In this document: one piece after another, positions 1 through 64,000 of the stretch | How positions within the stretch are numbered: the stretch's first letter is position 1 | How the letters are laid out: each line of letters starts with the position of its first letter | Made by a program: the position numbers and the translations under genes | Assembly: GCA_964472415.1 (NCBI GenBank) | Contig: CAYYLC010000003.1 | Span: 2,219 to 66,218 of the forward strand | Direction of reading: 5' to 3' | DNA length: 64,000 nucleotides | Source of the DNA: an uncultured Gammaproteobacteria bacterium | GTDB taxonomy: Bacteria; Patescibacteriota; Microgenomatia; Levybacterales; GWA1-39-11 | Notes under the pieces: generated by a model | The model's input: only the letters and a program-made list of their open reading frames with translations | Told to the model about the DNA's origin: nothing | Databases searched by the model: none

Positions 1-742
1 GCTCGAACCAAAGAGGACAAATCAGCAGAGTAGTAATTTGTGTCGAGATGTGGCGGCTAATGCTTGTAACGAATTTCTCGGCACAAACTATTCAGGAAGT
101 GAAGCTTTGAATGCAAAGCATAATCCTTCTAATCCAGTTAGTGAGGAATTTAGGAAATGTGTTATTGAGCAGTGGGCGATTGCAGTAAAGGCGAATTGTG
201 CTGATAGTCCGTTGTATTTGTATGGACCGGAGGGGATGAGCGTGAATGTGAAGATCGGGGTTCCTGTTACTGAAAGTAAGGCACCCTATAACCCGATCAA
301 TGGGTACTCTGGTGTATTAACAGGAAAGGGTGGGATCGTAATAGGAGGAGTGATGTACCCTTCTTTGGAATATGATTATCAATTAGGAGGTAAGTTCGTC
401 CCGCCAACGAGAGGAGTTGTGATAAATCGTGCGACAATTGATAGTCAGCTGAGGGAGTATGCTGAAAAGCTAGGAATGAATGAAGTCGAGGCTTATGATT
501 TCATAAAATACATACAGGCAAATACATCCGGAGAAAAGTTTTTCCTTTCGCACTTCTCGCACAATATCTCATCGAAATTACTTCCTCTTCATTTCACACC
601 ACAACCTGATTCGTACACAAATATTATTTTCTATATTGATGAAGAATCGAGAAATCTTCAGGATATTGAAGAAATGGGTGAATTTGAAAAGATTAGAAGA
701 AATGGATATACGGCTGTTGAAATTAGTTACATTATTCGTTAG
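1..742 (+). CDS. hypothetical protein, 5'-truncated at window edge
   Basis: The frame of the 38..742 ORF stays open back to position 2, so the true start lies upstream of the window. No recognisable motifs. Confidence 0.45.
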   Translation, partial: LEPKRTNQQSSNLCRDVAANACNEFLGTNYSGSEALNAKHNPSNPVSEEFRKCVIEQWAIAVKANCADSPLYLYGPEGMSVNVKIGVPVTESKAPYNPINGYSGVLTGKGGIVIGGVMYPSLEYDYQLGGKFVPPTRGVVINRATIDSQLREYAEKLGMNEVEAYDFIKYIQANTSGEKFFLSHFSHNISSKLLPLHFTPQPDSYTNIIFYIDEESRNLQDIEEMGEFEKIRRNGYTAVEISYIIR

Positions 743-805
743 ATAGTATTTATTGATCCATTTTTCCTTGCTTTCTTGCTCGATAACGGGTAGTATATTT
801 CTTGA

Positions 806-1375
806 ATGGTATTATCAGATAAAGATATAAAATCACTTGTGACAAAAGGGGTTATCGAGGTTTTCCCCAAGCCCGATTTCAAAACACAGCTCGGATCATG
901 CTCGTTAGATTTACGGCTTGGAAATGACTTTAGAGTTTTTGAACATAGTAAGAATGCGTATCTTGATCCCACGAAAAAAGATTATACCAATGAGATAACT
1001 CGAAAAGTAACTGTTAAAGATGGTGATGCGTTTATCATGCAGCCTGGAGATTTCGTATTAGCCGTTACTATGGAGCGAATAAAGATCCCTGATAATTTAT
1101 TGGGGAGGCTTGAAGGGCGATCTTCTCTTGGAAGGCTCGGAATTGTTGTGCATTCGACTGCGAGTGTATTTGATCCAGGGTGGGATGGTCAGTGCGTCTT
1201 GGAGCTCGGAAATTTAGGAAGAATGCCGGTTGCGCTCTATCCTGGAATGAGAATTTGTGCGATGACATTCGATCAGCTTTCAACACCCGCTGAGAAGCCA
1301 TATACTAAGCGGGAATTGGCAAAGTATAAATTCCAAAGTGGTCCTCAGGAAAGTAGATATAATCAAGACAAGTAA
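806..1375 (+). CDS. dcd: dCTP deaminase
   Basis: The N-terminus MVLSDKDIKSL...VFPKPD and the length (189 aa) match the dCTP deaminase/dUTPase-fold family. ATG at 806. Confidence 0.85.
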   Translation: MVLSDKDIKSLVTKGVIEVFPKPDFKTQLGSCSLDLRLGNDFRVFEHSKNAYLDPTKKDYTNEITRKVTVKDGDAFIMQPGDFVLAVTMERIKIPDNLLGRLEGRSSLGRLGIVVHSTASVFDPGWDGQCVLELGNLGRMPVALYPGMRICAMTFDQLSTPAEKPYTKRELAKYKFQSGPQESRYNQDK

Positions 1376-1408
1376 TTTTTATTCCCTAGCATTTTTAATG
1401 CGATGTAT

Positions 1409-2488
1409 TCACAGTGTAAGCAAGAGCGCTCCGCCAATTATCAGGAGTAGAATTCCTCCTGTTATTACATAGGTCTGCATAGGTGAGCCAGGATTTGCAA
1501 TAGTTGGGGTAGGCGTGTTTGTTGCAGTCGTAGCAGCTGGCATGGTGGGGGTGAGCGTCGCAGTAATTTGAACATTGATGGGCGTTGCAGTCGGAAGTGT
1601 TCTGGTAGGGGTATTTGAAGGGATATTTGGTGTCGTTGACGGGGAGACGACTACTTCTATTGGGGTCGGCGTGGTTGGTATTGGGGTAGGCGTGTTTGTT
1701 GTGGTTGGTAGAAAACTTGTAGGAGTCGGGGTAAGTTGGGATGTTGGTGAGGGTGTAATAGTAGGTGTAGGAGTTACGGTGAAAGTAGGTAGCGGGGTAA
1801 TTGTGGGGGATAGAGTTATTGTAGGATCAATGGAGGGAGTGGGAGTCCGGGTAATTTCCGTATCTGGATCACTCCCAAAAGTTGTTGTCCAATACCACCA
1901 ACCATTTTGTCCTGGTATGCGTGCGATTCCGATAACTTGCTTGTCTGAGCTCCCCATATTCCGTCTGTGTCCTGGTGAGTTAAACCATGAGGTGAAAGCG
2001 CTTTGTGCGCTTGCGTATGAGTAGGTAATATTTTCTGCTATTGCACCACCCGTATAGCCAAATGCTTGGAATCGTTCTTCTATGTTCCTTCCAAGAGAAT
2101 CGACATGACTAAGTGATTGCCTTTGTGCCATATCATTTGATTGCCAGTCAGCGGCTTCTGTGAGTTTTTGCGATATTTTAAGAGGGGTTTTTAAGCCGAG
2201 ATCGTTTATGCGATATTCGTTAATAATATCTAAAAAATTCCATTCTTCACTATCAAGTTCGGCAGAAGACATTGGTAAAGATTCATCTGTGGAGAATGCG
2301 TTAAAATCTTGAGCTTGGGTAGGCGTAGGGGTAGATAGGGTTTCTGTGGAAGGAGTGTTGTCATTTTTGGAAAAATGAAAAAGAATAATGCTAACAATTC
2401 CAACGAGAATTATTATCCCGACAATAAGGAATTTTTTTTGGATTACTCCCATTAAATTATCATAGTACGAAATAAGGGCTTGCCACAA
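1409..2488 (-). CDS. membrane-anchored CAP/SCP (YkwD-like) domain protein with Thr/Pro-rich linker and C-terminal hydrophobic tail
   Basis: N-terminal TM helix. CAP-family signature FNSPGHRRNM. Long T/P-rich repeats (TPTPT...) followed by a C-terminal hydrophobic segment. Confidence 0.6.
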   Translation of the reverse strand: MWQALISYYDNLMGVIQKKFLIVGIIILVGIVSIILFHFSKNDNTPSTETLSTPTPTQAQDFNAFSTDESLPMSSAELDSEEWNFLDIINEYRINDLGLKTPLKISQKLTEAADWQSNDMAQRQSLSHVDSLGRNIEERFQAFGYTGGAIAENITYSYASAQSAFTSWFNSPGHRRNMGSSDKQVIGIARIPGQNGWWYWTTTFGSDPDTEITRTPTPSIDPTITLSPTITPLPTFTVTPTPTITPSPTSQLTPTPTSFLPTTTNTPTPIPTTPTPIEVVVSPSTTPNIPSNTPTRTLPTATPINVQITATLTPTMPAATTATNTPTPTIANPGSPMQTYVITGGILLLIIGGALLLTL

Positions 2489-2510
2489 GTATAGAGAGGG
2501 TTATATTGTG

Positions 2511-2582
2511 AGGTGCGAACGGGATTCGAACCCGCGAATAACGGTTTTGCAGACCGCCGCGTTACCACTTCGCCACCGCACC
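2511..2582 (-). tRNA. tRNA-Cys (anticodon GCA)
   Basis: The minus strand reads GGTGCGGTGGCGAAGTGGTAACGC...GCGGTCTGCAAAACCGT...GCGGGTTCGAATCCCGTTCGCACC-U. It has a 7-bp acceptor stem, a D arm, an anticodon loop CTGCAAA (GCA), and a T arm GGTTCGAATCC. The discriminator is U, as is typical for tRNA-Cys. No CCA is encoded. Confidence 0.8.
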
Positions 2583-2640
2583 GAATGGTAATAACACTCG
2601 AGTTTACCAAAAAAGATCCTCAATATCCAAGGCAATTCCT

Positions 2641-3552
2641 CTATTGGGTAAGGAGTTTGACACTTTCTGCTTTGCGCGCATTTAAGAATTCTGCAAATGT
2701 GCCGTATTCTCCTTCTGTGGCATCTTGGATTTGTATGAGAAAGAATCTCTTATTGTTCTCAAAAATATTACTAACATCTCCTACTTCAAGAAGAAATACT
2801 TCTTCAGTTTGAAGTGGGGAAAGGAATATGTTTGATTGAGTAAGCATAATATCTTCTAGAAAGTGTAGATTTTGCGATTGTGGGATAGGTGAATTTACTG
2901 TTTCAGAGAGTGTAGATTCGAGTGAGTTTTCTTTTAATGACTCAAAAAAAGAACGGGTTTCTGCTTCTATATCATTTGAAAACACGATATGAGCAGTTCG
3001 AGATGGTGATACGATTGCGGCAATTTTTTCTGCGAGGACCAGGTCTTTTGCGAGTTCTCGGTTCACTGTTACGGTTCTGGAGAGAGTTTCGAGAAGATCC
3101 ATTTTATTACTTATTTCTTGATCAGATACTGTAATTTTTCGCTTCTCTGCTTCGAGCGTAATAATTCGTTTTCTGATTACCTCATCGAGGAGCTCACTCT
3201 GGAGGGCTGAAGGTGCAGTTGTGTATGTTGTGGCGTTTTGCTGTTTCGTGTATTCACGGTCGATGTCTGCTTTTGTTATGGTAGTATTTCCTACTCGTGC
3301 GATTGGTTGCTCTGTGAGGGGTTGTGTATTTGACGCCTGTTGTCTGAGATCTTGTTGGCTATTTATTTGCCAGATAGTTACTGGGAGAGCAAGAAGCACT
3401 ATAGCTCCTAAGATGATTGGTACAAACCGTGCTTTAGAAATGGATGACGATTGTGCTGGAGGTTCTTCATGCTGGCTCTGAGGATTAGTAGCGCGGAATC
3501 GGGTCGGTGTAAGGGGACCGTTAAATGGTGAATTATTTTGTAGGGGATTCAT
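2641..3552 (-). CDS. membrane-anchored SurA N-terminal-domain-like chaperone protein
   Basis: N-terminal TM helix. The segment IARVGNTTITKADIDREY resembles the SurA_N/PpiD chaperone domain. No parvulin domain is recognised. Confidence 0.4.
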   Translation of the reverse strand: MNPLQNNSPFNGPLTPTRFRATNPQSQHEEPPAQSSSISKARFVPIILGAIVLLALPVTIWQINSQQDLRQQASNTQPLTEQPIARVGNTTITKADIDREYTKQQNATTYTTAPSALQSELLDEVIRKRIITLEAEKRKITVSDQEISNKMDLLETLSRTVTVNRELAKDLVLAEKIAAIVSPSRTAHIVFSNDIEAETRSFFESLKENSLESTLSETVNSPIPQSQNLHFLEDIMLTQSNIFLSPLQTEEVFLLEVGDVSNIFENNKRFFLIQIQDATEGEYGTFAEFLNARKAESVKLLTQ

Positions 3553-3594
3553 TCTCTCATTATTTCAAAAAATGCACTAGGAAATCAACTTGCC

Positions 3595-4257
3595 TTACAG
3601 TGCTGGAAGAGGAGTAGCGGGCGAAGTTAGGGGAGGTTCCGTAGTGGTTATAGGTGCAGGTGAGGAAGCGGTCGGAAGCATAATCGTGAGTGGCTGAGCG
3701 GCTCTCAGAAGAGAGTTAGTGCTTTGTAGCGTTCGTACCGTTGTTTTCGGGAGCACAGTAATTTCAGTTGAGTTCAGTGCAGAATAGAGCGTATTAAATC
3801 TGAGCGTTGCAATGGTCCCTGCCCCGCTTACTTCTTCAGCATCAAGGCTCCCAAGCGCAATGATAAATGTTATACGCCCAAGATCTGGTTCTACGGAATT
3901 TACGAGAACTCCTGGATTTTCCCCAAAAAGATTATTCTCAGTCGGTGCTATGGATACGTTAGCGAGGACGGTTGGGTCATAAGAAAGTTGAAGTTCCACG
4001 CCGGAAATATTTTGACCATTCGTATCTACCATAACGTCCACTATATGCGCAGCTGTGGTTGCAGTAGAGGTGTCTATAGACGACGGTGAGAAGGAGATAT
4101 CAGTCTGCGGATTTATAGTGGGAATAATATCTTCCTCAGAAGCAGGCGCTTCAGTAATATCAGGTGGGCTTTGGTTTTCTGTTCGAATCGCGATATACAC
4201 GAGTCCCACGGTAAAAAGAAGTAGGATAACGATAAGAATAGTGGTTTTTTTGGGCAT
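3595..4257 (-). CDS. cohesin domain protein (signal-anchor, T/P-rich C-terminus)
   Basis: N-terminal TM helix. The cohesin hallmark LQLSYDPTVLANVSI and the GAGTIATLRF beta-strand pattern resemble clostridial cohesins. Confidence 0.55.
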   Translation of the reverse strand: MPKKTTILIVILLLFTVGLVYIAIRTENQSPPDITEAPASEEDIIPTINPQTDISFSPSSIDTSTATTAAHIVDVMVDTNGQNISGVELQLSYDPTVLANVSIAPTENNLFGENPGVLVNSVEPDLGRITFIIALGSLDAEEVSGAGTIATLRFNTLYSALNSTEITVLPKTTVRTLQSTNSLLRAAQPLTIMLPTASSPAPITTTEPPLTSPATPLPAL

Positions 4258-4306
4258 GGCTCCTTTATCTTCTTATAACTGAGTGATTATTGTCAAGTAA
4301 TTTGTG

Positions 4307-5824
4307 TTACCGCTGTGTTGCTCCTTGCCTATTAGCAAAACCTCTTTGCATTGCGGTAAGGTCAATGGTGTCAATTTTTCCATTTTCGTTCAAGTCTGCT
4401 CGAGTTTTTGCATCATCCGTACAAATCGCTTCATCTTTGTAGCATGCGATAAAAAGATTGTAATCTGCAAGATCGAGGATGTCATTGCTATTTCCAGTTC
4501 TGTCAATATCTCCGGAAATAAGAACTATCTGTGAGAGCTCTGTTGTGCTATTCGTTGTGATAAGTGGAAAGCCTGGGATTTCTGAGTAGAGTGTGTTATC
4601 AAGTCTCACCAGTACAAGATAATTTGCAGTAGGGAGACTTCCGAGATTAACAGTTCCTTTGTAGGTAAATGTGGTGGGATCAAACGTAAGTGTTCCTATT
4701 GCGGGGTTTTGATTTCCTGTTGCGAGATTCGTCACGTCTGTTCCGGTGGCAGATTCAACGCGCACTTCCACCTGGCGAGTAGTTCGCACGGGGTTTTCTG
4801 TATTATTCAGAGTGCCTGAGCCGGATGCTGCTGTATTTGATCCGATTCCCGGGAGTGCAAGGCTAAGAGAGATTCTTGTTCCACCGGCAGTTGTTGGCTG
4901 GCTTGTTACGGTCGGCATGGGGGTGCTGCTACTTTTTGGTTTTTGTGTTATAGAAGGAGCAGTTTTTGTTGGAATCGGGGTAGGAGTTGAGATAGGTGAT
5001 GATTGTATTGAAGTAGGTGTCGAGTTAATAGGTGGTTGTGTTGGGGTAGGAGTGGGTCTTTCCGGGCTTGTGCAGATACCATCTTCACATTTATTACTTG
5101 CACAGAGGTATGGGACGGGGATCCCTCCAAGCTTACAGGTGCATCCCCCAGGACGGTTTGCACTATTACTGCTACAGCTATTCCATCCTCCAGAAGGGGC
5201 AGTAGTGGGTGTAGGCAGTGGGTTGTCACTGAGAGTGCACAGTCCTGTTGCTGGATGGATCGAATACCTTGCGCCGCAACAGCCAAACCCTGCTGGAGGT
5301 TTTTCTCCCGCTCTCCCACATTGGTTTGTGTTTCCACCAGTGTCACCGTTATCTTTTTCTCCATTTTCTGAAGAGCCGCAAACAACTTCAGATGTGTACG
5401 ATGTGGAGGTTAGTTGTTTACCGCTTTTGTCGGTTGCTGAGACTTGAAATATATATATTGCTCCTTGCTCGAGTCCGTTTGCTGCATAGGAAGTTTGATC
5501 AATTGCTTGGATATTTATGTTTTTGATGGGATTTTGCCCTTCTTTAACATAGTGAACAGTTTGGATTGCAATAGCAGATCTTGGACTTGCTTGCGTCCAA
5601 CGTACTATGAGATTTCTGCAATTTGATCCTTCAGTGACGGATATGATTGAAGGAGGAGTAGTGATGCTTCCAGATGCAGCGCGTTGTCTCAGGTCTTGCT
5701 GTTGTTGGGTGAGTATTATGGTTATGGGAAGTGCAAGTGCGAGGATAAGTCCACCGATAACCATAGCTGTCCTTTGCCAGGAGTGGAAGAAAGCACCATC
5801 AATAAGGCTACGAATAGATCTCAT
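4307..5824 (-). CDS. secreted FN3-like, Cys-rich protein with C-terminal dockerin-like repeats
   Basis: Signal-anchor, an FN3-like segment, a Cys-rich block and a T/P-rich linker. The C-terminal GDIDRTGNSNDILDLADYNL...DLNENGKIDTIDLTAMQRGF matches duplicated dockerin Ca-binding repeats. Confidence 0.55.
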   Translation of the reverse strand: MRSIRSLIDGAFFHSWQRTAMVIGGLILALALPITIILTQQQQDLRQRAASGSITTPPSIISVTEGSNCRNLIVRWTQASPRSAIAIQTVHYVKEGQNPIKNINIQAIDQTSYAANGLEQGAIYIFQVSATDKSGKQLTSTSYTSEVVCGSSENGEKDNGDTGGNTNQCGRAGEKPPAGFGCCGARYSIHPATGLCTLSDNPLPTPTTAPSGGWNSCSSNSANRPGGCTCKLGGIPVPYLCASNKCEDGICTSPERPTPTPTQPPINSTPTSIQSSPISTPTPIPTKTAPSITQKPKSSSTPMPTVTSQPTTAGGTRISLSLALPGIGSNTAASGSGTLNNTENPVRTTRQVEVRVESATGTDVTNLATGNQNPAIGTLTFDPTTFTYKGTVNLGSLPTANYLVLVRLDNTLYSEIPGFPLITTNSTTELSQIVLISGDIDRTGNSNDILDLADYNLFIACYKDEAICTDDAKTRADLNENGKIDTIDLTAMQRGFANRQGATQR

Positions 5825-5891
5825 CTAAAAATAACTATGTTCTTATAGTAGAAAAGTTGACAGAAGGAAGTCAAGTGAAATAGCGGAATTA

Positions 5892-7166
5892 CTATTTTTT
5901 CTTTGCGATTACGTTCATCCAGTCACTTTCAAGAGGGCTGAATGGTTTTCTGAAAACATAATCCCAACTTTTCCCATCAAAAGTAGATCCGTAGAAATTG
6001 ATATCACTGAATCCTAGATTCATGAGGAGTCTTTCAAGTCCAATCTGGGTGATATATGCGAATATGGAGTTTTTAACTCCGTATGATGACCACTTGTTGT
6101 CGGTTTTGTCAAATACTGCAAACGTTTTAAGGATTGTCATTTCTTCTTCATCTGGCTTGTCGTAGAATTCAAGGAATGCATGCTCATCTCCTGGTTCTTC
6201 GTAAGAGTCTTTATCAACAAATGTGAGGTTAAGGAGTCTATTTCGTGTCTTAAGAACTTTTTGAAAATTCGTATTCTGTATGAGTAAAAGTGATGGTCCG
6301 CTCAGGAGCTCTGATGCTTCACTCAATGTTTGCTGGTAAATGTAGGGGTTGTGGGAGAGTGTATTTCCCCAAATCATAACGCAATCAAATGGCTTAGAGA
6401 TCTGCTCTGGCGAAATGTTATTATAATCCCCACAAATAAATGAAAGACGTTTTTTTATCTTTATCGGGAGATGTTCCATTCTTTTTTTTGCCTCTTCAAT
6501 CATAGGGTTGCTTCTGTCTATTCCTGTTACGTGGAACCCTTCTTTTGCAAGCGCTATGACATGATCGCCGGTCCCGCAACCGATATCAAGAATTGTTTTT
6601 ACATCGTTTTCCTTAAATAATGCGATAAGATCAGGGAGTTCGTGTGAAAGTCTATTTTCTGTATCGACTGTTTTATAGTAATTTTTCGTGAGCCAATCAT
6701 TGTATTCTTCATCCACACTTATTACCAATTTTTCTCGTGTTATACATTGGAATATGTCGGTATTTGAAATACTCCCAATTAGCTCCGAATTTTCATCTAT
6801 TACTGGAAGATAGGGAGTATTGTGTTGCTTCATAAGTTTCAGTGCTTCTTGGAGTGGAGCACTTGCTTTAATAGCAATAACTTTTTTACTCATCACTTCT
6901 TTTACCGGAATTTTAAAAGCACGAGAAACCTTTTCTTCTATAGCAGCTGTATGAGAATTCTGTGCGGGATCGAGGATAAATTCTTCTGGGTTCAAAAATA
7001 CATTCGATAAGATGTCTTGCTCTGATATAAATCCTACGATTTTTTTGCCTTCGCAAACGGGGAGGCCAGTAATTTTTCGACCAAAAAGAAGCTGTGATGC
7101 ATAATTGACCGTGTCATTTACGGAAACAGAGTCGACTTGTCGGGACATGATGTTTGCTACCTTCAT
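5892..7166 (-). CDS. CBS-pair domain fused to class I SAM-dependent methyltransferase
   Basis: Two CBS-like segments at the N-terminus. Methyltransferase motif I ILDIGCGTGDH in the C-terminal half. Confidence 0.7.
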   Translation of the reverse strand: MKVANIMSRQVDSVSVNDTVNYASQLLFGRKITGLPVCEGKKIVGFISEQDILSNVFLNPEEFILDPAQNSHTAAIEEKVSRAFKIPVKEVMSKKVIAIKASAPLQEALKLMKQHNTPYLPVIDENSELIGSISNTDIFQCITREKLVISVDEEYNDWLTKNYYKTVDTENRLSHELPDLIALFKENDVKTILDIGCGTGDHVIALAKEGFHVTGIDRSNPMIEEAKKRMEHLPIKIKKRLSFICGDYNNISPEQISKPFDCVMIWGNTLSHNPYIYQQTLSEASELLSGPSLLLIQNTNFQKVLKTRNRLLNLTFVDKDSYEEPGDEHAFLEFYDKPDEEEMTILKTFAVFDKTDNKWSSYGVKNSIFAYITQIGLERLLMNLGFSDINFYGSTFDGKSWDYVFRKPFSPLESDWMNVIAKKK

Positions 7167-7270
7167 ATTGTATTGTCGCGTACTGGTTCAGATTATACTC
7201 TATAAGTCCAAGGAGTTGTAGTGCGGTGTTGTAGATGAGGTTATAGTATGGTAAAATCGCTCAGTTTAAA

Positions 7271-8302
7271 ATGAACTCAAAAGAAACACCTCAAGTTCCA
7301 GAATCAAGGGAGATTCTTCTTAATGATCTCGTTAATATAGCAATAAACGAATATGCAGGAAGATGCATGCCGGTTTTGAGAGATAAAGTAAAAAATGGGG
7401 AAGATAAAAAAATTATTAAGCTGGGAAAAAGAAAGGAGTATAAAAGAGGAGATGTTGTTACGAGCATTGATCCTATAGGTGAAAATCTTCTGCACGAGAT
7501 TGTTGATGGATATAATATACCTGCTACGATTTATGGTGAGCACCAATTGTTCCCTTCTCCGACAGGAGACTCTCTTATAGATTTTGAGATTGATCCCTTT
7601 GATAATACAAAAGAATATCAATCAGGGCTTGATACGCCTCCTTGGACCGTGTTGAGTGCATATATCGCACGTAAGCCAGCGGCAGCATTTATAGGAAGTA
7701 TTAAAGATAATAAAGCGTACATACTCCAAAACGGTGAGGTTTTTGAAAGAAATCTTGATAACGGGCAAAATGTTATTGTGAAAAAATCCGAACGGAAGAC
7801 TCTTCAAGACCCAGAATCAAGACTTGCATCATATTGTGGAAGCTCAGAGTATACATTGCCATTCGATAGAGAGTTTGGAGATTTTAAAAATAATAGGCCC
7901 CATGAATCTTTATTTTATGGGGGAGGAGGCGCTTTTATATATGGATATTTAGCTTCAGGTAAGGTCGATGCTTATGTAATGTGGCAAGAGCCATATGAAG
8001 AAATTGATCCTGGTGTTGCAATAGCTCTTGCTGCTGGATGTGAAGTAGGTTATTTAGATGAAAGAGGAGTATGGCATGATTATGAATATAATCCAGACAG
8101 GGAAGACAAGACTACACCTGGGGTTTTTGTGGCTGCAGCTACGCCTGAAATTCGTGATGAAGTGATTGATCATTATATTGATCAACACACATTTCATCTC
8201 TCATCAGACGAAATACCTCTCGCAGAGCGCCAGGAATTGCCTATATTACCAGAGAGACACTCTTCATGGTACGAGAAGTCTCAGTTTGCGGGAAAAAAAT
8301 AA
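7271..8302 (+). CDS. inositol monophosphatase/FBPase (FIG) family protein
   Basis: An IMPase-like metal-binding motif EIDPFDNTKEY (DPxDxT) and a downstream W..AAG-like segment. Only family-level similarity. Confidence 0.5.
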   Translation: MNSKETPQVPESREILLNDLVNIAINEYAGRCMPVLRDKVKNGEDKKIIKLGKRKEYKRGDVVTSIDPIGENLLHEIVDGYNIPATIYGEHQLFPSPTGDSLIDFEIDPFDNTKEYQSGLDTPPWTVLSAYIARKPAAAFIGSIKDNKAYILQNGEVFERNLDNGQNVIVKKSERKTLQDPESRLASYCGSSEYTLPFDREFGDFKNNRPHESLFYGGGGAFIYGYLASGKVDAYVMWQEPYEEIDPGVAIALAAGCEVGYLDERGVWHDYEYNPDREDKTTPGVFVAAATPEIRDEVIDHYIDQHTFHLSSDEIPLAERQELPILPERHSSWYEKSQFAGKK

Positions 8303-8309
8303 ATGGAGC

Positions 8310-9635
8310 CTACGGGAGTCTAAATTTACTTGCAAATTTCTTTACTTCTCCCGAAATTCTTTCTAGTTCTTTATTATTATCAATATCGTCTTTGAATGCT
8401 TTGAAAAAGACCGTTCGCTTTTCTTGGGTCGTTGGAAGTCCCCATTCGCCACACGCAACAATCGTTTCATTAATCCATTTCGCGATTTTTTTCATGTCAG
8501 CCTCATTCATGCCTCGGGTTGTGATAGCAGGAGTTCCAATACGAATTCCTGAAGGATAAAATGGTGGATTTGTGTCATTTGGAACTGAGTTTTTATTTAC
8601 AATAATATTTGTCCTTTCAAGTGCGTATGCAGCAAGTGCGCCGTTTATTTTTTTGTTTTGGAGATTGACAAGCATAAGGTGATTGTCAGTGCCGCCACTT
8701 ACGATATCAAATTCGTAATTTGTTAGTTCTTTACTGAGAGTTTTTGCATTTTTGACTATTTGCTTTGCATACGATTTAAATTCTTCAGTACTAGCCTCCT
8801 GAAGTGCTACGGCAATAGCTGCAGTTTGGTCATCATGGGGGCCACCTTGGAGTCCAGGGAATACTGCTTTATCGATTTTTTCAGCAAGTTTTGGGTCTTT
8901 GGAAAGGCCTCTTTTGGTGACCATTATTATCGCACCTCGGGGTCCGCGGAGAGTCTTGTGTGTTGTTGTCATGATGATATCTGCGTATCGTGCTGGAGAT
9001 GGATGTGCGCCACCTGCGATGAGTCCTGCGATATGAGAAATATCTGCTACGAGATATGATTTATTTTTATTAGCAATTTCTGCAAATTCTTCAAATGGTA
9101 GCGTCCTAGAATAGGCTGTTGCTCCAATAAAGATAAGGGTTGGTTTGTGTTTTTTTGCAAGCGTTTTTACTTCTTTTATATCAATTCGTCCGGTTGCATC
9201 TACGTGGTATTGAATACCATTATAAAACTGGCCTGTCACGCTCGCTTTCCATCCATGAGTGAGATGTCCACCATCAGGAAGTGCATGGCCGAGAACAGTA
9301 TCTCCTAGTTTGCAAAGAGCGACGTAAATCGCAAGATTTGCAGGGCTTCCGGAGTAGGGCTGAACGTTCACATGTTCAACTTTAAACAACTTTTTAGCAC
9401 GTTCTATCGCAAGAATTTCAGCACTATCTATGAATTTATTTCCTTGATAGTATCGTTTTTTCGGATAGCCTTCAGAGTATTTGTTTGTTAGAGCTGATCC
9501 GAGCGCAGCGCGAACTGCAGTGGAGGCATAATTTTCTGATGGGATGAGCGTAATGGTTTCTTTTTGGCGTTTTTCTTCTTGGTGAATTATTTCATCTATC
9601 TGAGGATCTATTGAGGAAAGTTTTTGTATGCTCAT
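8310..9635 (-). CDS. glyA: serine hydroxymethyltransferase
   Basis: Motifs LIPSENY, VQPYSGSPANLAIY and the PLP-lysine region TTTHKTLRGPRG. Confidence 0.9.
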   Translation of the reverse strand: MSIQKLSSIDPQIDEIIHQEEKRQKETITLIPSENYASTAVRAALGSALTNKYSEGYPKKRYYQGNKFIDSAEILAIERAKKLFKVEHVNVQPYSGSPANLAIYVALCKLGDTVLGHALPDGGHLTHGWKASVTGQFYNGIQYHVDATGRIDIKEVKTLAKKHKPTLIFIGATAYSRTLPFEEFAEIANKNKSYLVADISHIAGLIAGGAHPSPARYADIIMTTTHKTLRGPRGAIIMVTKRGLSKDPKLAEKIDKAVFPGLQGGPHDDQTAAIAVALQEASTEEFKSYAKQIVKNAKTLSKELTNYEFDIVSGGTDNHLMLVNLQNKKINGALAAYALERTNIIVNKNSVPNDTNPPFYPSGIRIGTPAITTRGMNEADMKKIAKWINETIVACGEWGLPTTQEKRTVFFKAFKDDIDNNKELERISGEVKKFASKFRLP

Positions 9636-9700
9636 TGAGTGTAAATGATATCACATTTTGCCTATAAAGACAATGCTTTATGAGGCGCGAGAGATGATAA

Positions 9701-10378
9701 TTATTGGAGAAGTTGATTTTGTTGATTGAGTCTTTCTTGCGCATCTGGTGCAAGAAGAGGAGAACTTGGTGCAAGAATTACGTCTAGATTTACAAATCCT
9801 ACAGCAAGCACTTTCCCATCGGCTTCATTTATAGTTGTTTCATCAGAAATAGTAATTGATGTGGTGTTGCTCGTATCGGGATGAGGAGTGAATCGTATAT
9901 CTGCTATTTTTCCCTCGCCGCTTATAACATTATCGCTTCCAATGACTACTTCAAGGTATCCTTTATTTTGATCCTCATTGATGATAAATACTTTTGTTTG
10001 GGGACCGAAAAGTGGCTGGTCGGCAGCTGGTTCTACAGATATATTTCGGATAAGAGTAGGGTTGTATTTGAGAGCGAGGCGGACGCTTTTTATATAGTTG
10101 CCCTTTACATTCATAAATAGTGCAGCTATTTGCTGCCCCACTATTTTTGAATTTGCAAGATCTATGATAGGAGGGTCAAAATATAACTCTGCGTCATATG
10201 ACGTTTCCTGCGCTGTTTTTTGAGGAGTTTTGTCTTCAGATGGGGACTCATTATTTTTTGAAAAAAATGCAAATATCAAGATAACAGTAATGATTAGGCT
10301 TAGGATCGTAATTCCTATAATGATTAGTGTCCTTCTATTTTTTAGTATTTCAATAGTCATAATAGCTAATTTCTGCAT
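9701..10378 (-). CDS. cohesin-like secreted protein (signal-anchor)
   Basis: N-terminal TM helix. LALKYNPTLIRNISVEP and GEGKIADIRFTP parallel the cohesin core of the 3595..4257 protein. Confidence 0.45.
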   Translation of the reverse strand: MQKLAIMTIEILKNRRTLIIIGITILSLIITVILIFAFFSKNNESPSEDKTPQKTAQETSYDAELYFDPPIIDLANSKIVGQQIAALFMNVKGNYIKSVRLALKYNPTLIRNISVEPAADQPLFGPQTKVFIINEDQNKGYLEVVIGSDNVISGEGKIADIRFTPHPDTSNTTSITISDETTINEADGKVLAVGFVNLDVILAPSSPLLAPDAQERLNQQNQLLQ

Positions 10379-12123
10379 TCACCGTATCTACTTGAAAATG
10401 GTTTTCTACAAAAACTTCCAAACTTCCCATCTTTGGTATTTCTACAGCTGATGTTATCCTCACAACATTTTGAGTCAGCACTTCTGACGCAGGCAACAGA
10501 GCACTCAGCCTTAGGATCTGTTGGATTTACGACTGTGCAGCGTGAAGGGTCATTTGTTCCACCTTGGGGCATTTTTGTGGGAGAGAGTTGATCCGTAATG
10601 GTTGGATTTGTACTTGAGCTTGGAGGATTACAGGTTTGAAATCCTGCGTTATTGATACAGACAGAACCAGTATTACAACATGGGGCGCTTCCGTAGCATG
10701 CATTGCCATCCGCTACGCATGATGGTTGAGAGGTTGCTGTTGAGTATGAGATTGATTGATAGTTATTCTCTTCATTTGTCTCACGAATTGATTCAGAAGA
10801 GTCAGCCCATGCGATCATGGTGAAAGACCCTATCTCATCTGGTGCTGAGACAATAGGAGGACTATTGAGCGAAACGTTTTTTCTTACTTCTTCGTTCTGT
10901 GAAAGATTTACGCTAAATGTCTGATTTTTTGTGGCGCATTGGGATGGGTCTCCGGGACATTGTGATTTGATCCCAGACACAGATCCATTCCTGAAAATTG
11001 ATACCGTGATATTGCCTTTATACGCATCTCCATTATTTTTAATAACCACAGTTGCAGTCATAGATTCTTTCGGGCTGTATGTGCTTTTATTTATTTCGAT
11101 TCTTGGGAGTTGGATGTCATAATTTGCTGATGGTGCAGGGGTAGGATTAGGGGCTGATACATCAGGACAGCGATAGAAGTATTGGGTGATTGCAGAGCCA
11201 GTCGTGACATCACAATACGGATCGGCGCCGCTTGAGTCATAGTCGTATCGAGCTACCCATTGAGCATTTTCTTTTGCACATGTAGGATTTCCGACAGGTG
11301 TCATAGTGGAAAGAGTCGGCGCAGCGTCTCCACAATATCCCACACCAGGAACTGGAGGGATTGTGGGTTGAGCAGGTGCAGAGTTGTCTGGTGGTATTGG
11401 CTGTTGTGGGGGCGCTGTGTCACCGCTGTTTCCATCACCACTATTGTCTGGAGCAATAAGTTGACAGCAGGTAAGACCGACTTGGCAGCTCGAATTTCTC
11501 CCTGAATATGATACTCTACCTGCTGAACAGGAGGTTTGGCATTCGTATTCTCTTTCTCCTCCCCTCAGGCTATTTCCTATATTGACACAAGTGTTTGCGG
11601 TGGGTGGGAGGGGGACTACTGGGGGATCAGCCGGAGGAGGCGTGGAGTCTTGAGAAGCATAACAGCATGTTAATCCAGTCCCGCAAGTAAAGGATGATGC
11701 GGTATGTCCAGCTGGGCATAAGTTGCCTGGATAACAGGTATATGAGTAATTGCCCACAGGACAGTTATTAACAGGTGCTGGTGCTTTCGTGGGGGCCGGC
11801 GGGTCAGGAATATATGGAGGAAAGTTTGGGATATCGCCACCTGGGTCGTGGGCACATATGCCATCTATGCAGATCCCAAGCTCACAGTCATCAGCTTTAT
11901 CTCCATTACCATTTAGGTCTTCACAGCTGTACCCAACTCTCTTTTTGCATTCATCTTTTACGCACGTTTTTACGCCTCTACAGTAGATTCCGCAGACATT
12001 ATTTTGAGTAGTAGATTGTTGTGCAGAAGCGGTGTCTGTAGAGAGAGTTATAATCCCGAAAAAAATCAAAGCAAGAAGAACGATAATATTTTTACACCAC
12101 GTAACTTCAGATAATGACTTCAC
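10366..12123 (-). CDS. large secreted cysteine-rich protein (putative adhesin)
   Basis: Signal peptide and more than 50 Cys in repeated Cys-rich modules. A CARDB-like beta segment ATVVIKNNGDAYKGNITV. Pro-rich linkers. Confidence 0.5.
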   Translation of the reverse strand: MKSLSEVTWCKNIIVLLALIFFGIITLSTDTASAQQSTTQNNVCGIYCRGVKTCVKDECKKRVGYSCEDLNGNGDKADDCELGICIDGICAHDPGGDIPNFPPYIPDPPAPTKAPAPVNNCPVGNYSYTCYPGNLCPAGHTASSFTCGTGLTCCYASQDSTPPPADPPVVPLPPTANTCVNIGNSLRGGEREYECQTSCSAGRVSYSGRNSSCQVGLTCCQLIAPDNSGDGNSGDTAPPQQPIPPDNSAPAQPTIPPVPGVGYCGDAAPTLSTMTPVGNPTCAKENAQWVARYDYDSSGADPYCDVTTGSAITQYFYRCPDVSAPNPTPAPSANYDIQLPRIEINKSTYSPKESMTATVVIKNNGDAYKGNITVSIFRNGSVSGIKSQCPGDPSQCATKNQTFSVNLSQNEEVRKNVSLNSPPIVSAPDEIGSFTMIAWADSSESIRETNEENNYQSISYSTATSQPSCVADGNACYGSAPCCNTGSVCINNAGFQTCNPPSSSTNPTITDQLSPTKMPQGGTNDPSRCTVVNPTDPKAECSVACVRSADSKCCEDNISCRNTKDGKFGSFCRKPFSSRYGECRN

Positions 12124-12162
12124 CTATTTTATTGAAACCCTTTTTTTCCATGGTGTCAATAT

Positions 12163-12681
12163 TTAGCATCCAGTAGGATTGCCATCGTAGGTCGCAATAT
12201 CAGCTTCATTGCTAACAAGTCGTATCCGCCAGCTATTGGTGTTAAATTGAAGGCTATTGGGGAGGAGAAAAGTTTGGTTCATCGTTCCGCCAGGAAAGTC
12301 AAGGGTAATAATTTGCTGGTAATTTCCAGAATTCTCAACTTCTAGAATAATATTTCCTGTATCGCTCGAGGCAATTGTGGCTGTTGCTTCCATCCTGGGT
12401 TCTTTGGCGGTTTGACATCCGAGGAGTGAGACGGTAATCGTTTCATTTGTATTATCTTCCGGTGCTTGGGTGGGTGTCAGGGTGAGAGTGGCGGATGGAG
12501 AAGATGAGGGTGTGGTCGAGATGTCTGGGAGATACTCTCCTTCTGAAGGGTTGGCAGGAGTTAGCTCAAAATCACTAAATCCTGAAACCATCATTATGGA
12601 GAAGAGTAGTATTGCGATGAGAATTACCGCAACAAACGCAAACCCAGATTCAGGATTATTATTCTGAAAATATTTTTTCAT
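12163..12681 (-). CDS. small membrane-anchored secreted protein
   Basis: N-terminal hydrophobic anchor (PESGFAFVAVILIAILL), a T/P/S linker and a C-terminal beta-rich domain. No E at +5, so not called a type IV pilin. Confidence 0.4.
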   Translation of the reverse strand: MKKYFQNNNPESGFAFVAVILIAILLFSIMMVSGFSDFELTPANPSEGEYLPDISTTPSSSPSATLTLTPTQAPEDNTNETITVSLLGCQTAKEPRMEATATIASSDTGNIILEVENSGNYQQIITLDFPGGTMNQTFLLPNSLQFNTNSWRIRLVSNEADIATYDGNPTGC

Positions 12682-12683
12682 AT

Positions 12684-13622
12684 CTATGAATTTCCGCCTA
12701 CGGAGTTACAGATCTTTGTTGAAATTTCGTTGTAGATTTGATCAAGGTTTTCAGGGTTTGGTGTTTCATAATAGCTGTCTTCAGATGCTATGCGTTGCAT
12801 CATATCTTTTAAGTCATTCTGAAAACAGGTGTCTCGAGAGTCAAATAATGCAATTGCGAATATTCGAATCCCTGAGTTTTTGATTTGCTGGGCTAGATCT
12901 CCGCCCGAAATTGAAGTATTTGTAGGGTCTTGTGTAGTTTCAAAGCATCTATTTCTATCGGGCGAGCATGCGGGTGCTGTGCAGGTTCGGAAAATGGATT
13001 CAGGGATTCCATCCGAAAGGAATACGAGATTGTGTTGTTTGTCAGGAAATCGTTGTTGTGCTGTTATGAGGCGTTGTATGGCGAGGTTAAATGCGCTTCT
13101 TGTTTGAGTAGCACCACTTGCGTGGAGAGAAGTGATGGCAGATCTCATTTGTGTGCTGTTGTTTGAGAATAAATCAATAGGTACGTTTTCAGTCACGTTT
13201 TGTGAATAGCTAATAAGCCCTGTGACAGAGCTATCTCCCATTTGGTCAAGGAACCTATTCAGTGCTTGTTTGAGATTTGGTAATTTATTACCAAACTCCA
13301 TGGATCCTGAGCGATCTACGAGAAGTGCTGCGGATGCTTGACCTTTACATTCTTTAAATCTAATGGTTTTTAACTGTAGGTTTCCTCTGGTATTATCAAG
13401 TTCACGGAGCGATTCTTCATCTATCTCATATACTGCTTCAGGATTTTCTGGTGTAGAAAGTTGTTCTTTTGGAAAAGGATTTCCTCCTGTTAAAAAGAAT
13501 GCTCCTCCAATAACAACTCCTAAGAATGCAAGGAATATAGCCTTGCTTCCCGAGAGGAGGGAGGTTGGAGATGAAGCTCCACCAAAATTATAAAATCCAT
13601 TCTTCTTATTTCTATTCGCCAT
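12684..13622 (-). CDS. membrane-anchored von Willebrand factor A (vWA) domain protein
   Basis: N-terminal TM helix. MIDAS motif LLVDRSGSM (DxSxS) with downstream T and D residues. BatA/B-like architecture. Confidence 0.7.
   Translation of the reverse strand: MANRNKKNGFYNFGGASSPTSLLSGSKAIFLAFLGVVIGGAFFLTGGNPFPKEQLSTPENPEAVYEIDEESLRELDNTRGNLQLKTIRFKECKGQASAALLVDRSGSMEFGNKLPNLKQALNRFLDQMGDSSVTGLISYSQNVTENVPIDLFSNNSTQMRSAITSLHASGATQTRSAFNLAIQRLITAQQRFPDKQHNLVFLSDGIPESIFRTCTAPACSPDRNRCFETTQDPTNTSISGGDLAQQIKNSGIRIFAIALFDSRDTCFQNDLKDMMQRIASEDSYYETPNPENLDQIYNEISTKICNSVGGNS
13417..13563. repeat. exact 147-bp direct repeat, copy 1 (5' coding region of vWA gene)
   Basis: Identical by eye to 14277..14423. 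It encodes the shared signal-anchor segment SLLSGSKAIFLAFLGVVIGGAFFLTGGNPFPKEQLSTPENPEAVYEID. Confidence 0.85.
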
Positions 13623-13624
13623 AG

Positions 13625-14470
13625 TTATGATCCTACAGAGCTACAGATTTTTTCCCCAATTTCCTTATAAATATTCTCCAGTTCAGCTCCAGTAGGAGAG
13701 TGGTAGTAATGATTAGGCGAAGAAGCAAGCCTTTGTAGTAATCGTGAGCCTGAGTCATTGGCGTTAGGAAAAATCCCAATGGTATAGACAGTCACGCCCA
13801 TGTTTTTAATTTCATCAGCTGGATTTGGGTCAAATAATGTAGGATCTTGTTCGGGAGGCACTGGTATCCCGTCAGACAGAAAAATGAATGAAAACTTTCT
13901 GTCGGGGTATTGTGGGAGCGCCTCATCGAGGCGAGCTTTTGCATATGCGAGTGCATCATGGGTGGGCGTTTCCCCTCCTGGTGATAGTCCATTTATACGA
14001 TCAGAAATTATACTCTTTACATCACGATAATAAGAAACTGGAATATCAGTAGTCCTGCTAGCACTGTTAAAAGACTGAATGCCGATTACAGAATTATCAC
14101 TAAGGTTATTAGTAAAAGTGAGTACAGCGTTTTTCATTTGATTTATCTTTTGCCCTCTCATAGATCCAGATCTATCAAGCATCATTGTTACTGCTGATAC
14201 TCCACCGCACTCCTTAAATCCGATAGTTCGAAGCTGTAAATTTACCCTTCCACTTTCATCAGGTTGTAAGGCACTCTCATCTATCTCATATACTGCTTCA
14301 GGATTTTCTGGTGTAGAAAGTTGTTCTTTTGGAAAAGGATTTCCTCCTGTTAAAAAGAATGCTCCTCCAATAACAACTCCTAAGAATGCAAGGAATATAG
14401 CCTTGCTTCCCGAGAGGAGGGAGCCTTTGGGGTGTCCGACAATTGCGCCCCCGCGTTTGTTCTTTGCCAT
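13625..14470 (-). CDS. membrane-anchored vWA domain protein (paralog of upstream gene)
   Basis: MIDAS motif MMLDRSGSM. The N-terminal 49 aa are identical to the neighbouring paralog. Confidence 0.7.
   Translation of the reverse strand: MAKNKRGGAIVGHPKGSLLSGSKAIFLAFLGVVIGGAFFLTGGNPFPKEQLSTPENPEAVYEIDESALQPDESGRVNLQLRTIGFKECGGVSAVTMMLDRSGSMRGQKINQMKNAVLTFTNNLSDNSVIGIQSFNSASRTTDIPVSYYRDVKSIISDRINGLSPGGETPTHDALAYAKARLDEALPQYPDRKFSFIFLSDGIPVPPEQDPTLFDPNPADEIKNMGVTVYTIGIFPNANDSGSRLLQRLASSPNHYYHSPTGAELENIYKEIGEKICSSVGS
14277..14423. repeat. exact 147-bp direct repeat, copy 2
   Basis: Identical to 13417..13563. The flanks diverge immediately at 13416/14276 and 13564/14424. Confidence 0.85.
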
Positions 14471-14623
14471 ACGGTTTTATTGTATGGATAAATTAAGAGT
14501 TAAGTCAAATAGATTTATCGTATTTGCGCTTGCGTATTGAGGTATTCTTTAGTATACTTGCTCGCATCACGCACATTCGGCGTAAAATCCTGAAACATCA
14601 AGCCGAGTGGAGGAAAAAGGATT

Positions 14624-15370
14624 ATGAAACAGATTACATTAGAAGAATTATTGTCAGCTGGTTGTCATTTCGGACATCAGATAAATCGTTCTAACCCCAA
14701 AGCAAATGCGTTTATTTTTGAGGCACGAGCGAATGTCCATATTATTGATTTGGAACAAACACATAAAGGGCTTCTTGAGGCTGCTGAGTTCATGAAAAAA
14801 ATTGCTGCAGAGGGGAAGACGTTGGTACTTGTGGGCACTAAAAGACAGGCAAAGCAGGTTGTAGAGGCGCAAATAGAGCGTGCGCGAGTTGTGACACCGG
14901 ACACAATTCATTATGTAACCTCTCGTTGGGTTGGTGGAATTTTAACAAATTTCCAAGAAGTTTCTAAAAATTTCAAACGGCTGAAAGAACTTGAGGAGCT
15001 TTTGAGAACTGATCGATCAAAAGAATATACAAAAAGAGAACTGGCATTGTTTGAAAAAGAGCTTGCAAAATTAAGGAATTATTATGGAGGAATCCAGGAT
15101 TTGAAATCTACCCCTGATGCACTTTTTATTATCGATACCCATTATGAAAAAACTGCGGTTAGCGAAGCAAATCGAGTAAATATTGAGACAGCGGGGATTG
15201 TCGACACGAATGGAGACCCTTCATCAGTTGATTATGCAATTCCAGCAAACGATGATGCAGTAGGTTCTATAGAGCTTATTACGTCATATATAATAGATGC
15301 GTGGATTGAAGGATCAAAGAAGATAAAAAGTGAAAAGGAAGAGGCAAAAGTTGAGAAAGCAGGAAAATAA
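14624..15370 (+). CDS. rpsB: 30S ribosomal protein S2
   Basis: LLSAGCHFGHQINRSNPKANAFIF and the overall S2 pattern. RBS GAGTGGAGGAAAAAGG upstream. Confidence 0.95.
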   Translation: MKQITLEELLSAGCHFGHQINRSNPKANAFIFEARANVHIIDLEQTHKGLLEAAEFMKKIAAEGKTLVLVGTKRQAKQVVEAQIERARVVTPDTIHYVTSRWVGGILTNFQEVSKNFKRLKELEELLRTDRSKEYTKRELALFEKELAKLRNYYGGIQDLKSTPDALFIIDTHYEKTAVSEANRVNIETAGIVDTNGDPSSVDYAIPANDDAVGSIELITSYIIDAWIEGSKKIKSEKEEAKVEKAGK

Positions 15371-15373
15371 ATT

Positions 15374-15826
15374 ATGAAAGTATCAGCATCGGATATTAAA
15401 AAACTGAGAGAAATGACATCTGCGGGATTTGCAGATTGTAAGCAAGCTTTAGAAGCGGCAAGTGGTGATCTTAAAAAAGCAGAAGAGATTCTGAAAGAAA
15501 AAGGGATTGCAAAGGCTGCAAAAAAAGGCGACCGTGCAACTGGAAGTGGAGTAGTGGAGACATATGTGCATTTAAATGGACGAATTGGAGTTGCGGTAGC
15601 GCTACTTTGTGAGACAGATTTTGTTGCACGAACAGATGAATTCAAGAATCTCGCACACGAGATTGCTATGCAGATTGCTGCGATGAATCCAGAGAGTAAA
15701 GATGAGCTCTTGAAGCAGGATTATATCCGTGATGGAGGAAAGACTATCGAGGGTCTGATCAAAGAGGCAATCGCGAAGCTCGGTGAGAATATTCAGCTTG
15801 GAGAGTTTTCAAGAATTGCTATTTAG
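15374..15826 (+). CDS. tsf: elongation factor Ts (short form)
   Basis: The N-terminal UBA-like IKKLREMTSAGFADCKQAL and the core GRIGVAVALLCETDFVART. Immediately downstream of rpsB. Confidence 0.85.
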   Translation: MKVSASDIKKLREMTSAGFADCKQALEAASGDLKKAEEILKEKGIAKAAKKGDRATGSGVVETYVHLNGRIGVAVALLCETDFVARTDEFKNLAHEIAMQIAAMNPESKDELLKQDYIRDGGKTIEGLIKEAIAKLGENIQLGEFSRIAI

Positions 15827-15980
15827 TTTCTATTTCTGTAAAAGTTGAACCTCTTCCTTTTCATTTTTTTCAAATCTATAATTATATTCTCAATGTATCT
15901 GTTTGTGAATTTAGTGGAGAGATAATGAGAAAGAAAAGAGGGCTACAATGAATTTGTATTATCCTGTATAATAGTTCTCT

Positions 15981-17087
15981 ATGCTGATTACGATTATTGC
16001 ATTTCTTCTTATATTGTCAGTCCTTGTTTTGGTGCACGAATTGGGACATTATTTCGTAGCAAAATTTTTTAAAATAAAAGTCGAAGAGTTTGGGTTTGGA
16101 TTTCCACCGCGAGTTTTTGGGAAAAAGGTTGGTGAAACGTTGTATTCTATAAATCTTCTCCCAATCGGAGGGTTCGTCAAGCTTTATGGTGAAGATGATG
16201 CGGGAGGTGGGAGTCTTAATATAAAGAAAAAAGCGGAAACTGAGGACCTTTCCCGAGCATTTTTTGCGCGACCTTTATGGCAGCGGATGAGTGTAGTTGT
16301 GGCTGGAGTTGCAATGAATTTTCTTCTTGCAGTTATTGTGATCTCAGCTCTTTTTGCAACACAGGGGGTTGCGGTTCCTACAGAGAATATTTTAATCAAC
16401 GATATACAGAGCGATTCGCCCGCAGAGATTGCAGGGCTTCAATCAGGAGATGAGGTAGTTTCTGTAAACGGGCAAGAGATGCAAACTCCTGAAGAATTTA
16501 TCGTGATAACGAACGATAATTTAGGTGAAGAAATGCTGCTGCTAATTTTACGTGAAGGAAAAGAGATGCAAATTTCTCTTACTCCGAGAATAGATGCACC
16601 AGAAGGACAAGGTGCATTGGGTGTAGTGATTTCAAATGTGAAAGTTAAGAAATATGCATGGTATGAAGCGCCGTTTTATGGAACACTTGAAGCGGCTAAT
16701 TTTTCTCGAATGATTTTTCTCGGATTGGTAACGTTGGTTAGTGATCTATTTACCACGGGCCAAGCTCCTGAAGGAGTAACCGGGCCAGTAGGAGTGGCGC
16801 AGCTTACCGGGACAGTTGTTGAGAATGGAATTGTTGCGACATTGTGGTTCGTGTCTCTTTTGTCGCTCAATCTTGCGGTACTCAATATTCTCCCCATTCC
16901 CGCACTTGATGGAGGAAGATTTTTCTTTCAGATAATTGAGCTTGTAACTCGAAAAAAAGTAAGTCAGAAGTATGAAGGATATGCACACTTTGCAGGACTT
17001 GTAGTGCTTCTCGGCTTGATGCTTTTAATTACTGTTTTTGATGTAGGGCGATTAATTTCGGGGCAGAGTTTAATACCAGAATTGTAA
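15981..17087 (+). CDS. rseP: RIP metalloprotease RseP (site-2 protease, M50)
   Basis: HExxH motif in the first TM helix (LVHELGHYF). A central PDZ-like region. The C-terminal LDGG motif (ALDGGRFFF). Confidence 0.85.
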   Translation: MLITIIAFLLILSVLVLVHELGHYFVAKFFKIKVEEFGFGFPPRVFGKKVGETLYSINLLPIGGFVKLYGEDDAGGGSLNIKKKAETEDLSRAFFARPLWQRMSVVVAGVAMNFLLAVIVISALFATQGVAVPTENILINDIQSDSPAEIAGLQSGDEVVSVNGQEMQTPEEFIVITNDNLGEEMLLLILREGKEMQISLTPRIDAPEGQGALGVVISNVKVKKYAWYEAPFYGTLEAANFSRMIFLGLVTLVSDLFTTGQAPEGVTGPVGVAQLTGTVVENGIVATLWFVSLLSLNLAVLNILPIPALDGGRFFFQIIELVTRKKVSQKYEGYAHFAGLVVLLGLMLLITVFDVGRLISGQSLIPEL

Positions 17088-17090
17088 ATT

Positions 17091-17651
17091 ATGAATGATA
17101 TTGTAACTTCTTCAAAACAAAAGATGGAAAAGGTCTTTGACGTATTGAAGACAGATCTTGGTACTGTGCGAACCGGAAAGGCAAATAATCAAATGGTAGA
17201 AAATATTGAAATAGTTGCATATGGAGGTTCAGCGAGGCTTAAGATTTTAGAGCTTGCGAGTATTTCTGTCCCAGATCCAAAGACGATCATTGTTACCCCA
17301 TTTGACGCATCTGTGATTGGGGATATTGAGAAAGGAATTAATGATTCGGGCCTCGGGATAAATCCAGTGGTAACAGATAATATTATTCGACTCTCGGTTC
17401 CGCCATTGACTGAGGAGCGTAGGGCTGAGATGGTGAAGATGATCAATCAGAAATGTGAGAATGGGAAGGTTATGATCAGGCAAGTCAGACAAGACGGTAT
17501 GCGAGAAATTAAAAAGCTTAAAGACGAGGCAAACGTATCTGAAGACGACGTAAGCCGAAGTGAGAAAGAAGTACAAAAGTATACAGACGAATTTATTAAA
17601 AACATCGATACGCTCCGTGACCTCAAAGAAAAGGAGCTAATGACTGTATAG
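17091..17651 (+). CDS. frr: ribosome recycling factor
   Basis: Length 186 aa. VRTGKANNQMVENIEIVAYGG and IRLSVPPLTEERR are typical of RRF. Confidence 0.9.
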   Translation: MNDIVTSSKQKMEKVFDVLKTDLGTVRTGKANNQMVENIEIVAYGGSARLKILELASISVPDPKTIIVTPFDASVIGDIEKGINDSGLGINPVVTDNIIRLSVPPLTEERRAEMVKMINQKCENGKVMIRQVRQDGMREIKKLKDEANVSEDDVSRSEKEVQKYTDEFIKNIDTLRDLKEKELMTV

Positions 17652-17691
17652 TTAGGGAAAGTGTATCTTTTCTGAATCGTAGAATATTCAT

Positions 17692-18297
17692 ATGAAAATT
17701 CCAAGAGCAGTAGAACGCGTGATAGAAGGATTTGAGCGACTCCCCGGAATAGGTCCGAAGTCAGCACAGCGCTTGGGATTTTACCTTCTTCATGTCCCTC
17801 AGGATCAGCTTGAAGAGTTTGCGCAAGCATTATCTCAACTCAAAAAAGAAACAATGATGTGTGAAAATTGTTTTAATATTGGGAATAGTGAGCTTTGTGA
17901 AATTTGCAGTGATGAGAAGAGGGATCAAGGATTTATTTGTGTGGTAGAAGACCCGCTTGATGTCGTAGCCATAGAAAAGAGCAGGAAATTTTCGGGGACA
18001 TATCATGTACTCCATGGAGTGATTGATCCTCTTAATTCTATTGGTCCCGATGATATTTATATTCCACAATTATTAGATCGGTTGAGAAAGGATTCTGATG
18101 TCCACGAGATTCTTGTTGCGACGAATCCTACGATGGAGGGGGAGGCGACTGCAATGTATCTGAATAAGCAGATGCAGGAGAAACATCCTGATATTAAGAT
18201 TACGAGAATCGGTCGCGGATTGCCGATCGGTGCGGATATCGAGTACGCTGATGAAACGACGATTTCCCGAGCTCTTGAGGGAAGAAGTGAGTACTAG
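17692..18297 (+). CDS. recR: recombination protein RecR
   Basis: Helix-hairpin-helix LPGIGPKSAQRL, a C4 zinc finger CENCFNIGNSELCEIC, and a Toprim region. Confidence 0.9.
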   Translation: MKIPRAVERVIEGFERLPGIGPKSAQRLGFYLLHVPQDQLEEFAQALSQLKKETMMCENCFNIGNSELCEICSDEKRDQGFICVVEDPLDVVAIEKSRKFSGTYHVLHGVIDPLNSIGPDDIYIPQLLDRLRKDSDVHEILVATNPTMEGEATAMYLNKQMQEKHPDIKITRIGRGLPIGADIEYADETTISRALEGRSEY

Positions 18298-18302
18298 GTT
18301 GC

Positions 18303-18593
18303 CTATTTTTCTTCGGTAGGGTTGTTTTGAGTATTCTCTCCAGTGGAATTTAACAATCCTGAGACTTGCTGTTGGGGGAAGCTTTCAGCTTGTTGTGATG
18401 AGTTTTCTGGATGGAAAGGAGGGTTTGCACTGTTGTCTTCTGGGATTTGCGGTTGGATTGGAGGAATTTCCGTAGGGATTATTTGCTTGAGTCTTTGCTC
18501 TTCTTTTCTTTTGTTAAATATATCGCGCCCTTCTGAAATTTCTTCCATAGGTATACAGATTACAGGAATCGTGCAAGATGTGTCAAGGAACAT
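18303..18593 (-). CDS. small acidic Pro/Gln-rich hypothetical protein
   Basis: ORF only. It is the last gene of a minus-strand run with the CofE-like gene. Low-complexity composition. Confidence 0.25.
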   Translation of the reverse strand: MFLDTSCTIPVICIPMEEISEGRDIFNKRKEEQRLKQIIPTEIPPIQPQIPEDNSANPPFHPENSSQQAESFPQQQVSGLLNSTGENTQNNPTEEK

Positions 18594-18608
18594 ACTGATC
18601 TAGTCTTT

Positions 18609-19361
18609 TTAAGAATTGGACTTTTCTCCTTTTTTCCAGGGGGCAAGTTTGAGTAATGATGAATAAAGATCTGTGTCAATATCAATTTTTAGATGGTCGA
18701 GTTCCTCCTCAGTAGGGTTTCTTTCTTGGAATTGTACATTCTCAGTATCAGTAACGAGTGCTAAAGGAGTTTGTTCACGTCCTTCTCCCATTACACAAAC
18801 TGCAGCCGCAGCAATTCCATCCATGATATTTGATTCGGTAACGCGCATGGTTTTATCGAACAAATCTGATTTCCCAATATACGTGTTGAGTGCTTTAAAT
18901 CCGGAATGTGCTATTGCAACGCCGGTAGTTCCCCAGCGAAGTGGGGAAGTTTTACTGTCAGTGATAATAATGCCGATATGCTTTTTATTATATTTTTTTG
19001 TTAGATGTTCACGGATATCATTTGCGGTTTTTTGTGGATTTTTCGGCCAGAGAATATAATACCCATTTCCATTGCTTTCATCAATTCCAGCGGTTGGGAT
19101 TAGAAGATTTTGCGTTATTGTGAGACTAAACCCATACTTGTTCTCGCTTTTTTCTAAAAAATATTCTGATTCTTGTTTGATTAGCTCATCTTTATCTGCC
19201 TTTTCGGTCTGGATAATTCGCCCCTCGCAAATGGAAATAATTTTTGATGTGATGCAGAGAATTGATCGCTCCTCTAATGTGTCAATATAGCTATCGATAA
19301 CATCGAGAATATTAGTATCCTTATCTGTTATTTTACGGGTTTTAACTGCTACTATTTTCAT
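18609..19361 (-). CDS. F420-0:gamma-glutamyl ligase (CofE)-like amidoligase family protein
   Basis: CofE family motifs ILCITSKIISICEGR, PTAGIDESNGNGYY, GIIITDSKTSPLRWG and MGEGREQTPLALV. These correspond to CSTVISKAEGR, NAGIDASN, GVIITDTNGR and GEG. Confidence 0.6.
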   Translation of the reverse strand: MKIVAVKTRKITDKDTNILDVIDSYIDTLEERSILCITSKIISICEGRIIQTEKADKDELIKQESEYFLEKSENKYGFSLTITQNLLIPTAGIDESNGNGYYILWPKNPQKTANDIREHLTKKYNKKHIGIIITDSKTSPLRWGTTGVAIAHSGFKALNTYIGKSDLFDKTMRVTESNIMDGIAAAAVCVMGEGREQTPLALVTDTENVQFQERNPTEEELDHLKIDIDTDLYSSLLKLAPWKKGEKSNS

Positions 19362-19497
19362 GTTTCAGATACATTTTTGGTTTTAAAACTTTCTTCCCAA
19401 TATTTTGCAGCAAGATCCTGATATGGAATAGGGAGTGCATGTTTTGTATTATAATGTACCGGTAAAAAATTGTCACTTTTTCCCGATCTGTACAGTT

Positions 19498-20280
19498 TCA
19501 GAGATTTATTTCGAGAAGTTCTATATTAGACCATGACAGTACTTTTTTTAACTCATGAATTGTGGAATTATTTTCATCATTTTTTTTATTTATCAATACT
19601 GATTTTCGAAAGAACCCTTCATTATCCGGTTCTGTAAAAAAGAATACCGGAGTTTTTTCTGCCATATCATCTGGAGTTTTTATCAATATATCATGTTTTC
19701 GAGTGGAGACTTTCGGTTTGCCTCCGAGCTTGAGCTTAAACAATTGAAGACCGATTCTATTGATTTCAGGTCGATGATGATCAGTGCCGTGATTCATTTT
19801 TTGGTAGCCTTCATTTTGAAAAGATTTGATGAGGAGGTATTCTGCCCAAAAATCTAATGTCGTTTCAAATTTATATTTTTTATTTATTTCTCTGTCAAAA
19901 ACTCTCAATGAGATCTTTGCAAGTTCTTTATCTTTTAAATATAAAGTTCCTCCTATAAATCTATTTGTTGTTTTTTCAAATACTGAAAGATGATGATAAT
20001 TATATCCTTTTTCGAGTCGCTGTATGATTTGTTCATATTTCGCTTTTGTATTTAATATGTAATCTTTTCGTTGTCCAATCACTTTTTCGTAGAGTGGAAA
20101 AAATGTATTTGAGAAAAAATCTTTTGTAGTTTTTTCTTGTTTATACAAGAAAATATTATTAAAATCTTTTTCACTTTTTTTAATTCTCTTTACGAGTGAT
20201 GGGTAGAAGATGTCCTCCCAGGGTCTGTTAATAGCAATATACCAAGTGGTAAGCGTATGCATGGATAAGCTCGTGCTCAT
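19498..20280 (-). CDS. hypothetical protein (operon partner of CofE-like gene)
   Basis: The ORF overlaps the upstream gene by 4 nt (translational coupling). No confident motif. It could be an acyl/aminoacyl-transferase fold, but this is unsupported. Confidence 0.4.
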   Translation of the reverse strand: MSTSLSMHTLTTWYIAINRPWEDIFYPSLVKRIKKSEKDFNNIFLYKQEKTTKDFFSNTFFPLYEKVIGQRKDYILNTKAKYEQIIQRLEKGYNYHHLSVFEKTTNRFIGGTLYLKDKELAKISLRVFDREINKKYKFETTLDFWAEYLLIKSFQNEGYQKMNHGTDHHRPEINRIGLQLFKLKLGGKPKVSTRKHDILIKTPDDMAEKTPVFFFTEPDNEGFFRKSVLINKKNDENNSTIHELKKVLSWSNIELLEINL

Positions 20281-21422
20281 TGTAGCGGGTTGCTGAAATC
20301 CGGAATTAGAATTGGTTTCTTATCAATCAAATTATACTTCATGAGGAGTTTTGTTGTATGAGGATTTTTAGCATAGTACATTAGTTCTTCAGGATTATCT
20401 CTCAGAAAGTCGAGTACTGCCTTATATCCTAGAAGATATGCTGCATCTTTTGGATAGCCTCCTGGCTTACTGGTGTCATGCATTCCTCGTTTAACACGAA
20501 ATGTTATATTAAAGGCTTGTTTTTTTGATAGTTTATCACTGAGAAGCATAACGTAAATTTGTCGAAAACTGAGATGAGAATTTTTGATAGCTTTTAAGCG
20601 ATAATAATAATTGGTGAGTGCACTTTTTGTTATTGTATTTGTTTTAACTTCATTGAATACACCCAGTCCTTCAGAGTATAGATTTGAGTCAGAGAGTTTT
20701 GATAGTGCCGTTAGAGAATTTGTTGCATTTCGCATATTGTAATTTTGGAGTGTGTGACTTTCTATTTCATGCACGATAAGTCTATTTGTATTATTTTGGA
20801 ATCGCTTAATATTTTTTCCGATATTAATTTGTTTCGAATTTACAAAAATAATGTTGCTCGTAAAATCATTTACCTCTACAGGAATATTGTGAATTTTATA
20901 TTTGTCTACTAAAGCTTTTTTAAGCTGTTTCGCAATTTCTTCGGCATTGGTCATGTTGCCGGTATGTTCATTATTGAATTCGAATTTGGGAAGTTTTTTT
21001 AAAAGCTCATCGGGATCATGGATATCCCAATCAAAAGCAAGTTTTGCATAGCATGGAAACGTGGGTTTTCCAATAGATCGTCTTGCATGATAGAGAAATC
21101 TGAGATGGTTTACATAATCAATAAGATGACGCATTAAGTCATATGGAAGATTTTCTATATTTTCTATTTGCTGTTCGAGTTCATCTATTTCTGTTTCAAA
21201 TTGGTTTGGGAGAAGATTAAGGTAAGAAAATTTTGGATTATACGTTCTACTATTGAGAAACTTCTCTTTTTCCGGCAAGAAATTTAGTGGAGTGAGGGCT
21301 GTAGATTCTAGTATGAGAGAGGTGCGTATCCGTGCGCCGTGTTTTGCGATTTGGAAAAGTTTTTGTTTATCTGTTTGTGAGATAGAGCGTGTATACATAG
21401 TAGTCACATTGTACCAAACCAT
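20277..21422 (-). CDS. HExxH zincin-like protein (resembles DUF1704/QEGLA-motif family)
   Basis: VHEIESH (HExxH) followed by YSEGLG, resembling the QEGLA motif of the DUF1704 zincin-like family. Family assignment is from memory only. Confidence 0.4.
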   Translation of the reverse strand: MVWYNVTTMYTRSISQTDKQKLFQIAKHGARIRTSLILESTALTPLNFLPEKEKFLNSRTYNPKFSYLNLLPNQFETEIDELEQQIENIENLPYDLMRHLIDYVNHLRFLYHARRSIGKPTFPCYAKLAFDWDIHDPDELLKKLPKFEFNNEHTGNMTNAEEIAKQLKKALVDKYKIHNIPVEVNDFTSNIIFVNSKQINIGKNIKRFQNNTNRLIVHEIESHTLQNYNMRNATNSLTALSKLSDSNLYSEGLGVFNEVKTNTITKSALTNYYYRLKAIKNSHLSFRQIYVMLLSDKLSKKQAFNITFRVKRGMHDTSKPGGYPKDAAYLLGYKAVLDFLRDNPEELMYYAKNPHTTKLLMKYNLIDKKPILIPDFSNPLQ

Positions 21423-21455
21423 ATAATTGTTTTCTTACACTGTATAATAAATATT

Positions 21456-22310
21456 ATGAATAAAAAAATTACTGTAGTATCTGTTCTGATTCTTGTGATA
21501 GTGGGGGTGGTGATTTGCATATTATTAAATTTGGAAACGGTTCGAGCACTTTCTCAAAAATCTGTAGAGATTGTAGAGGGGGCTATTGGGATGCGAGTGA
21601 ATACTTCTGGACCTTTAAGAAAGGAAGGTGATGATGCGGGATCAAATCTTACTGTGCAGGGAGTAATCAGAGAGACAAATCGTCGCAGGGTAGAGGCAGG
21701 TCTTCCTCTGCTTTCTGAGAATGTGTTGTTGGATCTTTCTGCTCAGAGAAAGGTTGATGATATGTTTAAGAGGCAATATTTTGAACATGATGCACCGACT
21801 GGAGAAAGCGCGGGAGATTTGGTAGTAGATGCGGGGTATGAATTTATAACAGTAGGTGAAAATCTTGCATTGGGAAATTATCAGAATGATATGATTCTTG
21901 TCCAAGCATGGATGGATAGTCCAGGACACAGGGAGAATATTTTGAAAAATTCCTATACAGAGATTGGAGTTGCGGTAGCGCGTGGGATGTTCGAGGGAAA
22001 AGAAACATGGCTTGCGGTGCAGCATTTTGCAAAGCCATTATCTGATTGTCCTGCAATTAATGCTAATCTTAAGTCTCAAATCGACTCTCATAATTCTAAA
22101 ATTGAGAGTATGAAATCTGATTTGGAACGCCGTAAGATTTATCTCTCAGAAAAACCTATAACTCAGGAGGAAGCAAGTGATTACAATAGGCAGGTCGATG
22201 AATTTAATGCGCTCGTAAATGAATATAATGCATTACTTTCTGAGACGCGAGATTTTGTTTCTCAATATAACTCACAAATACAGGATTTTAATAGTTGTGC
22301 AAAAGAATAG
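21456..22310 (+). CDS. membrane-anchored CAP/SCP (YkwD-like) domain protein with C-terminal coiled coil
   Basis: N-terminal TM helix. CAP signature WMDSPGHRENIL...EIGVAV. A coiled-coil tail. Confidence 0.65.
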   Translation: MNKKITVVSVLILVIVGVVICILLNLETVRALSQKSVEIVEGAIGMRVNTSGPLRKEGDDAGSNLTVQGVIRETNRRRVEAGLPLLSENVLLDLSAQRKVDDMFKRQYFEHDAPTGESAGDLVVDAGYEFITVGENLALGNYQNDMILVQAWMDSPGHRENILKNSYTEIGVAVARGMFEGKETWLAVQHFAKPLSDCPAINANLKSQIDSHNSKIESMKSDLERRKIYLSEKPITQEEASDYNRQVDEFNALVNEYNALLSETRDFVSQYNSQIQDFNSCAKE

Positions 22311-22389
22311 TCTTTCTACGATCCTTGTAATAGTTTTGACTTTCGTGTTAAGATGACTTTATTATTACTGAGGGAGGTGAAGATTTACA

Positions 22390-22752
22390 ATGGATAATAA
22401 TCAAAATCAAGGAGGACAGCCAGGGATGCCAGGAAATGATGCGCCGACAGCTCCAACAGGAGATGTGAATCCTACTCCTGCGATGCCGGGAGCAGGGATG
22501 CCAGGAAGTGAGGTCCCAACCCCTCCAGTGGCGGAGAATCCAGATCCTAGCATGCCACCAACTCCTCCAGCAGGAGATGTTCCACAACCGGGAACAGGCA
22601 TGCCAACTCCTCCAGCACCGGAAGTACCAGCTCAGCCAGAAATGCCTCAGCCGGAAGTTCCTACACCAGGAAGTGATGCGCCAACAGCTCCAACAGGAGA
22701 AGCTCCACAACCGGGAGCAGGTGTGCCAGGAGATAGCCCTTTGCAGGGTTAA
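22390..22752 (+). CDS. small proline-rich repetitive protein
   Basis: Strong RBS GGAGGTGAAG 8 nt upstream. Internal repeats (G[NS]DAPTAPTG[DE], MPxPxVP). Followed by a strong intrinsic terminator. Confidence 0.5.
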   Translation: MDNNQNQGGQPGMPGNDAPTAPTGDVNPTPAMPGAGMPGSEVPTPPVAENPDPSMPPTPPAGDVPQPGTGMPTPPAPEVPAQPEMPQPEVPTPGSDAPTAPTGEAPQPGAGVPGDSPLQG

Positions 22753-22770
22753 GTTAGAAGATTTGAGAAA

Positions 22771-22798
22771 AAGCCGCGGATGTACTCTGCGGCTTTTT
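22771..22798 (+). terminator. rho-independent terminator
   Basis: An 8-bp GC-rich stem GCCGCGGA/TCTGCGGC with a 5-nt loop, followed by TTTTT. It lies 19 nt after the stop of 22390..22752. Confidence 0.75.
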
Positions 22799-22833
22799 AG
22801 TAATTGACGAGGGGGTACGATATTTGTTAAAAG

Positions 22834-23292
22834 ATGAGAATGAATAAATATACAGTTTTTGCATTTATAGCAGTTATACTATTTGGGTTTCTCCTTGCTG
22901 GACTTTTAACATCGCAAAATGAAAGGACAGGTGCTACAATAGAACAACAGCAAGCCATGGAATTGGAAGAATTAAAAATAGAAGAAATTCAAGAAGGGAC
23001 TGGAGAAGAGTCTGTAGTAGTGGGAGATGATATTGTAATTCACTACAGAGGAACTCTTGCGGATGGGACAGTCTTTGATTCCTCGTATGATAGAGGAGAG
23101 CCATTTCAGACTCAGATCGGGGTAGGGCAGGTAATTCAGGGATGGGATGAAGGGGTGATAGGAATGAAGCCCGGTGGGAAAAGAAAGCTTACGATCCCTC
23201 CGCATATGGCATATGGTGAGCAAGGAGTGGGAAGTATCCCTCCAAATTCCACGCTTATTTTTGAAGTTGAGCTTGTCGAAATTCTCAAATAA
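22834..23292 (+). CDS. FKBP-type peptidyl-prolyl cis-trans isomerase (signal-anchored)
   Basis: FKBP core [24 protein letters not shown]...VIQGWDEG...LIFEVELV. Confidence 0.85.
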
Positions 23293-23409
23293 AAATCCTG
23301 GTCTGTTTTTTCTCCGTTCGTAAGTACTACTAGGTTCAAGGTATCGTGTATTAACAGTAAAAAGAAAAGATTTATTAAATTATCTAAAATTTGGTAAAAT
23401 ATACTCCTT

Positions 23410-24309
23410 ATGTATACGATTCTCTTATATTATAAATATATAAAAATTCAGTATCCAAAGCGACTTATGAAGGAGCAGAAGAAACTCTGTGAGGATCTTG
23501 GCTTGAAAGGGAGGATTATCGTTTCTTCGGAAGGAATAAATGGAACAATTGAAGGGTTAGCGGAGAATGCTGAGAAATATGTCTCCGTGATGAAAAAAGA
23601 TAAACGATTTCAAGATATTAATTGGAAGAAATCAAATGGAACAGGGAATGCGTTTCCAAAGCTTTCTGTGAAAGTACGGAATGAAATTGTAAGTTTGCAT
23701 TTAGGAGAAAAGGATCTCGATCCGAACAAAACTACGGGAAAATATCTAACTGCAGAAGAACTCCATGAGTGGTTTAAAACCGAAAAGGAATTTTACATTG
23801 TAGATATGCGAAATGATTATGAATACCTTTCTGGGAGATTTGAGAAGTCCGTATTACCAGGACTTGAAAATTTTCGGGATTTGAAAAAAGAATTACCAAA
23901 ACTTGAGCATCTTAAAAACAAAACAGTCCTTACGGTGTGTACCGGCGGAGTGCGATGTGAGAAGGCTTCTGGGTTTTTATTGCTGAATGGATTTAACGAT
24001 GTTTATCAGCTCCAGAATGGAATCGTAACATATATGGAAAAATATCCAAATGAGCATTTTAAGGGGAAGTTATATGTGTTTGATGGACGAGTTACCATGG
24101 GATTTAATACAGAAAGTCCAGAGCATGAAATAGTTGGTCGTTGCGAAAAGTGCGATAGTCCCTCAGAGCATTATATAAACTGTAGTACTGTCGGATGTCA
24201 TAGGCATTTTATATTATGCGAGAATTGTTCAAGGAGCGGAAAAGGAGTATGTCCAAAAGGATGTGATTTCCGTCGTAAAAAACAGAGAGAAAATCCAGTA
24301 AATTCTTAA
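23410..24309 (+). CDS. trhO: tRNA uridine(34) hydroxylase, rhodanese-domain protein (YceA/TrhO family)
   Basis: YYKY...GRIIVSSEGINGTIEG, the rhodanese active site CTGGVRCEKAS, and a C-terminal Cys cluster CEKCDSP...CHRHFILCENC. All are as in E. coli YceA. Confidence 0.8.
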   Translation: MYTILLYYKYIKIQYPKRLMKEQKKLCEDLGLKGRIIVSSEGINGTIEGLAENAEKYVSVMKKDKRFQDINWKKSNGTGNAFPKLSVKVRNEIVSLHLGEKDLDPNKTTGKYLTAEELHEWFKTEKEFYIVDMRNDYEYLSGRFEKSVLPGLENFRDLKKELPKLEHLKNKTVLTVCTGGVRCEKASGFLLLNGFNDVYQLQNGIVTYMEKYPNEHFKGKLYVFDGRVTMGFNTESPEHEIVGRCEKCDSPSEHYINCSTVGCHRHFILCENCSRSGKGVCPKGCDFRRKKQRENPVNS

Positions 24310-25485
24310 TCAGATAGCCCTTTTCCTTCGCAGTTCAGAATAATATTGTTTCTTTGCTACAAAAAATCCGCCCATTCCGAGAAGTACTATAATAAGATCA
24401 ATGATCATGGAGATTATAGGCAATAAGCTTAGTATGAAGTAGACTGTCACACCCACGGTAAGCGCCCAAATATCACCTTTATCTTTATATGTTTTATCAA
24501 GAATAAATCTCCCTATAAGAAGAAGTGCAAATATTCTTACAAACCAGAGCACCCCAAAGAAGAGAATAATAAAAAATAGTCCAAGAGGAATTCCGAAAAA
24601 GGTGAGCATTAAAATGATTGATACGATCGGGATAAAAATTACCGCTAAAAGTCCAATGAAGAGTGAAATCCCCATATTGGTTTTCATGTATTCGCTAACT
24701 CTTTTCGTATAGATGGGAAACATTGTGATAAGGATGAGTCCTGCAATAAGTAGGAGTATGACATCTGCTAGTCGGATGAAAAAAAATATGCTTGCAATTT
24801 CACTCGCTTGCACTTCAGGATTTTTCTTTGAGGTTTTTGGCATTTGTTGGGTGATCGCGCCTGATATTGAAGCAGATTCTGATATGTCAGCTCGTGTTTC
24901 GCTCCAGTAAGTTACATTCCCATTAATCTGAGCTCCATCTTCAATTATCAATCTTCCTACCCTTGCATTGATATCATTATTGACAGAATTTCCTATTGTT
25001 ATACTTCCTCCAGCTGCATAGATAGTATCTCTGACAGATGATAATATTTGAATATTCCCGCCTGATGAGACGATGCCTCCTCCAATTTGAGTATCTCTAT
25101 CAAATGTTATTTGCCCTCCTAATACTGTTACGTTTCCCCCGATCTCTGCACCTGCAAGTGTTACAGTCCCTCCGGCAATTCTGACATCCCCATTAACTTC
25201 ACCAGTTATGAGGATATTTCCTCCACCTCCGATAAGATCATTGGTGATTGTCCCATCGATAGTTATAGATCCGCCACCAATATACGCATCGCCTTGGACA
25301 ACGCCTGACAATCTAACTGATTCATTTGTCGCGAAATATGTTCCTGTATATGTTTCATTTGCAGAAAGCATGGTAGTGGTAGGTCGCGAGCTGTCCTGGG
25401 CAAAAACTTGCTTTGAAAAAATAAGAGGAAAAAGCAAGATGAGGATTATTATTACTGATAATTTTTTCATGAATAAAAATTTCAC
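24310..25485 (-). CDS. secreted Gly-rich beta-helix repeat protein with C-terminal polytopic membrane domain
   Basis: Signal peptide. Tandem bactofilin/beta-helix-like repeats (GGGSITIDGTITNDLIGGGGNILITGEVNGDVRIAGG...). About five C-terminal TM helices. Confidence 0.5.
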   Translation of the reverse strand: MKFLFMKKLSVIIILILLFPLIFSKQVFAQDSSRPTTTMLSANETYTGTYFATNESVRLSGVVQGDAYIGGGSITIDGTITNDLIGGGGNILITGEVNGDVRIAGGTVTLAGAEIGGNVTVLGGQITFDRDTQIGGGIVSSGGNIQILSSVRDTIYAAGGSITIGNSVNNDINARVGRLIIEDGAQINGNVTYWSETRADISESASISGAITQQMPKTSKKNPEVQASEIASIFFFIRLADVILLLIAGLILITMFPIYTKRVSEYMKTNMGISLFIGLLAVIFIPIVSIILMLTFFGIPLGLFFIILFFGVLWFVRIFALLLIGRFILDKTYKDKGDIWALTVGVTVYFILSLLPIISMIIDLIIVLLGMGGFFVAKKQYYSELRRKRAI

Positions 25486-25612
25486 TTAATCAATCATGAC
25501 AAGTAAATGTAAAAATTTTGTAAGACGATTGTTATAACTAGTGTAGAGCTTATGATTTTTTTAACAAATATTTATCAAAATATGGTACTATGGTTCTATA
25601 ATAAAGAGGAGA

Positions 25613-25789
25613 TTGATTAGGCCGAAAAAAGGGAGAATTGTTGCTGGAGTATGTTTGGCTATCGCGAATTATTTTAATGCGCCTGTTCTTATCGTTCGAA
25701 TAATTTGGATATTACTTTTATTCCCTGGTGGTCTCCCTGGACTCTTGCCGTATCTCTTATTATGGGTAGTGGTTCCTTCTGAAGAATAA
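25613..25789 (+). CDS. PspC-domain small membrane protein (non-ATG start; absent from ORF track, under 60 aa)
   Basis: My manual translation gives GRIVAGVCLAIANYFNAPVLIVRIIWILLLFPGGLPGLLPYLLLWVVVPSEE*, matching the PspC domain consensus. The putative TTG start at 25613 follows AAAGAGGAG, but the spacing is short, so the exact start is uncertain. Confidence 0.55.
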   Translation: MIRPKKGRIVAGVCLAIANYFNAPVLIVRIIWILLLFPGGLPGLLPYLLLWVVVPSEE

Positions 25790-25794
25790 AAAAA

Positions 25795-26277
25795 ATGCAA
25801 GGAGAGCATATTGGAATTGTGATCGGGCGTTTTCAGCCATTCCATTTTGGCCATATTTGGTTAATTCAAAAAGCGCTTGAAAAATTCGAGAAAGTGATTA
25901 TTCTTATTGGCTCTTCAAATAAAAATGATAGCAATAATCCTTGGAGTTTGGATATGAGAAAGCAAATGCTTCATAAATTTGTTCAAGAGCAAAATTTAGA
26001 AAATAGGATCATAAAAATATCAGAATTAAAAGATTTGCCGGATGACAATGAATGGTTCAACTTGGTGATAGAAAAAATTGGGACAAATAATTTTACCATA
26101 GTAGGTGATAATGAATGGGTAAATCAGATTTTTGAAGCGAAAGGATATGAGGTTTTTCGTATCGGATATTATAATAGGGATGTGTATGAGGGAACAAAAA
26201 TCCGAGAACTATTTCATCATAAAAAAGATTTAAAAAAAAGTGTGCCATCGTATGTTGTCTCGATATTAGAAAATTGA
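25795..26277 (+). CDS. nicotinamide-nucleotide adenylyltransferase, archaeal NadM-type cytidylyltransferase
   Basis: N-terminal GIVIGRFQPFHFGH (the (H/T)xGH nucleotidyltransferase motif in NadM/NadR context). Length 160 aa. Confidence 0.7.
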   Translation: MQGEHIGIVIGRFQPFHFGHIWLIQKALEKFEKVIILIGSSNKNDSNNPWSLDMRKQMLHKFVQEQNLENRIIKISELKDLPDDNEWFNLVIEKIGTNNFTIVGDNEWVNQIFEAKGYEVFRIGYYNRDVYEGTKIRELFHHKKDLKKSVPSYVVSILEN

Positions 26278-26943
26278 ATGGAATTTTTTGCGTTATTTAT
26301 TTTTCTTATAATTATACTTTTCTTCTTATCTCGGAGGCTTACATCTGAGATATTTAAGTTCTGTTATCATATAACACGGAGCGAGCACCTTTCTACAAAT
26401 GTTCTGGCACTTATTTTTTTTCCTGGAGTGGTGGTTCATGAGCTCTCCCATTATTTTGCAGCAAAATCCCTTTTTGTTCCCACAGGAAAAATTAGTTTAT
26501 CTCCGAAGCGTGAGGGGAATTATATAAGGTTAGGAAGTGTGCAGATTGCCAAAAGTAATATTTTCAAGGAATTTATTATCGGTATTGCACCGCTTTTTGT
26601 TGGGGTAGCCCTCATTCTCGCAATTGTATATTTTTTTCTTGTAATTCCAGGATTCGGAATTCCAAGAATCGTCATATCTTTTTATGCAATTTTTCTTATT
26701 TCAAATACTATGTATACTAGTAGGAGAGATTTAGAGGCAGCAGTCCCATCATTAATAATAATTTTTATTCTTGGTACCGTATTTTTTATCGGAGGAATAA
26801 AATTTCCTCAGATATCAGTTGAGTTTTTGCCACATATAGAACCTGCGAGAATATTTCTTATTGGGAGTTTGTATTTAATAATTCCTGTGATTATTGATAG
26901 TGCAGTTATTCTGCTGCTTCGAATTTTTGACCGCATGTGGTAG
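26278..26943 (+). CDS. polytopic membrane protein with HExxH motif (putative membrane zinc metalloprotease)
   Basis: VVVHELSHYF sits within a hydrophobic segment. About five TM helices. Family unclear (DUF3267/M50-like). Confidence 0.4.
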   Translation: MEFFALFIFLIIILFFLSRRLTSEIFKFCYHITRSEHLSTNVLALIFFPGVVVHELSHYFAAKSLFVPTGKISLSPKREGNYIRLGSVQIAKSNIFKEFIIGIAPLFVGVALILAIVYFFLVIPGFGIPRIVISFYAIFLISNTMYTSRRDLEAAVPSLIIIFILGTVFFIGGIKFPQISVEFLPHIEPARIFLIGSLYLIIPVIIDSAVILLLRIFDRMW

Positions 26944-26946
26944 GAT

Positions 26947-27576
26947 ATGCCTATGGATTCCAAGAATTGGCTGCTGCTATTTTTTGTTGTGGGCGCAATT
27001 GGATTCTTTGGGTACCATGTTATTGATTCATCATCTTCGGAAATATCTCAGGATATTGATTTGACACCAACGCCAGTTTCCCAAGTTGCGGGAGACGGAG
27101 AAACTGAGGATTGGGAAAAATATGCTGGAAAAACAATACAATTTTCCTATCCTCCTGAATGGGAGCCTGAAGAGCGTAATCCGTTCGGAGGGACGGTGAT
27201 TGAGGACGTGGAGCTAAACATTCCCAAGTCAACTGATAACTATTTATTTTATTCTGCAAGTCCATACGATTCAGTAAAACCTGAAGATATTACTTATGAG
27301 CAAAGTTTTGAAATTAAAGAGAGAGACTGGATACAGTGGACGAGAGAAGGGGAGGGTTATGCAAGTTATGATTTCTTCACGAATGATAAAGTGGCAACAG
27401 GAGCAGGGAGTTTTGGAATTCATGTAACGCTTCCGGAGAAAAATGGAGACGTAGAAAAAAAGCTCCGTAACCTTATCCAGACGATCAAATTTGAAGATGA
27501 TATACTAGAAGAAGAAGCGTCTCCTTCAGCATCGATTACTCCCACCTCTACAACTTCTGCGGATTTACACGAATAA
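26947..27576 (+). CDS. hypothetical signal-anchored protein
   Basis: N-terminal TM helix. No motif recognised. Confidence 0.4.
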   Translation: MPMDSKNWLLLFFVVGAIGFFGYHVIDSSSSEISQDIDLTPTPVSQVAGDGETEDWEKYAGKTIQFSYPPEWEPEERNPFGGTVIEDVELNIPKSTDNYLFYSASPYDSVKPEDITYEQSFEIKERDWIQWTREGEGYASYDFFTNDKVATGAGSFGIHVTLPEKNGDVEKKLRNLIQTIKFEDDILEEEASPSASITPTSTTSADLHE

Positions 27577-28711
27577 TTTTATCGTCACCGCTTCTCGGAT
27601 TTCCGCGACCATCAAGATTTGAAGTGGTGATATATAACATGTTATCAGGGCCTATAATTACCTCACGAATTCTTCCAAATTGATCTGAAAAATATCTTGA
27701 AAGCACATACTCATCACCGCTTTTTTTAATTGTATAAAGTGTACTTCCTCTGAGTCCACCAAAATAGAAGGTTCCATCTTTATACGCGAGCCCTGCAGGT
27801 GCCCAAGTGTCATTCGCACCGGAATTAAGGATTGGTGTAATCATTCCCTCTTGTGTTTTATTTCCTTCTATTTCTGGCCATCCATAATTATTTCCCAGTT
27901 CGATTTTATTGAACTCATCAAGTCCGGAGAGTGCGCCAGATCTCCCGTGTTCTGTTGCAAACAATTCTCCGCTATCATTCCAGGTAATTCCTTGAGGATT
28001 TCTATGGCCATAAGAATATACGAGATTTCCAAATGGATTATCATTTGCAGCATTCCCATTTCGATCAACTCTGAGAATTTTCCCTGCAAGAGAATTTGTA
28101 TTTTGTGCACGAGAAGGTTCTTGTGCATCACCTGTGGTGATATAGAGATAGTTATCCGGTCCGAACTTTATTCTTCCACCATCGTGATTTGACGCACCGG
28201 GGATATTATCAACAAGAACTGTTTCGTGAGAAAGAGCATTGTTTTGGAATGTATAGCGGGAAACTCGATTCGTGGTATTTTCATTGTTTGAACGCGTAGT
28301 GTAGTAAATATAGACATAGTCATTTTCTTCATATTCGGGGTCGAGTGCAATACCATGAAGGCCACTTTCGCCTGTCTGCACAACAGGGATTTGTGCAATG
28401 GTGCTGACATCTCCATTGTCAATTATTTTTATACTGCCACTCCGTTCTGTGACGAGAATCTTTTTATTTGGTAGGAAAGCAAGAGCCCATGGAACTGAAA
28501 GATTTTCTGCGACTACTGATATTCTGGGAAGATCCTCTATTGGAGATTCCTGAGAAAAATCTACTTTTTCAAGCTTTTCTGTCGGAGGAGTAAGAATGTG
28601 CATTTTTTTGACAAGGAAATAGATGGATAAGAGGAATATTGCGATTAGAATGATGAGTATAATCTTTTTCATAGGTCTAGTGTATACTAAACAGGTGAAG
28701 TTCATCAACAA
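27548..28711 (-). CDS. PQQ-dependent soluble sugar (glucose/sorbosone) dehydrogenase family beta-propeller, signal-anchored
   Basis: PWALAFLPNKKILVTERSGSIKII matches the GSDH/YliI family hallmark (PWGLAFLPDG..LVTER.G). Length about 390 aa. Confidence 0.7.
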   Translation of the reverse strand: MLMNFTCLVYTRPMKKIILIILIAIFLLSIYFLVKKMHILTPPTEKLEKVDFSQESPIEDLPRISVVAENLSVPWALAFLPNKKILVTERSGSIKIIDNGDVSTIAQIPVVQTGESGLHGIALDPEYEENDYVYIYYTTRSNNENTTNRVSRYTFQNNALSHETVLVDNIPGASNHDGGRIKFGPDNYLYITTGDAQEPSRAQNTNSLAGKILRVDRNGNAANDNPFGNLVYSYGHRNPQGITWNDSGELFATEHGRSGALSGLDEFNKIELGNNYGWPEIEGNKTQEGMITPILNSGANDTWAPAGLAYKDGTFYFGGLRGSTLYTIKKSGDEYVLSRYFSDQFGRIREVIIGPDNMLYITTSNLDGRGNPRSGDDKIIRVNPQKL

Positions 28712-28867
28712 ATTCTTTTCGTGGATACGGATTTTTGCGTTTATTTTATTAGGAATTTACGCATTATTGTACTTTATAGCTGCTCTATTTAATTAGTGTA
28801 TTGATTTTATTTTTCTGTTTCAGCTTTTTCTAAAGATAAGAAGGTTGTATGGAAGAAATAGTATTCA

Positions 28868-29821
28868 CTAGATTCTTTCGCACGTTATTTTTGGAAAGAA
28901 GAAAAAGTAGTGCTGCGTATATTCAAGATAGCAGACAGTTCTGCTGAATGGGAAGAATCCAAGAAATCTTTTCATGGTATAAGGGTTAATAGGTGTAGGG
29001 CTAGGAGGGGTTACAGAGGGGGTGGACGTTGGTGAAGGGTTTTCGGTTGGGGTTATTGTTGGTGTGCTGGTGGGAGTAGAAGTCGGTTGACTTGTTGTCG
29101 TTGGTACTATCGTCATAGTTGGGCTAGTAGTGGGTGTAGGCGTTTCTGTAGGGTTTGTAGGAGTTGAGCTTTCAGGATTTTCTGGGGTACTATTCGTATT
29201 TTGTGGATTTGATAGAGTGGGAGAAGAGTGTCTTACAAAGTCGTTTGCGTTGTTATCTGTGTCTTCTCCATTTCCAAGGTTATTATCTGTTCCAGATGGC
29301 GCCATGCTTTCTGAAGTAGATGTGTCGTGCGCTTTTCGTTCAATACTTCTATTTGAAATAGGGAGAGAGACTGTAACCTCTTCTCTTGTACTTGCTTCTC
29401 CGAATCCTACCAAATCAATAGTATTATTATTTTCATCTCTGAGAATTATGGAATTATTATCAGCGATATTTTGGTCAGTGTACGTGATGTCCGGTGTAGT
29501 CGTGTCGTCATAGTTTTCATGAGCGATCAGCATAAATCCATGTGGTTGAATAGTTCCGCTAAGGGTTGCGATAAGCTGCTCTTCAGCATCTATTGATTGA
29601 GTCTTTCTCATTACTTTCCATCCGGAAAGATCCATTTCATTTGTTGTGGGATTGTAGAGTTCTACAAATTCATCAGTGGTGGTGCTCCCTGCTGCTTGAA
29701 TTTCAGAGATCACAACATGGTTCGCAATAGCATAAGCGATATTTGGTGAAGTCGACTGAATGGAGGATATAATTAAAAGAATTATAAGAGGAGCGAGAGT
29801 AACACTGATTATTTTCCTCAT
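28868..29821 (-). CDS. secreted lamin-tail-domain (LTD) protein with T/P-rich tail
   Basis: Signal peptide. HVVISEIQAAGSTTTDEFVELYNPTTNEMDLSGWKV matches the LTD consensus. T/P/S-rich C-terminal region. Confidence 0.6.
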   Translation of the reverse strand: MRKIISVTLAPLIILLIISSIQSTSPNIAYAIANHVVISEIQAAGSTTTDEFVELYNPTTNEMDLSGWKVMRKTQSIDAEEQLIATLSGTIQPHGFMLIAHENYDDTTTPDITYTDQNIADNNSIILRDENNNTIDLVGFGEASTREEVTVSLPISNRSIERKAHDTSTSESMAPSGTDNNLGNGEDTDNNANDFVRHSSPTLSNPQNTNSTPENPESSTPTNPTETPTPTTSPTMTIVPTTTSQPTSTPTSTPTITPTENPSPTSTPSVTPPSPTPINPYTMKRFLGFFPFSRTVCYLEYTQHYFFFFPKITCERI

Positions 29822-30054
29822 ATAAATTACTATAAGAACAGACAGAAAAGCTTGTCAATAGAAAAAAATATATCAATATGTACCAATTTTTTACAAACAC
29901 TTGACATATTTTTCGTTAAAGTTCATTATTAATGCAGATCTATGATTGGAAAGACTCTGTGTAGTTCAGAATTATTTCTCAAATACTTCAGGCAGCAGAT
30001 CAATATTTTAAAGTATAGTTTTCTTCATTAGTAAATCTTCTATCTTGCATTTTT

Positions 30055-30474
30055 GTGGCTTCCAACTATAATCTTTCTATGGCAGTTGAGGCAGGATTTT
30101 TTCAATATGAAGGAGAGAAGCAGCATATAGTGGCTGATCTTTATATAGAGGCAGGTGATATAAAAATTTTAGGATACGAGGGCGAAGTAGATTTGATGAT
30201 CATTTCATCAATCGATAATCAGCATGGAGGTGTTTTTGTTAAGCCGAATAATCAATTCGAAATTAAAAAAATTATTCATGAAGAAAAGGAGTCTGTAACT
30301 CAAGATGCTAACTTTGACTGCTTAATTTTATTAGAAGAGGGACAGGAAGTAGAAATTAAAACAAAAGAAGAGCCTGTTAGGGGTATGGCATTATGGGTGT
30401 CAGCAGATGAAGGAGATGACGATGGTGAATACGAAAAACCACCACTAATTCCTGAATGGTCGCGTACTCGATAA
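30055..30474 (+). CDS. hypothetical acidic protein
   Basis: ORF only. Confidence 0.35.
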   Translation: MASNYNLSMAVEAGFFQYEGEKQHIVADLYIEAGDIKILGYEGEVDLMIISSIDNQHGGVFVKPNNQFEIKKIIHEEKESVTQDANFDCLILLEEGQEVEIKTKEEPVRGMALWVSADEGDDDGEYEKPPLIPEWSRTR

Positions 30475-30498
30475 TATCATTCATGTATAATCTTTTGT

Positions 30499-31266
30499 AT
30501 GTCCCAGTATTACAATCCTACAAGAAAACGCAATCGTTATAACCCTCACTCAAATGAACCATTTCGCCTCAGTCGTAGCAAGATAGACTTATTCGTGCAG
30601 TGCCCTCGTTGTTTTTATCTTGATCGGAGGCTTGGAGTGGGACAGCCGCCAGGGTATCCATTTAGCCTTAATTCTGCAGTTGATGCGCTTTTGAAAAAAG
30701 AATTTGACGTACATCGGGCACAAGGGACGCCGCATCCATTGATGCGTGAGTATGGGGTGGATGCAGTCCCGTTCAAGCATGAGCGCATGGATGAGTGGCG
30801 AGATTCATTGCGGCGAGGAATAACAGTTCCGATCAATGGAACGAAAGTAATAGTCACTGGTGGCGTTGATGATGTATGGAAAAATTCAAATGGAGAATTG
30901 ATAATAGTTGATTATAAGGCAACTTCCAAGAGTGGTGAAGTGACACTTGAAGCAGAGTGGCAGAACGGATATAAACGGCAAATGGAGATATATCAGTGGT
31001 TATTTCGAAGAAACGGATTTATTGTTTCTGATACTGGATATTTCGTGTATTGTAATGGAGATTCGGACAAGGAGGCATTTGATGCGCGGCTTGAGTTTCG
31101 AATATCACTTCTTCCTTATACTGGAAATGATTCCTGGATAGAAGGGACTGTTCAAGATGCAATTTCTTGCCTTGAAAAGGAGGCTATTCCTGCATCAGGG
31201 ACTGATTGTGATTTTTGCAAATACAGAGCAGCTGCAAGAAGCGTTGAGCGAGAGAGTTTATTTTAG
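30499..31266 (+). CDS. PD-(D/E)XK nuclease family protein with putative Fe-S Cys cluster (Cas4/RecB-nuclease-like)
   Basis: D...IIVDYKAT (the D/ExK motif). N-terminal CPRC plus C-terminal C-x12-C-x2-C, as in Cas4/AddB nuclease domains. No CRISPR or cas neighbours. Confidence 0.55.
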   Translation: MSQYYNPTRKRNRYNPHSNEPFRLSRSKIDLFVQCPRCFYLDRRLGVGQPPGYPFSLNSAVDALLKKEFDVHRAQGTPHPLMREYGVDAVPFKHERMDEWRDSLRRGITVPINGTKVIVTGGVDDVWKNSNGELIIVDYKATSKSGEVTLEAEWQNGYKRQMEIYQWLFRRNGFIVSDTGYFVYCNGDSDKEAFDARLEFRISLLPYTGNDSWIEGTVQDAISCLEKEAIPASGTDCDFCKYRAAARSVERESLF

Positions 31267-32474
31267 ACAAAAGTGAGCGCGACGCCCTTTTTATTCGCGC
31301 GGCCTGTTCTTCCGATTCTGTGAATATAATCTTCGTAGGTTGCCGGCATATCATAGTTTATTACATGGCTCACATTATCAATATCAAGTCCTCGAGATGC
31401 GACGTCTGTTGCGAGAAGAATGTTAATAACATTGTGTTTAAATTCTTTTAATGTACGCTGGCGCTGATTTTGGGATTTATTTCCATGGATTGCGCCTGCT
31501 TTGAATCCTCGATAGACGAGTTCATTTGAGAGTTTTTGAATCCCGTGTTTTGTCCGGCCAAAAATTATAACCTTCTCAAATTCACTTTTTATGAGTACTT
31601 CGTGTAGCTGTTCAATTTTTTTGTTTTGGGTTATTGTTTTTATTACTTTCTGGTTGATATTGTGGGTTGTTTCACTTTTTTTCACAGAGATTGTTATAGG
31701 GTTTTTAACAAATTGATTGATAATTTCTTGAACCTTTCTATCGATTGTTGCAGAGAAAAATAATGATTGTCGTTTCTCGGGTAGAAGAGAGATAATGAAT
31801 TTAATATCCTGAATAAATCCGATGTCCACCATGTGATCTGCTTCGTCCAGAACAATATTTCGGAATTGTGACAGGTTCAGATTATTGCTTTTAATAAGAT
31901 CTTTAATTCTTCCTGGGGTTCCGACGACAAAATTAAATGGTTGCTTGAGTGCTCTTTTTTGATGAAATGCATTCACTCCGCCAATTATGAGTATCGATTG
32001 TGTATTCATGCTTCTGGAGAATGCTATAAATTCTTCTTGGATTTGGATAGCAAGTTCACGAGTGGGGGTTACTATGAGGACTTTTTGAGTTCTATCCTGG
32101 AGAACTTTATGAATAAGCGGGATAAGAAATGCTGCTGTTTTTCCAGTCCCTGTGTTCGCAATTCCGATAATATCTTTCCCTTCCAGAATGTGGGGGATTG
32201 ATTCATCTTGGATAGGGCTTGGGGATGTATATCCTTTTTGTACAATATTACGCTTTAAGTCTTCATCAACCTGGAAATCAGAAAATTTGTGTTTCGGGAT
32301 AAACTTTTCCTCTCTTGTCTGTGAGGGGAGCGTGTTGTTGATGATGTCTTTTGGGTTGAATGTTCCCACAGGACCTCTCTTTTTACCGCCTTGAAAAGAT
32401 CGATTTTTTTGCGGCTTAGATTTGAATTTTTTTCCACGATGTGAGTTTCGCGGGAAGGAGGATTGGGAATACAT
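31263..32474 (-). CDS. DEAD-box ATP-dependent RNA helicase
   Basis: Q motif, Walker A ANTGTGKTAAF, DEAD box VLDEADHM, and SAT, HRIGRTGR-like motifs. Confidence 0.9.
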   Translation of the reverse strand: MYSQSSFPRNSHRGKKFKSKPQKNRSFQGGKKRGPVGTFNPKDIINNTLPSQTREEKFIPKHKFSDFQVDEDLKRNIVQKGYTSPSPIQDESIPHILEGKDIIGIANTGTGKTAAFLIPLIHKVLQDRTQKVLIVTPTRELAIQIQEEFIAFSRSMNTQSILIIGGVNAFHQKRALKQPFNFVVGTPGRIKDLIKSNNLNLSQFRNIVLDEADHMVDIGFIQDIKFIISLLPEKRQSLFFSATIDRKVQEIINQFVKNPITISVKKSETTHNINQKVIKTITQNKKIEQLHEVLIKSEFEKVIIFGRTKHGIQKLSNELVYRGFKAGAIHGNKSQNQRQRTLKEFKHNVINILLATDVASRGLDIDNVSHVINYDMPATYEDYIHRIGRTGRANKKGVALTFV

Positions 32475-32484
32475 GAATAATATT

Positions 32485-32775
32485 TTATCTTAACTGTTTC
32501 TTTTTTTCTGATGCTGCAGTTCCAGGTGCTGATTGCTTCTCTGCATTTTTTTTACTTGCATACGCTTCATTTCTCATTTTTAATGCTTCTCGTTTTCTGA
32601 TTTCTTCGGCAGTCTTTTTCTCAAAGTCCCTTTCGCACTGATCATCTGTGCAGGCGAGTTGTGTGTGGGTGAGTTTGCTTTCTCCAGCACGAGTTTCTAT
32701 GACCTCAATCCAGGTTTTTACCACTTTTGTAGGTTTCCCGCATCGAGAACATGTAGAAATACTATCTTTTTTCAT
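32485..32775 (-). CDS. small basic Zn-ribbon-like protein
   Basis: CSRCGKP...C..C arrangement and a Lys/Glu-rich tail. Immediately upstream of the helicase. Confidence 0.4.
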   Translation of the reverse strand: MKKDSISTCSRCGKPTKVVKTWIEVIETRAGESKLTHTQLACTDDQCERDFEKKTAEEIRKREALKMRNEAYASKKNAEKQSAPGTAASEKKKQLR

Positions 32776-33001
32776 AGGTTATATATAGGTGAGAGTTCGG
32801 CGAGAAAGAATATGCAATAAATATCTTCTATCATTCAGCACTCTTAAAACTTATAGTTCCTATTATAGCACATCTAGGGAGAAATAGAAAGTCACTATAG
32901 GATTTTCGAGTAAGAGTATTGGCTATTTCAAAATCAACGTACAATGTACAAAGAATTCGCTTCTTTCCAAGATCTGATATACTATTTCTATTCCAGATTC
33001 T

Positions 33002-33616
33002 ATGCAAAGATTGCAGAATGTAATGCATAAGTCATTTTTCGCTTTGGGAGATCGCCTTGCGTTCCTTTTGGTAATTATTGTCTTTTGCTCTCTTTTTTTC
33101 CTCGAATCTGTTCATCCAGCATTTTCGCAGGAAGAAGATGTGCAAACTGGTTATTCTAAGAATGGATTAACGTATGATTTGTATTTAAATATTTCGTATT
33201 CTGAGGAGAAGTATCCTGAAATTAAAATCGAAAAACACCAGTATTTTGAAGAAAGAGTAATTGAGCATTTCAAATTTTCAGAGTCCAGTGTGGAGTCGGA
33301 ATTGCAACAAGAGACTGATATTGTTGTTGAGGTGGAGGATTCTGATCAGGTGCAAACTTTTTTATCTCAGGAGCCTGTAGGGGATGAAGTATGGGAGGAG
33401 TTGGCTCAGTGTGAGTCAGGGGGAAATTGGAGTATCAATACGGGAAATGGATATTATGGTGGATTGCAGTTTTCTGAAGGTGCATGGGGTTCGGTAGGCG
33501 GAGTAGGGCTTCCTTCTGAGGCATCACGAGAGGAGCAGATAGAACGTGGGAAGAAGCTTCAGGCAGTGCGTGGTTGGGGGGCATGGGGAGCATGTGCAAA
33601 GCGCCTTGGCCTCTAG
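33002..33616 (+). CDS. resuscitation-promoting-factor-like transglycosylase domain protein
   Basis: AQCESGGNWSINTGNGYYGGLQFSEGAW matches the Rpf/transglycosylase-like domain signature. N-terminal signal-anchor. Confidence 0.65.
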   Translation: MQRLQNVMHKSFFALGDRLAFLLVIIVFCSLFFLESVHPAFSQEEDVQTGYSKNGLTYDLYLNISYSEEKYPEIKIEKHQYFEERVIEHFKFSESSVESELQQETDIVVEVEDSDQVQTFLSQEPVGDEVWEELAQCESGGNWSINTGNGYYGGLQFSEGAWGSVGGVGLPSEASREEQIERGKKLQAVRGWGAWGACAKRLGL

Positions 33617-33623
33617 GATACGT

Positions 33624-33983
33624 ATGAAAACAAATTTTGAAAAAGATCTGAGAGTTGCAGGTTTTCTTGCAGATTTGTCTGATACGAAATTTCAAGTTGC
33701 AGGTTTTCGATTCGGAATAGACCCTCTTATCGGCGTTGTTCCGATAATAGGAGACTTGCTGGGAGTTGTTTTATCATTATATATTTATGCACTTGGGCAT
33801 AAAATGAGAGTTTCTTCGTGGCATAAATTTGTGATGCTTGTGAATATTATGATCGATCTGATTATCGGGTCAATTCCTATGGTAGGAGATGTATTTGATT
33901 TCTTTTATAAAGCAAATCAAAAAAACTATAAAATTCTTGCCTCGTATAGAAAAGAGGATGTTGAGAAGAAAAATAATCCATAA
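33624..33983 (+). CDS. DUF4112-like membrane protein
   Basis: FGIDPLIGVVPIIGDLLG matches the DUF4112 core. Start set at the internal Met after the stop of the preceding gene; ORF track had 33546..33983. Confidence 0.5.
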   Translation: MKTNFEKDLRVAGFLADLSDTKFQVAGFRFGIDPLIGVVPIIGDLLGVVLSLYIYALGHKMRVSSWHKFVMLVNIMIDLIIGSIPMVGDVFDFFYKANQKNYKILASYRKEDVEKKNNP

Positions 33984-34197
33984 GCATTGATTTCATGAGG
34001 CAAATTATTTCTTCTTAGATGCGTATTCTTCATTCCGAGAGTAGAGTATTTAGGTTTAGATAGCTTTAGGAGGAAACCACGATGCATCGACGAGATCTCC
34101 AGAGGATTCAAGGTATATATCCAAAAAATTGAACTGGATTTTTTTGAGAAGACTAGCAGATAAATATTCTGAGAAATAACTTTGGTATAATTGGAAG

Positions 34198-34917
34198 ATG
34201 GATAGATTGGTATTTTTAGATACAGAAACTACTGGGAACGACGTTTATTTTGATCGTCTTTTTGAGGTAGCTTATAAATTTCGAGAAAAAACATACTCTG
34301 GATATTTCAAACCTCCAATTCCGATCTCTGTAAAATCATCAAGCATTACTCATGTGACAAATGAGATGGTAGAAGGCAAAATTCCTTTCATGGAATCCCA
34401 AATGAGAACAGATTTAATGGAGATTTTGAAGGATAATATTCTTGTTGCACACAGTGCTGCATTTGATATCGAAGCGCTCGCGAAGGAGGATGTGAAGGTC
34501 TCAAATTTTATCTGTACGTTGAAAGTTGCGCGATATCTTGATACAGAATCTGAAATTCCAGAATACGGATTACAGTATTTGCGGTATTTCCACAATCTCA
34601 ATGTCACAGACGCGGGAGCGCATGACGCAAGAAGCGATATAAAAGTTTTGGAGGCAGTATTTAATTTTCTCTTCAATAAAATGAAAGAAAGCGGAAAATC
34701 AGAGGAAGAGATTTTAGATGAGATGATGAGAGTGTCGCAGCAGCCAGTACTTTTTAAGTTTTTTCCATTTGGAAAACACAGAGGAAAAAAACTTGAAGAA
34801 ATCGCAGTCTTTGATAAAGGATATCTTGAGTGGATGCTTGATCAAAAACTGCAAAGCAATAAATCTGAAGAGGATTGGATCTTTACGTTGAAATATTATT
34901 TGCAGATAAACGATTAG
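34198..34917 (+). CDS. DEDDh 3'-5' exonuclease (DnaQ-like) fused to DUF3820-like C-terminal domain
   Basis: Exo I FLDTETTG, Exo II AHSAAFD, Exo III HDARSD. The C-terminal FGKHRGKKLEEI...YLEWM resembles DUF3820. Confidence 0.7.
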   Translation: MDRLVFLDTETTGNDVYFDRLFEVAYKFREKTYSGYFKPPIPISVKSSSITHVTNEMVEGKIPFMESQMRTDLMEILKDNILVAHSAAFDIEALAKEDVKVSNFICTLKVARYLDTESEIPEYGLQYLRYFHNLNVTDAGAHDARSDIKVLEAVFNFLFNKMKESGKSEEEILDEMMRVSQQPVLFKFFPFGKHRGKKLEEIAVFDKGYLEWMLDQKLQSNKSEEDWIFTLKYYLQIND

Positions 34918-36001
34918 AAAGCTTGTTCCTCAGAAGATCGAGAAGTGCCATTTCTTCCCATGATAATCCTGAAATATCAACCTTCTTGTCTCTGTATTCT
35001 CCGAAATACGGAATAAGAGAATTTGTCTCATACGATTTAAAAATAGCAGGGTGGATATAGTAGCTTTTACATACCGCGACCGTATTTCCGAGATACTCTG
35101 AAACAGTCCTGCATGTTTGAGAAAGCGCTTTTTTGAGGTGGGTTTTATTTCTGTACGGACCGATTTTATAGAGATGCGTTGAGGCGATATTACTTCCGCC
35201 CCATGTGCGAAAGTCTTTTGCCGAGAAATCATCATGCGCAATTTCTTTCAAAAAATCATTAACATCCTGAGAATCGATCGCGTGTTTTTTTCCATGATCA
35301 TCGATATATTGGAATAGTTCATATCCCGGGAGTTCAATACATTTTTTGATAATTCTACTAACAGTTGGATGTGTTATTTCGAGCTGGTGTTCGACTCCAG
35401 ACTTGCCGCGGAAGTGGAATCGTACATCATTTCCCCGTATTTGTACGTGCTTATCTCTGAGCGTAGTGAGTCCATAGGAATTATTTTCTCGAGAATATTC
35501 TTCATTTCCAATTCGAATAAATGTGTGCTCAAGGAGCCAGACGATAGTTGCAAGTATCTTTCGTTTATCCATTCCGGAAAGCTTGAGGTCATAGCTAATT
35601 CTTCTCCGAATTTTAGGGAGCGCTAAAGCAAAATCAGTCATCTTTGAAAATTTATTTTCTTGCGCAAGCTTTTTCCAGTCTTCGTGATAAATATATTGCT
35701 TTCGCTTCTTTTCATCGAATCCTGTTACCTGGAGGTGTGTGTTTGCAAGAGGCGATATCCATACCTTTTGCCATGCCGGAGGGATAGTAAGATGTTTAAT
35801 TCTATCGAGTTCCGCTTTTTCCGTTATTTTTCTTCCTTGAGAATCATAGTAAGAAAATTTATCATCTAATTTCTGTCGGAAAAATCCTGGGACTGTATCG
35901 CGAATATAGCGGAGTGATTCCTTTTTGAGGCTTTGCTCAATTTGAGGACTCAGTATATTCATGGAGTAATTAAGCTTACCGAAAAATTGGAAACAGTACA
36001 A
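34883..36001 (-). CDS. type IB DNA topoisomerase (poxvirus/bacterial TopIB type)
   Basis: RIGNEEY, FRGKSG, TWGG and the tyrosine-containing AVCKSYYIHP correspond to the Arg/Lys/Arg/His/Tyr catalytic pentad regions of TopIB. The true start may be the internal Met at about 35962. Confidence 0.7.
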   Translation of the reverse strand: MYCFQFFGKLNYSMNILSPQIEQSLKKESLRYIRDTVPGFFRQKLDDKFSYYDSQGRKITEKAELDRIKHLTIPPAWQKVWISPLANTHLQVTGFDEKKRKQYIYHEDWKKLAQENKFSKMTDFALALPKIRRRISYDLKLSGMDKRKILATIVWLLEHTFIRIGNEEYSRENNSYGLTTLRDKHVQIRGNDVRFHFRGKSGVEHQLEITHPTVSRIIKKCIELPGYELFQYIDDHGKKHAIDSQDVNDFLKEIAHDDFSAKDFRTWGGSNIASTHLYKIGPYRNKTHLKKALSQTCRTVSEYLGNTVAVCKSYYIHPAIFKSYETNSLIPYFGEYRDKKVDISGLSWEEMALLDLLRNKLSNRLSANNIST

Positions 36002-36022
36002 TATATATGATACGGTAAATAT

Positions 36023-36601
36023 ATGCAGATAGCTGAGAAACGGAGGACATATTTTCGTTCATTTGAGGCGAAGTCTCTGCGGACTCGATCACTCTTAACA
36101 CAGCTTTCTGACAAACTCACCGAAATCTGTGGCTCTACTACGTTTCTGATCTTTCATATTATCTGGTTTAGTGTGTGGCTTATGATAAATACGGGGAACA
36201 TTCCGTGGATTAGTCCGTTTGATCCGTTTCCTTTTGGATTTCTTACGCTTGTGGTATCACTAGAGGCGATATTCCTCTCGCTTTTTATTCTGGTTTCCCA
36301 GCATAGACAGTCATATATCACGACAATTCGTGACGAAGTGCACATGGGAGTGTCTTTAATTATAGAAGAAGAAGTGACAAAAATCCTGGGAGTTCTTGCT
36401 GAGATACGAAAAGAAGTAGGGATCAAAACTCCGGATCCGGAGCTTGAAAAAATGAGTCATAGAATTGATACTGCATATTTAGAGCGAACGATTACGGAGC
36501 AGCTTCGTCGTGCGAATAGACCGCTTGTGGAAAAACTCCTTCAAGATCTATCTCAAACGATAAGCTATCCTCACGGCAAAGAGATTGAGAAGAAAGATTA
36601 G
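36023..36601 (+). CDS. DUF1003 family membrane protein
   Basis: FGFLTLVVSLEAIFLSLFILVSQHRQ matches the DUF1003 core. Confidence 0.55.
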   Translation: MQIAEKRRTYFRSFEAKSLRTRSLLTQLSDKLTEICGSTTFLIFHIIWFSVWLMINTGNIPWISPFDPFPFGFLTLVVSLEAIFLSLFILVSQHRQSYITTIRDEVHMGVSLIIEEEVTKILGVLAEIRKEVGIKTPDPELEKMSHRIDTAYLERTITEQLRRANRPLVEKLLQDLSQTISYPHGKEIEKKD

Positions 36602-37182
36602 TTGCAGAGCTCTTCGCGGCAGACGATTTGCTCATTGCCCTCCAAGCTATCGCAAGCTGCGCATGCAGCATTCGTATCATCGGGTGAGTTCATTTCTTTT
36701 ACCTGCATAGAGTAGTCGATAAATTTTTTATCGAGAGGGATTATGAAGAGATTCTTATCCTTATTCTCTAGATCGCCACATTCGTAATCGACAACAGTAT
36801 TGAGGCTTATTGTATTATTTTCTAAATCATTCTGAAGCTTGGTGATAGAATAGCTTTCATTTGCAATTTTAATACCTTCCGGTGCATCAGGGCTCCAGAT
36901 GTAGGTATATTGAGTATCTCGAATCATGCTACCGGAGGCTCCATCAGAACCTGTAAAGTTTCCTCGCAGACTGCCGTTTATTTTATGGATTGTCCCAGAA
37001 CCCTGAGGAGACGAGAAAGTGCACGTGGTCGAATCTCCACTAAATTCTAATAGTTCAGCAAGTTTTTTTGTTGGGTCTGTTTCTGGAGAAAATGTTTTAG
37101 GTCGTGTGAAGAAATAAGAGGCGCTTGCAAGCAGAATGATTGCGACGACAAGTATAAGAAGTTGTGGCCACTTAAGCTTCAT
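36598..37182 (-). CDS. hypothetical signal-anchored secreted protein
   Basis: N-terminal TM helix. Cys-containing C-terminal region. Confidence 0.4.
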   Translation of the reverse strand: MKLKWPQLLILVVAIILLASASYFFTRPKTFSPETDPTKKLAELLEFSGDSTTCTFSSPQGSGTIHKINGSLRGNFTGSDGASGSMIRDTQYTYIWSPDAPEGIKIANESYSITKLQNDLENNTISLNTVVDYECGDLENKDKNLFIIPLDKKFIDYSMQVKEMNSPDDTNAACAACDSLEGNEQIVCREELCN

Positions 37183-37228
37183 AGTACTATTCTAGCATAT
37201 TCGAAATACCGTATAATACGTATATTCC

Positions 37229-38275
37229 ATGAAGAAGTTAATTCTTATAATAATTATCGCGTTGGTAGCCATTGCTGCTTTTGTATATCGGTGGCAGATG
37301 GATAATTTGACTACCGGTGTTCAGGAGTTTGCAGATAAGAATATTTCAGAAAGGATTGCTGATTTTCATCCGTTATCTATAGAATCGCTTAGGCGAGGAG
37401 AATATTTAGGGAGTGATATAGAAATAGAACAGGTTTTGCCTTCTGGTAGTAATTACTCCCGTTACATCACATCCTACAGTTCTGAGGGCCTCAAGATATA
37501 TGCTCTTTTGACGGTTCCCAACGGAAACGCGCCAGAAGGAGGTTTTCCTGTCGTTGTCTTTAATCACGGATATATCCCTCCTGCAGAATACGAAACTACT
37601 GAAAGATATATTGCGTATACAGATGGTTTTTCTAGAAATGGTTATGTGGTTTTCAGGTCAGACTATAGAGGTCATGGTAATTCTGAGGGTAGGGCAGAGG
37701 GCGGTTATGGAAGCAATGCGTATACGATAGATATACTCAATGCAGTAGCGAGTGTTAAAAAACTTGAATATATAAATCCAGAAAAAATTGGAATGTGGGG
37801 ACACAGTATGGGAGGTCATATAACGCTGCGTAACATGGTGGTAAATAAAGACGTCAAGGCCGGGGTTATATGGGCAGGAGTAGTCGTTTCCTATCCTGAC
37901 CTTCTGGAAAGATGGAGAAGGGGGAGTGTCAATTCGACTGGTACGCCGTCGCCATTTCCGACCAGATCGAATAGAGGAGGATGGAGAAATGGATTTATAG
38001 AGATATTTGGGAGTCCCGCAGATAATCCTACATTTTGGAGTTCCATTTCTTCAAATTCCTATCTAGGTGACATTTCGGGTCCTGTGCAGCTTCATCACGG
38101 AACGGCTGACTCATCTGTACCATTTGAATTCTCTGAAAAACTTTCTGAGCAGCTGGAGGCGGAGGGTAAAGAGGTTGAGCTATATATATACGAAGGCGAT
38201 GACCATAATTTGTCCGGGAATTTTTCGATTGCGATGCAGCGCTCTATAGAGTTTTTTGATAGATACCTCAAATAA
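37229..38275 (+). CDS. signal-anchored alpha/beta hydrolase (S9/dienelactone-hydrolase-like)
   Basis: Nucleophile elbow GHSMGGH and a catalytic His near the C-terminus (DDHN). Paralog of 42349..43464. Confidence 0.7.
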   Translation: MKKLILIIIIALVAIAAFVYRWQMDNLTTGVQEFADKNISERIADFHPLSIESLRRGEYLGSDIEIEQVLPSGSNYSRYITSYSSEGLKIYALLTVPNGNAPEGGFPVVVFNHGYIPPAEYETTERYIAYTDGFSRNGYVVFRSDYRGHGNSEGRAEGGYGSNAYTIDILNAVASVKKLEYINPEKIGMWGHSMGGHITLRNMVVNKDVKAGVIWAGVVVSYPDLLERWRRGSVNSTGTPSPFPTRSNRGGWRNGFIEIFGSPADNPTFWSSISSNSYLGDISGPVQLHHGTADSSVPFEFSEKLSEQLEAEGKEVELYIYEGDDHNLSGNFSIAMQRSIEFFDRYLK

Positions 38276-38336
38276 TAATTTCCTATAAGGTAGATATTTA
38301 TTTTTTCCATAATGAGCTAATTGTTCAATATTAAGC

Positions 38337-38365
38337 TTGCAAAGGGTCATAATATGTGATATATT
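38337..38365 (+). promoter_or_regulatory. candidate sigma70-type promoter upstream of SipW/TasA-like operon
   Basis: TTGCAA, then 17 nt, then TATATT. It lies about 150 nt upstream of the first gene, so it would imply a long 5' UTR. Confidence 0.3.
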
Positions 38366-38515
38366 ACAGGCCAATTCTGCCAACTGCCCATATTAGTTGG
38401 TTTTTAAAACCTTCTATTTAATAACTGCCCACGTTATTAAATGAAAAACTTAATCCGAAATTTAAATTTTAAGTCAGCAGCGTAAAGCGAGCTGGCTTTT
38501 TTTGTTTGAAAGGAG

Positions 38516-39061
38516 GTGAAGATAATGAAAAAAATATTAATTAGCGTATTTACGATTCTTGCAGTATCTGCTGCAACTTTCGGTGCAACTCAGGCTTTAT
38601 TTTCAGACGAAGAGACTAGTATTGGAAATACTTTTTCTGCAGGTACTCTTGATTTAACAATTGATGGTGTTAATGACAATGTTGTTAAATTTAATGCTTC
38701 AAATATGAGGCCTGGAAGTCAGCCACATGGTGCATACACTCTTAAAAACGAGGGTAGTATAAACGGGAAACTTAATCTAAGCGATATCAAAGTTTACGGT
38801 GGAACTTTAGGTGAGGTTGTTAACGTAGCTTTGTTTGTAGATAGAGATGGAAATGGATGGTGGAGCACAGGAGATGTTTCTATTTATAGTGGAAAGGTTT
38901 CTGATATTCCGTCAAGCATCACTTTCAACGAGCAGTTGAATGCAGGTGCATCAACAAAAATAGTTACAATATTCAATTGGTGGTCAACACCAAATGATAA
39001 CGATTATCAGGGTGAATCAATGATGGTTGATTTTACCTTCGAATTGTTGCAAAACTTATGA
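38516..39061 (+). CDS. TasA/camelysin-like secreted protein with SipW-cognate signal peptide
   Basis: GATQALFSDEETSIGNTFSAGTLDL matches the SipW-cognate motif (TasA/CalY: ..AxFSDxExS.GNTF.AGTLDL). RBS AGGAGGTGAAG. Confidence 0.65.
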   Translation: MKIMKKILISVFTILAVSAATFGATQALFSDEETSIGNTFSAGTLDLTIDGVNDNVVKFNASNMRPGSQPHGAYTLKNEGSINGKLNLSDIKVYGGTLGEVVNVALFVDRDGNGWWSTGDVSIYSGKVSDIPSSITFNEQLNAGASTKIVTIFNWWSTPNDNDYQGESMMVDFTFELLQNL

Positions 39062-39606
39062 AAAAAATAGGATTTATAAAAAACACAATTTATTCGATAG
39101 GGCTATCGCTTCTGATTGTCATTGCGGTGGTTCTTTTTGCGGGAAAATTCGGGATAGGTGGAGTTAGGGCATTGGTTGTCCAGTCGGGTTCTATGGAGCC
39201 TACGATCCACACAAAGAGTGTCGTGATAACCGTGCCTAGTAGTTTTTACGGTGAAAATGACGTAATTACATTCAAGCAATCCGGCCGTGAGAATGTGTTG
39301 GTTACCCACAGAATCGAAAGCACCATCACAACTCCAAATGGAAATGAATTCGTCACGAAAGGTGACGCGAATGAAGAAGCAGATGGCGAAACAATTCCTG
39401 CAGGGGACGTTATAGGAAAAGTTGTCTTTACGATTCCATTTATAGGTGCCCTAATATCATTTGCTCAGACACAGATAGGATTTCTGATACTGGTCATCAT
39501 CCCTGCTGTTGCGATCGTCTATAGCGAAATATTGAATATTAAAAATCAGATAGTGAGGTTTTATGGAGATAGAAAGGGTAGGCGTCTAGTGAGGCCATTA
39601 GAATAA
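39058..39606 (+). CDS. sipW: signal peptidase I, SipW (archaeal/ER-type S26B) family
   Basis: Catalytic Ser box VVQSGSMEPT. N-terminal and C-terminal TM helices. Length 182 aa. Overlaps the upstream stop (ATGA). Confidence 0.8.
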   Translation: MKKIGFIKNTIYSIGLSLLIVIAVVLFAGKFGIGGVRALVVQSGSMEPTIHTKSVVITVPSSFYGENDVITFKQSGRENVLVTHRIESTITTPNGNEFVTKGDANEEADGETIPAGDVIGKVVFTIPFIGALISFAQTQIGFLILVIIPAVAIVYSEILNIKNQIVRFYGDRKGRRLVRPLE

Positions 39607-39608
39607 TT

Positions 39609-40469
39609 ATGAAAGAAAGAATTTTAAAACTGATACTGCTTTTGATTTTACCCTTGGTTCCATTTACGGGTATATCTAACGCGCTGCTATATGACACGGA
39701 AAGTTCTATGAACAATAGTTTTTCTGCAGCAAGTCTAGACATCACTCTCTTGGATGATGGCGGTGATGAGATTGATGGTCTGCTTTTTGACAAAAACAAA
39801 TTAAAAAGTAATGAAGAGCTAATCCAGAAAATCAAAGTCTCAAATTCCGGCACACTGGATTTTTATTACCATCCAGAATTTGAACTAAAAAATGGAAATC
39901 TAGATGTTTGTGAAGAGCTATCATTGAAAGCCTCGAAAGAAGGTAGCGAGGTCTATGAAGGTTCGCTGAAAGACTTTAATCTCGCAACTATGTCAGCGCA
40001 GATCACAAATAGCATTGACGAGTGGGAGTTTGCGCTTACCCATGAGAATAGTGGTGAGAGTCTACAAGGAGAAATTTGCGAATTCAATATCGCATTTCTG
40101 GCATACCAAAACATCGATAATACTGGATTTTCCGATACAGACAAAGTAGGAAGTAAAGTAGGAATTGCATATGAGCCAGTACTAACAGCATATCACAACT
40201 CTTCATCCCACAAATTCATCTTTACGCTATCTGGCCTTACGAATTTTACGGGGTTTGATTATAGCCTGATCTACGATACAGACACGATAACAGGCTTTGC
40301 AAGCGGGTCCGCATCATTAAGTGGCGAGACCAGCAAGGTAACTGAGATAGATTTGGGAACGGAGTCATATGGTGTACTTACTCCACAAATAAATCCGCAT
40401 AATTTCAACCTAAATATCAATCTTGTTGATATAGATGGTGATGCACTTACGCTTTCCGAGCAATTGTAG
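39609..40469 (+). CDS. second SipW-cognate secreted protein
   Basis: Signal peptide followed by ALLYDTESSMNNSFSAASLDI, the same cognate motif. Confidence 0.55.
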   Translation: MKERILKLILLLILPLVPFTGISNALLYDTESSMNNSFSAASLDITLLDDGGDEIDGLLFDKNKLKSNEELIQKIKVSNSGTLDFYYHPEFELKNGNLDVCEELSLKASKEGSEVYEGSLKDFNLATMSAQITNSIDEWEFALTHENSGESLQGEICEFNIAFLAYQNIDNTGFSDTDKVGSKVGIAYEPVLTAYHNSSSHKFIFTLSGLTNFTGFDYSLIYDTDTITGFASGSASLSGETSKVTEIDLGTESYGVLTPQINPHNFNLNINLVDIDGDALTLSEQL

Positions 40470-40474
40470 CTACA

Positions 40475-41407
40475 ATGAAAAATTTCCTAGTTTCGATCAT
40501 CTGCCTCATCATTTTTTTGGGTTTTGGCAGCTTTTCATATGCATATGATCTAGATGTCCAGTGTGATGACACTAGGTGTAATCTTTCATCTCGCGATCCG
40601 ATCTTTAAAGGTGATGACATGTGGACTCCTGGAAAATCTGTAGAAAAAAGTGTCGGTATCAAAAATACTGGAGAAAGCGAAAAGGAAATCTATCTCAGGA
40701 TAAAGACCAACGAATCTACAGGAGAGCTTGATGAGCATATGTTAATTAGTCTCATGCAGCAAGGAGCGGGAAGTCCTATCTGGACAGGGACATTGAAAGA
40801 GCTGATTGAAGACGAAACAGTGCTGATCGAGGATTTTTCCAAGGACGAACAAATCGAACTTATAATTTCTGCGCAAATGGATAGCGCAGCATCAAATGAG
40901 CTCCAGGGTGGATCTTCAGTATTTGATTTCGGATTCGGATTTGAGGGGGATTTGTCTGATGATAACGGGAGCGAGGAAGATTCAGATGAAAACGATTCTA
41001 ATTCAAATTCTAACGAAGATGATAGTGTGCAGGGTTCCATAGGGCAAATCCTTGATGGCGTTAATACTTTTATATTTGGCTCTCAACCACAAGCCTTAGA
41101 GCAACAGGGAGACGTTGCTGGGGAAAGTTCTGACGAAAAGAGTGACAAATCAGATATTATGGGGATTTCTGATGAATGTTTAGACAATAATATTTGGGTA
41201 GTTTTTCTTGCATTTCAAATTATTGGAGGAGGTTTGTATTTCTTGAAAAAGCTTACTATGAAGATTTCTATATTTGTCAATGGAATCGTTGCGGGAGTAG
41301 TTTCTCTGTATTTCTATTTCAGCTTGTGCTTTCTATGGCCTATACTAATTTCTCTCGGGATTTTCGTCTTTTGGCTCTTCGTAGCAAGAAGGAAATTGGT
41401 ATCGTAG
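40475..41407 (+). CDS. secreted acidic protein with C-terminal membrane anchor (TasA-like beta region)
   Basis: Signal peptide. An IKNTGESEKEIYL beta-sandwich-like segment paralleling the 38516 gene. A D/E/S-rich linker. Two or three C-terminal TM helices. Confidence 0.45.
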   Translation: MKNFLVSIICLIIFLGFGSFSYAYDLDVQCDDTRCNLSSRDPIFKGDDMWTPGKSVEKSVGIKNTGESEKEIYLRIKTNESTGELDEHMLISLMQQGAGSPIWTGTLKELIEDETVLIEDFSKDEQIELIISAQMDSAASNELQGGSSVFDFGFGFEGDLSDDNGSEEDSDENDSNSNSNEDDSVQGSIGQILDGVNTFIFGSQPQALEQQGDVAGESSDEKSDKSDIMGISDECLDNNIWVVFLAFQIIGGGLYFLKKLTMKISIFVNGIVAGVVSLYFYFSLCFLWPILISLGIFVFWLFVARRKLVS

Positions 41408-41514
41408 TTTGTTAGGTATTATTTCCTGGTTCTTCTAGATGGAGATAATAATTGCGACAACGCCTAATAACATGCTTTTAGTATAGTAGAAAATTTATGA
41501 AAAATACAAGCATG

Positions 41515-42273
41515 TTATTTGAATAGATTTTCGCTTCTTAGATATTCTATTATCCCTAGGGCAAGTCCTTCTGCCGAAGTGAGGGGATCACCTACGATGA
41601 GTGTTCTGTCTGATGCATTTGTGAGAAATCCAGTTTCAAGAATTGCAGCAGTTGTCATGGGGTGTATCGCATGCCTAAACCTCCAAAACGAAAATGCATA
41701 GTAGCCGCGCATATTTGTAGTAATTTTAGGATCTCGTGGTAGCAGAGTAGATTCACCGTAATATTTTTCTATATAGTCTGCGAGCTTCTCTGCTTTTCCA
41801 GTGTAATCACGCCAAGGAGCCGCGATTTTATATCCAGATTTAGAAGGATCCTCGGATCCGTCTGCATGTATTGAAATAAACACATCTGCCCAGTATGATT
41901 CAGGAATCGTAGCGGGGAGGATATCTACTATGATGCCATTTTTTTCAAGGATATCTTTTGTGAGTATAGCTATTGTATGGTTCACTTCCCATTCGCTTTT
42001 TCCACCGCCTGAGGCGCCGGTATTGCCCCTGAGTTTTTCAAGTTCATCTGGTACTTCTTCTAATTTCCAATGTCCGACCTGTAGGCCAACTTTTGGAGGT
42101 CCATCAGGCCGTTTCCAGTGTTCAAGGAGCCCAAACTTTCCGAGATGAGATGAATTTTCATTTTCTCCTATGTATGCAGGCGCGGCAAATATTTGCAGAA
42201 ACTTCTCTCGCATCACGAGCGTTATAATAGGAGTTATAAGAAGAAGTATGATAAATAGTATGTTCTTTTGCAT
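41515..42273 (-). CDS. N-acetylmuramoyl-L-alanine amidase (Amidase_3 family), signal-anchored
   Basis: ISIHADG and AAILETGFLTNASDRTLI match Amidase_3 metal-binding and Glu motifs. Confidence 0.7.
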   Translation of the reverse strand: MQKNILFIILLLITPIITLVMREKFLQIFAAPAYIGENENSSHLGKFGLLEHWKRPDGPPKVGLQVGHWKLEEVPDELEKLRGNTGASGGGKSEWEVNHTIAILTKDILEKNGIIVDILPATIPESYWADVFISIHADGSEDPSKSGYKIAAPWRDYTGKAEKLADYIEKYYGESTLLPRDPKITTNMRGYYAFSFWRFRHAIHPMTTAAILETGFLTNASDRTLIVGDPLTSAEGLALGIIEYLRSENLFK

Positions 42274-42348
42274 GGAAAAATCATTATAGCATGGCTGAAT
42301 TTTCAGTTTACAAAACGTTTATAAGTCTTTACAATACAAAAATCTTTT

Positions 42349-43464
42349 ATGGAAGATCAGGAAGACTTGAATCCATCTCATTACCATAGTATGCCACAGG
42401 CGAAACATAGCCTTTCGAAAGTATTCGGAGGAGTTGTTGTAGTCATTTTTATGATTGTTACTTGTGTAGCGGGATATTTTTTAGTGCAAAGAGGTAGTAT
42501 TGCACCATCTCCTATAATAGAGGATAATTCCTCTATTCAGACTCAGCTTGAAAATTCTGAGCCATTTTTATTTCAAGATATGACTATTCCGTATTTACGA
42601 GAGAAGGCGTATGAAGGTGCGCTGACGAGTTTGGAAGAAGTTTCCTCAAATTCTGACTATATGTCATATCGTACTACATATATTTCGGATGGTCTAACGA
42701 TTTATGCACAAATCACGAAACCTGCAAATGCAATGCCAGAAGGTGGATTTCCGGCAATTATATTTGTTCATGGATATATTCCTCCTGCTCGTTATCAGAC
42801 TTTTTCAAATTACGCCTCATATGTAGATGCACTTGCGAGAAGTGGTTTTGTGGTTTTCAAGATAGATCTTCGCGGGCATGGAGAATCTGAAGGAGAGCCG
42901 AGTGGGGCATACTATTCAGGAGATTATGTTGTGGATATTCTCAATGCGCGCGCAGCGCTGAGAGTTACTGAATTTGTAAATCCTGAAAAAATCGGATTGT
43001 GGGGACACAGTATGGCGGGGAATGTCGGACTCAGAAGTTTCGTGGTAGCACGTGATATGCCGGCAATATCTCTTTGGAGTGGTGCAGTATATACATATGA
43101 AGATTTGGGAAAGTATGGCATTAGTGATGCGAGCTATCAACCACCTGATATGAATTCTGAGAGACAAAAGAGGCGTGAGATGCTTAGGGAAATGTATGGA
43201 GAGTTTGATAAAAATAGTGAATTTTGGAGCCAGGTAGTACCTATAAATTATCTCGATGATGTTCGTGGAGCAATTCAGCTGAATCACGCAGTGGATGATG
43301 ATGTTGTAAATAGCGGCTACAGTAGAGATTTGAATATATTACTTGATAATACTGATATTGTGCATGAGTTCAACGAATATTCATCTGGTGGACATAATCT
43401 CAGCGGGAGTACATTTACTCGTGCCATGAATGACACAATAAAGTTTTTTCATGAGCATTTGTAG
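42349..43464 (+). CDS. signal-anchored alpha/beta hydrolase (paralog of 37229..38275)
   Basis: GHSMAGN nucleophile elbow. Roughly half of residues identical to the 37229 paralog over the catalytic domain. Confidence 0.7.
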   Translation: MEDQEDLNPSHYHSMPQAKHSLSKVFGGVVVVIFMIVTCVAGYFLVQRGSIAPSPIIEDNSSIQTQLENSEPFLFQDMTIPYLREKAYEGALTSLEEVSSNSDYMSYRTTYISDGLTIYAQITKPANAMPEGGFPAIIFVHGYIPPARYQTFSNYASYVDALARSGFVVFKIDLRGHGESEGEPSGAYYSGDYVVDILNARAALRVTEFVNPEKIGLWGHSMAGNVGLRSFVVARDMPAISLWSGAVYTYEDLGKYGISDASYQPPDMNSERQKRREMLREMYGEFDKNSEFWSQVVPINYLDDVRGAIQLNHAVDDDVVNSGYSRDLNILLDNTDIVHEFNEYSSGGHNLSGSTFTRAMNDTIKFFHEHL

Positions 43465-44039
43465 TGTATGATAATAGTATGAGAAAAATTCTTTTTATCG
43501 TAATGATAATAGTGGCAGCAGGGATTGTCGGATGGATCGTTTCACCTGAATTGCCTGGGATAGGAGATAATCAGGCAAATCTTTCCGATAGTGACGGGTC
43601 AATTAATTCTTTTGAAGAGTGTATTGCGGCAGGTTTTCCGGTCCAGGAAAGCCATCCACAGCGGTGCATAGTTTCTGACGAAAAGTCATTTACTGAAGAA
43701 ATTTCTGAGGAAGCAGAACGCGATATTATAGTTTCAGCTCCTCTGATTGATGCGAGGGTGACTTCTCCGTTTCAGATTTCCGGAAGTGCTACAGGGAGTT
43801 GGTATTTTGAGGGGAATTTTAGCGCAGAGTTATATGATAACGAAGGAAATGTTATTGCGACGGCAGTCTTAACTGCGCAAGAGGATTGGATGACAGAAGG
43901 GATGGTTCCTTTCCAAGGTGAGATTGAGTTTGAAGAGCAATATATAGGGAGTAGTGGAGATTTGATTTTATTGAGCGCAAATCCTTCAGGAATTTCTGAG
44001 AATCAGCGGGAAATTTCCATCTCAGTCCGTTTTGAATAA
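43464..44039 (+). CDS. Gmad2 (immunoglobulin-like) domain protein, signal-anchored
   Basis: VTSPFQISGSATGSWYFEGNFSAELYDNEGNVIA matches the Gmad2 domain pattern. Confidence 0.5.
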   Translation: MYDNSMRKILFIVMIIVAAGIVGWIVSPELPGIGDNQANLSDSDGSINSFEECIAAGFPVQESHPQRCIVSDEKSFTEEISEEAERDIIVSAPLIDARVTSPFQISGSATGSWYFEGNFSAELYDNEGNVIATAVLTAQEDWMTEGMVPFQGEIEFEEQYIGSSGDLILLSANPSGISENQREISISVRFE

Positions 44040-44329
44040 CTATCTTTTCAATTTCTTACAATAAATTTGTTCGGTTATCATACAAGAGCGATAAGATGGT
44101 TTTTATGATAACGCAAGCGATACGAATACCACTCAACAGATATCAAGCAATCGAAAAAGTAGAAGGAGAAGGGAAGACTGCACTAGATGCAATTTATCAA
44201 ATTGGGTATGTGAAGCCGTTATCACTACAGAGAGTAGCAAAAAGCTTTTGGAGAGTATTAACCGCACGGGTCGAATAAAAAATAGTGAATATTGCAGGTT
44301 ACAATTATAATATTTACGATGATGTTACA

Positions 44330-45001
44330 ATGCAGGGAATGAATCATAAAATCCTTATTGTTGAGGATGACACAAACATTCGGGATTATTTAGTTGAGGC
44401 TTTTGAAGAAGCTAACTATAGTACATCTGGGACTGGTGATGGGATAGAGGCTTTAAAGAAAATCCGCGAGGAAAATATAGATTTAGTAATTCTTGATTTA
44501 GGAATAGAAAATATTTCCGGCGAAACAGTGTGTATAGAAGCGAAAAAAGCTAAACCAAATCTTCCAATAATTATACTTACTGCCAAAAATACGAGCAAGG
44601 ATATCGTATACGGGCTTGATATCGGGGCTGATGACTATATCTCAAAACCCTTTGATACTGATGAGCTCTTAGCTCGGGTTCGGGTTCGGCTGAAACAACA
44701 GGGAAGTGACGTTTTGCAAATTGATGATTTGACGCTCAATACTTCAACATTAGAGGTGATGAGGGAAAGCAAAAAAATCCCGCTTACTGCAAAAGAATTT
44801 AAGCTCCTTGAGTATCTTATGATAAACAGTGGTGTAGTTTTGAGTAGGGAAACGATTCTTGACCATATCTGGCTTTATTCTCCGGATATTGAAACGCGAG
44901 TGGTAGATGTTTATATCGGATATCTCAGAAAAAAAATAGATGACGGGTTTGAAAAGAAGCTGATACAGTCTGTTCGAGGATTTGGATACACCCTTAAGTA
45001 A
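44330..45001 (+). CDS. OmpR-family two-component response regulator
   Basis: Receiver KILIVEDD...DLVILDLG and a winged-helix C-terminus VDVYIGYLRKKID. Start taken at an internal Met of the ORF 44285..45001. Confidence 0.8.
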   Translation: MQGMNHKILIVEDDTNIRDYLVEAFEEANYSTSGTGDGIEALKKIREENIDLVILDLGIENISGETVCIEAKKAKPNLPIIILTAKNTSKDIVYGLDIGADDYISKPFDTDELLARVRVRLKQQGSDVLQIDDLTLNTSTLEVMRESKKIPLTAKEFKLLEYLMINSGVVLSRETILDHIWLYSPDIETRVVDVYIGYLRKKIDDGFEKKLIQSVRGFGYTLK

Positions 45002-46226
45002 GAGTTCCTATATCATAATGATATGCGAACGATATTCTTTTTACGCTTTCTTCAAGGTCCTGTTTTGTTTTCGGTAGATTTAGCCGAACTACTTGATTTG
45101 TAAATTCTTTATTCGTGGAATAGAATCCATGACCAGGGACAGTGTGAAGATTTAATTTCCTGAGATTTTCATAGAGGTTTGAGTCTTTTCCTCGGATGCA
45201 AAATATTGGGACTCTATTATCTGTGGGTAGTATCTCGATGTCGTTTTTTTTCAATTCATCTATAAATTCAGATTTTAATGCTTTAATTTTCGGGCGTACT
45301 ATTTTGAGGTGGGAGTCTATTATCTCAGGGTTTGAAATGATATTTGCAGCTGCTTTTTGGGATGCAGATATATCAAACGGTCTTCTGAAGGTGCGGTAAT
45401 GATCTCCGATGTTCTTATTTGTTGCCATATATCCGATACGTTCTCCGGGAAGACCGAGTGTTTTTGAATAAGAACGGATAACGCTTAGGTTCCCCTTTTC
45501 TTCAATGAGATTTATAGCTGACTCCTCATCGGGCAGAACATCACCAAATGCTTCATCGATAATTACAAAATCTGGATTTTTTCTGTCTGCGCAAAAATCT
45601 ACAAAATCCTCGATTGCATTCAGTGAGGTAGTGTTTCCGAGCGGATTTCCAGGATTACTTATATAGTAGGTTATGTTTTGTTGAGAGGAGTTTTTTTTGC
45701 GGCGTTCTTTTGCTATGGCGAGCCCTTCAGTAATTGATGAACGAGTAGGAGCATCGATGGGTCCATATATGACGCCTTGTGGATCTTTCCCAGCAGCATG
45801 AATTCTATTTGTATAGTTTACGATATCAGGGAAATGAGGAGGAAGGCCAAATATTCTCCGTTTTCGATTACCGTGATGAAGCATGAATGTAAGTCGCTCA
45901 AGGATCTCGTCGCTTCCGCCACCGCTAAAAATTACATCTGCATTTCCTCCTAGACCGAATCGGGTTTTTACGTTTTCAATTGCTTCTTCTGGTTCTGAAA
46001 GTCTGTATTCAGACATGCTTTTTAGTAACACCCCCTCATCTATAGATTTTTTGAATAGGTGCTCGAATTCAGAGGGTGGGCCGAACGGAGATTCGCCATA
46101 TTTTAATGAGATCTCTCTTTGGCTTGAGGTGATAATATTTTCTGCATCATATGCGTATTTTGAACCTTCTTGGCGTTCACCAAAAAATCGGGTTACATTA
46201 AATGCCCCTCGATTTAATTGTTCCAT
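44994..46226 (-). CDS. class I/II PLP-dependent aminotransferase (HisC-like)
   Basis: PLP-lysine motif SYSKTLGLPGERIGYM. N-terminal extension of about 100 aa. Confidence 0.7.
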   Translation of the reverse strand: MEQLNRGAFNVTRFFGERQEGSKYAYDAENIITSSQREISLKYGESPFGPPSEFEHLFKKSIDEGVLLKSMSEYRLSEPEEAIENVKTRFGLGGNADVIFSGGGSDEILERLTFMLHHGNRKRRIFGLPPHFPDIVNYTNRIHAAGKDPQGVIYGPIDAPTRSSITEGLAIAKERRKKNSSQQNITYYISNPGNPLGNTTSLNAIEDFVDFCADRKNPDFVIIDEAFGDVLPDEESAINLIEEKGNLSVIRSYSKTLGLPGERIGYMATNKNIGDHYRTFRRPFDISASQKAAANIISNPEIIDSHLKIVRPKIKALKSEFIDELKKNDIEILPTDNRVPIFCIRGKDSNLYENLRKLNLHTVPGHGFYSTNKEFTNQVVRLNLPKTKQDLEESVKRISFAYHYDIGTLT

Positions 46227-46299
46227 AATGTTTTGCCTTGATTCTAGTCCATTATAGGCTAAATATCAATGAGAAATCGCAATTTGATAGAATAACACT

Positions 46300-47535
46300 G
46301 TGGCATATGTAGTGCGCGATAAAATCCAATTTCTCTCTGAGGCGAGCAAGATCCTTTCTTCAACCCTTGATTATAATGTGACCTTGGTGAGTGTAGCAAA
46401 GCTTGTGGTTGAGGGAATTGCTGATTTTTGCATTATCGATATTGCGGAAGGTGAAAAAATGGAGCGGGTTGTAGTAAGGACTTCTCGAAAATCAGATCAA
46501 AGGCTTGCAAATAAAATGTTTAATTTTCAACCCGACCCGAAAAATAAGTTTGCTATTTATGACGCTGCAAACACTGGTTCATCAATTCTTATTGAGAAGG
46601 TTACGAAAAAATGGCTCAAAACTATCTCACGGATACAAGAAGAGCAGGAGATAGTAGAAAAACTAGAACTTAAATCATTTATTTTTACTCCACTTATCTC
46701 TCGAGGAAAAATTATCGGGGTACTTACTGTTGGTTCTAGTAGGCAGGGATTCTCCTACACTGTAGATGACGTACTTTTCGTGGATGAACTTGCTGGGAGA
46801 GCCGCACTTGCAGTAGATAATTCTCGATTATTTTCTGAAGCACAACAAGCGATTCAAACTCGAGATGAGTTTATGTCTATTGCTTCGCATGAGCTGAAAA
46901 CTCCTCTTACGAGCATTCTTCTTACTCTCCAATTTGCGCACCGGAGACTTTTGAAGCAGGATGCACATAAGAACGTCCTGAATGCAATAGAAACCGGAAT
47001 CTTACAAACTCGAAGACTTTCAGGACTTATGAATGATCTTCTCAATATTTCGGTTATATCTACTGGGAGATTAAAAATTCAAAAGGAAGAAACAGAGCTG
47101 ATAGGGCTTTTAAATGATGTAATTTTGTGGTTTGAGCTGCAGGCAAAAAATAGTGGAGTAAAAATTATTTTTAAAATAAAACGGAAGAAGATCTGGGGAT
47201 TTTGGGATAAGGTGCGACTTGAAGAAGTATTCTCAAATTTAATTTCCAATGCTATTAAGTATGGGAACAATAAACCAGTAACAATAGAAGTGTCACTCAA
47301 GGAAAATATGGCAGTTATTAAAATAAGTGATGAGGGAATTGGAATTGAAGCTGAGGAGAGAGAGAAAATATTCGGATTATTTCGAAGAACTGTAGCAGCA
47401 CGTGAATTTAAAGGAATGGGTGTAGGACTTTATATAAGCTATCAGGTCGTGAAGGCTCATAAGGGAACGATGTCTGTCGAGAGTACGCCAGGAAAAGGGT
47501 CAATGTTTGTCGTGAAGCTCCCTCTCCGATTTTAA
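46300..47535 (+). CDS. cytoplasmic GAF-domain sensor histidine kinase
   Basis: H-box ASHELKTPLTS. N, G1 and G2 boxes (GMGVGLYIS). An N-terminal GAF-like region. No TM helix. Confidence 0.8.
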   Translation: MAYVVRDKIQFLSEASKILSSTLDYNVTLVSVAKLVVEGIADFCIIDIAEGEKMERVVVRTSRKSDQRLANKMFNFQPDPKNKFAIYDAANTGSSILIEKVTKKWLKTISRIQEEQEIVEKLELKSFIFTPLISRGKIIGVLTVGSSRQGFSYTVDDVLFVDELAGRAALAVDNSRLFSEAQQAIQTRDEFMSIASHELKTPLTSILLTLQFAHRRLLKQDAHKNVLNAIETGILQTRRLSGLMNDLLNISVISTGRLKIQKEETELIGLLNDVILWFELQAKNSGVKIIFKIKRKKIWGFWDKVRLEEVFSNLISNAIKYGNNKPVTIEVSLKENMAVIKISDEGIGIEAEEREKIFGLFRRTVAAREFKGMGVGLYISYQVVKAHKGTMSVESTPGKGSMFVVKLPLRF

Positions 47536-48086
47536 ATTCTTACAAGGCTCTCAATTTTTTTTGCTTTGTTTTTCATAAAAAGATTGTTTAATTGTATTAT
47601 GAGATTCAAAGAATTCAGTATCTTGCAGCATAAGTTTAATAACAATAAATGGTTTGCAGTAACTGGATTGAGAAAGATAGAGAAAAAGGTCCGAGAAATT
47701 GAGATAAAAAAATTTAGGATGGAGCGAAAAGAGACGGTAGGATGGTCTGCATAAATAGTATTGAGTTTTGAAGGAGAGAGATATAAATCTATACAGAAAA
47801 ATAATGTACCATGCACACAATGAAACAATATATATTCATAAAAACGAAAGCTCCAAGTAAGATCCAGAAACTATTCAGTATGTTTAGAGCACGCAGAGAG
47901 CTCCAAAGAAACCGGACGATGATAGCGGCAAATGAAAAGATCACTGATTACTTCAGAACTTCTCAAAACGGTAAGAAGATAATACATCTTTACTAGAAGA
48001 GATCTTTTGAGAAGTAATAAACTATCGCCCACTTGTTTGATACGGTGGGTTTTAGTTTGAGATTCAGAGAAGGAGGTGGTTAAGAA

Positions 48087-48299
48087 ATGGCAGAAAGAGT
48101 TGAAGAGCATCATCATTATGAAGGGAGGAGAAGTAGCTCTCTAGCAGTAATCCTTGGAGGAGTGCTCGTAGTGGGATTCGTGATAGTTTTATTGTTCATA
48201 TTGGGAAGTGGGTTTTTTGGCGGAAAAGAAACTATGAATCCAACTATAGGTGTTCCAGATCAAATTGATGTAAATGTGGATGGTGCAGATATCCAGTAG
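48087..48299 (+). CDS. small membrane protein
   Basis: Strong RBS GAGAAGGAGGTG. One TM helix. Confidence 0.35.
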   Translation: MAERVEEHHHYEGRRSSSLAVILGGVLVVGFVIVLLFILGSGFFGGKETMNPTIGVPDQIDVNVDGADIQ

Positions 48300-48325
48300 A
48301 TAAGATACGGTTTGCTTGCAGGAAG

Positions 48326-50503
48326 TTAATTTTTTGCAATTGTGAGTCTTCCTGTATGTTGCAGTTTTGTCCATGCGATTATTTCTCCTCTGAGTGCATT
48401 GAGAATAGCTGTGAAGAGTACAATATACATAATTTGCGTATAGGGAAATCTTAAAAATACAAAATAAAACAAAGGAGTTTTCTTGTGCGGTGATAAGATA
48501 GATGCTACTAATATTACACTGAATTGAATAAGAAGATAGAGCCCGAGAAAAATGAGCGTAAGTGTTCGTTCTCCGATGAGAAGATTGTAAATAATAAGAA
48601 TATCGACAAGTGGACTGAGCAGAATTGATGGGATCTGTAAAAATGCATAGCGCGGGAATAAGATGATTCCGAAGAAGCCATATTTTTTATTGAATAATGC
48701 GTCTTTATGTTTGAAGATAACTTGTAGATTTCCAAAATTCCATCTCAATCTTTGGGTGAATAATTGATTAAGTGAGGTGGGAGCTTCTGTATACGCGACA
48801 GCTTTATCTGCGTATTTCACTCTATATCCTTTCTTAATGATGCGGAGGCTTAAGTCATAATCTTCAGCATGGGTTTGCTTATTGAATCTTCCCGCTTTTA
48901 TAATAGCACTTTTTCTCCATGCACCAAAAGCACCTGGGACAATCGGTACTACGCCAAATATATCACTTATCCTTTTTTCAATACTCTGTGCGACTATGTA
49001 TTCTATATTTTGAATTCTAGTAAGGAAGTTATTAGGATTTCCCACTAAAAGATGTCCTGCAACAGCGCCAATTTCTTTATCGGTAAAATACTGAACAATT
49101 TTATTTATAGAACTAGTTCGAAGTCTGGTATCAGCATCAATACAGACGAGAATCTTTCCTTTTGCATGCTTTAATCCGAGATTGAGTGCTAAATGCTTTC
49201 CACTTTTTTGTGTGTTTAAGATTGTTACTTTTTTATTTTTTATCTTTTGTGCCTCTTGAAGACTGTTATCACTACTTCCATTATTTATTACAATAATCTC
49301 TATATTCTTATAGCTATTTCTGAGTACGGATCGTATGGTTGCTTTTATGGACTTTTCTTCGTTATGCATCGGGATAATTATAGATATAAGACATTTGTAT
49401 TTCCCTTTCTTGTTAGTGGTCTTTCTTTTCAGATTTATTTTACCACTGAGTGCGAGCGTGAGTATGAAAAAAGTATGAATAAGAACAACTACAAACCCAA
49501 TAGCAAATCCTTGCCTCAGTAAATTTGGAGCTTGTTTATAGGTATCATATGCAAAAAATGCCATACCTGCAAAGAGTTTATCTGCATAGCTTGCCTCGGC
49601 AGAAACAGGGAGATTATTTTGCCTTGCAAGCGCTGAAATTGTCGTAAATTCATAACCTCGCATTTTATAAAATTTTATAATTTCTGGAAGTGATTCTATG
49701 GTTGTCGTCCTTTCCCCTCCAGCGTCATGAAAGAGGATGACAACGGTCCTTACATGAGAAGTAGTGGCGCGTTTTATAACCTCTTCCTTAGTAGTGTTTT
49801 CGAGCCAGTCCAACGAGTCTACTGTTGGGGCAGAAATCGTAAACCCTCTTTTGTATGCTTCTCCGATGTATTGGAGAGAGTTGTATGATAGCCTATCTTC
49901 GACTCCTACATATGGAATTCGAAAAATGAGTGGCTTATACCCAAAGTAGTGAACAAATATTTTTTCTGTAAAGTCTAACTCTTTTACGAATTCTAATTGT
50001 GATAATTCTTCTTCATTTGGATTCTCAAAATGTGAGAAAGTGTGAGTTCCAATATCAGATCCTTGATCAATGATTTCCCGGACAATGTCGGGATATTTGT
50101 ATGTTTGTAATCCTGTTACAAAAAATGTCCCTGGAACATTTTCTTGGGATAGAACTTCCAGGATTTTTGGAGTAAATTCTGGATCAGGACCATCATCAAA
50201 TGAGAGAACAACCTGTTTTTTTTCTTCACCGAATCGTTTAATATACTCTTCACCATAAACATTTTCTATTGTGAGAAATGTTCCTTGGTTCAAGACAGGG
50301 CGTTCCTGAGCATTAATTTCTTCAATTGCAGCATCTACCTGTGTGTCAATAAGTGTATTTTTTGCACCAAATGGGGACGTAATATATGAAACGACCGAAA
50401 ATGTTGCAAACAAAGTTATAAAAAATATTAAAACGATGCTAAAAAGTTTAATTTTTTTCCAACGCTTCCCTGTGTCATAGAATATAGGTTTTCTTTTTTT
50501 CAT
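48326..50503 (-). CDS. polysaccharide deacetylase (NodB) fused to processive family-2 glycosyltransferase (PgaC/IcaA-like poly-beta-1,6-GlcNAc synthase type)
   Basis: NodB motif VVLSFDDGPD. GT2 motifs ISIIIPMHNEE and CIDADTRL. Processive-synthase QxxRW (TQRLRWNFG). N-terminal and C-terminal TM helices. Confidence 0.8.
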   Translation of the reverse strand: MKKRKPIFYDTGKRWKKIKLFSIVLIFFITLFATFSVVSYITSPFGAKNTLIDTQVDAAIEEINAQERPVLNQGTFLTIENVYGEEYIKRFGEEKKQVVLSFDDGPDPEFTPKILEVLSQENVPGTFFVTGLQTYKYPDIVREIIDQGSDIGTHTFSHFENPNEEELSQLEFVKELDFTEKIFVHYFGYKPLIFRIPYVGVEDRLSYNSLQYIGEAYKRGFTISAPTVDSLDWLENTTKEEVIKRATTSHVRTVVILFHDAGGERTTTIESLPEIIKFYKMRGYEFTTISALARQNNLPVSAEASYADKLFAGMAFFAYDTYKQAPNLLRQGFAIGFVVVLIHTFFILTLALSGKINLKRKTTNKKGKYKCLISIIIPMHNEEKSIKATIRSVLRNSYKNIEIIVINNGSSDNSLQEAQKIKNKKVTILNTQKSGKHLALNLGLKHAKGKILVCIDADTRLRTSSINKIVQYFTDKEIGAVAGHLLVGNPNNFLTRIQNIEYIVAQSIEKRISDIFGVVPIVPGAFGAWRKSAIIKAGRFNKQTHAEDYDLSLRIIKKGYRVKYADKAVAYTEAPTSLNQLFTQRLRWNFGNLQVIFKHKDALFNKKYGFFGIILFPRYAFLQIPSILLSPLVDILIIYNLLIGERTLTLIFLGLYLLIQFSVILVASILSPHKKTPLFYFVFLRFPYTQIMYIVLFTAILNALRGEIIAWTKLQHTGRLTIAKN

Positions 50504-50508
50504 ATTAT

Positions 50509-51270
50509 TTATCTCCAGTTAACTTGTGATGTGGTTATGATTTCTTTCCAAGGCCCTTCTGGGACCTCTGCCTCATTTACAAATTGCCAATCTACATAAT
50601 CATTTGTAGCCATATGAAGGCAGCCTTTCAGGGCTGGTGAAAGATCTATTCCTGCACGCTCGTTTTTCGGTTTTGCAGACCCAAATACATATTCGATATC
50701 ATTATCTTCAAAGGGGCCAACATCTTCCCATTGGGCATAGCAAATTTGATCATTGTGTTTGATTCGAATCCATCGATTTTTTAGATAAGAATAATCTCCT
50801 GTAATTTCAGTGAAATACCAGGGGATTCTGGTAGCGTTTTCTTTTCTTCCTGAATCAGAAAAATCATTATAGGGAAGGGCAAAGTAGAAAGGATTTTGTT
50901 TGGGGATGAATCCTTTTGGATAATTTCCCTCTCGTGTATAGGGGTTGTCTATTCCCCCAAAATTGTCTAACCAGTGAGTATCCCATGCGCTTGCTTCGTT
51001 GGGGATGTAGTCATTTTCGTCTGTAGCTTTTTCTCCAACCCAAAACATCGTGGCATAAATATCCCGATGTACTGGATAAGCATGAGACCATATGGGTGTT
51101 GGAGGAAAGGATGTGGGGGTAGGCGTAATTGTGATCAAGTTATTATTTGACCGAGCATATTTTTCTTTTGCATCATTATGAGTGTTTGTTGCTACGAGAA
51201 TCCAGCCCAAAAAAATACCAGCAATTATTCCTGCTAATATAGTTAAAAAAATAATTCTCTTTGAATTCAT
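50509..51270 (-). CDS. hypothetical signal-anchored protein downstream of GT2 synthase
   Basis: ORF with an N-terminal TM helix. Separated by 5 nt from the synthase gene. Confidence 0.4.
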   Translation of the reverse strand: MNSKRIIFLTILAGIIAGIFLGWILVATNTHNDAKEKYARSNNNLITITPTPTSFPPTPIWSHAYPVHRDIYATMFWVGEKATDENDYIPNEASAWDTHWLDNFGGIDNPYTREGNYPKGFIPKQNPFYFALPYNDFSDSGRKENATRIPWYFTEITGDYSYLKNRWIRIKHNDQICYAQWEDVGPFEDNDIEYVFGSAKPKNERAGIDLSPALKGCLHMATNDYVDWQFVNEAEVPEGPWKEIITTSQVNWR

Positions 51271-51546
51271 GTATAACTACTCCTTATTACTTAATTTTAT
51301 TTGGGGGAGAAACCCAATCGAATATTTGGTGGTATAGTTTAACATATTTATACATAGATTGATACTATTTTTAGTCCTATAATTTATGTTCGTTCTATCT
51401 ATATTATAAATTCCTTATGGAGAATATTTATGAGAAATGTAAGAAATTGTTTAAGAGGCTCTATAGCCATTCGATGTGATAGAAAATACGTATAGTTTTG
51501 AGTTGTATGAAATTTTTGTCAAACACGCTATAATGGATATATCACC

Positions 51547-52149
51547 ATGTTGCGAAAAATAAACCCTATTGTTCTTGCTTTTATTTTTTCTGAGGCATTT
51601 TTTTGGTCTGCTTGGAATTTAGTATCTCCAATAATTGCGGTCTACGTCGTTAGTACTTTGCCGAGCGGGACTGTGCAGACGGCAGCTTTCGGATTCACGC
51701 TATATTTATTGGTTAGAGTGATAGTTGGATTATTTGTGAGCAATTTGGTTAAATTCCCCTCTGATAGAAAACGTATGATTACTGATGCAGTCGGTATGGT
51801 ACTCCTTTCTTGTTGCTATCTTTTGATTGCATTTATTCCGAGTATCGTAACTTTTTATATTTTCTTTATTATTGCCGGAGTAAGTTTTGGAATATCCTCA
51901 CCTGCTAAATATCCGATGTTCTCACTAAATCTTAATAGACAGCAGGCATCTAGAACGTGGAGTACGTATGATGCTATAACATTTACTGGGATGGGAATCG
52001 CGATTGCTTTCGGAGGAGTGATAGCAACGAAATTCGGTTTTAAGGCGTTATTTATATTATCAAGCTTCGTAAATCTAATAGGGATTTTGCCTTACTGGGT
52101 TTATAATTCTCTTCACAAAGATCACAAGCATTTTATTGCCGAGCGGTAA
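51547..52149 (+). CDS. polytopic membrane protein (MFS-like six-helix unit)
   Basis: About six TM helices. Confidence 0.4.
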   Translation: MLRKINPIVLAFIFSEAFFWSAWNLVSPIIAVYVVSTLPSGTVQTAAFGFTLYLLVRVIVGLFVSNLVKFPSDRKRMITDAVGMVLLSCCYLLIAFIPSIVTFYIFFIIAGVSFGISSPAKYPMFSLNLNRQQASRTWSTYDAITFTGMGIAIAFGGVIATKFGFKALFILSSFVNLIGILPYWVYNSLHKDHKHFIAER

Positions 52150-52296
52150 TGAATGAAAACAACCTTTCTTCAACAATAATCAATCCTGGTAGCGTATTTA
52201 ATATTAAATGTCAGTAGGGAATCAAGGAATGGCCTCTTAAACTGATTAAGATAACGAAAGTAAGTAATTATTTGGTATTCTGCTATAATTGGCTTC

Positions 52297-53394
52297 ATGA
52301 ACTTATCAGTAGGAATTGTAGGTCTCCCGAATGTAGGGAAATCTACACTTTTTAATGCGCTTTTGAAAAAGCAGGCGGCACTTGCTGCCAACTATCCCTT
52401 TGCTACAATCGAACCAAATACTGGTATTGTTCCGGTCCCGGATGAACGTTTAGAAAAACTTGCTGAGATAACTAAATTAGAAGAGGGTATGCAGAGTTTG
52501 CCACCTATAAAATGTGCTACTGTAGAATTTGTAGATATTGCAGGGCTTGTGAAAGGAGCTTCAGAAGGGGAAGGATTGGGAAATAAATTCTTGTCTCACA
52601 TTCGTGAGGTAAGAGTCATTGCGCATGTGGTACGCGCATTTGAGGATAGTAATGTCATAAAAGAAGGTGCAGTGGATCCAAAAAGTGATTACGAAACGAT
52701 AAGGTATGAACTCCTTCTTTCAGATCTTCAGACGCTTGAGAACATTAATGAAAAAACTCTTCGTTATGATAAAGTAAAAGCGTCAGCCGTTTCAAAGCTA
52801 AAAGAAGCGCTTTCTAGTGGGAGTGTCATTGGTGCAAATCTTACTAATGAAGAGTATGAAAGAATACGTGAGTTAAATTTGCTCTCCCAGAAAGAAGAAA
52901 TAATTGTATTAAATGTAGCAGAGGATGATTATTCGGAACAAAAAATTTCAGAAATCATTACGCAGTATTCAGAAATTTTAGGATTTGATAAAAGTCAGTT
53001 TGTCGTAGTTTCTGCAAAGATAGAATCAGAGCTTGCAAGTTTAAATACATCTGAGCAGAAGGAATATCTTCAAGATTTGGGAGTCGAGATTTCTGGGCTT
53101 GAGCGATTGATTAAAAAAGCATATGAACGATTGGGGCTTATTTCGTTTCTTACAGCAGGAGAAAAGGAGGTCCGTGCATGGACTATTAAAAATGGGAGTA
53201 GTGCAGTTGAGGCAGCAGGAGAGATCCATACAGATTTCATGCAGAAATTCATAAAAGCAGAGGTCGTTTCATTGCAAGATTTTAGAGAAAATAACGGATG
53301 GAAAGGAAGTCGTGAGAAGGGAAGAGCTCGACTCGAGGGGCGTGATTATATTGTGCGCAACGGTGATATAATAGAGTTTAAGATAGGGAGGTAG
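52297..53394 (+). CDS. ychF: ribosome-binding ATPase YchF (Obg family)
   Basis: GIVGLPNVGKSTLFNAL and a TGS-like C-terminus. Confidence 0.9.
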   Translation: MNLSVGIVGLPNVGKSTLFNALLKKQAALAANYPFATIEPNTGIVPVPDERLEKLAEITKLEEGMQSLPPIKCATVEFVDIAGLVKGASEGEGLGNKFLSHIREVRVIAHVVRAFEDSNVIKEGAVDPKSDYETIRYELLLSDLQTLENINEKTLRYDKVKASAVSKLKEALSSGSVIGANLTNEEYERIRELNLLSQKEEIIVLNVAEDDYSEQKISEIITQYSEILGFDKSQFVVVSAKIESELASLNTSEQKEYLQDLGVEISGLERLIKKAYERLGLISFLTAGEKEVRAWTIKNGSSAVEAAGEIHTDFMQKFIKAEVVSLQDFRENNGWKGSREKGRARLEGRDYIVRNGDIIEFKIGR

Positions 53395-53395
53395 T

Positions 53396-53845
53396 ATGGA
53401 GCGCGGATATTTTTATGGTGCAGTAGAAGAGGCAGAAAAGATTATTTCTGATGATCGGTATTTTGATCTTATAGCTCCTGATCGATCTCTTGAAGTAATT
53501 TCATATCATATACAACGACACGTAGTCCCAAATTTGTCAAGGTATGAATTTGAAGCTGAAAAGTTAGAATCATACAGCTTTTTAGCAGATTATGTGAATA
53601 CAGCTTTAGATGCTCATGATGAACGCGGTGAAAGATCTCGAGCAGTTCGAATAAAGCTTAATGCAAATCAGCTTGAAGATATTATGAGTCTTCCGATAGA
53701 CGAAAATTTAGAATTACGCTATCGGTTTGAAGTAAGAGATTCCATGAGTGATATACAGAAAGCATATGAAACGGAACTCGCAAAAAATCAGCAAAAAGAC
53801 GGGAAAATTAAAAAATTATTTAATAAAATGAGACGAAAAAAATGA
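53396..53845 (+). CDS. hypothetical protein
   Basis: ORF only. The stop overlaps the HIT gene start. Confidence 0.4.
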   Translation: MERGYFYGAVEEAEKIISDDRYFDLIAPDRSLEVISYHIQRHVVPNLSRYEFEAEKLESYSFLADYVNTALDAHDERGERSRAVRIKLNANQLEDIMSLPIDENLELRYRFEVRDSMSDIQKAYETELAKNQQKDGKIKKLFNKMRRKK

Positions 53846-54156
53846 AAAACTGTATATTTTGTAAAATAATCCGAGGCGAAATTCCTTCTACGGTGCGATA
53901 CGAAGATGAGAAGATAATTGCATTTAATGATGTGAATCCTATGAAAGACGTTCATGTATTATTTATTCCGAAAGAGCATATAGAAGTATTTGAAAAAATT
54001 TCTGATGATAGTATATTTCCCTCAATTCGAAAAGCTATTCAGCAAATTATTACAGAAGAAGAGCTAGTTGGAAAAGGGTATAAGATCGTTGCGAATGGAG
54101 GAGGGCATCAAGAAGTAGACCACCTTCATTTTCACCTCATAGGACCACAAAAATAA
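53842..54156 (+). CDS. HIT family protein
   Basis: CIFCKII N-terminus and the histidine triad HLHFHLIG. Confidence 0.8.
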   Translation: MKNCIFCKIIRGEIPSTVRYEDEKIIAFNDVNPMKDVHVLFIPKEHIEVFEKISDDSIFPSIRKAIQQIITEEELVGKGYKIVANGGGHQEVDHLHFHLIGPQK

Positions 54157-54795
54157 TATTCTGGACTTTCTTCTCATTACATTCTGATTTATGAGATTTT
54201 TTGGAATATAAAAGGTTGCCCCCGCAAAAGCTTAGAGCTCATACGGGGGCGAATAAAAAGAGAAATATTTACCAAAAGAAAAAAAATCAGAGAGCAAATC
54301 CCTGAAATAGCTTTTGGTAAAGAGTGACAATGTGTGAATGTTCTTAGTGGACACAGACTAATTTGTCTTGTTGGCCGACTTTTTATTACTCGTTCCCTCC
54401 CTGAAGTCGAGGATAAAAAGGGGCCAAAAGCTCCTGACGTGCTCCGTTTGCACGGGGAGTAGGGTCCTCCTTTGTTAGTGACGTGGAACGCCACCGAGAT
54501 AATAAATAAATGCGAACTGATGACAGTACGGTTCCCTCTTATCACATAATAAGAGATGCTCGGTCGGTGACCGAATGTGAACCATTTCACTTCTCCTTTT
54601 TAACGTGCTGACTCTTCAAGAGTCGCGATTCCCAAATACTGGAATAGAAAAATAATTATTCTATTACTCTAACTTGAGAATTCGGGTATTCTAGCATAAC
54701 TTGCAAGAGCGGTCAAGTATTATAGGTTAATTTAATAGTGTCTATTATTTACGAAGGCTCGGATATCGTTCCTTTAATTTTTTATAAATTTGCGC

Positions 54796-54801
54796 TATAA
54801 T
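54796..54801 (+). promoter_or_regulatory. candidate -10 element for rpsU
   Basis: A perfect TATAAT 37 nt upstream of the rpsU ATG. The -35 is only AT-rich (TTTAAT at a 17-nt spacer). Confidence 0.35.
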
Positions 54802-54838
54802 AGACGCATATCTTGTAGTAAGAGGGGGTGTTTTTTAT

Positions 54839-55018
54839 ATGGTATATATTAAGAAAAAACCAGGAGAGTCTCCAGACTCTATGATTCGAAAATTCAGCAG
54901 ACAGGTTATGTCTGAAGGAATAATTCTTGAAATGAAAAGAAGAGAGTTTCATCTCAAGCCTTCTCTTTCGAAAAAATATCGCAAGGAGTTAAATCGGAAG
55001 ATGAAAAATATCATCTAA
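54839..55018 (+). CDS. rpsU: 30S ribosomal protein S21 (59 aa, below ORF-track threshold)
   Basis: Manual translation gives MVYIKKKPGESPDSMIRKFSRQVMSEGIILEMKRREFHLKPSLSKKYRKELNRKMKNII*. RBS AGAGGGGGTG. Confidence 0.8.
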   Translation: MVYIKKKPGESPDSMIRKFSRQVMSEGIILEMKRREFHLKPSLSKKYRKELNRKMKNII

Positions 55019-55035
55019 TTTTCCCAAGAATTTTT

Positions 55036-55422
55036 ATGGCTACGGTACGTGTTCCTATATACGTTGAGAGCAGATATAAGGTTAATCGTAAAAAGATTAA
55101 AGAATCTGTTCATAAAGTGTTAGATGAGCATAAAATAAATGCGCCATCTGAGGTTTCTGTGGCTATAATCGGGAGTCGGAAAATGCGGGGATTGAATAAG
55201 AAATTTCGCAATATCGACAAATCTACAAATGTTTTGTCATTCCCACAGCGCGAGGGGGATATCGTAGCGCCTGTTGCAAACACGTTATATTTGGGGGATA
55301 TAGTTATTGCATACCCGAAAGTTATCGAGGAGGCAGCTCGTGAGAACATGCTTGTAGATGATAAAATATCAGAACTGGTGGAGCACAGTATGCGGCATCT
55401 TTTGGGAATTCATCATAAGTAG
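55036..55422 (+). CDS. ybeY: rRNA maturation endoribonuclease YbeY-like
   Basis: NVLSFP and the C-terminal HxxxHxxGxxH-like LVEHSMRHLLGIHH. Confidence 0.65.
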   Translation: MATVRVPIYVESRYKVNRKKIKESVHKVLDEHKINAPSEVSVAIIGSRKMRGLNKKFRNIDKSTNVLSFPQREGDIVAPVANTLYLGDIVIAYPKVIEEAARENMLVDDKISELVEHSMRHLLGIHHK

Positions 55423-55505
55423 AAAACTTTCAGTTGAAAAGTGAGAGCTTTGTTTGAATATAGGTTATAACTAGTGTATAAACGATTCACAGCATCTTCG
55501 TCCCT

Positions 55506-56849
55506 ATGGTTTACTATAGAAAATATCGTCCACAAAAAATACAAGAATTAGATCTATTATCTGTTCGAGAAAAATTGAATTCAATATTGGCCTCCAAAAA
55601 TATTCCTCATGCGTTTTTGTTTACTGGATCAAGAGGACTTGGGAAGACTTCAAGTGCACGAATTCTCGCAAAAGCCATTAATTGTAATTTAAGAGATGGT
55701 ATAGAACCGTGTAATACATGTGATACGTGCATTGCGATAACAAACGGATCGCATATTGATATTGTAGAGATTGATGGCGCTTCAAATCGAGGGGTTGATG
55801 AGATTAGGTCGCTGCGTGAGAAAGTAAAGTTTTCTCCTTCAGAATTAATAAAAAAAGTGTACATCATAGATGAGGTACACATGCTTACGAATGAGGCATT
55901 TAATGCGCTTTTGAAGACTCTTGAAGAACCGCCAAGTCACGTTGTATTCGTGCTTGCAACGACTGAAGTTCATAAAATTCCTCAAACAATTTTATCCAGG
56001 GCTTTTTCTGTAAAATTTGAGTCTCCTACTGATTTGGAGATTATAAATTCTCTTAAGCGAATTTCTGATGGGGAGAGGCTAAAAGTTGATACAGAAGCAT
56101 TGCAAAGTGTGGCAAAGCTTTCTGAAGGGAGCTTCCGAGATGCTGCAAAAATTCTCGAAGAGTTAATGCTGAATACAGATGGTGTGATAACGGTTGAAGT
56201 GATTGATAAATTATATAAGACAGGCTCTGTAGAAAAAATGTCTAAAAATCTACTTTCGCTTTTGAATAAAAAAGATTTGGAGGGTGCACTTTCTACGATA
56301 GATAATATTGTTGTAAATGGAGTAGATTTTCAGAAAATAATTGAAGAGATGGTAGGAATCCTGAGGAGTGATTTCCTTTCAAATAAGAGTCAATTTGCAA
56401 TTCTAGAATCTAAAAAATTACTTACTTTGCTCAATGAAGCATACCAGAATGTAAAAATTGCAGTTGTTCCCCAGCTCCCATTAGAATTGGTGGTGATTGA
56501 GTGGTGTATGTCAGATCCAATCTCAGTTTCCCGAGATGAAAAGACAAAGAAAGGTTCGGATGGAGCGAAGAAGATATCAGAAAAAAAGCCGTCTCAGACT
56601 GAGGTGAAAAACCCGAGCGAGCAATTTTTAAAAGATTTGATAGAGCTTGTTCACGCAGAAAGCAGACAGGTGGCAGCATTTCTCAGGAGTTGCAAAGATT
56701 CAAGTGTTGACGGTTCAACACTTATTTTGAGAACTCCATACTCACTCCATGCAGACCGCCTTTCAAAAAAAGAATTTGCTGATTTGATTCTGAAGCATGC
56801 TCAGACACTAGATAAAAGGATCGCTGATCTAAAAGTTGTTGCGGATTAA
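55506..56849 (+). CDS. dnaX: DNA polymerase III subunit gamma/tau
   Basis: YRKYRPQ, Walker A GSRGLGKTS, Zn module CNTCDTC, and SRC/box VII motifs. Confidence 0.85.
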   Translation: MVYYRKYRPQKIQELDLLSVREKLNSILASKNIPHAFLFTGSRGLGKTSSARILAKAINCNLRDGIEPCNTCDTCIAITNGSHIDIVEIDGASNRGVDEIRSLREKVKFSPSELIKKVYIIDEVHMLTNEAFNALLKTLEEPPSHVVFVLATTEVHKIPQTILSRAFSVKFESPTDLEIINSLKRISDGERLKVDTEALQSVAKLSEGSFRDAAKILEELMLNTDGVITVEVIDKLYKTGSVEKMSKNLLSLLNKKDLEGALSTIDNIVVNGVDFQKIIEEMVGILRSDFLSNKSQFAILESKKLLTLLNEAYQNVKIAVVPQLPLELVVIEWCMSDPISVSRDEKTKKGSDGAKKISEKKPSQTEVKNPSEQFLKDLIELVHAESRQVAAFLRSCKDSSVDGSTLILRTPYSLHADRLSKKEFADLILKHAQTLDKRIADLKVVAD

Positions 56850-56916
56850 AAATATTTTTTCTAAGCAAGCTCAGAAAGTGTATATAATCCCTGCCTATTG
56901 TTAGGTATCTTATCAT

Positions 56917-57690
56917 ATGAAAGAAGTAAAAATAGTAAAGTTGGGTGGGTCTTTGATTACTGATAAGTCACAGGCCTATGTATTTAAGCCGGAAATAGTT
57001 CGGAGCTTGGCCAAAGAGCTAGGAAGAATTATCTCTCCACTAATTTTAATACACGGAAGTGGGAGCTTCGGGCATGTGAGTGCAGCAAAATATGGTGGGG
57101 CGAGAGGATATAAAAGCAGACAGGGGATTGCTAAAGTTTCACGGGATGCTATGGAGATAAATCGATTAGTGATGGATGTGCTTATAGAGCAAGGGGTTCC
57201 TGCAGTTTCTGTGCGACCAGGCGGTATGATTTTAGCATCAGAAGGTGAGCAAGTTAAACACAGATTTGAAATTATAGAAGAGATTTTGAATCAAAGACTA
57301 GTTCCTGTTTTGTATGGAGATGTGATCTGGGATACGGAATGGAAGAGTACTATTTTTTCTGGAGAAAAAATATCAGCCGATCTCATTAAATTTCTGCTCT
57401 CTCAGGGATGGAAAATTTCGAAGGTTATCCATGTAGGAAATACTGATGGAGTATATGATCAGAATGGCGATACAATACCACTAATCACAGCCGATAAATT
57501 TGAATCTATAAAAGAGTTTATTGAGGATGTCCAGTATGCAGATGTTACCGGTGGAATGAACCATAAAATCGAAGAATCATTAGCAATGAGTAAGTTGGGA
57601 ATACAGACATATATTATAGATGGAAACAGAGAGAGTGAATTGACAGATGTTTTGGAAAAAAATGAGACGAAAGGAACGGTAATTAGATGA
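56917..57690 (+). CDS. isopentenyl phosphate kinase (amino-acid-kinase fold)
   Basis: VKLGGSLITDK, catalytic IHGSGSFGH, LYGDV, VTGGM and C-terminal GTVIR closely parallel archaeal IPK (e.g. ILKIGGSVITDK...HGGGSFGH...IGTVIR). Confidence 0.75.
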   Translation: MKEVKIVKLGGSLITDKSQAYVFKPEIVRSLAKELGRIISPLILIHGSGSFGHVSAAKYGGARGYKSRQGIAKVSRDAMEINRLVMDVLIEQGVPAVSVRPGGMILASEGEQVKHRFEIIEEILNQRLVPVLYGDVIWDTEWKSTIFSGEKISADLIKFLLSQGWKISKVIHVGNTDGVYDQNGDTIPLITADKFESIKEFIEDVQYADVTGGMNHKIEESLAMSKLGIQTYIIDGNRESELTDVLEKNETKGTVIR

Positions 57691-58316
57691 TGTTGGAATC
57701 TGGAAGAATGCTCGGTGTAAACAAAGAGATGTTAGGAGGAGGAAATATCCGAGGTGTTGCCGGAATAATATTTTCTGAAGACGGTAAGATTTTGGTGGGG
57801 ACAGAGCAGAGAGATAAACCAAGCACGAAAAAATTAGCAGGACAAACTTCAATTCCGATGGAGACGTTGAAGCCGTTTGAGGTGGGTTCCCAATCTCATA
57901 TGATTGCTGCCTTGCTTACAGAAATTACCAATGATATGTCGATGGATCTGCTGAAAGAAAGATTATCGTGTAGCGGGATTGTGGATCGGGTTAGTGTGGA
58001 TGAGGGGGTTGATCTTGCAATAGTTTTTTTACGATTTCAGGGTGATAGTTATGATGAGATGCCATTTATTTCACCAAATGAGGATGAATTTTCCGATCTC
58101 AGATGGGAAGCGGGATTTTTGCAAGATTGCCATAATGTGCGACCGTATGCAGGGTCTGTGATCAACTTTTTGGAGTCAAGATTATATGGTGGAGACGATT
58201 TGGACATAGAATATAAAAACTTAAATCTTGATGAATTTTCTCCTTATAATTATTCCAATTATCGAGAGCAGGTAAACGATATTTTGATGCCTAATCAACA
58301 TTTGGTTCGTAAGTAA
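57687..58316 (+). CDS. hypothetical protein (translationally coupled to IPK, ATGA overlap)
   Basis: ORF only. Confidence 0.4.
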   Translation: MMLESGRMLGVNKEMLGGGNIRGVAGIIFSEDGKILVGTEQRDKPSTKKLAGQTSIPMETLKPFEVGSQSHMIAALLTEITNDMSMDLLKERLSCSGIVDRVSVDEGVDLAIVFLRFQGDSYDEMPFISPNEDEFSDLRWEAGFLQDCHNVRPYAGSVINFLESRLYGGDDLDIEYKNLNLDEFSPYNYSNYREQVNDILMPNQHLVRK

Positions 58317-58453
58317 TATGCTTATTGCAGTTCATTTGTAGTAGAGAGATATATTGTAGGATAAATGTGTATGTGTAAGATCGTAAAAAAGAGCTTGCGA
58401 ATCTAATCTAAAATTGATAGTCTATATAGACAATTAAGGAGGTGTTTTAGTAT

Positions 58454-58732
58454 ATGTTTAACCCAATAAAACAAGCAGGAGAGCTTAAAAAACTTCGTGA
58501 TGAAGCAAAAAAAATTGAGCGAGAACTCGAACAGATTGAGGTTCATGAAGAGAAAAATGACATTAAGGTAACTGTTTCCGGAAATATGAAAGTCCTCTCG
58601 ATAGAAATTGATGGTGAGAGTAGGGATGATGTAGTAGATGTATTAAATTCTGCTATGAAGGAAGCGCAAAAGAAAGCAGCGATGAAAATGCAACAGCTTG
58701 GAGGAGGACTTAAGGGACTTCTTGGCGGCTGA
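58454..58732 (+). CDS. ybaB: nucleoid-associated protein YbaB/EbfC
   Basis: About 92 aa. ...KKLRDEAKKIERELEQIEV...VTVSGN..V..IEID and a Gly-rich tail. Confidence 0.85.
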   Translation: MFNPIKQAGELKKLRDEAKKIERELEQIEVHEEKNDIKVTVSGNMKVLSIEIDGESRDDVVDVLNSAMKEAQKKAAMKMQQLGGGLKGLLGG

Positions 58733-58740
58733 TAAAAAAT

Positions 58741-59640
58741 ATGCTTTTTGTAGGAGATTTGCAGAACCGGGCGTTATCAGATGACCTGGGAAGATTATTA
58801 GGATGCGAAGTTATTTATCCTGATAAGCATGTGTTTGATGATGGTGAGCAGCGTATTAGAATTGAGCAGAATGTTTTGGACGCTGATGTGTACGTTCTGA
58901 AGTCTATTTCTGATCCTGTAGATAATAGTATCATCGAATTCCTGTTTATTATTGATGCGCTGAGAAGAAGCGGTGCAAAAAATGTTACTGCAATAATTCC
59001 ATATTTGGGATATTCTCGAGCTGATCATATATTCCGCGAGGGAGAGGCTGTAGGGTTAGAAGTTGTTATGAGGAGTATAGAGGCGACAGGCTTAGATAAG
59101 ATAATTGTGATTGATCCGCATACTATTAAGCTTCCAGAAATGTTCCGCATTGAATCGAAAATGCTCTCTGCTCTCCCATTATTTGCTGAAAAAATTCGAG
59201 AATTAGGGATTGAAGGGGATCGAGTTTCTATAGTGAGCCCTGATATGGGAGGAATTCGGCGAGTAAGGCAGCTTTCAGAGCTTGTTCCCGGTTCCACGTA
59301 TGCTGCAATAAATAAAGATAGAGATTTGGCAACTGGTGAACTGACTGGTTCACGGGTTGCAGAAGGTGAGATTCGAGAGATTTGTATCGTAACTGATGAT
59401 ATTATTTCTACCGGTGGAACCATGGTTCGAGGAGTAGATACTTGTATAGAGGCGGGGGCTAAAACTGTCTACATTTTTGGATCTCAACCGGTATTTTCAA
59501 ACGGAGCCTATAAAAAGCTCAAAGAGTCCAAGGCAGAGAAAATATATGTCACTGATGCGATTCATATCCCAGACGAGGAAAAGTTTGATAATCTCGAAGT
59601 TTTATCCCTTGCTCCGGTAATTGCTGATTTTATATTGTAA
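58741..59640 (+). CDS. prs: ribose-phosphate pyrophosphokinase
   Basis: DGEQRIRI, IPYLGYSRAD, DPHT and the PRPP-binding loop VTDDIISTGGT. Confidence 0.9.
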   Translation: MLFVGDLQNRALSDDLGRLLGCEVIYPDKHVFDDGEQRIRIEQNVLDADVYVLKSISDPVDNSIIEFLFIIDALRRSGAKNVTAIIPYLGYSRADHIFREGEAVGLEVVMRSIEATGLDKIIVIDPHTIKLPEMFRIESKMLSALPLFAEKIRELGIEGDRVSIVSPDMGGIRRVRQLSELVPGSTYAAINKDRDLATGELTGSRVAEGEIREICIVTDDIISTGGTMVRGVDTCIEAGAKTVYIFGSQPVFSNGAYKKLKESKAEKIYVTDAIHIPDEEKFDNLEVLSLAPVIADFIL

Positions 59641-60037
59641 ACTAGCCTTTTTGCATATTTTGAAGATTTTTTGTTATTATGTTATGGTGGATCAAGATAC
59701 TTCAAATTTGAATTCGTATATAACCCAGGTTGAAAAAGATTTAGTTGATGAGATTGTTAAGAAGTTGAAAAGTAATAATATTTCTCCCGCAAAAGCACAA
59801 TCGTTTGCAAAAGAATTCCTCTCTCAACTTCCCCCGAAAGACTTCAATGCGTTAGTTGATATTCTAAAAGAGATAAGCGAGAAATATGAAGAGATGAATC
59901 ATGTATATGCAAAATACTATGCGATACGGGGTGACATGGAGGATACAAAAAAAGTCCATGCTATGGCAAGTCATATCAAGCAAGGGAACATAGAAGAAGC
60001 AATTGCAATTGCAAAAGGAGGAGATACCAATGCCTGA
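59621..60037 (+). CDS. hypothetical protein
   Basis: ORF only. The likely true start is the internal Met near 59684. Confidence 0.3.
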   Translation: MLILYCKLAFLHILKIFCYYVMVDQDTSNLNSYITQVEKDLVDEIVKKLKSNNISPAKAQSFAKEFLSQLPPKDFNALVDILKEISEKYEEMNHVYAKYYAIRGDMEDTKKVHAMASHIKQGNIEEAIAIAKGGDTNA

Positions 60038-60875
60038 AGGAATTGAGGGAATGAGTGCTCCATCGAATACTATCGAGTCGGCAACTGAAGTTGCTAGTCA
60101 GTCAGCAGTGGATACTGTGGAGACAGGGGCGAGTGAATTTGCACAAGATTTAGCTCAGTCAATCGAAGATATAGATGTCGAGCAAGGCCCTCAAGCAGCA
60201 TTAGAAAACTTGGCAGGAGAAGTATCTACAGAAAATTTAGACAACTCCCCAGAAGATCCAATCGTGCAAAATCCTGAGAATTCAGAGAGCGACCAGGGGA
60301 TAATTGATCAGCAAGCAGAGGAGCAGGTGCAAGGCCGCAGAGATGATTTGCAAACTGAAGATCTTGATCATTCAGAAACGGTGGAGAATGATGAAGACAA
60401 TATACCGCAAAAGTCTGAAGAGGGAGATTCTAGTGAATCTTCTGAGGAGCAAGTTGGGCAGGAGGATGGCGAAAGTGCGCTTTTGGCAGAAAATAAAGCT
60501 CTTTTAGCAGAAAATGAATCATTGAAAGCCGAGCTTGGGGAGAAAGTTGCCCAACTTGAAGCATATAAAAACATAGAACAGATTCTTGAGAATATTGATC
60601 TAACAGCTCTCAATATGGAATCAGAGCAGCCTTACGAGCAGAGAAAGAAGTCTTTGGGGCTTATATTCGCTGCTTTACAACTTGCGCTTTTGTTTTTTAA
60701 AGAAACCGCGAAGGCAGAAAATAATAAGAATAACTCCATTAAAAAAACTGAACGGAAGCGTGTAAGACCTGCTCAAGATAGGAATACAGAACTGATCAAT
60801 CAGATTGCCCCACGGCCTAAAAATGAATCTCATTCATCAGCGGTAGAATCTGCCCCTACTCTTAAGAGTTCTTAA
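60003..60875 (+). CDS. acidic coiled-coil hypothetical protein
   Basis: Highly acidic with a heptad-like ENKALLAENESLKAEL segment. Confidence 0.4.
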   Translation: MQLQKEEIPMPEGIEGMSAPSNTIESATEVASQSAVDTVETGASEFAQDLAQSIEDIDVEQGPQAALENLAGEVSTENLDNSPEDPIVQNPENSESDQGIIDQQAEEQVQGRRDDLQTEDLDHSETVENDEDNIPQKSEEGDSSESSEEQVGQEDGESALLAENKALLAENESLKAELGEKVAQLEAYKNIEQILENIDLTALNMESEQPYEQRKKSLGLIFAALQLALLFFKETAKAENNKNNSIKKTERKRVRPAQDRNTELINQIAPRPKNESHSSAVESAPTLKSS

Positions 60876-60972
60876 TCTATAAGTAACTTGTTAGGTTTCT
60901 ATGATCCTCATATCAAGTTCTGTTTACCTCCGTTATTTATACTAGCCTCAATATACGAAAGGAGCAATATAT

Positions 60973-61611
60973 ATGGATGACACAATACGGGTAGGACCTG
61001 ATATCACCCCAGAGATGGATTTCTCAGAAGCAATTCCTGAATTGGTGGAAGATTCTAGTATTCCAGAATACGGAGTATCTGAGAGTACATTTGTATTAGG
61101 GGCTGCGGATAATGATACATCTCGCACATCTTTTGTAGATATTGAAAATGAGATCGTACTTGAGCAGGATTTAGAGAATGAAATCTCAGAAGAAGAGTTT
61201 CGTACGGAATTAGAAGAAACCACGGAGATAGGTATTGATGAGCATTTAGATAATATAGAAGAGAAGCTTGATAAAGTACGAGAAATGCTTGAGGAGGAAA
61301 TTCAGTCTCAGCGTGAGATGCTGGACCCAGGAGGGATAGATGATAAACAACTCAAAAGGCTTTTATTTTTGATGACTATGATTCTTATGCGAGATGAGGA
61401 AGCTCGAAAAAAAGATCAAGAAGGGTTTTTGAAGACTGTGGTTTTTGCTATCGGAGCGTTGATGCGAGAAATGTTTGTGCCAGAAGAGGAAAATAGAGAA
61501 AAGTTTGGAAGGACATCAATCTTTTCTAAATTTTATGCAAATACCGGTTCTCGTGTAGATTTGGAAAACGTTTTTCAGAGACGACAGAGTTTCAGAAAGT
61601 TTTTCAGTTGA
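60973..61611 (+). CDS. acidic hypothetical protein
   Basis: ORF only. Confidence 0.4.
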   Translation: MDDTIRVGPDITPEMDFSEAIPELVEDSSIPEYGVSESTFVLGAADNDTSRTSFVDIENEIVLEQDLENEISEEEFRTELEETTEIGIDEHLDNIEEKLDKVREMLEEEIQSQREMLDPGGIDDKQLKRLLFLMTMILMRDEEARKKDQEGFLKTVVFAIGALMREMFVPEEENREKFGRTSIFSKFYANTGSRVDLENVFQRRQSFRKFFS

Positions 61612-61635
61612 AAATGGGATAAGTGATGGATATAC

Positions 61636-62850
61636 TTGTGTGTAATGCGATATTCGTTATTATTTCCAAAAACGATAAAAAATACCCCTTCAGAAGAAGT
61701 GGCAATAAATGCGAAATTACTCCTCCGTGCAGGATTTATCGACAAGATGATGGCAGGGTCTTATACACTGCTTCCACTCGGTCGTCGCGTAGAGCGAAAA
61801 ATAGAGCAGATTATTCGTGAAGAGATGAATAGAACTGGTGCGCAAGAGATTCTCATGCCACTCTTGCACCCAAAGGCTATTTGGAATGAGACTGGACGGT
61901 GGGATACTGCGCGTGAGGTGATGTATCAGTTTAAGAAGGACGAGAAAGAGTATGCGCTTTCTTTTACGCATGAGGAAATAGTCCTTGATCTAGTTCGAAA
62001 GCATGCACAAACGTATCGAGATTTTCCAATCAAAATGTATCATTTTTCTACAAAATTTAGGAATGAGTTGCGAGCAAAATCCGGGATTCTTAGGGGCCGT
62101 GAGTTTCTCATGAAGGATCTATATAGTTTGCATGAAACTCAAGAGGAGCTCGATAAATATTATTGGGAAATAAAGGATGCTTATATGAGAATTTTTGAGC
62201 GATTAGGACTTGATGCGAAAATAGCAGAAGCAGGTGGAGGAGTATTTACCGATTCGAATACGCATGAATTTCAAGTTCTTTCTCCGAGTGGTGAAGATAC
62301 AATTTACCACAAAGATGGATGGGAGTACTGGAAGAATAAAGAAGTAATGACTGAAAAAGATTTGAATGATTCAGATGTTCATTCGGAAAGTGCGATAGAG
62401 ATTGGGAATATATTTCGATTCGGGACTGTCTATAGTGAGAAAATGAATCTCCATTTCACAAACAAGGTAGGGGAGAAAAAGTATGCACATTTCGGAAGTT
62501 ATGGAATTGGGCTTACTCGCATGGTTGGAGTCTTAGCAGAAATTTTTCATGATGAGAAGGGGCTTATTTGGCCTGAAAGCGTTTCACCGTTTCAAGTTCA
62601 TCTGGTAGGGCTTTCAGAAAGGGCAGAAGATGTGTATAAAAAGCTTATTGATTTGGGAATTGATGTTTTATATGATGATCGCGATGCGAGTGCAGGCGAG
62701 AAGTTTAATGATGCAGATTTGATCGGAATTCCTACCCGGATAGTGGTTTCGAATAGGATAGAAAAGGGGAAAATTGAGATAAAAAAAAGAGACGAGAAAG
62801 ATTCAAAAATAGTTTCGTTTGAGGAATTCCTATCCTCGCTAAATTCATAG
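61636..62850 (+). CDS. proS: prolyl-tRNA synthetase (short bacterial type lacking editing insertion)
   Basis: LLLRAGFI..., the class II motif 2 region FRNELRAKSGILRGREFLMKD, and a C-terminal anticodon-binding domain. Length 404 aa. Confidence 0.85.
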   Translation: MCVMRYSLLFPKTIKNTPSEEVAINAKLLLRAGFIDKMMAGSYTLLPLGRRVERKIEQIIREEMNRTGAQEILMPLLHPKAIWNETGRWDTAREVMYQFKKDEKEYALSFTHEEIVLDLVRKHAQTYRDFPIKMYHFSTKFRNELRAKSGILRGREFLMKDLYSLHETQEELDKYYWEIKDAYMRIFERLGLDAKIAEAGGGVFTDSNTHEFQVLSPSGEDTIYHKDGWEYWKNKEVMTEKDLNDSDVHSESAIEIGNIFRFGTVYSEKMNLHFTNKVGEKKYAHFGSYGIGLTRMVGVLAEIFHDEKGLIWPESVSPFQVHLVGLSERAEDVYKKLIDLGIDVLYDDRDASAGEKFNDADLIGIPTRIVVSNRIEKGKIEIKKRDEKDSKIVSFEEFLSSLNS

Positions 62851-62937
62851 CTCTACTTCTACGTATTAAAATACTTGTGTTATACCGATACTCTGCATTC
62901 TTGCCACTCGATAAATTAGTTTGCAGGAGAGGTTATT

Positions 62938-63396
62938 CTAGAACGGTTTAAAAAAAAACACTATCCAAAAGAAAGTCCACGCTACGAAAAATATTATTCC
63001 CAAGATTATGATAAGTGTTTTTGAGATACCTTTTTTTGCACCTTCGACGTTTTTATTTTTGTTGTCTCCAAGATTGTTGAGAGAGAATGATTTTATTCCT
63101 GTAGATTCTACTGGTGGACGTGGGGGAGTAGAAGTGAGAAATGGTTCTTGCGCGGTTGGAGTCTCCATAGGTGGTTGAGGTAGGACGGTAGGATTTTCTG
63201 TGGCAGGGTTTTGCTGAATGGTGCCTTGCTTCGTTTCGGGTATTGTAGCTGGAGGAGTTTGTGCTACGGGAGGATTCGTTGAGGGTGGGGGGGGAGTTGC
63301 TGGTGTTTTTGCAGGAGTGTTCATGACTCGGTCATAAATTTGTTTCAAATCTGGGGATAAATTTTGGGGAGTTTTATTCTGCGCAGCCATACACAT
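62938..63396 (-). CDS. Pro/Thr-rich protein with C-terminal TM anchor
   Basis: Low-complexity P/T-rich sequence and a C-terminal hydrophobic helix. Confidence 0.35.
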   Translation of the reverse strand: MCMAAQNKTPQNLSPDLKQIYDRVMNTPAKTPATPPPPSTNPPVAQTPPATIPETKQGTIQQNPATENPTVLPQPPMETPTAQEPFLTSTPPRPPVESTGIKSFSLNNLGDNKNKNVEGAKKGISKTLIIILGIIFFVAWTFFWIVFFFKPF

Positions 63397-63471
63397 CTAG
63401 TTTATTTATAAAACAGCGTGAAAGTCAAGGTTTATTGAGTTTTGAAGCAAAAAAAGCTATACTTCAATGAC

Positions 63472-64000
63472 ATGAAGCAAATCGTTACTCATAAATCTCC
63501 AGATCTCGATGCTATCGGTTCGACTTGGTTATTGCTCCGTTTCCTCCGTGGATGGGAGGATGCAAAGATAGAACTCGTCTCGGCAGGAGAAAAGTTACCT
63601 GGAAATTATGAGAATGAAGGAGCGGTTATAGAGATTGTTGATGGTGTAGAGACAATTCATGTAGATACTGGATTGGGGAAACTTGACCATCATCAGACGC
63701 AAGACGCCAACACTTGTGGCGCAAGCCTAACATTAGAGCATATTCTTTCTGATAATAGCGCTCCGCTTCATGGGCGTGATACGGAAAGAGAAGCAGTTAA
63801 GCGAATTGTAGAAATGATTGTAGATGATGATCATTTTCAGGAATATTATTACCCAGAACCATCCCATGACCGATATGACTTTTCGCTTCGGGGGATTTTG
63901 CAGGGATATAAAATGATGTATCAGCAGGATGATGAGAAGGTTATAGATCTGATCCTCCAAGATTTTGATGCACTACTACATTCGTTTAAGATAAAAATTT
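63472..64000 (+). CDS. DHH-family phosphoesterase (NrnA-like), 3'-truncated at window edge
   Basis: By manual translation the frame is open from the ATG at 63472 to the window end. It is absent from the ORF track because no stop falls inside the window. Motif I HKSPDLDAIGS and motif III GKLDHHQ. Confidence 0.65.
   Translation, partial: MKQIVTHKSPDLDAIGSTWLLLRFLRGWEDAKIELVSAGEKLPGNYENEGAVIEIVDGVETIHVDTGLGKLDHHQTQDANTCGASLTLEHILSDNSAPLHGRDTEREAVKRIVEMIVDDDHFQEYYYPEPSHDRYDFSLRGILQGYKMMYQQDDEKVIDLILQDFDALLHSFKIKI

Follow-up and report, generated by a model that had tools for sequence, protein, structure and literature searches.

The closest described counterparts of the locus studied here are of several kinds. 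Extracellular adhesins with a MIDAS-bearing vWA domain or I-domain include ANTXR2/CMG2, TEM8, integrin alpha-M, Plasmodium TRAP, and the bacterial pilus-tip vWA adhesins Mfa5, SpaC, and RrgA, and in VWF the A1 and A3 domains carry an N-to-C disulfide. Cohesin-dockerin systems are represented by the anchoring scaffoldins SdbA/OlpB of Clostridium thermocellum and by ScaB of Acetivibrio cellulolyticus. vWA domains are also borne on an N-terminal membrane segment by BatA/BatB and TadG, occur in pilus-related proteins such as PilY1 (with minor pilins) and the modular pilin PilB of Streptococcus sanguinis, and are common in MoxR, chelatase-type, and defence systems.

The locus lies between the divergent rpsB-tsf and glyA in the genome of a Levybacteria member of the CPR, in keeping with the reduced-genome lineage supposed in the preliminary description. 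Five adjacent minus-strand ORFs cover positions 9701-14470 of the window (the whole 64-kb stretch of DNA analysed). We favour, with moderate confidence, reading them as a lineage-specific surface-protein cluster of Candidatus Levybacteria (CPR/Patescibacteria, Microgenomates) composed of two or three separable modules and not as one machine. The features are as follows.

14479..14508, minus strand: promoter-like site TTGACT-18-TACAAT (10/12 consensus match only)
13625..14470, minus strand: vwaA, 281 aa, type-II signal-anchored; TM helix (aa 23-39), then disordered linker and vWA domain (aa ~90-280)
14277..14423, minus strand: 147-bp direct repeat, copy 1, in vwaA; codes for the TM helix and proximal linker
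12684..13622, minus strand: vwaB, 312 aa; signal-anchored vWA paralog of vwaA
13417..13563, minus strand: 147-bp direct repeat, copy 2, in vwaB; gene-conversion tract
12163..12681, minus strand: p172, 172 aa; TM helix (aa 10-33), Pro/Thr/Ser-rich stalk, ~100-aa all-beta domain
10366..12123, minus strand: cys585, 585 aa, GTG start; five Cys modules (8+6+6+4+6+8 Cys) with Pro-rich linkers between and CARDB in the middle
10756..11097, minus strand: CARDB (Ig-like) domain of cys585, aa 343-456, Pfam PF07705
9701..10378, minus strand: coh225, 225 aa
9812-10117, minus strand: Cohesin domain of coh225, aa 88-189

The genes are consecutive and nearly without spacing, as first described: in gene order (vwaA, vwaB, p172, cys585, coh225) the gaps are 2, 2, 39, and -13 nt, the last being an overlap of the coh225 start with the cys585 end. 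Translational coupling is suggested where the gap is 2 or -13 nt. The promoter-like site (14508-14479), a candidate operon promoter, falls inside the 153-bp divergent intergenic region common to the vwaA side and rpsB. Scanning revealed no convincing minus-strand terminator between the five genes, and the numbers of promoter-like sites and terminators in the region did not exceed the shuffled expectation. Spacing, promoter-like site, and missing convincing terminators together suggest co-transcription.

All five proteins are very likely exported or surface displayed rather than intracellular, judging from their sequences, in agreement with their first description as signal-anchored or secreted. 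Each has exactly one N-terminal hydrophobic segment, which in four is an N-in signal-anchor helix and in cys585 a cleavable Sec signal (ASA cleavage motif at aa 33-35). Positive-inside N termini and a single hydrophobic helix are apparent in both sequences and AF2 models, and cysteines occur in pairs in the ectodomains. Enrichment of MdbA-like oxidoreductase and VKOR has been described for CPR genomes (bioRxiv 10.1101/335083).

Pfam identified VWA domains in vwaA (70.1 bits, 3.6e-19) and vwaB (62.9 bits, 5.8e-17), CARDB in cys585 (33.0 bits versus a gathering score of 22.7, 7.2e-8), and Cohesin in coh225 (33.3 bits versus 24.1, 6.4e-8), all above gathering thresholds, and the domain identities proposed earlier stand. 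So does the presence of two MIDAS motifs (DxSxS...T...D), which are complete in both vWA proteins; in vwaA the motif reads D99-R-S-G-S103, T168, D200, and these four positions (D99, S103, T168, D200) do not vary in the alignment of the 24-member vWA family. N-terminal of the domain lies an invariant LQLxTxxFKxC motif (vwaA aa 78-88), and Cys88 and Cys276, invariant or near-invariant in the family alignment, bracket the domain in parallel to the VWF A1/A3 disulfide. The AF2 model of vwaA has pLDDT > 90 across the vWA domain, and its top Foldseek matches were ANTXR2/CMG2, TEM8, and the integrin alpha-M I-domain, further best matches being integrin I-domains, TRAP, Mfa5, and SpaC (E ~1e-12 to 1e-9); the nearest solved folds of the predicted structure are extracellular adhesive vWA/I-domains. 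The family shares with these adhesins a Rossmann-like vWA fold (vwaA), a full MIDAS in all members, and an outward-facing domain, but sequence identity is only 15-22% and the build is minimal, a single vWA domain joined through a linker to a single TM helix. The proteins have neither LPXTG nor lipobox and no pilin module, Cna-B, or stalk domain, and the LQLxTxxFKxC motif has no counterpart in the I-domain adhesin families. By analogy, the ectodomains would bind in a metal-dependent way, most likely gripping an acidic ligand residue via a MIDAS-bound divalent cation, as do integrin I-domains and the anthrax-toxin-receptor vWA.

vwaB is 45% identical to vwaA overall (BLASTP) and has a 4-Cys insertion immediately C-terminal of the MIDAS Asp (SDGIP-ESIFRTCTAPACSPDRNRCFETTQDPTNT), which also marks B-type orthologs in P0027, L008, L011, L019, and L021. 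Since the A and B types differ in this Cys-rich loop beside the MIDAS, they probably have different ligands. The two copies of the 147-bp repeat are 100% identical over 147 nt, while the surrounding DNA is not alignable, and this exact block is, from its sequence, attributed to gene conversion, which keeps the membrane anchors of vwaA and vwaB identical. The tandem vWA paralogs of L011 and L021 are likewise closer in the anchor region than in the ectodomain. An independent ENA assembly contig begins within the repeat.

Tandem vWA paralogs and a vWA domain on an N-terminal membrane segment recall BatA/BatB and TadG, with which the preliminary description had compared these proteins. The comparison fails on the remaining features, as we found no MoxR ATPase, DUF58, TPR BatC/D partner, or multi-TM BatA-type anchor, and neither a TadE/Tad N-terminal domain (PF07811/PF13400) nor tad genes nearby. 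An intracellular or regulatory vWA system, in which the proteins would work with a MoxR-type AAA+ ATPase, a partner of chelatase type, or a defence module, is very improbable, and its variants (Bat-like aerotolerance operon, vWA-MoxR, ternary defence systems) are largely refuted: the vWA domains give weak partial matches to cobaltochelatase and CobT vWA models, but these stay well under the curated cut-offs (26.8 bits versus 779), MoxR and DUF58 were seen neither in the window ORFs (by eye) nor among the Pfam labels of the relatives' flanks, and the positive-inside anchors put the vWA domain outside, in agreement with the Cys pairs and the extracellular structural neighbours. Matches to intracellular functions, which the preliminary description had named as speaking against it, were not obtained for any of the five proteins with Pfam, NCBIfam, or PADLOC, the last giving no defence system either.

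p172 matched no Pfam or NCBIfam domain and had no significant match in the PDB by fold or sequence. A family alignment assembled from relatives showed that its all-beta domain is flanked by two conserved Cys, at the domain start and in a C-terminal PTGC, and a single-sequence AF2 model, of low confidence (pLDDT 64), has one helix and eight strands. Homologs follow the vWA gene of this site in at least six lineages. They have a conserved polar leader with a terminal Gly, then F/M and ~21 hydrophobic residues (G|FAFVA..., G|FSMVT...), as if p172, and possibly the vWA proteins, had divergent class III (prepilin) signal peptides and the locus were a type IV pilus accessory, in which prepilin peptidase processing would yield a minor pilin and a vWA adhesin at the pilus tip. 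This we consider improbable. Besides the leader, it draws on the [KR]-G found 2-4 residues ahead of the hydrophobic core in most vWA family members, on a canonical prepilin gene (KG|FSMIE, N_methyl at 2.3e-4 in Pfam) at the same locus of one relative (L014:16610-16933), and on CPR genomes, which encode type IV pili as well as divergent pilin families having one TM segment at the N terminus (10.1101/335083). Against these, p172, vwaA, and vwaB all lack Glu at +5 and an N_methyl match, and the helix runs straight into a Pro/Thr-rich stalk, where a pilin would have its alpha1-C helix packed against a globular head. In the AF2 models a disordered linker connects a short TM helix with an independent domain, and no pilin fold is seen. 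Of the pilus genes whose co-occurrence the preliminary description had considered, PilB/C/D/M/T were not found in the window ORFs (all translations of 110 aa or more in the 64 kb, inspected by eye, and about a third of them with Pfam) or in the flanks of four related loci (precomputed Pfam labels). The resemblance to PilY1/PilC and S. sanguinis PilB, for which adhesion has been proposed, is confined to a MIDAS vWA module and a small neighbour with a pilin-like Gly-Phe leader, with no beta-propeller, pilin module, Glu5, N_methyl, or pilus-assembly genes in the window. Membership of the cluster in the Bat, TadG, PilY1, sortase-pilus, and prepilin groups was tested, and the features that define them were lacking. 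In the separable-module reading, vwaA, vwaB, and p172 would form module 1, each fixed in the cytoplasmic membrane by an N-terminal signal-anchor that stays uncleaved (N-in, C-out) and presenting a disulfide-clamped ectodomain on a flexible stalk.

cys585 has 41 cysteines (40 in the mature protein), fewer than the more than 50 first reported. Its modules are repeated in part: a 6-Cys module occurs in two copies (aa 121-154, aa 179-220; z = 4.8 versus shuffles), and the remaining Cys modules are mutually unrelated. The Cys number is even in every mature module, and cys585 appears to be a Sec-secreted mosaic of small, presumably disulfide-rich modules around a CARDB Ig-like domain. It is a near-orphan among 1.84 billion representatives, with only 12 matches at E<=1e-3, all partial except itself, and no match among PDB sequences.

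The cohesin family profile matched solved cellulosomal cohesins in the PDB (3l8q at 1.7e-4; 17 of the 18 matches were cohesins), and Pfam Cohesin was confirmed in 8 of 10 family members. A two-gene module, in which the gene of a large secreted protein precedes that of an anchored cohesin of ~210 aa, recurs in nine pairs with gaps of -19 to +53 nt, the cargo adjoining nine of the ten cohesin genes with overlapping or near-zero gaps; the exception, L008:4368-5012, has no cargo upstream. In eight of the nine pairs, cargo and cohesin both have their nearest relative in a single other pair (Mantel rho 0.36, p = 0.015), a co-variation of subfamilies that would also be expected from plain co-inheritance of neighbouring genes. 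A second copy (3595-5824) lies in the same window, 4 kb from the five-gene cluster.

4307..5824, minus strand: big505, cargo of the second module, with fn3 and a C-terminal type I dockerin
4319-4552, minus strand: dockerin of big505, aa 425-502, two-repeat Ca-loop type I
3595..4257, minus strand: coh220, N-terminally anchored, single cohesin; directly downstream of big505 (49-nt gap)

The window also encodes many other exported proteins (CAP, LTD, camelysin-like).

In big505, Pfam gave fn3 at 5e-6, and Dockerin_1 stayed under the gathering score with 16.6 bits; the dockerin scored 120.9 bits with a lineage-specific dockerin HMM, and in the ortholog L020_707 Dockerin_1 reached 26.2 bits, above the gathering score. 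Of the cohesins compared, coh220 (Pfam Cohesin, 3.2e-8) is the one most closely related to coh225 (58 bits). In the big505/coh220 pair the cohesin almost certainly holds the cargo at the cell surface. Family-2 cargos have a genuine C-terminal dockerin, and neither Pfam nor the lineage-specific HMM found one in family 1 (Cys-rich) cargos, including cys585. Tethering of cys585 by coh225 is therefore something we infer. On the model of big505/coh220, cys585 and the translationally coupled coh225, a membrane-anchored single-cohesin protein, would form module 2, in which coh225 may tether cys585, or another secreted partner, to the cell surface. As in cellulosomal pairs, there are cohesins (coh225, coh220), a type I dockerin (big505), and a cargo gene adjoining an anchoring cohesin gene. 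Unlike them, the anchor is an N-terminal TM helix instead of SLH domains or sortase, each protein has one cohesin with no multi-cohesin scaffoldin, cys585 lacks a dockerin, and no carbohydrate-active enzyme family was matched in any cargo scanned. To our knowledge, no cellulolytic capacity has been described in CPR.

Across about 14 Levybacteria/Microgenomates genomes or loci, the order rpsB<->vWA...glyA is kept, with a vWA gene in all loci examined (directly adjoining rpsB in most), and the content between differs in almost every genome. Comparative genomics thus upheld a fixed site with a constant vWA gene, but not the constancy of the other genes. The closest relative, L010, has there a single vWA gene and a truncated p172 homolog and lacks vwaB, cys585, and coh225, so that the five genes do not form a conserved unit, contrary to the single apparatus first proposed; its flanking genes are 77-81% identical in protein sequence to those of the window, and vwaA only 53%. 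With the vWA gene constant and the others variable, this is a variable surface-protein site and not an obligate five-part apparatus, and the cluster resembles a collection of separate modules that changes rapidly while keeping its place in the genome. The same turnover would be seen if five unrelated exported proteins had gathered at a recombination-permissive site beside rpsB, their adjacency being meaningless and their roles other than adhesion (cell-wall/S-layer organisation, nutrient or metal capture, secreted toxin or antimicrobial). We regard this as rather unlikely, although cargo and cohesin modules also occur elsewhere in genomes, the window holds those many further exported proteins, and the Cys spacing of cys585 resembles, by eye and with no support from Pfam, knottin, hevein, or CBM1, small disulfide-rich modules of a kind that toxins and carbohydrate binders also have. 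The unfailing vWA gene, the p172 homologs that follow it, the cargo-cohesin adjacency, and the apparent translational coupling argue against mere accumulation. Under the separable-module reading, the five are plausible attachment proteins, and an adhesion or host-attachment role, as first suggested, would follow from domain analogy; the cluster would likely serve to make contact with other cells or surfaces and be subject to diversifying pressure. L010 carries a cohesin module of its own at another genome position.

The preliminary description of this region as a minus-strand operon of surface proteins was essentially correct as an observation, and its interpretation was partly supported. Its five consecutive minus-strand open reading frames (ORFs) lie exactly where it had placed them:

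vwaA, 13625-14470, minus strand: vWA-domain protein of 281 aa
vwaB, 12684-13622, minus strand: vWA-domain protein of 312 aa, tandem paralog of vwaA
p172, 12163-12681, minus strand: small anchored protein of 172 aa
cys585, 10366-12123, minus strand: Cys-rich secreted protein of 585 aa, GTG start
coh225, 9701-10378, minus strand: anchored single-cohesin protein of 225 aa

The successive intergenic gaps are 2, 2, 39 and -13 nt, and coh225 is separated by 65 nt from glyA on the same strand. At the other end, vwaA is divergent from rpsB across a 153-bp intergenic region, from which the five genes are probably transcribed. The best promoter-like site of the cluster is at 14508-14479, in a scan that was statistically uninformative, and no convincing internal terminator was seen between the five genes in a scan that was equally so. 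The domain identities proposed earlier were all recovered by Pfam above curated thresholds: VWA (PF00092) in vwaA (70.1 bits) and vwaB (62.9 bits; gathering score 23.8), CARDB (PF07705) in cys585 (33.0 bits, aa 343-456; gathering score 22.7), and Cohesin (PF00963) in coh225 (33.3 bits, aa 88-189; gathering score 24.1). The cluster brings together new, lineage-restricted members of known domain families in a modular arrangement that recurs.

All five products are predicted from their sequences to be exported. Those of vwaA, vwaB, p172 and coh225 start with a short positive N-terminus followed by one hydrophobic helix, lacking a signal-peptidase motif, which is the pattern expected of an N-in/C-out signal anchor. 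The cys585 protein carries a typical Sec signal peptide, with ASA at aa 33-35. The four anchored products would remain in the membrane on flexible stalks, showing disulfide-stabilised ectodomains. In the vWA family alignment, Cys88 is invariant and Cys276 nearly so, and this pair brackets the vWA domain, as does the N-to-C disulfide of VWF A1/A3. The p172 family has a cysteine where the beta domain starts and another in a C-terminal PTGC, and the number of cysteines is even in every mature cys585 module. Extracellular oxidative folding is plausible, since an MdbA-like thiol-disulfide oxidoreductase and VKOR are enriched in CPR genomes (bioRxiv 10.1101/335083). Nothing pointing to an intracellular role, which the preliminary description had named as evidence against a surface function, was found for the five proteins. 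A chelatase-like function of the vWA proteins was rejected (NCBIfam matches far below cut-offs), and none of the five proteins matched PADLOC anti-phage defence models at E<=0.01.

The metal ion-dependent adhesion site (MIDAS) reported for the vWA proteins was confirmed: the DxSxS...T...D motif is complete in vwaA (DRSGS, T168, D200), with equivalent residues in vwaB, and D99, S103, T168 and D200 are invariant in all 24 sequences of the family alignment. In the AF2 model of vwaA, built on this alignment, a transmembrane (TM) helix (aa 23-39) leads through a disordered linker to the vWA domain, which is modelled confidently at aa 90-280 (pLDDT above 90). Foldseek aligned it to solved vWA/I-domains with a probability of 1.00 and a target-normalised TM-score of about 0.8, in agreement with the Rossmann-like alpha/beta vWA fold. 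The best PDB matches were extracellular adhesive vWA/I-domains (ANTXR2/CMG2, TEM8, integrin alpha-M and alpha-X, TRAP), together with the pilus-tip adhesins Mfa5 and SpaC. The closest functional analogy is with integrin/ANTXR-type MIDAS receptors and, by this analogy, the vwaA and vwaB ectodomains would bind ligands via the MIDAS cation.

Known bacterial vWA systems, including Bat and TadG as initially evoked, fitted less well. A Bat-like function was not borne out, since neither the window's ORF translations, inspected by eye, nor the Pfam labels of the syntenic loci included a MoxR-type AAA ATPase or DUF58 gene; the only DUF58 match (E = 0.24) was inside the vWA domain itself. The likeness to TadG also failed, the TadE/Tad domain (PF07811/PF13400) being absent from vwaA and vwaB and PF13400 being found only in P0029, a distant match of the vWA search (E = 2.7e-4). 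Membership of the PilY1/PilB type was rejected, as was a sortase pilus-tip adhesin of the RrgA/SpaC type: the C-termini of the vWA proteins (...KICSSVGS and ...KICNSVGGNS) contain neither LPXTG nor a hydrophobic tail, and Pfam gave no Cna-B domain. A motif preceding the vWA domain, LQLxTxxF(K)xC (vwaA aa 78-88, vwaB aa 82-92), lies ~50 residues past the start of the TM helix and is invariant across the vWA family. It is also present in non-vWA proteins of the same loci (L016:8184-9251, L020:14021-15031 and L019:1263-1670), followed by a Pro-rich linker, and AF2 gave pLDDT below 50 here. The motif seems to form an element of its own close to the membrane, separable from the rest of the protein and possibly a binding or processing site.

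The two paralogs are 45% identical overall, and an insertion with four cysteines, directly after the MIDAS Asp, distinguishes vwaB from vwaA. This B type recurs in other genomes (P0027, L008, L011, L019 and L021), so the A/B duplication is old. Nevertheless, a block of 147 bp is 100% identical in DNA between vwaA (14277-14423) and vwaB (13417-13563), in the midst of unalignable flanking DNA. The block codes for the TM helix and the proximal linker and, judged from this pattern, is a gene-conversion tract. The tandem pairs of L011 and L021 showed anchor regions more similar than the ectodomains (63% versus 35% and 74% versus 44% identity, respectively), while those of L008 and L019 showed no such difference. 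Type A and type B proteins would present separate specificities on a common, homogenised anchor. In an independent metagenome assembly (k=141), the contig of the same organism (L001, ENA ERZ27247346, contig k141_1968893) ends inside the repeat, as expected of a real repeat longer than the k-mer, and short-read assemblies will often fragment the locus.

The p172 protein showed no known domain in Pfam or NCBIfam. In its family alignment, a conserved leader (...G|FAFVA...) precedes the hydrophobic helix, and a stalk rich in Pro and Thr connects this helix to a domain of ~100 aa. A word-indexed homolog search returned only p172 itself, and its AF2 model is therefore a single-sequence one of low confidence (pLDDT 64), in which a disordered stalk separates the TM helix from an independent eight-stranded beta domain (beta-sandwich). 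Foldseek found nothing in the PDB at E<1e-3 for this low-confidence model, and no pilin among its matches; the top ones were generic beta-sandwiches (UNC119, RhoGDI, CBMs) that we judged uninformative. The family profile retrieved nothing below E = 0.07 among PDB sequences. A link of the p172 and vWA N-termini to pili is suggested by the leader of p172, which resembles a prepilin signal minus Glu5, and by a true prepilin in the equivalent locus of one relative. The latter, a 107-aa ORF at the glyA-proximal end (L014:16610-16933; KG|FSMIEV, N_methyl 2.3e-4), is the only direct sign of a pilin in any of the loci compared. However, the class III signal (N_methyl/TIGR02532, G|FxxxE) has no match in p172, vwaA or vwaB, position +5 of p172 is an alanine, and its stalk is not a pilin feature. 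Pilus-assembly genes, which the preliminary description proposed to look for, were seen neither among the ORF translations of the window nor, by their Pfam labels, in the flanks of four related loci. We thus downgraded the pilin hypothesis to a minority explanation and favor signal-anchored surface proteins.

The cys585 protein contains 41 cysteines, not the more than 50 initially counted. Its described repeated modules are real for one Cys module, which is duplicated (aa 121-154 and 179-220, z = 4.8), but the others are mutually unrelated. A likeness of its 6-Cys modules to knottin, hevein or CBM1, seen in their spacing by eye, was unsupported by Pfam. Among 1.84 billion representative proteins, 12 were related to cys585 at E<=1e-3, itself included, and the others matched only a part of it, so the protein is nearly an orphan; partial homologs cover the CARDB segment. 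The word-indexed search returned only cys585, and no PDB sequence matched it. The GC fraction of the window peaks in the 2-kb bin 10001-12000, which is almost entirely cys585 coding DNA (0.445 versus about 0.36-0.41 in most of the window); either an amino-acid composition rich in Pro, Gly, Ala and Cys or a foreign origin could explain this peak.

The cohesin assignment of coh225 is solid by profile comparison, since Pfam matches 8/10 members of its family and the family profile retrieves solved cohesins. A second cohesin, coh220 (34.3 bits), lies only 4 kb from the five-gene cluster, in a trio (2641-5824) that is syntenic in the closest relative, L010:

big505, 4307-5824, minus strand: secreted protein with an fn3 domain and a C-terminal type I dockerin (aa 425-502)
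coh220, 3595-4257, minus strand: TM-anchored cohesin
SurA-like PPIase-type chaperone protein, 2641-3552, minus strand: follows coh220

In the window and its relatives, we identified nine pairs in which a large secreted protein (the cargo) is immediately followed by a TM-anchored cohesin of ~210 aa, with gaps of -19 to +53 nt. The cargos, named by locus and length outside the window, fall into two families:

Family 1, Cys-rich: cys585, L008_701, L009_628, L014_539, L014_422 and L020_584
Family 2, fn3/PKD type: big505, L010_640, L020_707 and L015_463

Family 2 cargos carry a clear C-terminal two-repeat Ca-loop type I dockerin. That of big505 scored 120.9 bits with a lineage-specific HMM and 16.6 bits with Pfam, below the gathering score, which its ortholog L020_707 exceeds (Dockerin_1, 26.2 bits); hence, 3595-5824 encodes a cohesin-dockerin pair. 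Family 1 cargos lacked a dockerin by Pfam or by the HMM built from the lineage's own sequences, and cys585 gave no Dockerin_1 match even at E<=1. The sole dockerin-related feature of cys585 is an isolated Ca-loop-like stretch (aa 69-80, DLNGNGDKADD) inside its N-terminal Cys module. Iterated phmmer/hmmsearch comparisons, noisy from low-complexity Pro-rich linkers, revealed no universal docking module among Cys-rich cargos, only a 4-Cys "GYCGD...YFYxCP" module present in some of them. In eight of the nine pairs, cargo and cohesin had their nearest relatives in one and the same further pair (Mantel rho 0.36, p = 0.015). This shows, at the level of sequence relatedness, that cargo and cohesin are inherited as a unit, a co-variation that is no proof of binding. 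We infer that cys585 would be released by signal peptidase and then retained by the co-translated coh225.

The closest functional analogy of coh225 and coh220 is with the anchoring single-cohesin scaffoldins of non-cellulosomal cohesin-dockerin pairs. They differ in having an N-terminal TM anchor, the cargos scanned here match no carbohydrate-active enzyme family, and cys585 is a cargo without dockerin. Binding of such a cargo to its cohesin, if real, would broaden what is known of cohesin recognition.

The vWA family is small, with about 25 clusters in a database of 5.8 billion sequences, the named members being Candidatus Levybacteria. A scan of GTDB species representatives gave 15 loci, all in MAGs of Levybacteria, Microgenomates and Patescibacteria. 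Wherever the locus is long enough to be assessed, the stretch from the rpsB-tsf-rseP-frr-recR block to glyA contains a vWA gene, which in most cases is directly divergent from rpsB, and the surrounding genes vary. The content of the site can include:

One or two vWA genes and a p172 homolog
Cys-rich proteins of 422-701 aa with 24-55 Cys
Cohesin proteins of ~210 aa
A family of ~340 aa with the same anchor motif as the vWA proteins
A canonical prepilin gene, in one genome

This variable content around a constant vWA gene indicates a fixed site with fast-evolving, re-assorting content. In L010 (GCA_964450885), the proteins of flanking genes are 77-81% identical, whereas vwaA is only 53% identical, p172 is represented by a truncated homolog of 100 aa, and vwaB, cys585 and coh225 are lacking. 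As other loci vary too, the single apparatus initially envisaged is not conserved as a five-part unit. We found no description of the locus in the literature on cohesin, dockerin, vWA and Cys-rich proteins of CPR/Patescibacteria. Exact-sequence look-ups in a contig index gave no match for vwaA; for cys585, the sole match was an ENA contig of 16 kb from the same organism. Nine of the related genomes (L007, L008, L010, L012, L014, L015, L018, L020 and L021) are titled "uncultured Gammaproteobacteria bacterium" in public records. They are Levybacteria/Microgenomates by synteny and by 55-81% housekeeping-protein identity, and the title is probably a submission label, placeholder or mislabelled taxonomy.

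Attachment is our best guess, by analogy, for the role of the five-gene cluster. The adhesive structural neighbours, rapid divergence and modular turnover fit cell- or surface-facing proteins under diversifying pressure. To our knowledge, attachment of ultra-small CPR bacteria to partner cells is understood mainly for a few cultivated Saccharibacteria, and no Levybacteria have been cultured. A broader scheme, which we regard as rather unlikely, is that Levybacteria, perhaps the wider Microgenomates, combine a minimal cohesin surface display, unrelated to cellulose degradation, with paired MIDAS vWA receptors into a modular, rapidly re-assortable episymbiotic attachment surface. Each TM-anchored single cohesin would capture the secreted protein encoded just upstream. 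One class of cargo would dock by a canonical dockerin and the fast-evolving disulfide-rich class (cys585-like, 24-55 Cys) via an undescribed dockerin-independent interface, and gene conversion would homogenise the anchors of the paired vWA receptors. As it stands, the locus encodes well-characterised but ordinary lineage-specific surface proteins built from known domains. It offers concrete expressible candidates (two MIDAS vWA ectodomains, an anchored cohesin and a putative Cys-rich cargo) and a comparative framework, i.e., a fixed site with fast-changing content and a cargo-cohesin pair that can be searched across CPR genomes.

Other genes of the window also encode exported or envelope-related proteins. 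The first of a four-gene cluster (38516-41407, plus strand) matches the camelysin/TasA family (Peptidase_M73, 1.4e-13). The second resembles by eye a SipW-type signal peptidase, with no Pfam match at E<=1e-3, and the other two genes encode secreted proteins with an N-terminal "SAxSLDI" motif like that of TasA. The cluster may serve fibre formation or SipW-dependent secretion. CAP/SCP domains are present in two N-terminally anchored proteins (1409-2488, minus strand, and 21456-22310, plus strand; Pfam CAP 2e-15 and 1.4e-14), which match a CAP-domain TM family reported to be almost unique to CPR (10.1101/335083). Envelope or exopolymer genes encode a secreted lamin-tail-domain (LTD) protein (28868-29821, minus strand) and a 725-aa fusion of polysaccharide deacetylase and family-2 glycosyltransferase, chitin/PNAG-synthase-like (48326-50503, minus strand). 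Finally, at only 150 aa, the EF-Ts of the window (tsf, 15374-15826, plus strand) is about half as long as is typical of bacteria, and all relatives share this short form.

Follow-up and report, generated by a model that had tools for sequence, protein, structure and literature searches.

The DNA analysed here, a window of 64,000 nucleotides from a Levybacteria-type bacterium of the candidate phyla radiation, carries four open reading frames that run head-to-tail on the minus strand, and the question raised by this locus is which of their products act together, and upon what kind of substrate. We refer to the first three genes as M (MATCAP-like), G (a Fem-like gene of 260 aa) and C (CofE-like), while the fourth encodes a small acidic protein; related loci are given L-numbers. 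The initial annotation placed the four genes correctly, with exact coordinates, and the 4-nt overlap that it described between the 260-aa gene and M is likewise present in the open reading frame listing. The same gene order is repeated on independent assemblies (ENA, Logan, JGI). In the explanation developed below, to which we give about an even chance of being right, the functional unit is the overlapping M-G pair, a cytoplasmic and pared-down peptide-tail ligase/peptidase system, and C is a separate gene.

The MATCAP-like metallopeptidase

M (20277-21422, minus strand, 381 aa) is a homologue of the MATCAP/DUF1704-family gluzincin metallocarboxypeptidases that has the fold of MATCAP and in which the HExxxH...E site is intact. 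It matches the Pfam family MATCAP/DUF1704 (PF08014) at 8.1e-29 and 101 bits (cutoff 27), and its profile aligns to human MATCAP (7z5g, E 1.6e-17) such that HEIESH is paired with HEIGTH, along with the segments EGLA and RVKRG..DTS.PGG.PKDAAYL.G. An AF2 model of the protein (pLDDT 93.2) returns human MATCAP as the top Foldseek matches (E 1.3e-8, TM 0.54-0.64). The initial annotation had seen an HExxH protein resembling DUF1704, of which the family stands and the motif does not: the metal motif is HEIESH (H218-E219-I-E-S-H223), that is HExxxH, the hallmark of the MATCAP/TMCP family (PMC10499314), and this form is found in 49 of 51 full-length relatives. The YSEGLG string noted at the same time is present, and E251 within it is the candidate third metal ligand; H218, E219, H223, E251 and G252 are invariant across 35 relatives. 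Given that M scores only 94.7 bits against TIGR02421, below the cutoff of 338.65, we regard it as belonging to a separate subfamily. No signal peptide is evident in the sequence, for which Met9 is a possible alternative start. The MATCAP/TMCP enzymes characterised so far remove C-terminal residues that are alpha-linked but spare a gamma-linked branch glutamate (PMC10499314), and for this reason the family is a poor chemical fit for undoing the work of a gamma-glutamyl ligase.

A Fem-like partner of the peptidase

Across a linkage survey of approximately 70 related loci, the conserved unit consists of the MATCAP-like gene and the Fem-like G (19498-20280, minus strand, in the window). The two are separated or overlapped by 1-4 nt in the window, L006, L007, L014, L016, L022 and others, and the pair is kept despite different flanks in L033/L047, L044 and L036. 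In L049/50, where M is at 29% identity, the pair is retained with an ATP-grasp gene wedged between its members, and relatives of G at about 20% identity are found in the order ATP-grasp, G, MATCAP (L068/69) or as 7TM_transglut, ATPgrasp_ST, MATCAP and G (L071). G is adjoined in L070 by a RimK/GSH-S-type ATP-grasp gene, and the ATP-grasp genes that neighbour M among the relatives are variously RimK-like, ATPgrasp_ST, D-Ala-D-Ala-ligase-like or glutathione-synthetase-like. M and G thus remain neighbours over very deep divergence and through rearrangement of their flanks; an ATP-grasp amino-acid ligase usually accompanies them, as does, in some loci, a 7TM inactive transglutaminase, company of the Rlo/RimK type. 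About half of the M loci are without G, and M therefore does not need it; in L018 the slot of G is taken by a RimK-family ligase that also matches the NCBIfam models for MptN (59 bits, cutoff 350) and LysX, though below threshold. The initial suggestion that DUF1704 proteins pair with ligases in add/remove systems is upheld as an idea, albeit with a ligase partner other than the one named, as it is the Fem-like G and not C that stays linked. The constant partner of the MATCAP homologue here is an unannotated Fem-like protein.

G represents a previously unannotated family of about 255 aa with a predicted GNAT superfold. Its closest structural matches, by two methods, are FemX and FemA of the FemXAB group, Sbb17 (with Sba18 and Orf11), MprF/PGS, ATE1 and the L/F-transferase (LFT), although the TM values are only about 0.5 for a predicted fold, and no sequence similarity to solved or curated families, these aminoacyl-tRNA-dependent transferases included, is detectable. 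The conserved motif of the family, G177-L-x-L-F181-K182, contains an invariant aromatic-Lys dyad that can be likened, as a motif and not by superposition, to F304-K305 of FemX, Y303-K304 of ATE1 and F328-K329 of DhpH-C, for which the literature on the catalytic Lys provides the basis (PMC9351520, PMC12945691). The modelled protein accordingly shows the predicted fold and the aromatic-Lys dyad of aminoacyl-tRNA-dependent aminoacyl transferases.

A proposed peptide-editing module and its closest known counterparts

Considered together, and by analogy with the systems described below, M and G probably constitute an add-and-trim peptide-editing module. G would join an amino acid, probably donated by an aminoacyl-tRNA, through an amide bond to an amine group of its substrate, a peptide or a peptide-like molecule, and M would take alpha-linked C-terminal residues off that substrate, probably from an acidic tail. 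With G adding and M trimming, the two would set the length or the end-state of the substrate peptide.

Extension by an enzyme of the Fem type takes place at an amine, and trimming by a carboxypeptidase at the carboxyl end, such that the two activities are not simple opposites; a substrate common to both must consequently be a peptide in which each terminus can be reached.

The nearest described arrangement is the trio of DUF1704 (QEGLA, TIGR02421), ATP-grasp (TIGR02291, PF14397) and 7TM inactive transglutaminase (PF14402) genes, which Iyer et al. in 2009 reportedly predicted to be an amidoligase-peptidase system. The peptidase family (PF08014) is the same, the logic of a ligase and a peptidase acting on one peptide is shared, and the full trio lies beside G in L033 and L071. 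The window, however, has neither the ATP-grasp nor the 7TM partner, and its constant partner, G, is outside the described trio. A similar opposition of an ATP-grasp amino-acid ligase by a peptidase is found in RloABC of Pseudomonas aeruginosa and in RimK-RimB, where RimK adds glutamates to RpsF that are trimmed by RimB, and there is genetic evidence that the Rlo peptidase counteracts the product of the ligase and membrane protein, as the peptidase-null mutant rloA1-3 is rescued when either rloB or rloC is deleted (PMC12239564). L033 carries such parts itself: an RloC-like ATP-grasp domain (ATPgrasp_ST, TIGR02291, 254 bits) is fused to an RloA-like retropepsin domain, and an RloB-like 7TM_transglut gene lies just upstream of M and G. 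The Rlo and Rim peptidases are nevertheless retropepsin-like aspartic enzymes, whereas M is a MATCAP gluzincin; RloA is secreted, while M has no evident signal peptide; and both systems are without a GNAT component. The third counterpart is the eukaryotic tubulin cycle of TTL/TTLL ligases and MATCAP/TMCP (KIAA0895L/KIAA0895), in which residues are added to acidic tails by a ligase and taken off again by a MATCAP enzyme. M is homologous to the latter, with the same fold and the common motifs HExxxH, EGLA and RxKRG..DTS.PG..KD..YL.G, but at only about 20% identity and with neither tubulin nor microtubule-binding extensions, and in place of a TTL-type ATP-grasp enzyme the partner ligase is GNAT/Fem-like or, among the relatives, of the ATP-grasp class.

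The presence of the peptidoglycan enzymes FemX and FemA among the top structural matches of G raises the question of whether the substrate is the cell wall, with G acting like FemX, by transfer of a side-chain amino acid from aa-tRNA to the peptidoglycan stem peptide, M as a cytoplasmic stem-peptide carboxypeptidase and the ATP-grasp proteins as Ddl- or Asl-like ligases. D-Ala-D-Ala-ligase models do match the ATP-grasp proteins of L049 and L068, a Peptidase_M23 gene adjoins G in L070, and ATP-grasp (Asl) and Fem enzymes are known analogues in side-chain addition. Rlo mutants of P. aeruginosa, furthermore, display cell-shape, ampicillin and hypo-osmotic phenotypes (PMC12239564). We nonetheless consider this explanation unlikely: mur, fem and pbp genes are absent from all loci examined, G is a single GNAT protein of about 255 aa as opposed to the double GNAT of FemABX (330-400 aa), the equally good matches Sbb17, MprF, ATE1 and LFT use substrates other than the wall, and MATCAP-family enzymes are known on protein tails only.

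The CofE-like ligase and the small acidic protein

C (18609-19361, minus strand, 250 aa) is a homologue of the CofE-fold gamma-glutamyl ligases, as initially assigned, and matches F420_ligase (PF01996) at 6e-40 over profile positions 5-217 of 218, such that both Pfam families suggested for the locus, this one and PF08014, are borne out. Alignment to A. fulgidus CofE (1e-18) pairs AGIDESN with AGIDASN, ITDS with ITDT, and GEG, a sequence pattern consistent with an intact ligase. The best NCBIfam family is the FolC2-like TIGR04132, "putative folate metabolism gamma-glutamate ligase", at 282.6 bits against a cutoff of 350, compared to 128.7 bits (cutoff 180.65) for TIGR01916 CofE. In agreement with the initial annotation, the annotated portions of the window contain no F420 genes. 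C therein resembles FolC2 (CT611), the CofE homologue of Chlamydia that complements E. coli folC (PMC1971073): it has the CofE fold and a full-length best match to TIGR04132 in an organism without sign of F420, and its relatives carry FolC2-type/TIGR04132 names in JGI automatic annotation. SHMT, a folate-dependent enzyme encoded 9 kb away (8310-9635), fits with this likeness. C differs in that its TIGR04132 score is below cutoff, that it is not clustered with fol genes and that it sits beside M and G. Most likely, C functions independently as a gamma-glutamyl ligase of the FolC2 type with a folate-like cofactor as its substrate, probably in a housekeeping role, and its position beside M-G most likely reflects gene order inherited in a lineage-specific syntenic block.

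C is set apart from G by a spacer of 136 nt (19362-19497), where relatives have 40-51 nt or, in L017, a 4-nt overlap. Inside it lies a minus-strand promoter-like site, GTGACA-17-TATAAT (19448-19476), which as the top promoter match in a 3.8-kb region (11/12) is a candidate by consensus match only, the 17 such matches in that region being nearly equal to the shuffle expectation of 14.1. The site is a possible separate promoter of C; C may also be co-transcribed with M-G without sharing a substrate. Some functional tie may exist between C and the M-G module, in that the C subtype varies with the presence or absence of G irrespective of species distance, and also tracks RimK, and in that M and C can be adjacent without G. 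Moreover, C is lacking in each of the three lineages that have both ATP-grasp and G and whose flanks are readable (L049/50, L068/69, L071), and on this basis C could be a substitute ligase in the Levybacteria-type loci.

One form that such a tie might take is cofactor-tail editing by three enzymes, in which a folate-like cofactor would receive a gamma-glutamyl tail from C and an alpha-linked cap residue from G, or in other lineages from an ATP-grasp ligase, with M then removing the cap. Precedents for capped tails exist in F420 biosynthesis, where CofE is accompanied by the RimK-family capping enzyme CofF, in the action of MptN on tetrahydromethanopterin, and in alpha-linked folate glutamates. 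L018, which combines M, C and the RimK-family ligase with MptN and LysX likeness, would conform to this scheme, as would the recurrence of the M-G-C trio, the G/C overlap in L017, the covariation of the C subtype and the use of folate implied by SHMT. A gamma-polyglutamate tail, however, offers a Fem-type transferase no free amine to acylate, C is missing from the deeply diverged loci that combine M, G and ATP-grasp and is mostly found with neither M nor G, and the 7TM transglutaminase-like membrane protein of canonical relatives is not suggestive of cofactor metabolism. We deem this scheme distinctly unlikely.

The original proposal, that C and M are a dedicated pair adding and removing tails of glutamate or amino acids on a substrate other than F420, for which the small protein was one candidate, would be in keeping with the want of F420 genes noted above, with the conserved acidic C-terminus (..EEK.AA) of the small protein and with same-strand adjacency of M and C in about 12 lineages, four of which have no G and gaps of 7-190 nt (L019, L028 with 13 nt, L030 with 7 nt, and L046); a type II C subtype is, in addition, common to M-C loci across species. 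Yet C is a widespread stand-alone gene, with over 4200 homologues, headed by sequences from Levybacteria/Patescibacteria, against 61 matches for M, and stands without M or G in the close relatives L008-L013. Co-occurrence with DUF1704, which the initial annotation had proposed to examine, proved low: of 31 clusters of close C orthologues that lie on contigs of 10 kb or more, only about 5 (approximately 16%) share a contig, as judged by its length, with a MATCAP gene. Conversely, M is without C in L024, L032, L035, L036, L038, L042, L044 and L068-71, and C was not found in L049/50. Linkage of C is confined to a Levybacteria-type syntenic block that also retains recR-frr-rseP, unrelated genes kept as deeply as C (L036, L017), with recR equal to it as a conserved neighbour, and in L014/15/26 G and C are parted by an opposite-strand gene. 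Together with the chemistry of the MATCAP family, which spares gamma-linked glutamate, these observations make a dedicated C-M pair highly unlikely.

The explanation that the four genes are unrelated neighbours in a compact genome deserves very little credence. Patescibacterial genomes are indeed dense, unrelated genes in them often form co-directional clusters with short gaps (rseP-frr here, for example), and synteny extends over the whole local block, but chance synteny fails for M-G. Adjacency of these two genes outlasts complete flank replacement and strand inversion and holds down to about 20% identity, and the pair recruits the same third partner class, ATP-grasp.

The small protein (18303-18548, minus strand) is disordered and, as initially described, acidic and rich in Pro (12%) and Gln (10%), and also in Glu (12%); its reading frame extends to 18593 (96 aa), but orthologues indicate a start at Met16, and thus 81 aa. 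Family-profile searches found no protein-family matches. A positional orthologue is present in every CofE-recR interval, and the protein is absent from M/G loci without C; it goes with the C-recR interval and not with M or G, which speaks against its proposed role as a substrate. Eight positional orthologues share the N-terminus ME.SEG as well as N(I/V)SQFP-type motifs, and end in ..EEK.AA or ..PDKP.A, and the copy in the window ends EEK-TAG-GCA-ACC-TAG.

Locus setting and the peptidase-like gene M

An ORF listing returned four minus-strand genes exactly where the initial annotation had placed them, namely the peptidase-like gene M (20277-21422, 381 aa), gene G (19498-20280, 260 aa), which overlaps M by 4 nt, the CofE-like gene C (18609-19361, 250 aa), and a small ORF (18303-18593). 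The locus is found in identical copies in mutually independent assemblies from ENA, Logan and JGI, the top matches are from Candidatus Levybacteria/Patescibacteria, and the same gene order is seen in a GTDB genome of Candidatus Levyibacteriota (L016; L-numbers denote related loci compared with the window). The flanks are housekeeping genes, with rpsB, tsf, rseP, frr and recR on one side and CAP, FKBP and rhodanese genes on the other; given these flanks, and with no PADLOC or PHROGs match for any of the four proteins, an origin in phage or a role in anti-phage defence was rejected. The window has two CAP-domain (PF00188) genes, at 1409-2488 (-) and 21456-22310 (+), and the latter lies divergent to M at a distance of 33 nt, a position kept in all close relatives. 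The contig of L017 (CAZBEA010000019.1), which is labelled 'uncultured Gammaproteobacteria', has the Levybacteria-type order MATCAP/260-aa gene/CofE-like/recR and is probably mis-binned.

M had been likened to DUF1704 from its sequence, and it indeed passes Pfam PF08014 (MATCAP/DUF1704), for which the cutoff is 27 bits and M scores 101.1 (E 8.1e-29, residues 69-343). The motif previously read as HExxH is in fact HExxxH (HEIESH, 218-223), and this motif together with E251 within YSEGLG makes up the gluzincin site; H218, E219, H223 and E251 are invariant among 35 relatives, and HExxxH is present in 49 of the 51 full-length relatives. This spacing is a peculiar hallmark of the MATCAP/TMCP family (PMC10499314). 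A profile built from the 35 relatives matches human MATCAP (KIAA0895L, 7z5g) with an E-value of 1.6e-17, aligning HEIESH with HEIGTH, EGLA with EGLA (EEGLA in human), and RVKRG..DTS.PGG.PKDAAYL.G with RAKRG..DTS.PGC.SKDQVYL.G. The AF2 model of M (pLDDT 93.2, pTM 0.91) has the MATCAP fold, its sole strong Foldseek matches being the human MATCAP structures 7z5g/7z6s (E 1.3e-8, TM 0.54-0.64). Against the TIGR02421 QEGLA equivalog (flavohemoglobin expression-modulating protein), however, M scores 94.7 bits, far below the cutoff of 338.65, and as such represents a distinct subfamily of the superfamily. MATCAP was recognised as a tubulin detyrosinase only in 2022, and to our knowledge there has never been a biochemical study of its bacterial relatives. 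Three other loci (L040, L041 and L043) carry a MATCAP-like gene together with a 467-aa protein without a Pfam match and an opposite-strand, 452-aa MATCAP paralogue (PF08014, 2e-29; region ~5990-9910 in L040).

G and its linkage to M

The 260-aa gene that had been listed as an unknown, G, has no match in Pfam or NCBIfam, nor do 10 diverse relatives apart from one faint ATE_C match (E 0.07), and its sequence finds no match in the PDB. By sequence it falls outside the Pfam families FemAB, DUF2156, ATE and Leu_Phe_trans. The family is rare, with 7 matches in a word-indexed search; in a set of 1.84 billion proteins, 188 representatives reach E<=1e-3, and all members are about 250 aa in length. AF2 models G with confidence (pLDDT 90.2, pTM 0.88), and Foldseek ranks Sbb17/Sba18 first (2.6e-7), followed by FemX, L-PGS/MprF, ATE1 and LFT; the predicted fold is of the GNAT type and, by two structural comparison methods, closest to the aminoacyl-tRNA-dependent branch (Fem/MprF/ATE1/LFT). 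The most conserved motif is G177-L-x-L-F181-K182, which is found in 76 of 80 diverse members, with K182 invariant in all 80; in the model this lysine sits on the helix that follows the central strand. In this class of enzymes the key catalytic lysine follows an aromatic residue, as in F304-K305 of FemX, F328-K329 of DhpH-C and the Y303-K304 dyad of ATE1, where K304A is inactive, and the corresponding lysine of L-PGS is K813 (PMC9351520, PMC12945691). F181-K182 of G appears to resemble the aromatic-lysine dyad of FemX, ATE1 and DhpH-C, a likeness of motif and fold rather than of superposed residues. Since no sequence link to a solved structure or curated family was found, we describe G as Fem-like in fold and not as a member of the Fem family; judged by its model, it is a separate family that is like Fem/MprF/ATE1/LFT in fold only. 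A plain acetyl-CoA acetyltransferase or a GNAT toxin is not favoured, given that the top structural matches are of the Fem type: the conserved GRxGLxLFK region holds no Q/RxxGxG/A CoA-loop motif, and G has no antitoxin-like neighbour, its constant partners being a peptidase and ATP-grasp ligases.

The related loci comprised 48 metagenome loci collected through alignment of M, two genome loci collected through G, and others obtained by exact look-up; HMMs built for M, G and C were run over all of them, and their gene maps were drawn with flanks labelled by the window's genes. M and G form a robust unit. Within the window's clade they lie 1-4 nt apart or overlap, and L033/L047, L044 and L036 have the pair again in other surroundings. 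In L049/50, where M is 29% identical, the operon runs M, ATP-grasp, G with the genes overlapping, and in L068/69, where the flanks are unrelated to those of the window and the strand arrangement is different, a distant G (P0200, ~20% identity) lies between an ATP-grasp gene and a MATCAP gene. Two other distant G proteins are convergent to their partners: P0160 (L071) to MATCAP, ATPgrasp_ST and 7TM_transglut genes, and P0260 (L070) to a RimK/GSH-S-type ATP-grasp. Among the seven lineages ascertained through G, M adjoins it in six, and either M or an ATP-grasp adjoins it in all seven.

ATP-grasp ligases are recurrent in these neighbourhoods, adjoining M and/or G in L018, L033, L049/50, L068/69, L070 and L071. 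The order in L033 is 7TM_transglut (PF14402), ATPgrasp_ST (PF14397; TIGR02291, 254 bits) fused to a retropepsin-like domain (PF05618, RloA3-like), M and G, which amounts to the DUF1704/ATP-grasp/7TM-transglutaminase trio plus G. That trio is reportedly a known, predicted system, said to go back to Iyer et al. 2009. L018, a close relative of the window (M 64%, recR 81%), has a RimK-family ligase (TIGR00768, 94 bits) in the slot of G, and in L065 a distant M is paired with a glutathione-synthetase-type ATP-grasp. In the window's own locus, neither the ORFs nor Pfam revealed an ATP-grasp ligase, and the 7TM inactive transglutaminase (RloB-like) that is present in L033 and L071 is likewise absent.

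C and the small disordered protein

The placement of C in the CofE family is borne out at the domain level, where PF01996 (F420_ligase) is matched at 6e-40. C fails both CofE equivalogs, however, with 128.7 bits for TIGR01916 (cutoff 180.65) and 125.5 bits for NF009809 (cutoff 274). By far the best curated family is TIGR04132, 'putative folate metabolism gamma-glutamate ligase', which C matches over its full length (1-244 on 1-241/241) with 282.6 bits, below the cutoff of 350, and relatives of C at 63-65% identity go by this family name at JGI. We therefore treat C, on sequence grounds, as TIGR04132-like (FolC2-like) and not as a member of TIGR04132. CT611 (FolC2), the Chlamydia CofE homologue, can take over from FolC in E. 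coli, as complementation of a folC mutant shows (PMC1971073). A gene for SHMT lies 9 kb from C in the window (8310-9635), and one is also nearby in L014; no fol genes adjoin C. Neither the 64-kb window, where annotated, nor the flanking contig stretches showed any F420/Fo genes (cofC/D/G/H), and with the equivalog cutoffs failed, an ordinary cofE in an F420 pathway was rejected. Organisms with such CofE-like genes encode SHMT and show no F420 pathway in the stretches annotated, and it is likely that the patescibacterial genes now named 'coenzyme F420-0:L-glutamate ligase' are mis-annotated and closer to folate-type FolC2. Genes for alpha/beta-hydrolases (Peptidase_S9/dienelactone-hydrolase-like) recur right after stand-alone CofE-like genes (L011-L013, 6764-7864) and right before stand-alone MATCAP-like genes (L032, L038, L042 and L047); the window has such genes elsewhere, at 37229-38275 and 42349-43464.

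Much of the distribution of C is independent of M. Homologues number more than 4200 for C and 61 for M, and Levybacteria whose C is 58-60% identical carry it alone in unrelated neighbourhoods (L008-13). Among 31 close C clusters on contigs of at least 10 kb, five share a contig with an M match, as judged by matching 'longest contig' values of the C and M match clusters, and the closest relative of C (P0011, 71%, on a 232-kb contig) is not among the five. C is absent from L036, L044, L049/50 and L068-71. Where flanks are readable, the adjacency of M and C falls inside the block CAP...recR-frr-rseP(-tsf-rpsB), a block whose conservation reaches as deep as that of C (L017, L036). G and C have an opposite-strand gene between them in L014/15/26, and in the window they are separated by a 136-nt spacer (19362-19497) that includes the best promoter-like site of the region. 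The junction in relatives is only 40-51 nt, or a 4-nt overlap in L017, which makes co-transcription likely in some lineages; furthermore, no terminator was found between G and C on the minus strand, so that read-through from M-G into C is possible.

The small ORF has no Pfam or NCBIfam match, and has a positional orthologue in every C-recR interval. Pro, Gln, Glu, Asn, Ser and Thr are abundant in its disordered product, whose ends are conserved (ME.SEG at the N-terminus; ..EEK.AA or ..PDKP.A at the C-terminus). Translation probably begins at Met16, which makes the protein 81 aa long, in line with the gene call in L003. The window's gene ends (18303-18311) in GAA GAA AAA TAG GCA ACC TAG, that is, EEK, stop, AT, stop; orthologues end in EEK(S/P/A)AA followed by the stop, and the window thus has an in-frame TAG three codons ahead of the ancestral one. 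The distribution of this protein, which tracks the C-recR interval, does not support it as a substrate of M and G. A second small disordered protein, encoded at 22390-22752 (+) between CAP and FKBP, flanks the cassette; it is Pro-rich, of low complexity and 120 aa long, and its positional orthologue is kept in L014, L019, L023 and L026.

Readings of the locus and their precedents

From the observed folds, motifs and gene linkage we infer a donor, an acceptor, a direction of antagonism and a substrate for C, and our preferred reading, to which we give about even chances, is that M and G are a cytoplasmic peptide-editing pair derived from Rlo/RimK-type systems, with C a separate FolC2-like ligase for a folate-type cofactor. 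G would add an amino acid through an amide bond, the donor probably being an aminoacyl-tRNA, while M would trim alpha-linked C-terminal residues and C would act as a gamma-glutamyl ligase on the cofactor. Since a Fem-type enzyme acylates an amine and a carboxypeptidase works at the other end, M and G are better understood as editing both ends of a single peptide than as strict opposites.

A different role for C would fit its adjacency to M in four loci that have no G: L019, L028 (13-nt gap), L030 (7-nt gap; here the other flank is a 23S-IVP gene instead of recR) and L046. CofE-like sequences fall into two subtypes that go with the architecture of the locus (260-aa gene present or absent) and not with species distance; the C of these four loci is its own subtype (mutual identity 66-80%), apart from that of the window, L006, L014, L016 and L022. 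L019 is a species-level peer of the window's clade (recR 79%, CAP 64%, M 62%), yet its C is 53% identical to that of the window and 66-70% identical to those of L028 and L030, whose M is 41% identical to the window's. Either replacement by recombination between syntenic loci or co-evolution through a coupling of C to the module could account for this pattern, which spans about three independent lineages. Furthermore, the three ATP-grasp M-G lineages with readable flanks are without C, and the loci without an ATP-grasp mostly have it. It is conceivable, if unlikely, that in Levybacteria-type loci a CofE-fold ligase was recruited as the ATP/GTP-dependent ligase of the module, replacing the ancestral ATP-grasp and glutamylating a peptide or protein tail. 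The substrate may then be the adjacent disordered protein ending in ..EEK.AA, and not a cofactor, with G and M editing the tail. Were this so, the CofE family would gain its first known non-cofactor substrate, and the locus would be a bacterial three-enzyme 'tail code' drawn from three unrelated ligase and peptidase folds.

Editing of a peptidoglycan precursor, with FemX among the structural matches of G, we rate at the same low level as recruitment of C. A cofactor-tail pathway in which C, G or an ATP-grasp, and M act together, modelled on CofE/CofF, appears slightly less probable again, and the M-G pair persists in loci from which C is absent. The initial annotation had paired C with M for the addition and removal of amino-acid tails, and we now regard this as improbable. 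Characterised MATCAP-family enzymes shorten alpha-linked glutamate chains and leave the gamma-linked branch glutamate (PMC10499314), which is the wrong specificity for undoing the work of a gamma-glutamyl ligase. The families and the concept of addition and removal hold, but the main partner of M is G, not C, and C is better read as folate-type; the linkage that is kept in distant relatives is that of M and G, and C mostly stands alone. That M, G, C and the small gene bear no relation at all is very improbable given the M-G unit.

The closest experimental precedent for the M-G locus is the study of Rlo in P. aeruginosa, where a mutant lacking the RloA peptidases is rescued once the ATP-grasp RloC or the 7TM protein RloB is lost as well; RimB, for its part, trims the glutamates put on RpsF by RimK (PMC12239564). 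The window locus would work like the Rlo/RimK systems, the DUF1704 trio and the eukaryotic TTL-MATCAP cycle while being a canonical member of none, since it has no ATP-grasp and no 7TM protein, M falls short of the TIGR02421 cutoff, and the constant partner is the unannotated G. Systems of these kinds are largely predicted, and the partner family G is new, absent from Pfam and NCBIfam. We found no published description of a GNAT/Fem-like partner of bacterial MATCAP homologues, in searches whose DUF1704/PF08014 results were swamped by Plasmodium gene IDs. As the locus and its relatives show, bacteria of the candidate phyla radiation have a MATCAP-type peptidase with a constant partner that shows the predicted fold and putative dyad of aminoacyl-tRNA-dependent transferases, and the G family also joins Rlo/RimK-type ATP-grasp systems, which influence cell shape, resistance to antibiotics and stress tolerance in Pseudomonas (PMC12239564). 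The M-G pair is a compact, two-gene version suited to reconstitution, includes a new protein family to name, and offers a concrete, testable connection of tRNA-dependent formation of peptide bonds with trimming at the C-terminus.

Elsewhere in the window, a bacterial type IB topoisomerase (PF01028, 1.5e-39, with Top1B_N_bact) is encoded at 34883-36001 (-) in this patescibacterial genome. Last, two similar tandem pairs on the minus strand, at 9701-12123 and 3595-5824, each have a large CARDB-like or fn3-like protein (585 and 505 aa) and, after it, a protein with a Cohesin domain (225 and 220 aa).

What the first reader, a model, noticed from the sequence alone, without database searches (positions are those of the whole stretch)
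38337..41407. SipW signal-peptidase operon with two TasA/camelysin-like cognate substrates and an acidic membrane-anchored partner
Four co-directional, tightly packed genes, with an ATGA overlap between genes 1 and 2. Gene 1 is a TasA/camelysin-like protein whose signal region carries the SipW-cognate motif (FSDEETSIGNTFSAGTLDL). Gene 2 is an S26B SipW-type peptidase (SGSMEP). Gene 3 is a second cognate substrate (YDTESSMNNSFSAASLDI). Gene 4 is a secreted protein with a D/E/S-rich spacer and a C-terminal multi-helix anchor. In Bacillus the tapA-sipW-tasA module builds biofilm fibres. Finding the full dedicated-peptidase/substrate arrangement plus a candidate anchor in what looks like a reduced-genome, possibly episymbiotic bacterium suggests a dedicated surface-fibre or matrix system. 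The anchor protein and the second substrate have no obvious characterised counterparts.
Basis: partly seen in the sequence, partly recalled or inferred. Interest (0 to 1): 0.72.

Follow-up and report, generated by a model that had tools for sequence, protein, structure and literature searches.

The report
TasA-type anchored fibre operon, CPR bacterium
A four-gene operon in a candidate-phyla-radiation bacterium encodes a dedicated archaeal-type signal peptidase and three related TasA-like proteins (a fibre subunit, a two-domain minor or tip subunit, and a membrane-anchored base), so it looks like a bacterial version of a known kind of surface fibre rather than a new kind of system.

Summary
Four tightly packed + strand genes lie at 38525-41407, with the ATGA overlap and every quoted motif present.

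- **g1** is a true TasA homologue. It scores above the Pfam PF12389 cut-off, and its family profile matches the TasA structures 5OF1/8AUR at E 3e-6.
- **g2** is an archaeal/ER-type (SipW-type) signal peptidase, not a LepB-type one.
- **g3 and g4** are not orphans. Profile-profile comparison shows both share the TasA-like core with g1 (96-97% probability).
- **g3** keeps the N-terminal donor-strand motif and adds a second beta-sandwich domain.
- **g4** lacks exactly the donor-strand segment. It carries a disordered acidic spacer and three C-terminal membrane helices.

This component logic matches the haloarchaeal Tat-fimbriae model (tip, core, signal peptidase, and a three-helix anchor called TafF). 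I therefore read the operon as a Sec/SipW-dependent, donor-strand-linked fibre anchored in the membrane.

The module recurs in seven distinct loci whose flanks differ. The g4 family has 467 cluster representatives and no Pfam or NCBIfam model. The only named relatives are Levybacteria and Patescibacteria.

Verdict: a new member of a known kind, of moderate interest.

The parts
38337..38365 (+). Promoter-like site: -35 TTGCAA, 17-nt spacer, TG-extended -10 TATATT.
   Evidence: Consensus scan. The hexamers are conserved in L002 and L003. Function is inferred.
38366..38524 (+). Conserved 5' leader with three hairpins. Two are followed by U-runs; the last (38471-38500 plus U7) sits directly before the Shine-Dalgarno sequence. 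It may be an attenuator or a regulator-binding leader.
   Evidence: The alignment with L002 and L003 has 84% column identity, higher than the g1 protein identity of 43-49%. RNAalifold and the single-sequence fold give z -2.4. No Rfam family matches.
38525..39061 (+). g1: TasA/camelysin-family protein of 178 aa, the putative major fibre subunit. Signal peptide is residues 1-24 (..ATQA|LF). The putative donor strand is residues 25-36 (38597-32), followed by FSAGTLDL and the jellyroll core, ending in the YQGESMMVDFTFELLQ motif.
   Evidence: PF12389 scores 51.6 bits against a gathering cut-off of 22.5. The family profile A5 matches TasA 5OF1/5OF2/8AUR at E 3.3e-6 over the whole domain. The donor-strand assignment is by analogy with TasA residues 28-38 (PMC9674648).
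39058..39606 (+). g2: SipW-type (archaeal/ER-type, S26B) signal peptidase I of 182 aa. It has an N-terminal membrane segment (4-41), a C-terminal hydrophobic region (115-162), and putative catalytic residues S45 (SGSMEP), H84 (VTHR) and D103 (KGDAN).
   Evidence: TIGR02228 scores 96.1 bits against a cut-off of 51.85. The Bacillus SipW equivalog NF046067 scores 100 bits against 190. The bacterial-type TIGR02227 scores only 23 against 47. Catalytic residues are assigned by spacing relative to SipW S47/H87/D106, which I recall from Tjalsma et al. 2000.
39609..40469 (+). g3: two-domain secreted protein of 286 aa, the putative minor, tip or initiator subunit. Signal peptide is residues 1-25 (..ISNA|LL). 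The donor-strand-like segment is residues 26-38 (39684-39722). A TasA-like beta-sandwich spans about 39-170, and a second beta-sandwich spans about 175-286 (40131-40466).
   Evidence: AlphaFold2 model with pLDDT 86.4; residues 20-38 are disordered and two beta domains follow. hhalign against the g1 family gives 96.6%, E 6e-10, and against the g4 family 96.3%. The family member P0017 hits PF12389 at E 1.3e-8. The C-terminal domain recurs directly upstream of g4-like genes in L010 and L013.
40475..41407 (+). g4: membrane-anchored TasA-like protein of 310 aa, the putative fibre base or terminator.
- Sec-type signal peptide: residues 1-23 (..SYA|YD).
- N-domain: residues 24-157 (40544-40945), with a conserved C30/C35 pair and no donor-strand segment.
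- Disordered D/S/E/N-rich spacer: residues 158-236 (40946-41182).
- Three membrane helices: residues 237-310 (41183-41404).
   Evidence: AlphaFold2 model with pLDDT 80.7: N-domain above 90, spacer below 50, three confident helices. hhalign against the g1 family gives 97.3%, E 2.6e-11, aligning g1 54-178 with g4 42-160. Foldseek returns TasA 5OF1 (probability 1.00) and AbpA 7UEG (0.98) at E 3.6e-3. The family has 467 representatives at E<=1e-3 with the same architecture.
41466..41519 (.). Inverted repeat (15-nt arms, 93% complementary, 24-nt loop) between the convergent g4 and Amidase_3 genes. It may be a shared transcription stop.
   Evidence: the repeat finder. The consensus terminator scan does not call it. 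Function is inferred.

Best explanation
The operon encodes a Sec-exported, SipW-processed surface fibre of the TasA superfamily that stays attached to the cell membrane.

**Shown by the evidence**
- g1 is a TasA homologue.
- g2 is an archaeal/ER-type signal peptidase I.
- g3 and g4 share the TasA-like core with g1.
- g1 and g3 carry the conserved segment right after the cleavage site that forms the donor strand in TasA.
- g4 lacks that segment. It ends in a disordered acidic spacer and three membrane helices.
- The four genes travel together as a unit across divergent genomes.

**Inferred mechanism**
1. Precursors are held at the membrane by their signal peptides.
2. Cleavage by g2 frees the N-terminal donor strand, which lies directly after the cleavage site.
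3. g3 starts or caps the fibre by giving its strand to the first g1. Its extra C-terminal domain sits at the far end and may act as an adhesin.
4. g1 subunits polymerise head-to-tail by donor-strand complementation, with new subunits added at the cell-proximal end.
5. The strand of the last g1 enters the groove of g4. Because g4 has no strand of its own, this ends growth and ties the fibre to the membrane.
6. The roughly 80-residue acidic spacer of g4 (replaced by FN3 domains in relatives) would span the cell wall.

In a CPR bacterium such a fibre would most plausibly serve attachment to surfaces, hosts or neighbouring cells.
For: - **g1 is TasA-like.** PF12389 scores above the gathering cut-off. 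The g1 family profile matches TasA 5OF1/8AUR at E 3.3e-6 across the full domain.
- **g2 is SipW-type.** TIGR02228 scores above its cut-off, the LepB-type model scores below its cut-off, and the SGSMEP, THR and GDAN motifs have SipW-like spacing.
- **The three non-peptidase proteins are paralogues.** hhalign gives 97.3% for g1 vs g4, 96.6% for g1 vs g3 and 96.3% for g4 vs g3. Plain HMM cross-hits agree.
- **g3 model.** The donor-strand region (20-38) is unstructured and two beta-sandwiches follow. The best Foldseek hits are pilin-pilin fusions (CfaB-CfaB, CfaE-CfaB), the basal pilin PilB and the biofilm scaffold RbmA.
- **g4 model.** It shows a confident beta domain, a disordered spacer and three membrane helices. 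TasA and AbpA are the highest-probability structural hits.
- **g4 lacks the donor strand.** From the cleavage site to the conserved PG there are 28 residues in g4 against 38 in g1, so the mature g4 starts at the 'DLxV' strand (sequence).
- **Conserved linkage.** TasA-like, SipW, g3-type C-domain and g4-like genes occur together in the window/L001, L002/L007, L003-L006, L008, L009, L010 and L013. Flanks differ in L008, L009, L010 and L013.
- **Coexistence with a housekeeping peptidase.** In L010 a LepB-type S26 gene sits beside the cluster, so the SipW-type enzyme is an additional one there.
- **Published precedent.** TasA's donor strand is mature residues 28-38 and TapA supplies the first strand (PMC9674648, PMC10151520). 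In the Tafi model TafC is the tip, TafA the core, TafD the peptidase and TafF the three-helix anchor that receives the last donor strand (PMC11821415, PMC12337348).
Against: - No polymer, cleavage event or cell-surface location has been observed. The roles of g1, g3 and g4 are assigned from sequence logic and analogy.
- Multimer prediction could not be run, so strand insertion into g4 is untested.
- Structure searches with g3 returned generic Ig-like or pilin-like sandwiches, and TasA was not in the top 50.
- The g4 structural matches to TasA and AbpA have marginal E-values (3.6e-3).
- g3 and g4 do not reach any curated family cut-off. g1 misses the TIGR04088 cut-off (15.7 against 19).
- In L010 the g3 counterpart keeps the C-terminal domain rather than a clear TasA-like N-domain. 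The conserved function of g3 may therefore lie in that C-domain, which my model does not explain.
- Whether g2 or a housekeeping peptidase processes g4 is unknown.
Confidence: 0.62

Rival explanations
1. The operon makes a released matrix fibre, as in Bacillus. g1, with or without g3, forms TasA-like fibres that are shed into an extracellular matrix. g4 is not a structural base. It would act as a membrane-bound nucleator, assembly platform or chaperone-like factor that transiently binds subunits, the role proposed for TapA.
For: The operon composition resembles tapA-sipW-tasA (PMC9674648, PMC10151520). A chitin-synthase-like GT2 fused to a polysaccharide deacetylase lies about 7 kb downstream, which would fit matrix production. 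g4's TasA-like domain could bind donor strands only transiently.
Against: TapA nucleates by donating a strand, whereas g4 lacks the donor segment and g3 has it. A three-helix anchor plus a wall-length spacer, or FN3 stalks in relatives, is conserved across 467 cluster representatives. That points to permanent tethering.
Confidence: 0.17
2. The proteins are surface proteins that do not form filaments. g1, g3 and g4 would be monomeric or lattice-forming envelope proteins (adhesins, wall-associated beta-sandwich proteins, or a 'camelysin' cell-surface protease) that share a secretion and processing route through g2.
Against: g1 has no HEXXH or other metal-site motif and only one His (sequence). 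The segment most conserved in the g1 family is the donor-strand region plus the final strand, which in TasA forms the protomer interface (PMC10151520). All structurally solved TasA-superfamily members are donor-strand polymers (bioRxiv 10.64898/2026.01.04.697558).
Confidence: 0.12
3. g4 is an accessory subunit of the signal peptidase, comparable to TafG/DUF5305 or to subunits of the eukaryotic signal peptidase complex. It would help g2 recognise or cleave its substrates.
For: g4 is a multi-helix membrane protein encoded beside the peptidase. Accessory proteins to signal peptidase I are reported in Tafi and AbpX loci (PMC12337348; bioRxiv 10.64898/2026.01.04.697558).
Against: g4 and 79 relatives give no DUF5305 or other accessory-family hit. 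Its ectodomain is homologous to the fibre subunit itself. In L013 the g4-like gene is separated from the peptidase by other genes, while it stays next to the g3-type domain.
Confidence: 0.05

Closest known systems
Haloarchaeal Tat-fimbriae (Tafi: TafA/E pilins, TafC tip, TafD signal peptidase, TafF anchor; Haloarcula hispanica, Natrinema sp. J7-2)
   Same: The component logic is the same: pilin-like subunits with N-terminal donor strands, a larger tip or initiator subunit, a dedicated signal peptidase in the locus, and an anchor with a Sec signal peptide, a pilin-like N-domain and three C-terminal membrane helices. That anchor is modelled to accept the last donor strand (PMC11821415, PMC12337348). 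g4 has exactly this architecture.
   Different: This locus is bacterial (CPR) rather than haloarchaeal. All its subunits have Sec-type signal peptides, not Tat. It has no TafB regulator and no TafG/DUF5305 accessory gene. g2 has two hydrophobic regions, whereas TafD has four helices. The roles in Tafi itself are partly modelled and not proven.
Bacillus subtilis tapA-sipW-tasA biofilm fibre operon
   Same: g1 is a sequence homologue of TasA. g2 is of the same peptidase type as SipW. The donor-strand motif directly follows the cleavage site. An accessory protein that carries a donor-strand-like N-terminus (g3 here, TapA there) is encoded in the operon.
   Different: The gene order differs. g3 gives no hit to the TapA family and has a TasA-like domain plus a second sandwich. 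Bacillus has no membrane-anchored TasA-like protein such as g4. The g1 mature protein is much smaller (about 154 aa against about 234 aa). g2 scores below the Bacillus SipW equivalog cut-off (100 against 190).
AbpX/AbpA-type loci of the TasA superfamily (Pyrodictium, Pyrobaculum; AbpX-like clusters in Bacillota and Chloroflexota)
   Same: These loci combine a TIGR02228-type signal peptidase I, a jellyroll subunit that polymerises by donor-strand complementation, predicted tip and minor subunits, and envelope anchors (PMC9245690; bioRxiv 10.64898/2026.01.04.697558). AbpA 7UEG is a top structural match of g4.
   Different: The bacterial AbpX clusters reported use SLH or LPXTG wall anchors and a ten-helix peptidase. 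Here the anchor is a three-helix membrane protein, the peptidase is small, and no LPXTG motif is present in g1, g3 or g4. No calcium-site analysis was done.
Chaperone-usher pili of Gram-negative bacteria (analogy only)
   Same: The shared features are donor-strand complementation, a tip-first order, growth at the base and a dedicated terminator subunit. The g3 model's best Foldseek hits are CfaB/CfaE pilin fusions.
   Different: There is no chaperone, usher or outer membrane here, and no sequence relationship. The donor-strand polarity and assembly machinery differ.

Membership tests
TasA/camelysin family (Pfam PF12389, Peptidase_M73) | HMM score above the gathering cut-off (22.5 bits) | tested here: met
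   g1 scores 51.6 bits, E 1.4e-13. The g1 family profile also matches the TasA structures 5OF1/5OF2/8AUR at E 3.3e-6 over profile positions 31-207.
TasA/camelysin family (Pfam PF12389, Peptidase_M73) | The same HMM criterion applied to g3 and g4 | tested here: not met
   g3 scores 9.9 bits, E 0.85, and g4 gives no hit. Only 3 of 14 g3-family members hit PF12389 (best 1.3e-8, P0017), and none of 80 g4-family members does. Profile-profile comparison places both in the same superfamily: 96.6% for g3 and 97.3% for g4 against the g1 family.
TasA superfamily donor-strand filaments | An N-terminal donor-strand segment directly after the signal-peptide cleavage site (TasA residues 28-38 followed by F-A-S-G-T-L-D-L) | tested here: met
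   g1 has LFSDEETSIGNT-FSAGTLDL and g3 has LLYDTESSMNNS-FSAASLDI. These segments are invariant or nearly so in alignments A5 and A3. g4 lacks the segment and its mature N-terminus starts at YDLDV.
TasA superfamily donor-strand filaments | Jellyroll or beta-sandwich core structurally similar to TasA/AbpA | tested here: inconclusive
   For the g4 model, TasA 5OF1 (probability 1.00) and AbpA 7UEG (0.98) rank 3-4, but at E 3.6e-3 and TM 0.22-0.36. For the g3 model, only generic pilin or Ig-like sandwiches appear and TasA is not in the top 50. No structure was predicted for g1.
TasA superfamily donor-strand filaments | Actual polymerisation by donor-strand complementation | not testable with these tools
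   No multimer prediction or experiment was available.
SipW / archaeal-ER-type signal peptidase I (S26B; TIGR02228) | HMM score above the curated cut-off (51.85 bits) | tested here: met
   g2 scores 96.1 bits, E 1.9e-27.
SipW / archaeal-ER-type signal peptidase I (S26B; TIGR02228) | Catalytic Ser, His and Asp instead of the Ser-Lys dyad, with membrane segments flanking the domain | tested here: met
   g2 has S45 in SGSMEP, H84 in VTHR and D103 in KGDAN. The spacings are 39 and 19 residues, against 40 and 19 in SipW S47/H87/D106 (reference positions recalled from Tjalsma et al. 2000, not re-checked). Hydrophobic segments lie at 4-41 and 115-162.
Bacillus SipW equivalog (NF046067) | Score above the equivalog cut-off (190 bits) | tested here: not met
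   g2 scores 100.2 bits. It is the same peptidase type but not an orthologue-level match.
LepB/SipS-type bacterial signal peptidase I (TIGR02227) | Score above the cut-off (47 bits) | tested here: not met
   g2 scores 23.1 bits. A true LepB-type gene beside the related cluster in L010 has the GASMEP...GDNR..S.DSR pattern.
SipW-cognate signal peptide domain (TIGR04088) | Score above the cut-off (19 bits) | tested here: not met
   g1 scores 15.7 bits, E 0.012, and g3 gives no hit. Only 1 of 14 g3-family members hits, at E 0.029. The motif is visibly present but falls below the threshold.
TapA/YqxM (as a candidate identity for g3) | Sequence match to curated TapA/YqxM models, or structural match to TapA 6HQC | tested here: not met
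TafF-type fimbrial membrane anchor (Tafi) | Sec signal peptide, pilin-like N-terminal domain and three C-terminal membrane helices | tested here: met
   g4 has a signal peptide ending SYA|YD, a TasA-like domain at residues 24-157 and helices at 240-257, 262-283 and 288-309. The TafF description comes from PMC11821415 and PMC12337348.
TafF-type fimbrial membrane anchor (Tafi) | Sequence homology to Haloarcula hispanica TafF | not tested
BsaA family SipW-dependent matrix protein (TIGR04090) | Score above the cut-off (60 bits) | tested here: not met
   g4 scores 19.2 bits, E 8e-4, over residues 44-81 only. Nine of 80 family members give similar weak hits.
Signal-peptidase accessory protein (DUF5305/TafG) | Pfam match to DUF5305 | tested here: not met
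   g4 and 79 relatives give no such hit at E<=0.1.
Sortase-dependent (LPXTG) pilins | C-terminal LPXTG sorting signal | tested here: not met
   No LPXTG motif is present in g1, g3 or g4 (sequences). Sortase genes occur near the related clusters in L008 and L010 but not in this window's cluster.

The most novel reading that the evidence does not exclude
g4 would define a large, unnamed family of membrane-anchored, donor-strand-less TasA-like 'terminator/anchor' proteins. The family has at least 467 cluster representatives, no Pfam or NCBIfam model, and its few named members are all Patescibacteria. With g1, g2 and g3 it would build a previously undescribed Sec/SipW-dependent, cell-anchored, tip-first pilus that is the bacterial counterpart of archaeal Tafi. 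CPR cells would use this pilus to attach to hosts or partners, alongside their known type IV pili. The unusually conserved three-hairpin leader upstream of g1 would be a new cis-regulatory RNA that controls it.
Probability: 0.4. Interest if true: 0.6.

Novelty: new member of a known kind. Interest (0 to 1): 0.42.

Why it matters
CPR/Patescibacteria are thought to live attached to other cells, but few of their surface structures are known apart from type IV pili. This locus gives a concrete, testable candidate for a second kind of appendage: a chaperone-free, donor-strand-linked fibre with a built-in membrane anchor.

It also shows that the component set proposed for haloarchaeal Tat-fimbriae (tip, core, peptidase, three-helix anchor) exists in bacteria with Sec signals. 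That supports the view that the TasA superfamily is an ancient cross-domain fibre system.

The g3 and g4 families are currently annotated only as hypothetical proteins. In the public record for this contig the g4 gene is called 48 codons short, which removes its signal peptide. Naming these families would improve annotation of many metagenome-assembled genomes.

Tried and rejected
- **Word-indexed homologue searches.** They found only 4 relatives for g4 and 5 for g3, which wrongly suggested orphan genes. The exhaustive HMMER search found 467 relatives of g4.
- **Sequence searches of the PDB.** The g3 and g4 profiles found nothing relevant.
- **First profile-profile comparison.** The shallow alignments A1 vs A2 were not significant (probability 2%). 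The comparison became significant only with the 80-sequence g4 alignment.
- **Genome-contig scan.** It returned only two loci, both titled 'uncultured Gammaproteobacteria bacterium'. I treat that label as unreliable, because the named protein relatives are Levybacteria/Patescibacteria and the loci carry sortase and monoderm-type genes.
- **Exact look-up of the full-length g4.** It failed because the public gene call starts at M49.
- **Search for a LepB-type peptidase or further TasA-like paralogues in the 64-kb window.** None was found. Whether g2 is this genome's only signal peptidase therefore stays open.
- **Rfam search of the conserved leader.** It gave only chance-level hits.
- **Rejected reading: camelysin-type protease.** g1 has no metal-binding motif.
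- **Rejected reading: g4 as a peptidase accessory subunit.** There is no DUF5305 hit, and the ectodomain is homologous to the fibre subunit.
- **Rejected reading: the flanking alpha/beta-hydrolase and Amidase_3 genes belong to the module.** They are absent from the flanks in L008, L009, L010 and L013.

Full report
**1. What is in the sequence**

Four ORFs lie head-to-tail on the + strand.
- g1 is listed from a GTG at 38516. The ATG at 38525 follows a strong Shine-Dalgarno sequence (AAGGAGGTGA) and gives a 178-aa protein ending at 39061.
- g2 runs 39058-39606 (182 aa).
- g3 runs 39609-40469 (286 aa).
- g4 runs 40475-41407 (310 aa).

The g1/g2 ATGA overlap is real, and the 2-nt and 5-nt gaps between the later genes are real.

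A 15-nt inverted repeat lies between g4 and the convergent Amidase_3 gene.

The window is ordinary chromosomal DNA. It carries SHMT, an RseP-type M50 protease, YchF, DnaX, a class II tRNA synthetase, PRPP synthetase and one tRNA-Cys. It also encodes many secreted proteins.

**2. Identity of the four proteins**

*g1.* It scores 51.6 bits against Pfam PF12389 (TasA/camelysin), where the gathering cut-off is 22.5. A profile built from g1 and five orthologues taken from related loci matches the solved TasA structures 5OF1/5OF2/8AUR at E 3.3e-6. The match runs across the whole domain and includes the terminal N-x-YQG-x-S-x-x-F-x-F motif.

*g2.* It passes the curated cut-off of TIGR02228, the archaeal/ER-type signal peptidase I model (96 bits against 51.85). 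It fails the bacterial LepB-type model (23 against 47) and falls below the Bacillus SipW equivalog cut-off (100 against 190). It has SGSMEP (S45), VTHR (H84) and KGDAN (D103) with SipW-like spacing, and hydrophobic segments on both sides of the catalytic domain. g2 is therefore a SipW-type enzyme but not an orthologue-level SipW.

*g3.* It has no significant curated-family hit, but three lines of evidence tie it to TasA.
- Its family of 14 sequences includes P0017, which hits PF12389 at E 1.3e-8.
- Its profile matches the g1 family at 96.6% probability, E 6e-10.
- Plain HMM cross-searches hit in both directions.

The AlphaFold2 model (pLDDT 86.4) shows residues 20-38 unstructured, followed by two beta-sandwich domains. 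Structure searches returned tandem-sandwich proteins: CfaB-CfaB and CfaE-CfaB pilin fusions, the basal pilin PilB, RbmA, macroglobulin-type domains and transglutaminase barrels. TasA itself did not appear. The fold test for g3 is therefore inconclusive, and the case rests on sequence profiles.

*g4.* The word-indexed search found only four relatives. An exhaustive HMMER search found 467 cluster representatives at E<=1e-3 and 153 at E<=1e-10. They share one architecture:
- a Sec-type signal peptide ending ..A|[A/Y/S]-D-L-x-V-x-C-x4-C;
- a conserved domain containing W-x-P-G and N-x-YQ-x5-FDL-x-x-GF;
- a variable spacer;
- two or three C-terminal membrane helices.

In 16 of 80 relatives the spacer is an FN3 domain instead of low-complexity acidic sequence. 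No Pfam or NCBIfam model covers the family. Nine of 80 members give weak, sub-threshold hits to the BsaA family of SipW-dependent matrix proteins.

The g4 family profile matches the g1 family at 97.3% probability, E 2.6e-11, aligning g1 54-178 with g4 42-160. It matches the g3 family at 96.3%. The AlphaFold2 model (pLDDT 80.7) has a confident beta domain at residues 20-160, a disordered stretch at 160-235 and three confident helices. Its highest-probability Foldseek hits are TasA 5OF1 (1.00) and the archaeal bundling pilin AbpA 7UEG (0.98), at a marginal E of 3.6e-3. The Sulfolobus thread subunit and PapA/FimA-type pilins rank lower.

All three non-peptidase genes are therefore paralogues with a TasA-like core.

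**3. The donor-strand argument**

In TasA fibres the first eleven residues of the mature protein (28-38) form the donor strand that completes the next subunit. TapA is thought to supply the first strand (PMC9674648, PMC10151520).

The so-called SipW-cognate motif in g1 (LFSDEETSIGNT-FSAGTLDL) and g3 (LLYDTESSMNNS-FSAASLDI) is that same segment. It is the best-conserved part of both families. In the g3 monomer model it is disordered, as expected for a strand that pairs with another subunit.

g4 has 28 residues between its cleavage site and the conserved PG, against 38 in g1. Its mature N-terminus begins at YDLDV, the position of the 'LDL' strand. What is missing is therefore just the donor segment. 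This is a reading of the sequences, not a structural demonstration.

**4. Conservation of the module**

The set TasA-like (one or two copies), SipW-type, g3 and g4 recurs in several loci.
- L001 is the source contig (ENA ERZ27247346).
- L002/L007 has a g4 homologue at 72% identity.
- L003-L006 have g4 homologues at 40% identity.
- L008 has a g4 homologue at 30% identity and two TasA-like genes.
- L009 lies on a 432-kb contig.

In L008 and L009 the flanking genes are unrelated to those in the window, so the neighbouring hydrolase and amidase genes are not part of the module.

Two much more distant g4-family members are also linked to the same partners.
- In L010 the order is sortase, TasA-like, SipW-type, an 865-aa FN3/LTD protein, g4-like, and then a LepB-type peptidase.
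- In L013 a g3-type C-terminal fragment precedes the g4-like gene. An M73-like protein, an S24/S26-like peptidase and an LTD protein follow.

The last 100 residues of the 865-aa L010 protein match the C-terminal domain of g3 at 37 bits. The gene directly upstream of g4 therefore always ends with this domain, while its remainder can be a large adhesin-like protein. L010 also shows that a SipW-type enzyme can coexist with a housekeeping LepB in such a genome. Whether that is true for this genome cannot be seen in 64 kb.

**5. Organism**

The only named relatives are HRN96390.1 and HRN96391.1, an adjacent g3-like and g4-like pair from Candidatus Levybacteria, and MGI5828197.1 from a 'Patescibacteria group bacterium'. 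The two GTDB-representative MAG records carry the title 'uncultured Gammaproteobacteria bacterium'. I consider that a labelling problem. The CPR assignment is supported but not proven for this contig.

**6. Mechanism proposed**

Shown: the homologies, the architectures and the conserved gene linkage.

Inferred:
1. Precursors are tethered to the membrane by their signal peptides.
2. g2 cleaves right next to the donor strand and so releases it for pairing.
3. g3 caps or starts the fibre by donating its strand to the first g1, and displays its extra C-terminal domain distally.
4. g1 polymerises head-to-tail, with growth at the membrane end.
5. g4 accepts the last strand, cannot donate one, and so ends growth and anchors the fibre.
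6. g4's spacer crosses the wall.

This is the model published for haloarchaeal Tat-fimbriae, where TafC is the tip, TafE the adapter, TafA the core and TafD the peptidase. The anchor, TafF, has a Sec signal, a pilin-like N-domain and three C-terminal helices (PMC11821415, PMC12337348). That model is itself largely based on AlphaFold predictions.

**7. Comparison with what is known, and novelty**

PF12389 proteins in Patescibacteria were already noted in a GTDB-wide survey (PMC9245690). TasA-superfamily loci with a signal peptidase I, tip and minor subunits, and envelope anchors are described as common in archaea, Bacillota and Chloroflexota (bioRxiv 10.64898/2026.01.04.697558).

I found no paper that describes this locus type in CPR or names the g3 or g4 families. 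It is a new member of a known kind. The added points are a large unnamed anchor family, a conserved g3 C-terminal domain of unknown role, and a bacterial Sec-dependent counterpart of the Tafi layout.

**8. Weak points**

- There is no experimental or multimer-model evidence for polymerisation or anchoring.
- The fold search for g3 is inconclusive, and the E-values for g4 are marginal.
- Homology between g4 and TafF is untested.
- The conserved g3 C-domain is unexplained.
- The taxonomy rests on three named relatives.

**9. Side observation: a conserved leader**

The 250-nt leader upstream of g1 is more conserved between the window, L002 and L003 (84% column identity) than the g1 protein is (43-49%).

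It folds into three conserved hairpins. Two are followed by U-runs, and the last sits directly before the ribosome-binding site. One stem shows compensatory changes. An AACUGCCCA motif appears in two of the loops. No Rfam family matches. This may be an attenuator or a regulator-binding leader. I followed it up only partly.

Noticed in passing
window 38276-38524: The leader upstream of g1 is more conserved at the DNA level (84% column identity with L002 and L003) than the g1 protein is (43-49%). It has three conserved hairpins. Two are followed by U-runs, and one (38471-38500 plus U7) sits immediately before the Shine-Dalgarno sequence. The motif AACUGCCCA appears in two loops, and one stem shows compensatory changes. 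No Rfam family matches. It may be an attenuator or a regulator-binding leader.
   Followed up: partly
window 40475-40618 (L001 10001): The public gene call for g4 (P0001, 262 aa) starts at M49 and so omits the signal peptide and the conserved N-terminal Cys hairpin. Orthologues and a JGI call (P0166, 310 aa) support the long form. Similarly, P0011 fuses the C-terminus of a SipW-type gene to a g3-like gene, which is probably a gene-calling artefact.
   Followed up: yes
L007 and L008 (records CAYVFE010000002.1, CAZOHC010000007.1): The MAG records that carry the closest relatives of this cluster are titled 'uncultured Gammaproteobacteria bacterium'. However, the named protein relatives are Levybacteria/Patescibacteria, and the loci carry sortase-like and other monoderm-type genes. 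The taxon label is probably wrong.
   Followed up: partly
window 48326-50503 (-): A 725-aa protein fuses a chitin-synthase-like GT2 glycosyltransferase to a polysaccharide deacetylase domain (precomputed Pfam). It could be an exopolysaccharide (PNAG-like) synthase. It lies about 7 kb downstream of the fibre operon, beyond a response regulator (44285-45001) and a GAF-containing histidine kinase (46300-47535).
   Followed up: no
window 37229-38275 (+), 42349-43464 (+), 41515-42273 (-), 43464-44039 (+): Two paralogous membrane-tethered or secreted alpha/beta-hydrolases (S9/S15-like), an Amidase_3 cell-wall amidase and a Gmad2 protein flank the operon. This arrangement is syntenic in L002 and L003 but absent around the module in L008, L009, L010 and L013.
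   Followed up: partly
window 1409-2488, 4307-5824, 10366-14470, 21456-22310, 28868-29821: The window is unusually rich in predicted secreted or surface proteins: two CAP-domain proteins, an FN3 protein, a CARDB protein, two adjacent VWA proteins and an LTD (lamin-tail) protein. LTD and FN3 domains also occur in the large tip-like proteins of related fibre clusters (L010, L013).
   Followed up: no
window 1-64000: GC skew is positive in every 2-kb bin and the cumulative skew rises steadily to 5.27, whichever way the genes point. The whole window seems to lie on one replichore, with the + strand as the leading strand.
   Followed up: no
L013 4825-5844: A 340-aa protein with a HemolysinCabind (RTX calcium-binding) annotation contains a g4-type N-terminal domain (A4 profile positions 41-168, E 5.7e-22). 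It shows that this domain also occurs outside the three-helix anchor architecture.
   Followed up: no
window 20277-21422 (-): A 381-aa protein matches Pfam MATCAP (microtubule-associated tyrosine carboxypeptidase, formerly a DUF) at E 8e-29. This is an odd family to find in a CPR-type genome.
   Followed up: no
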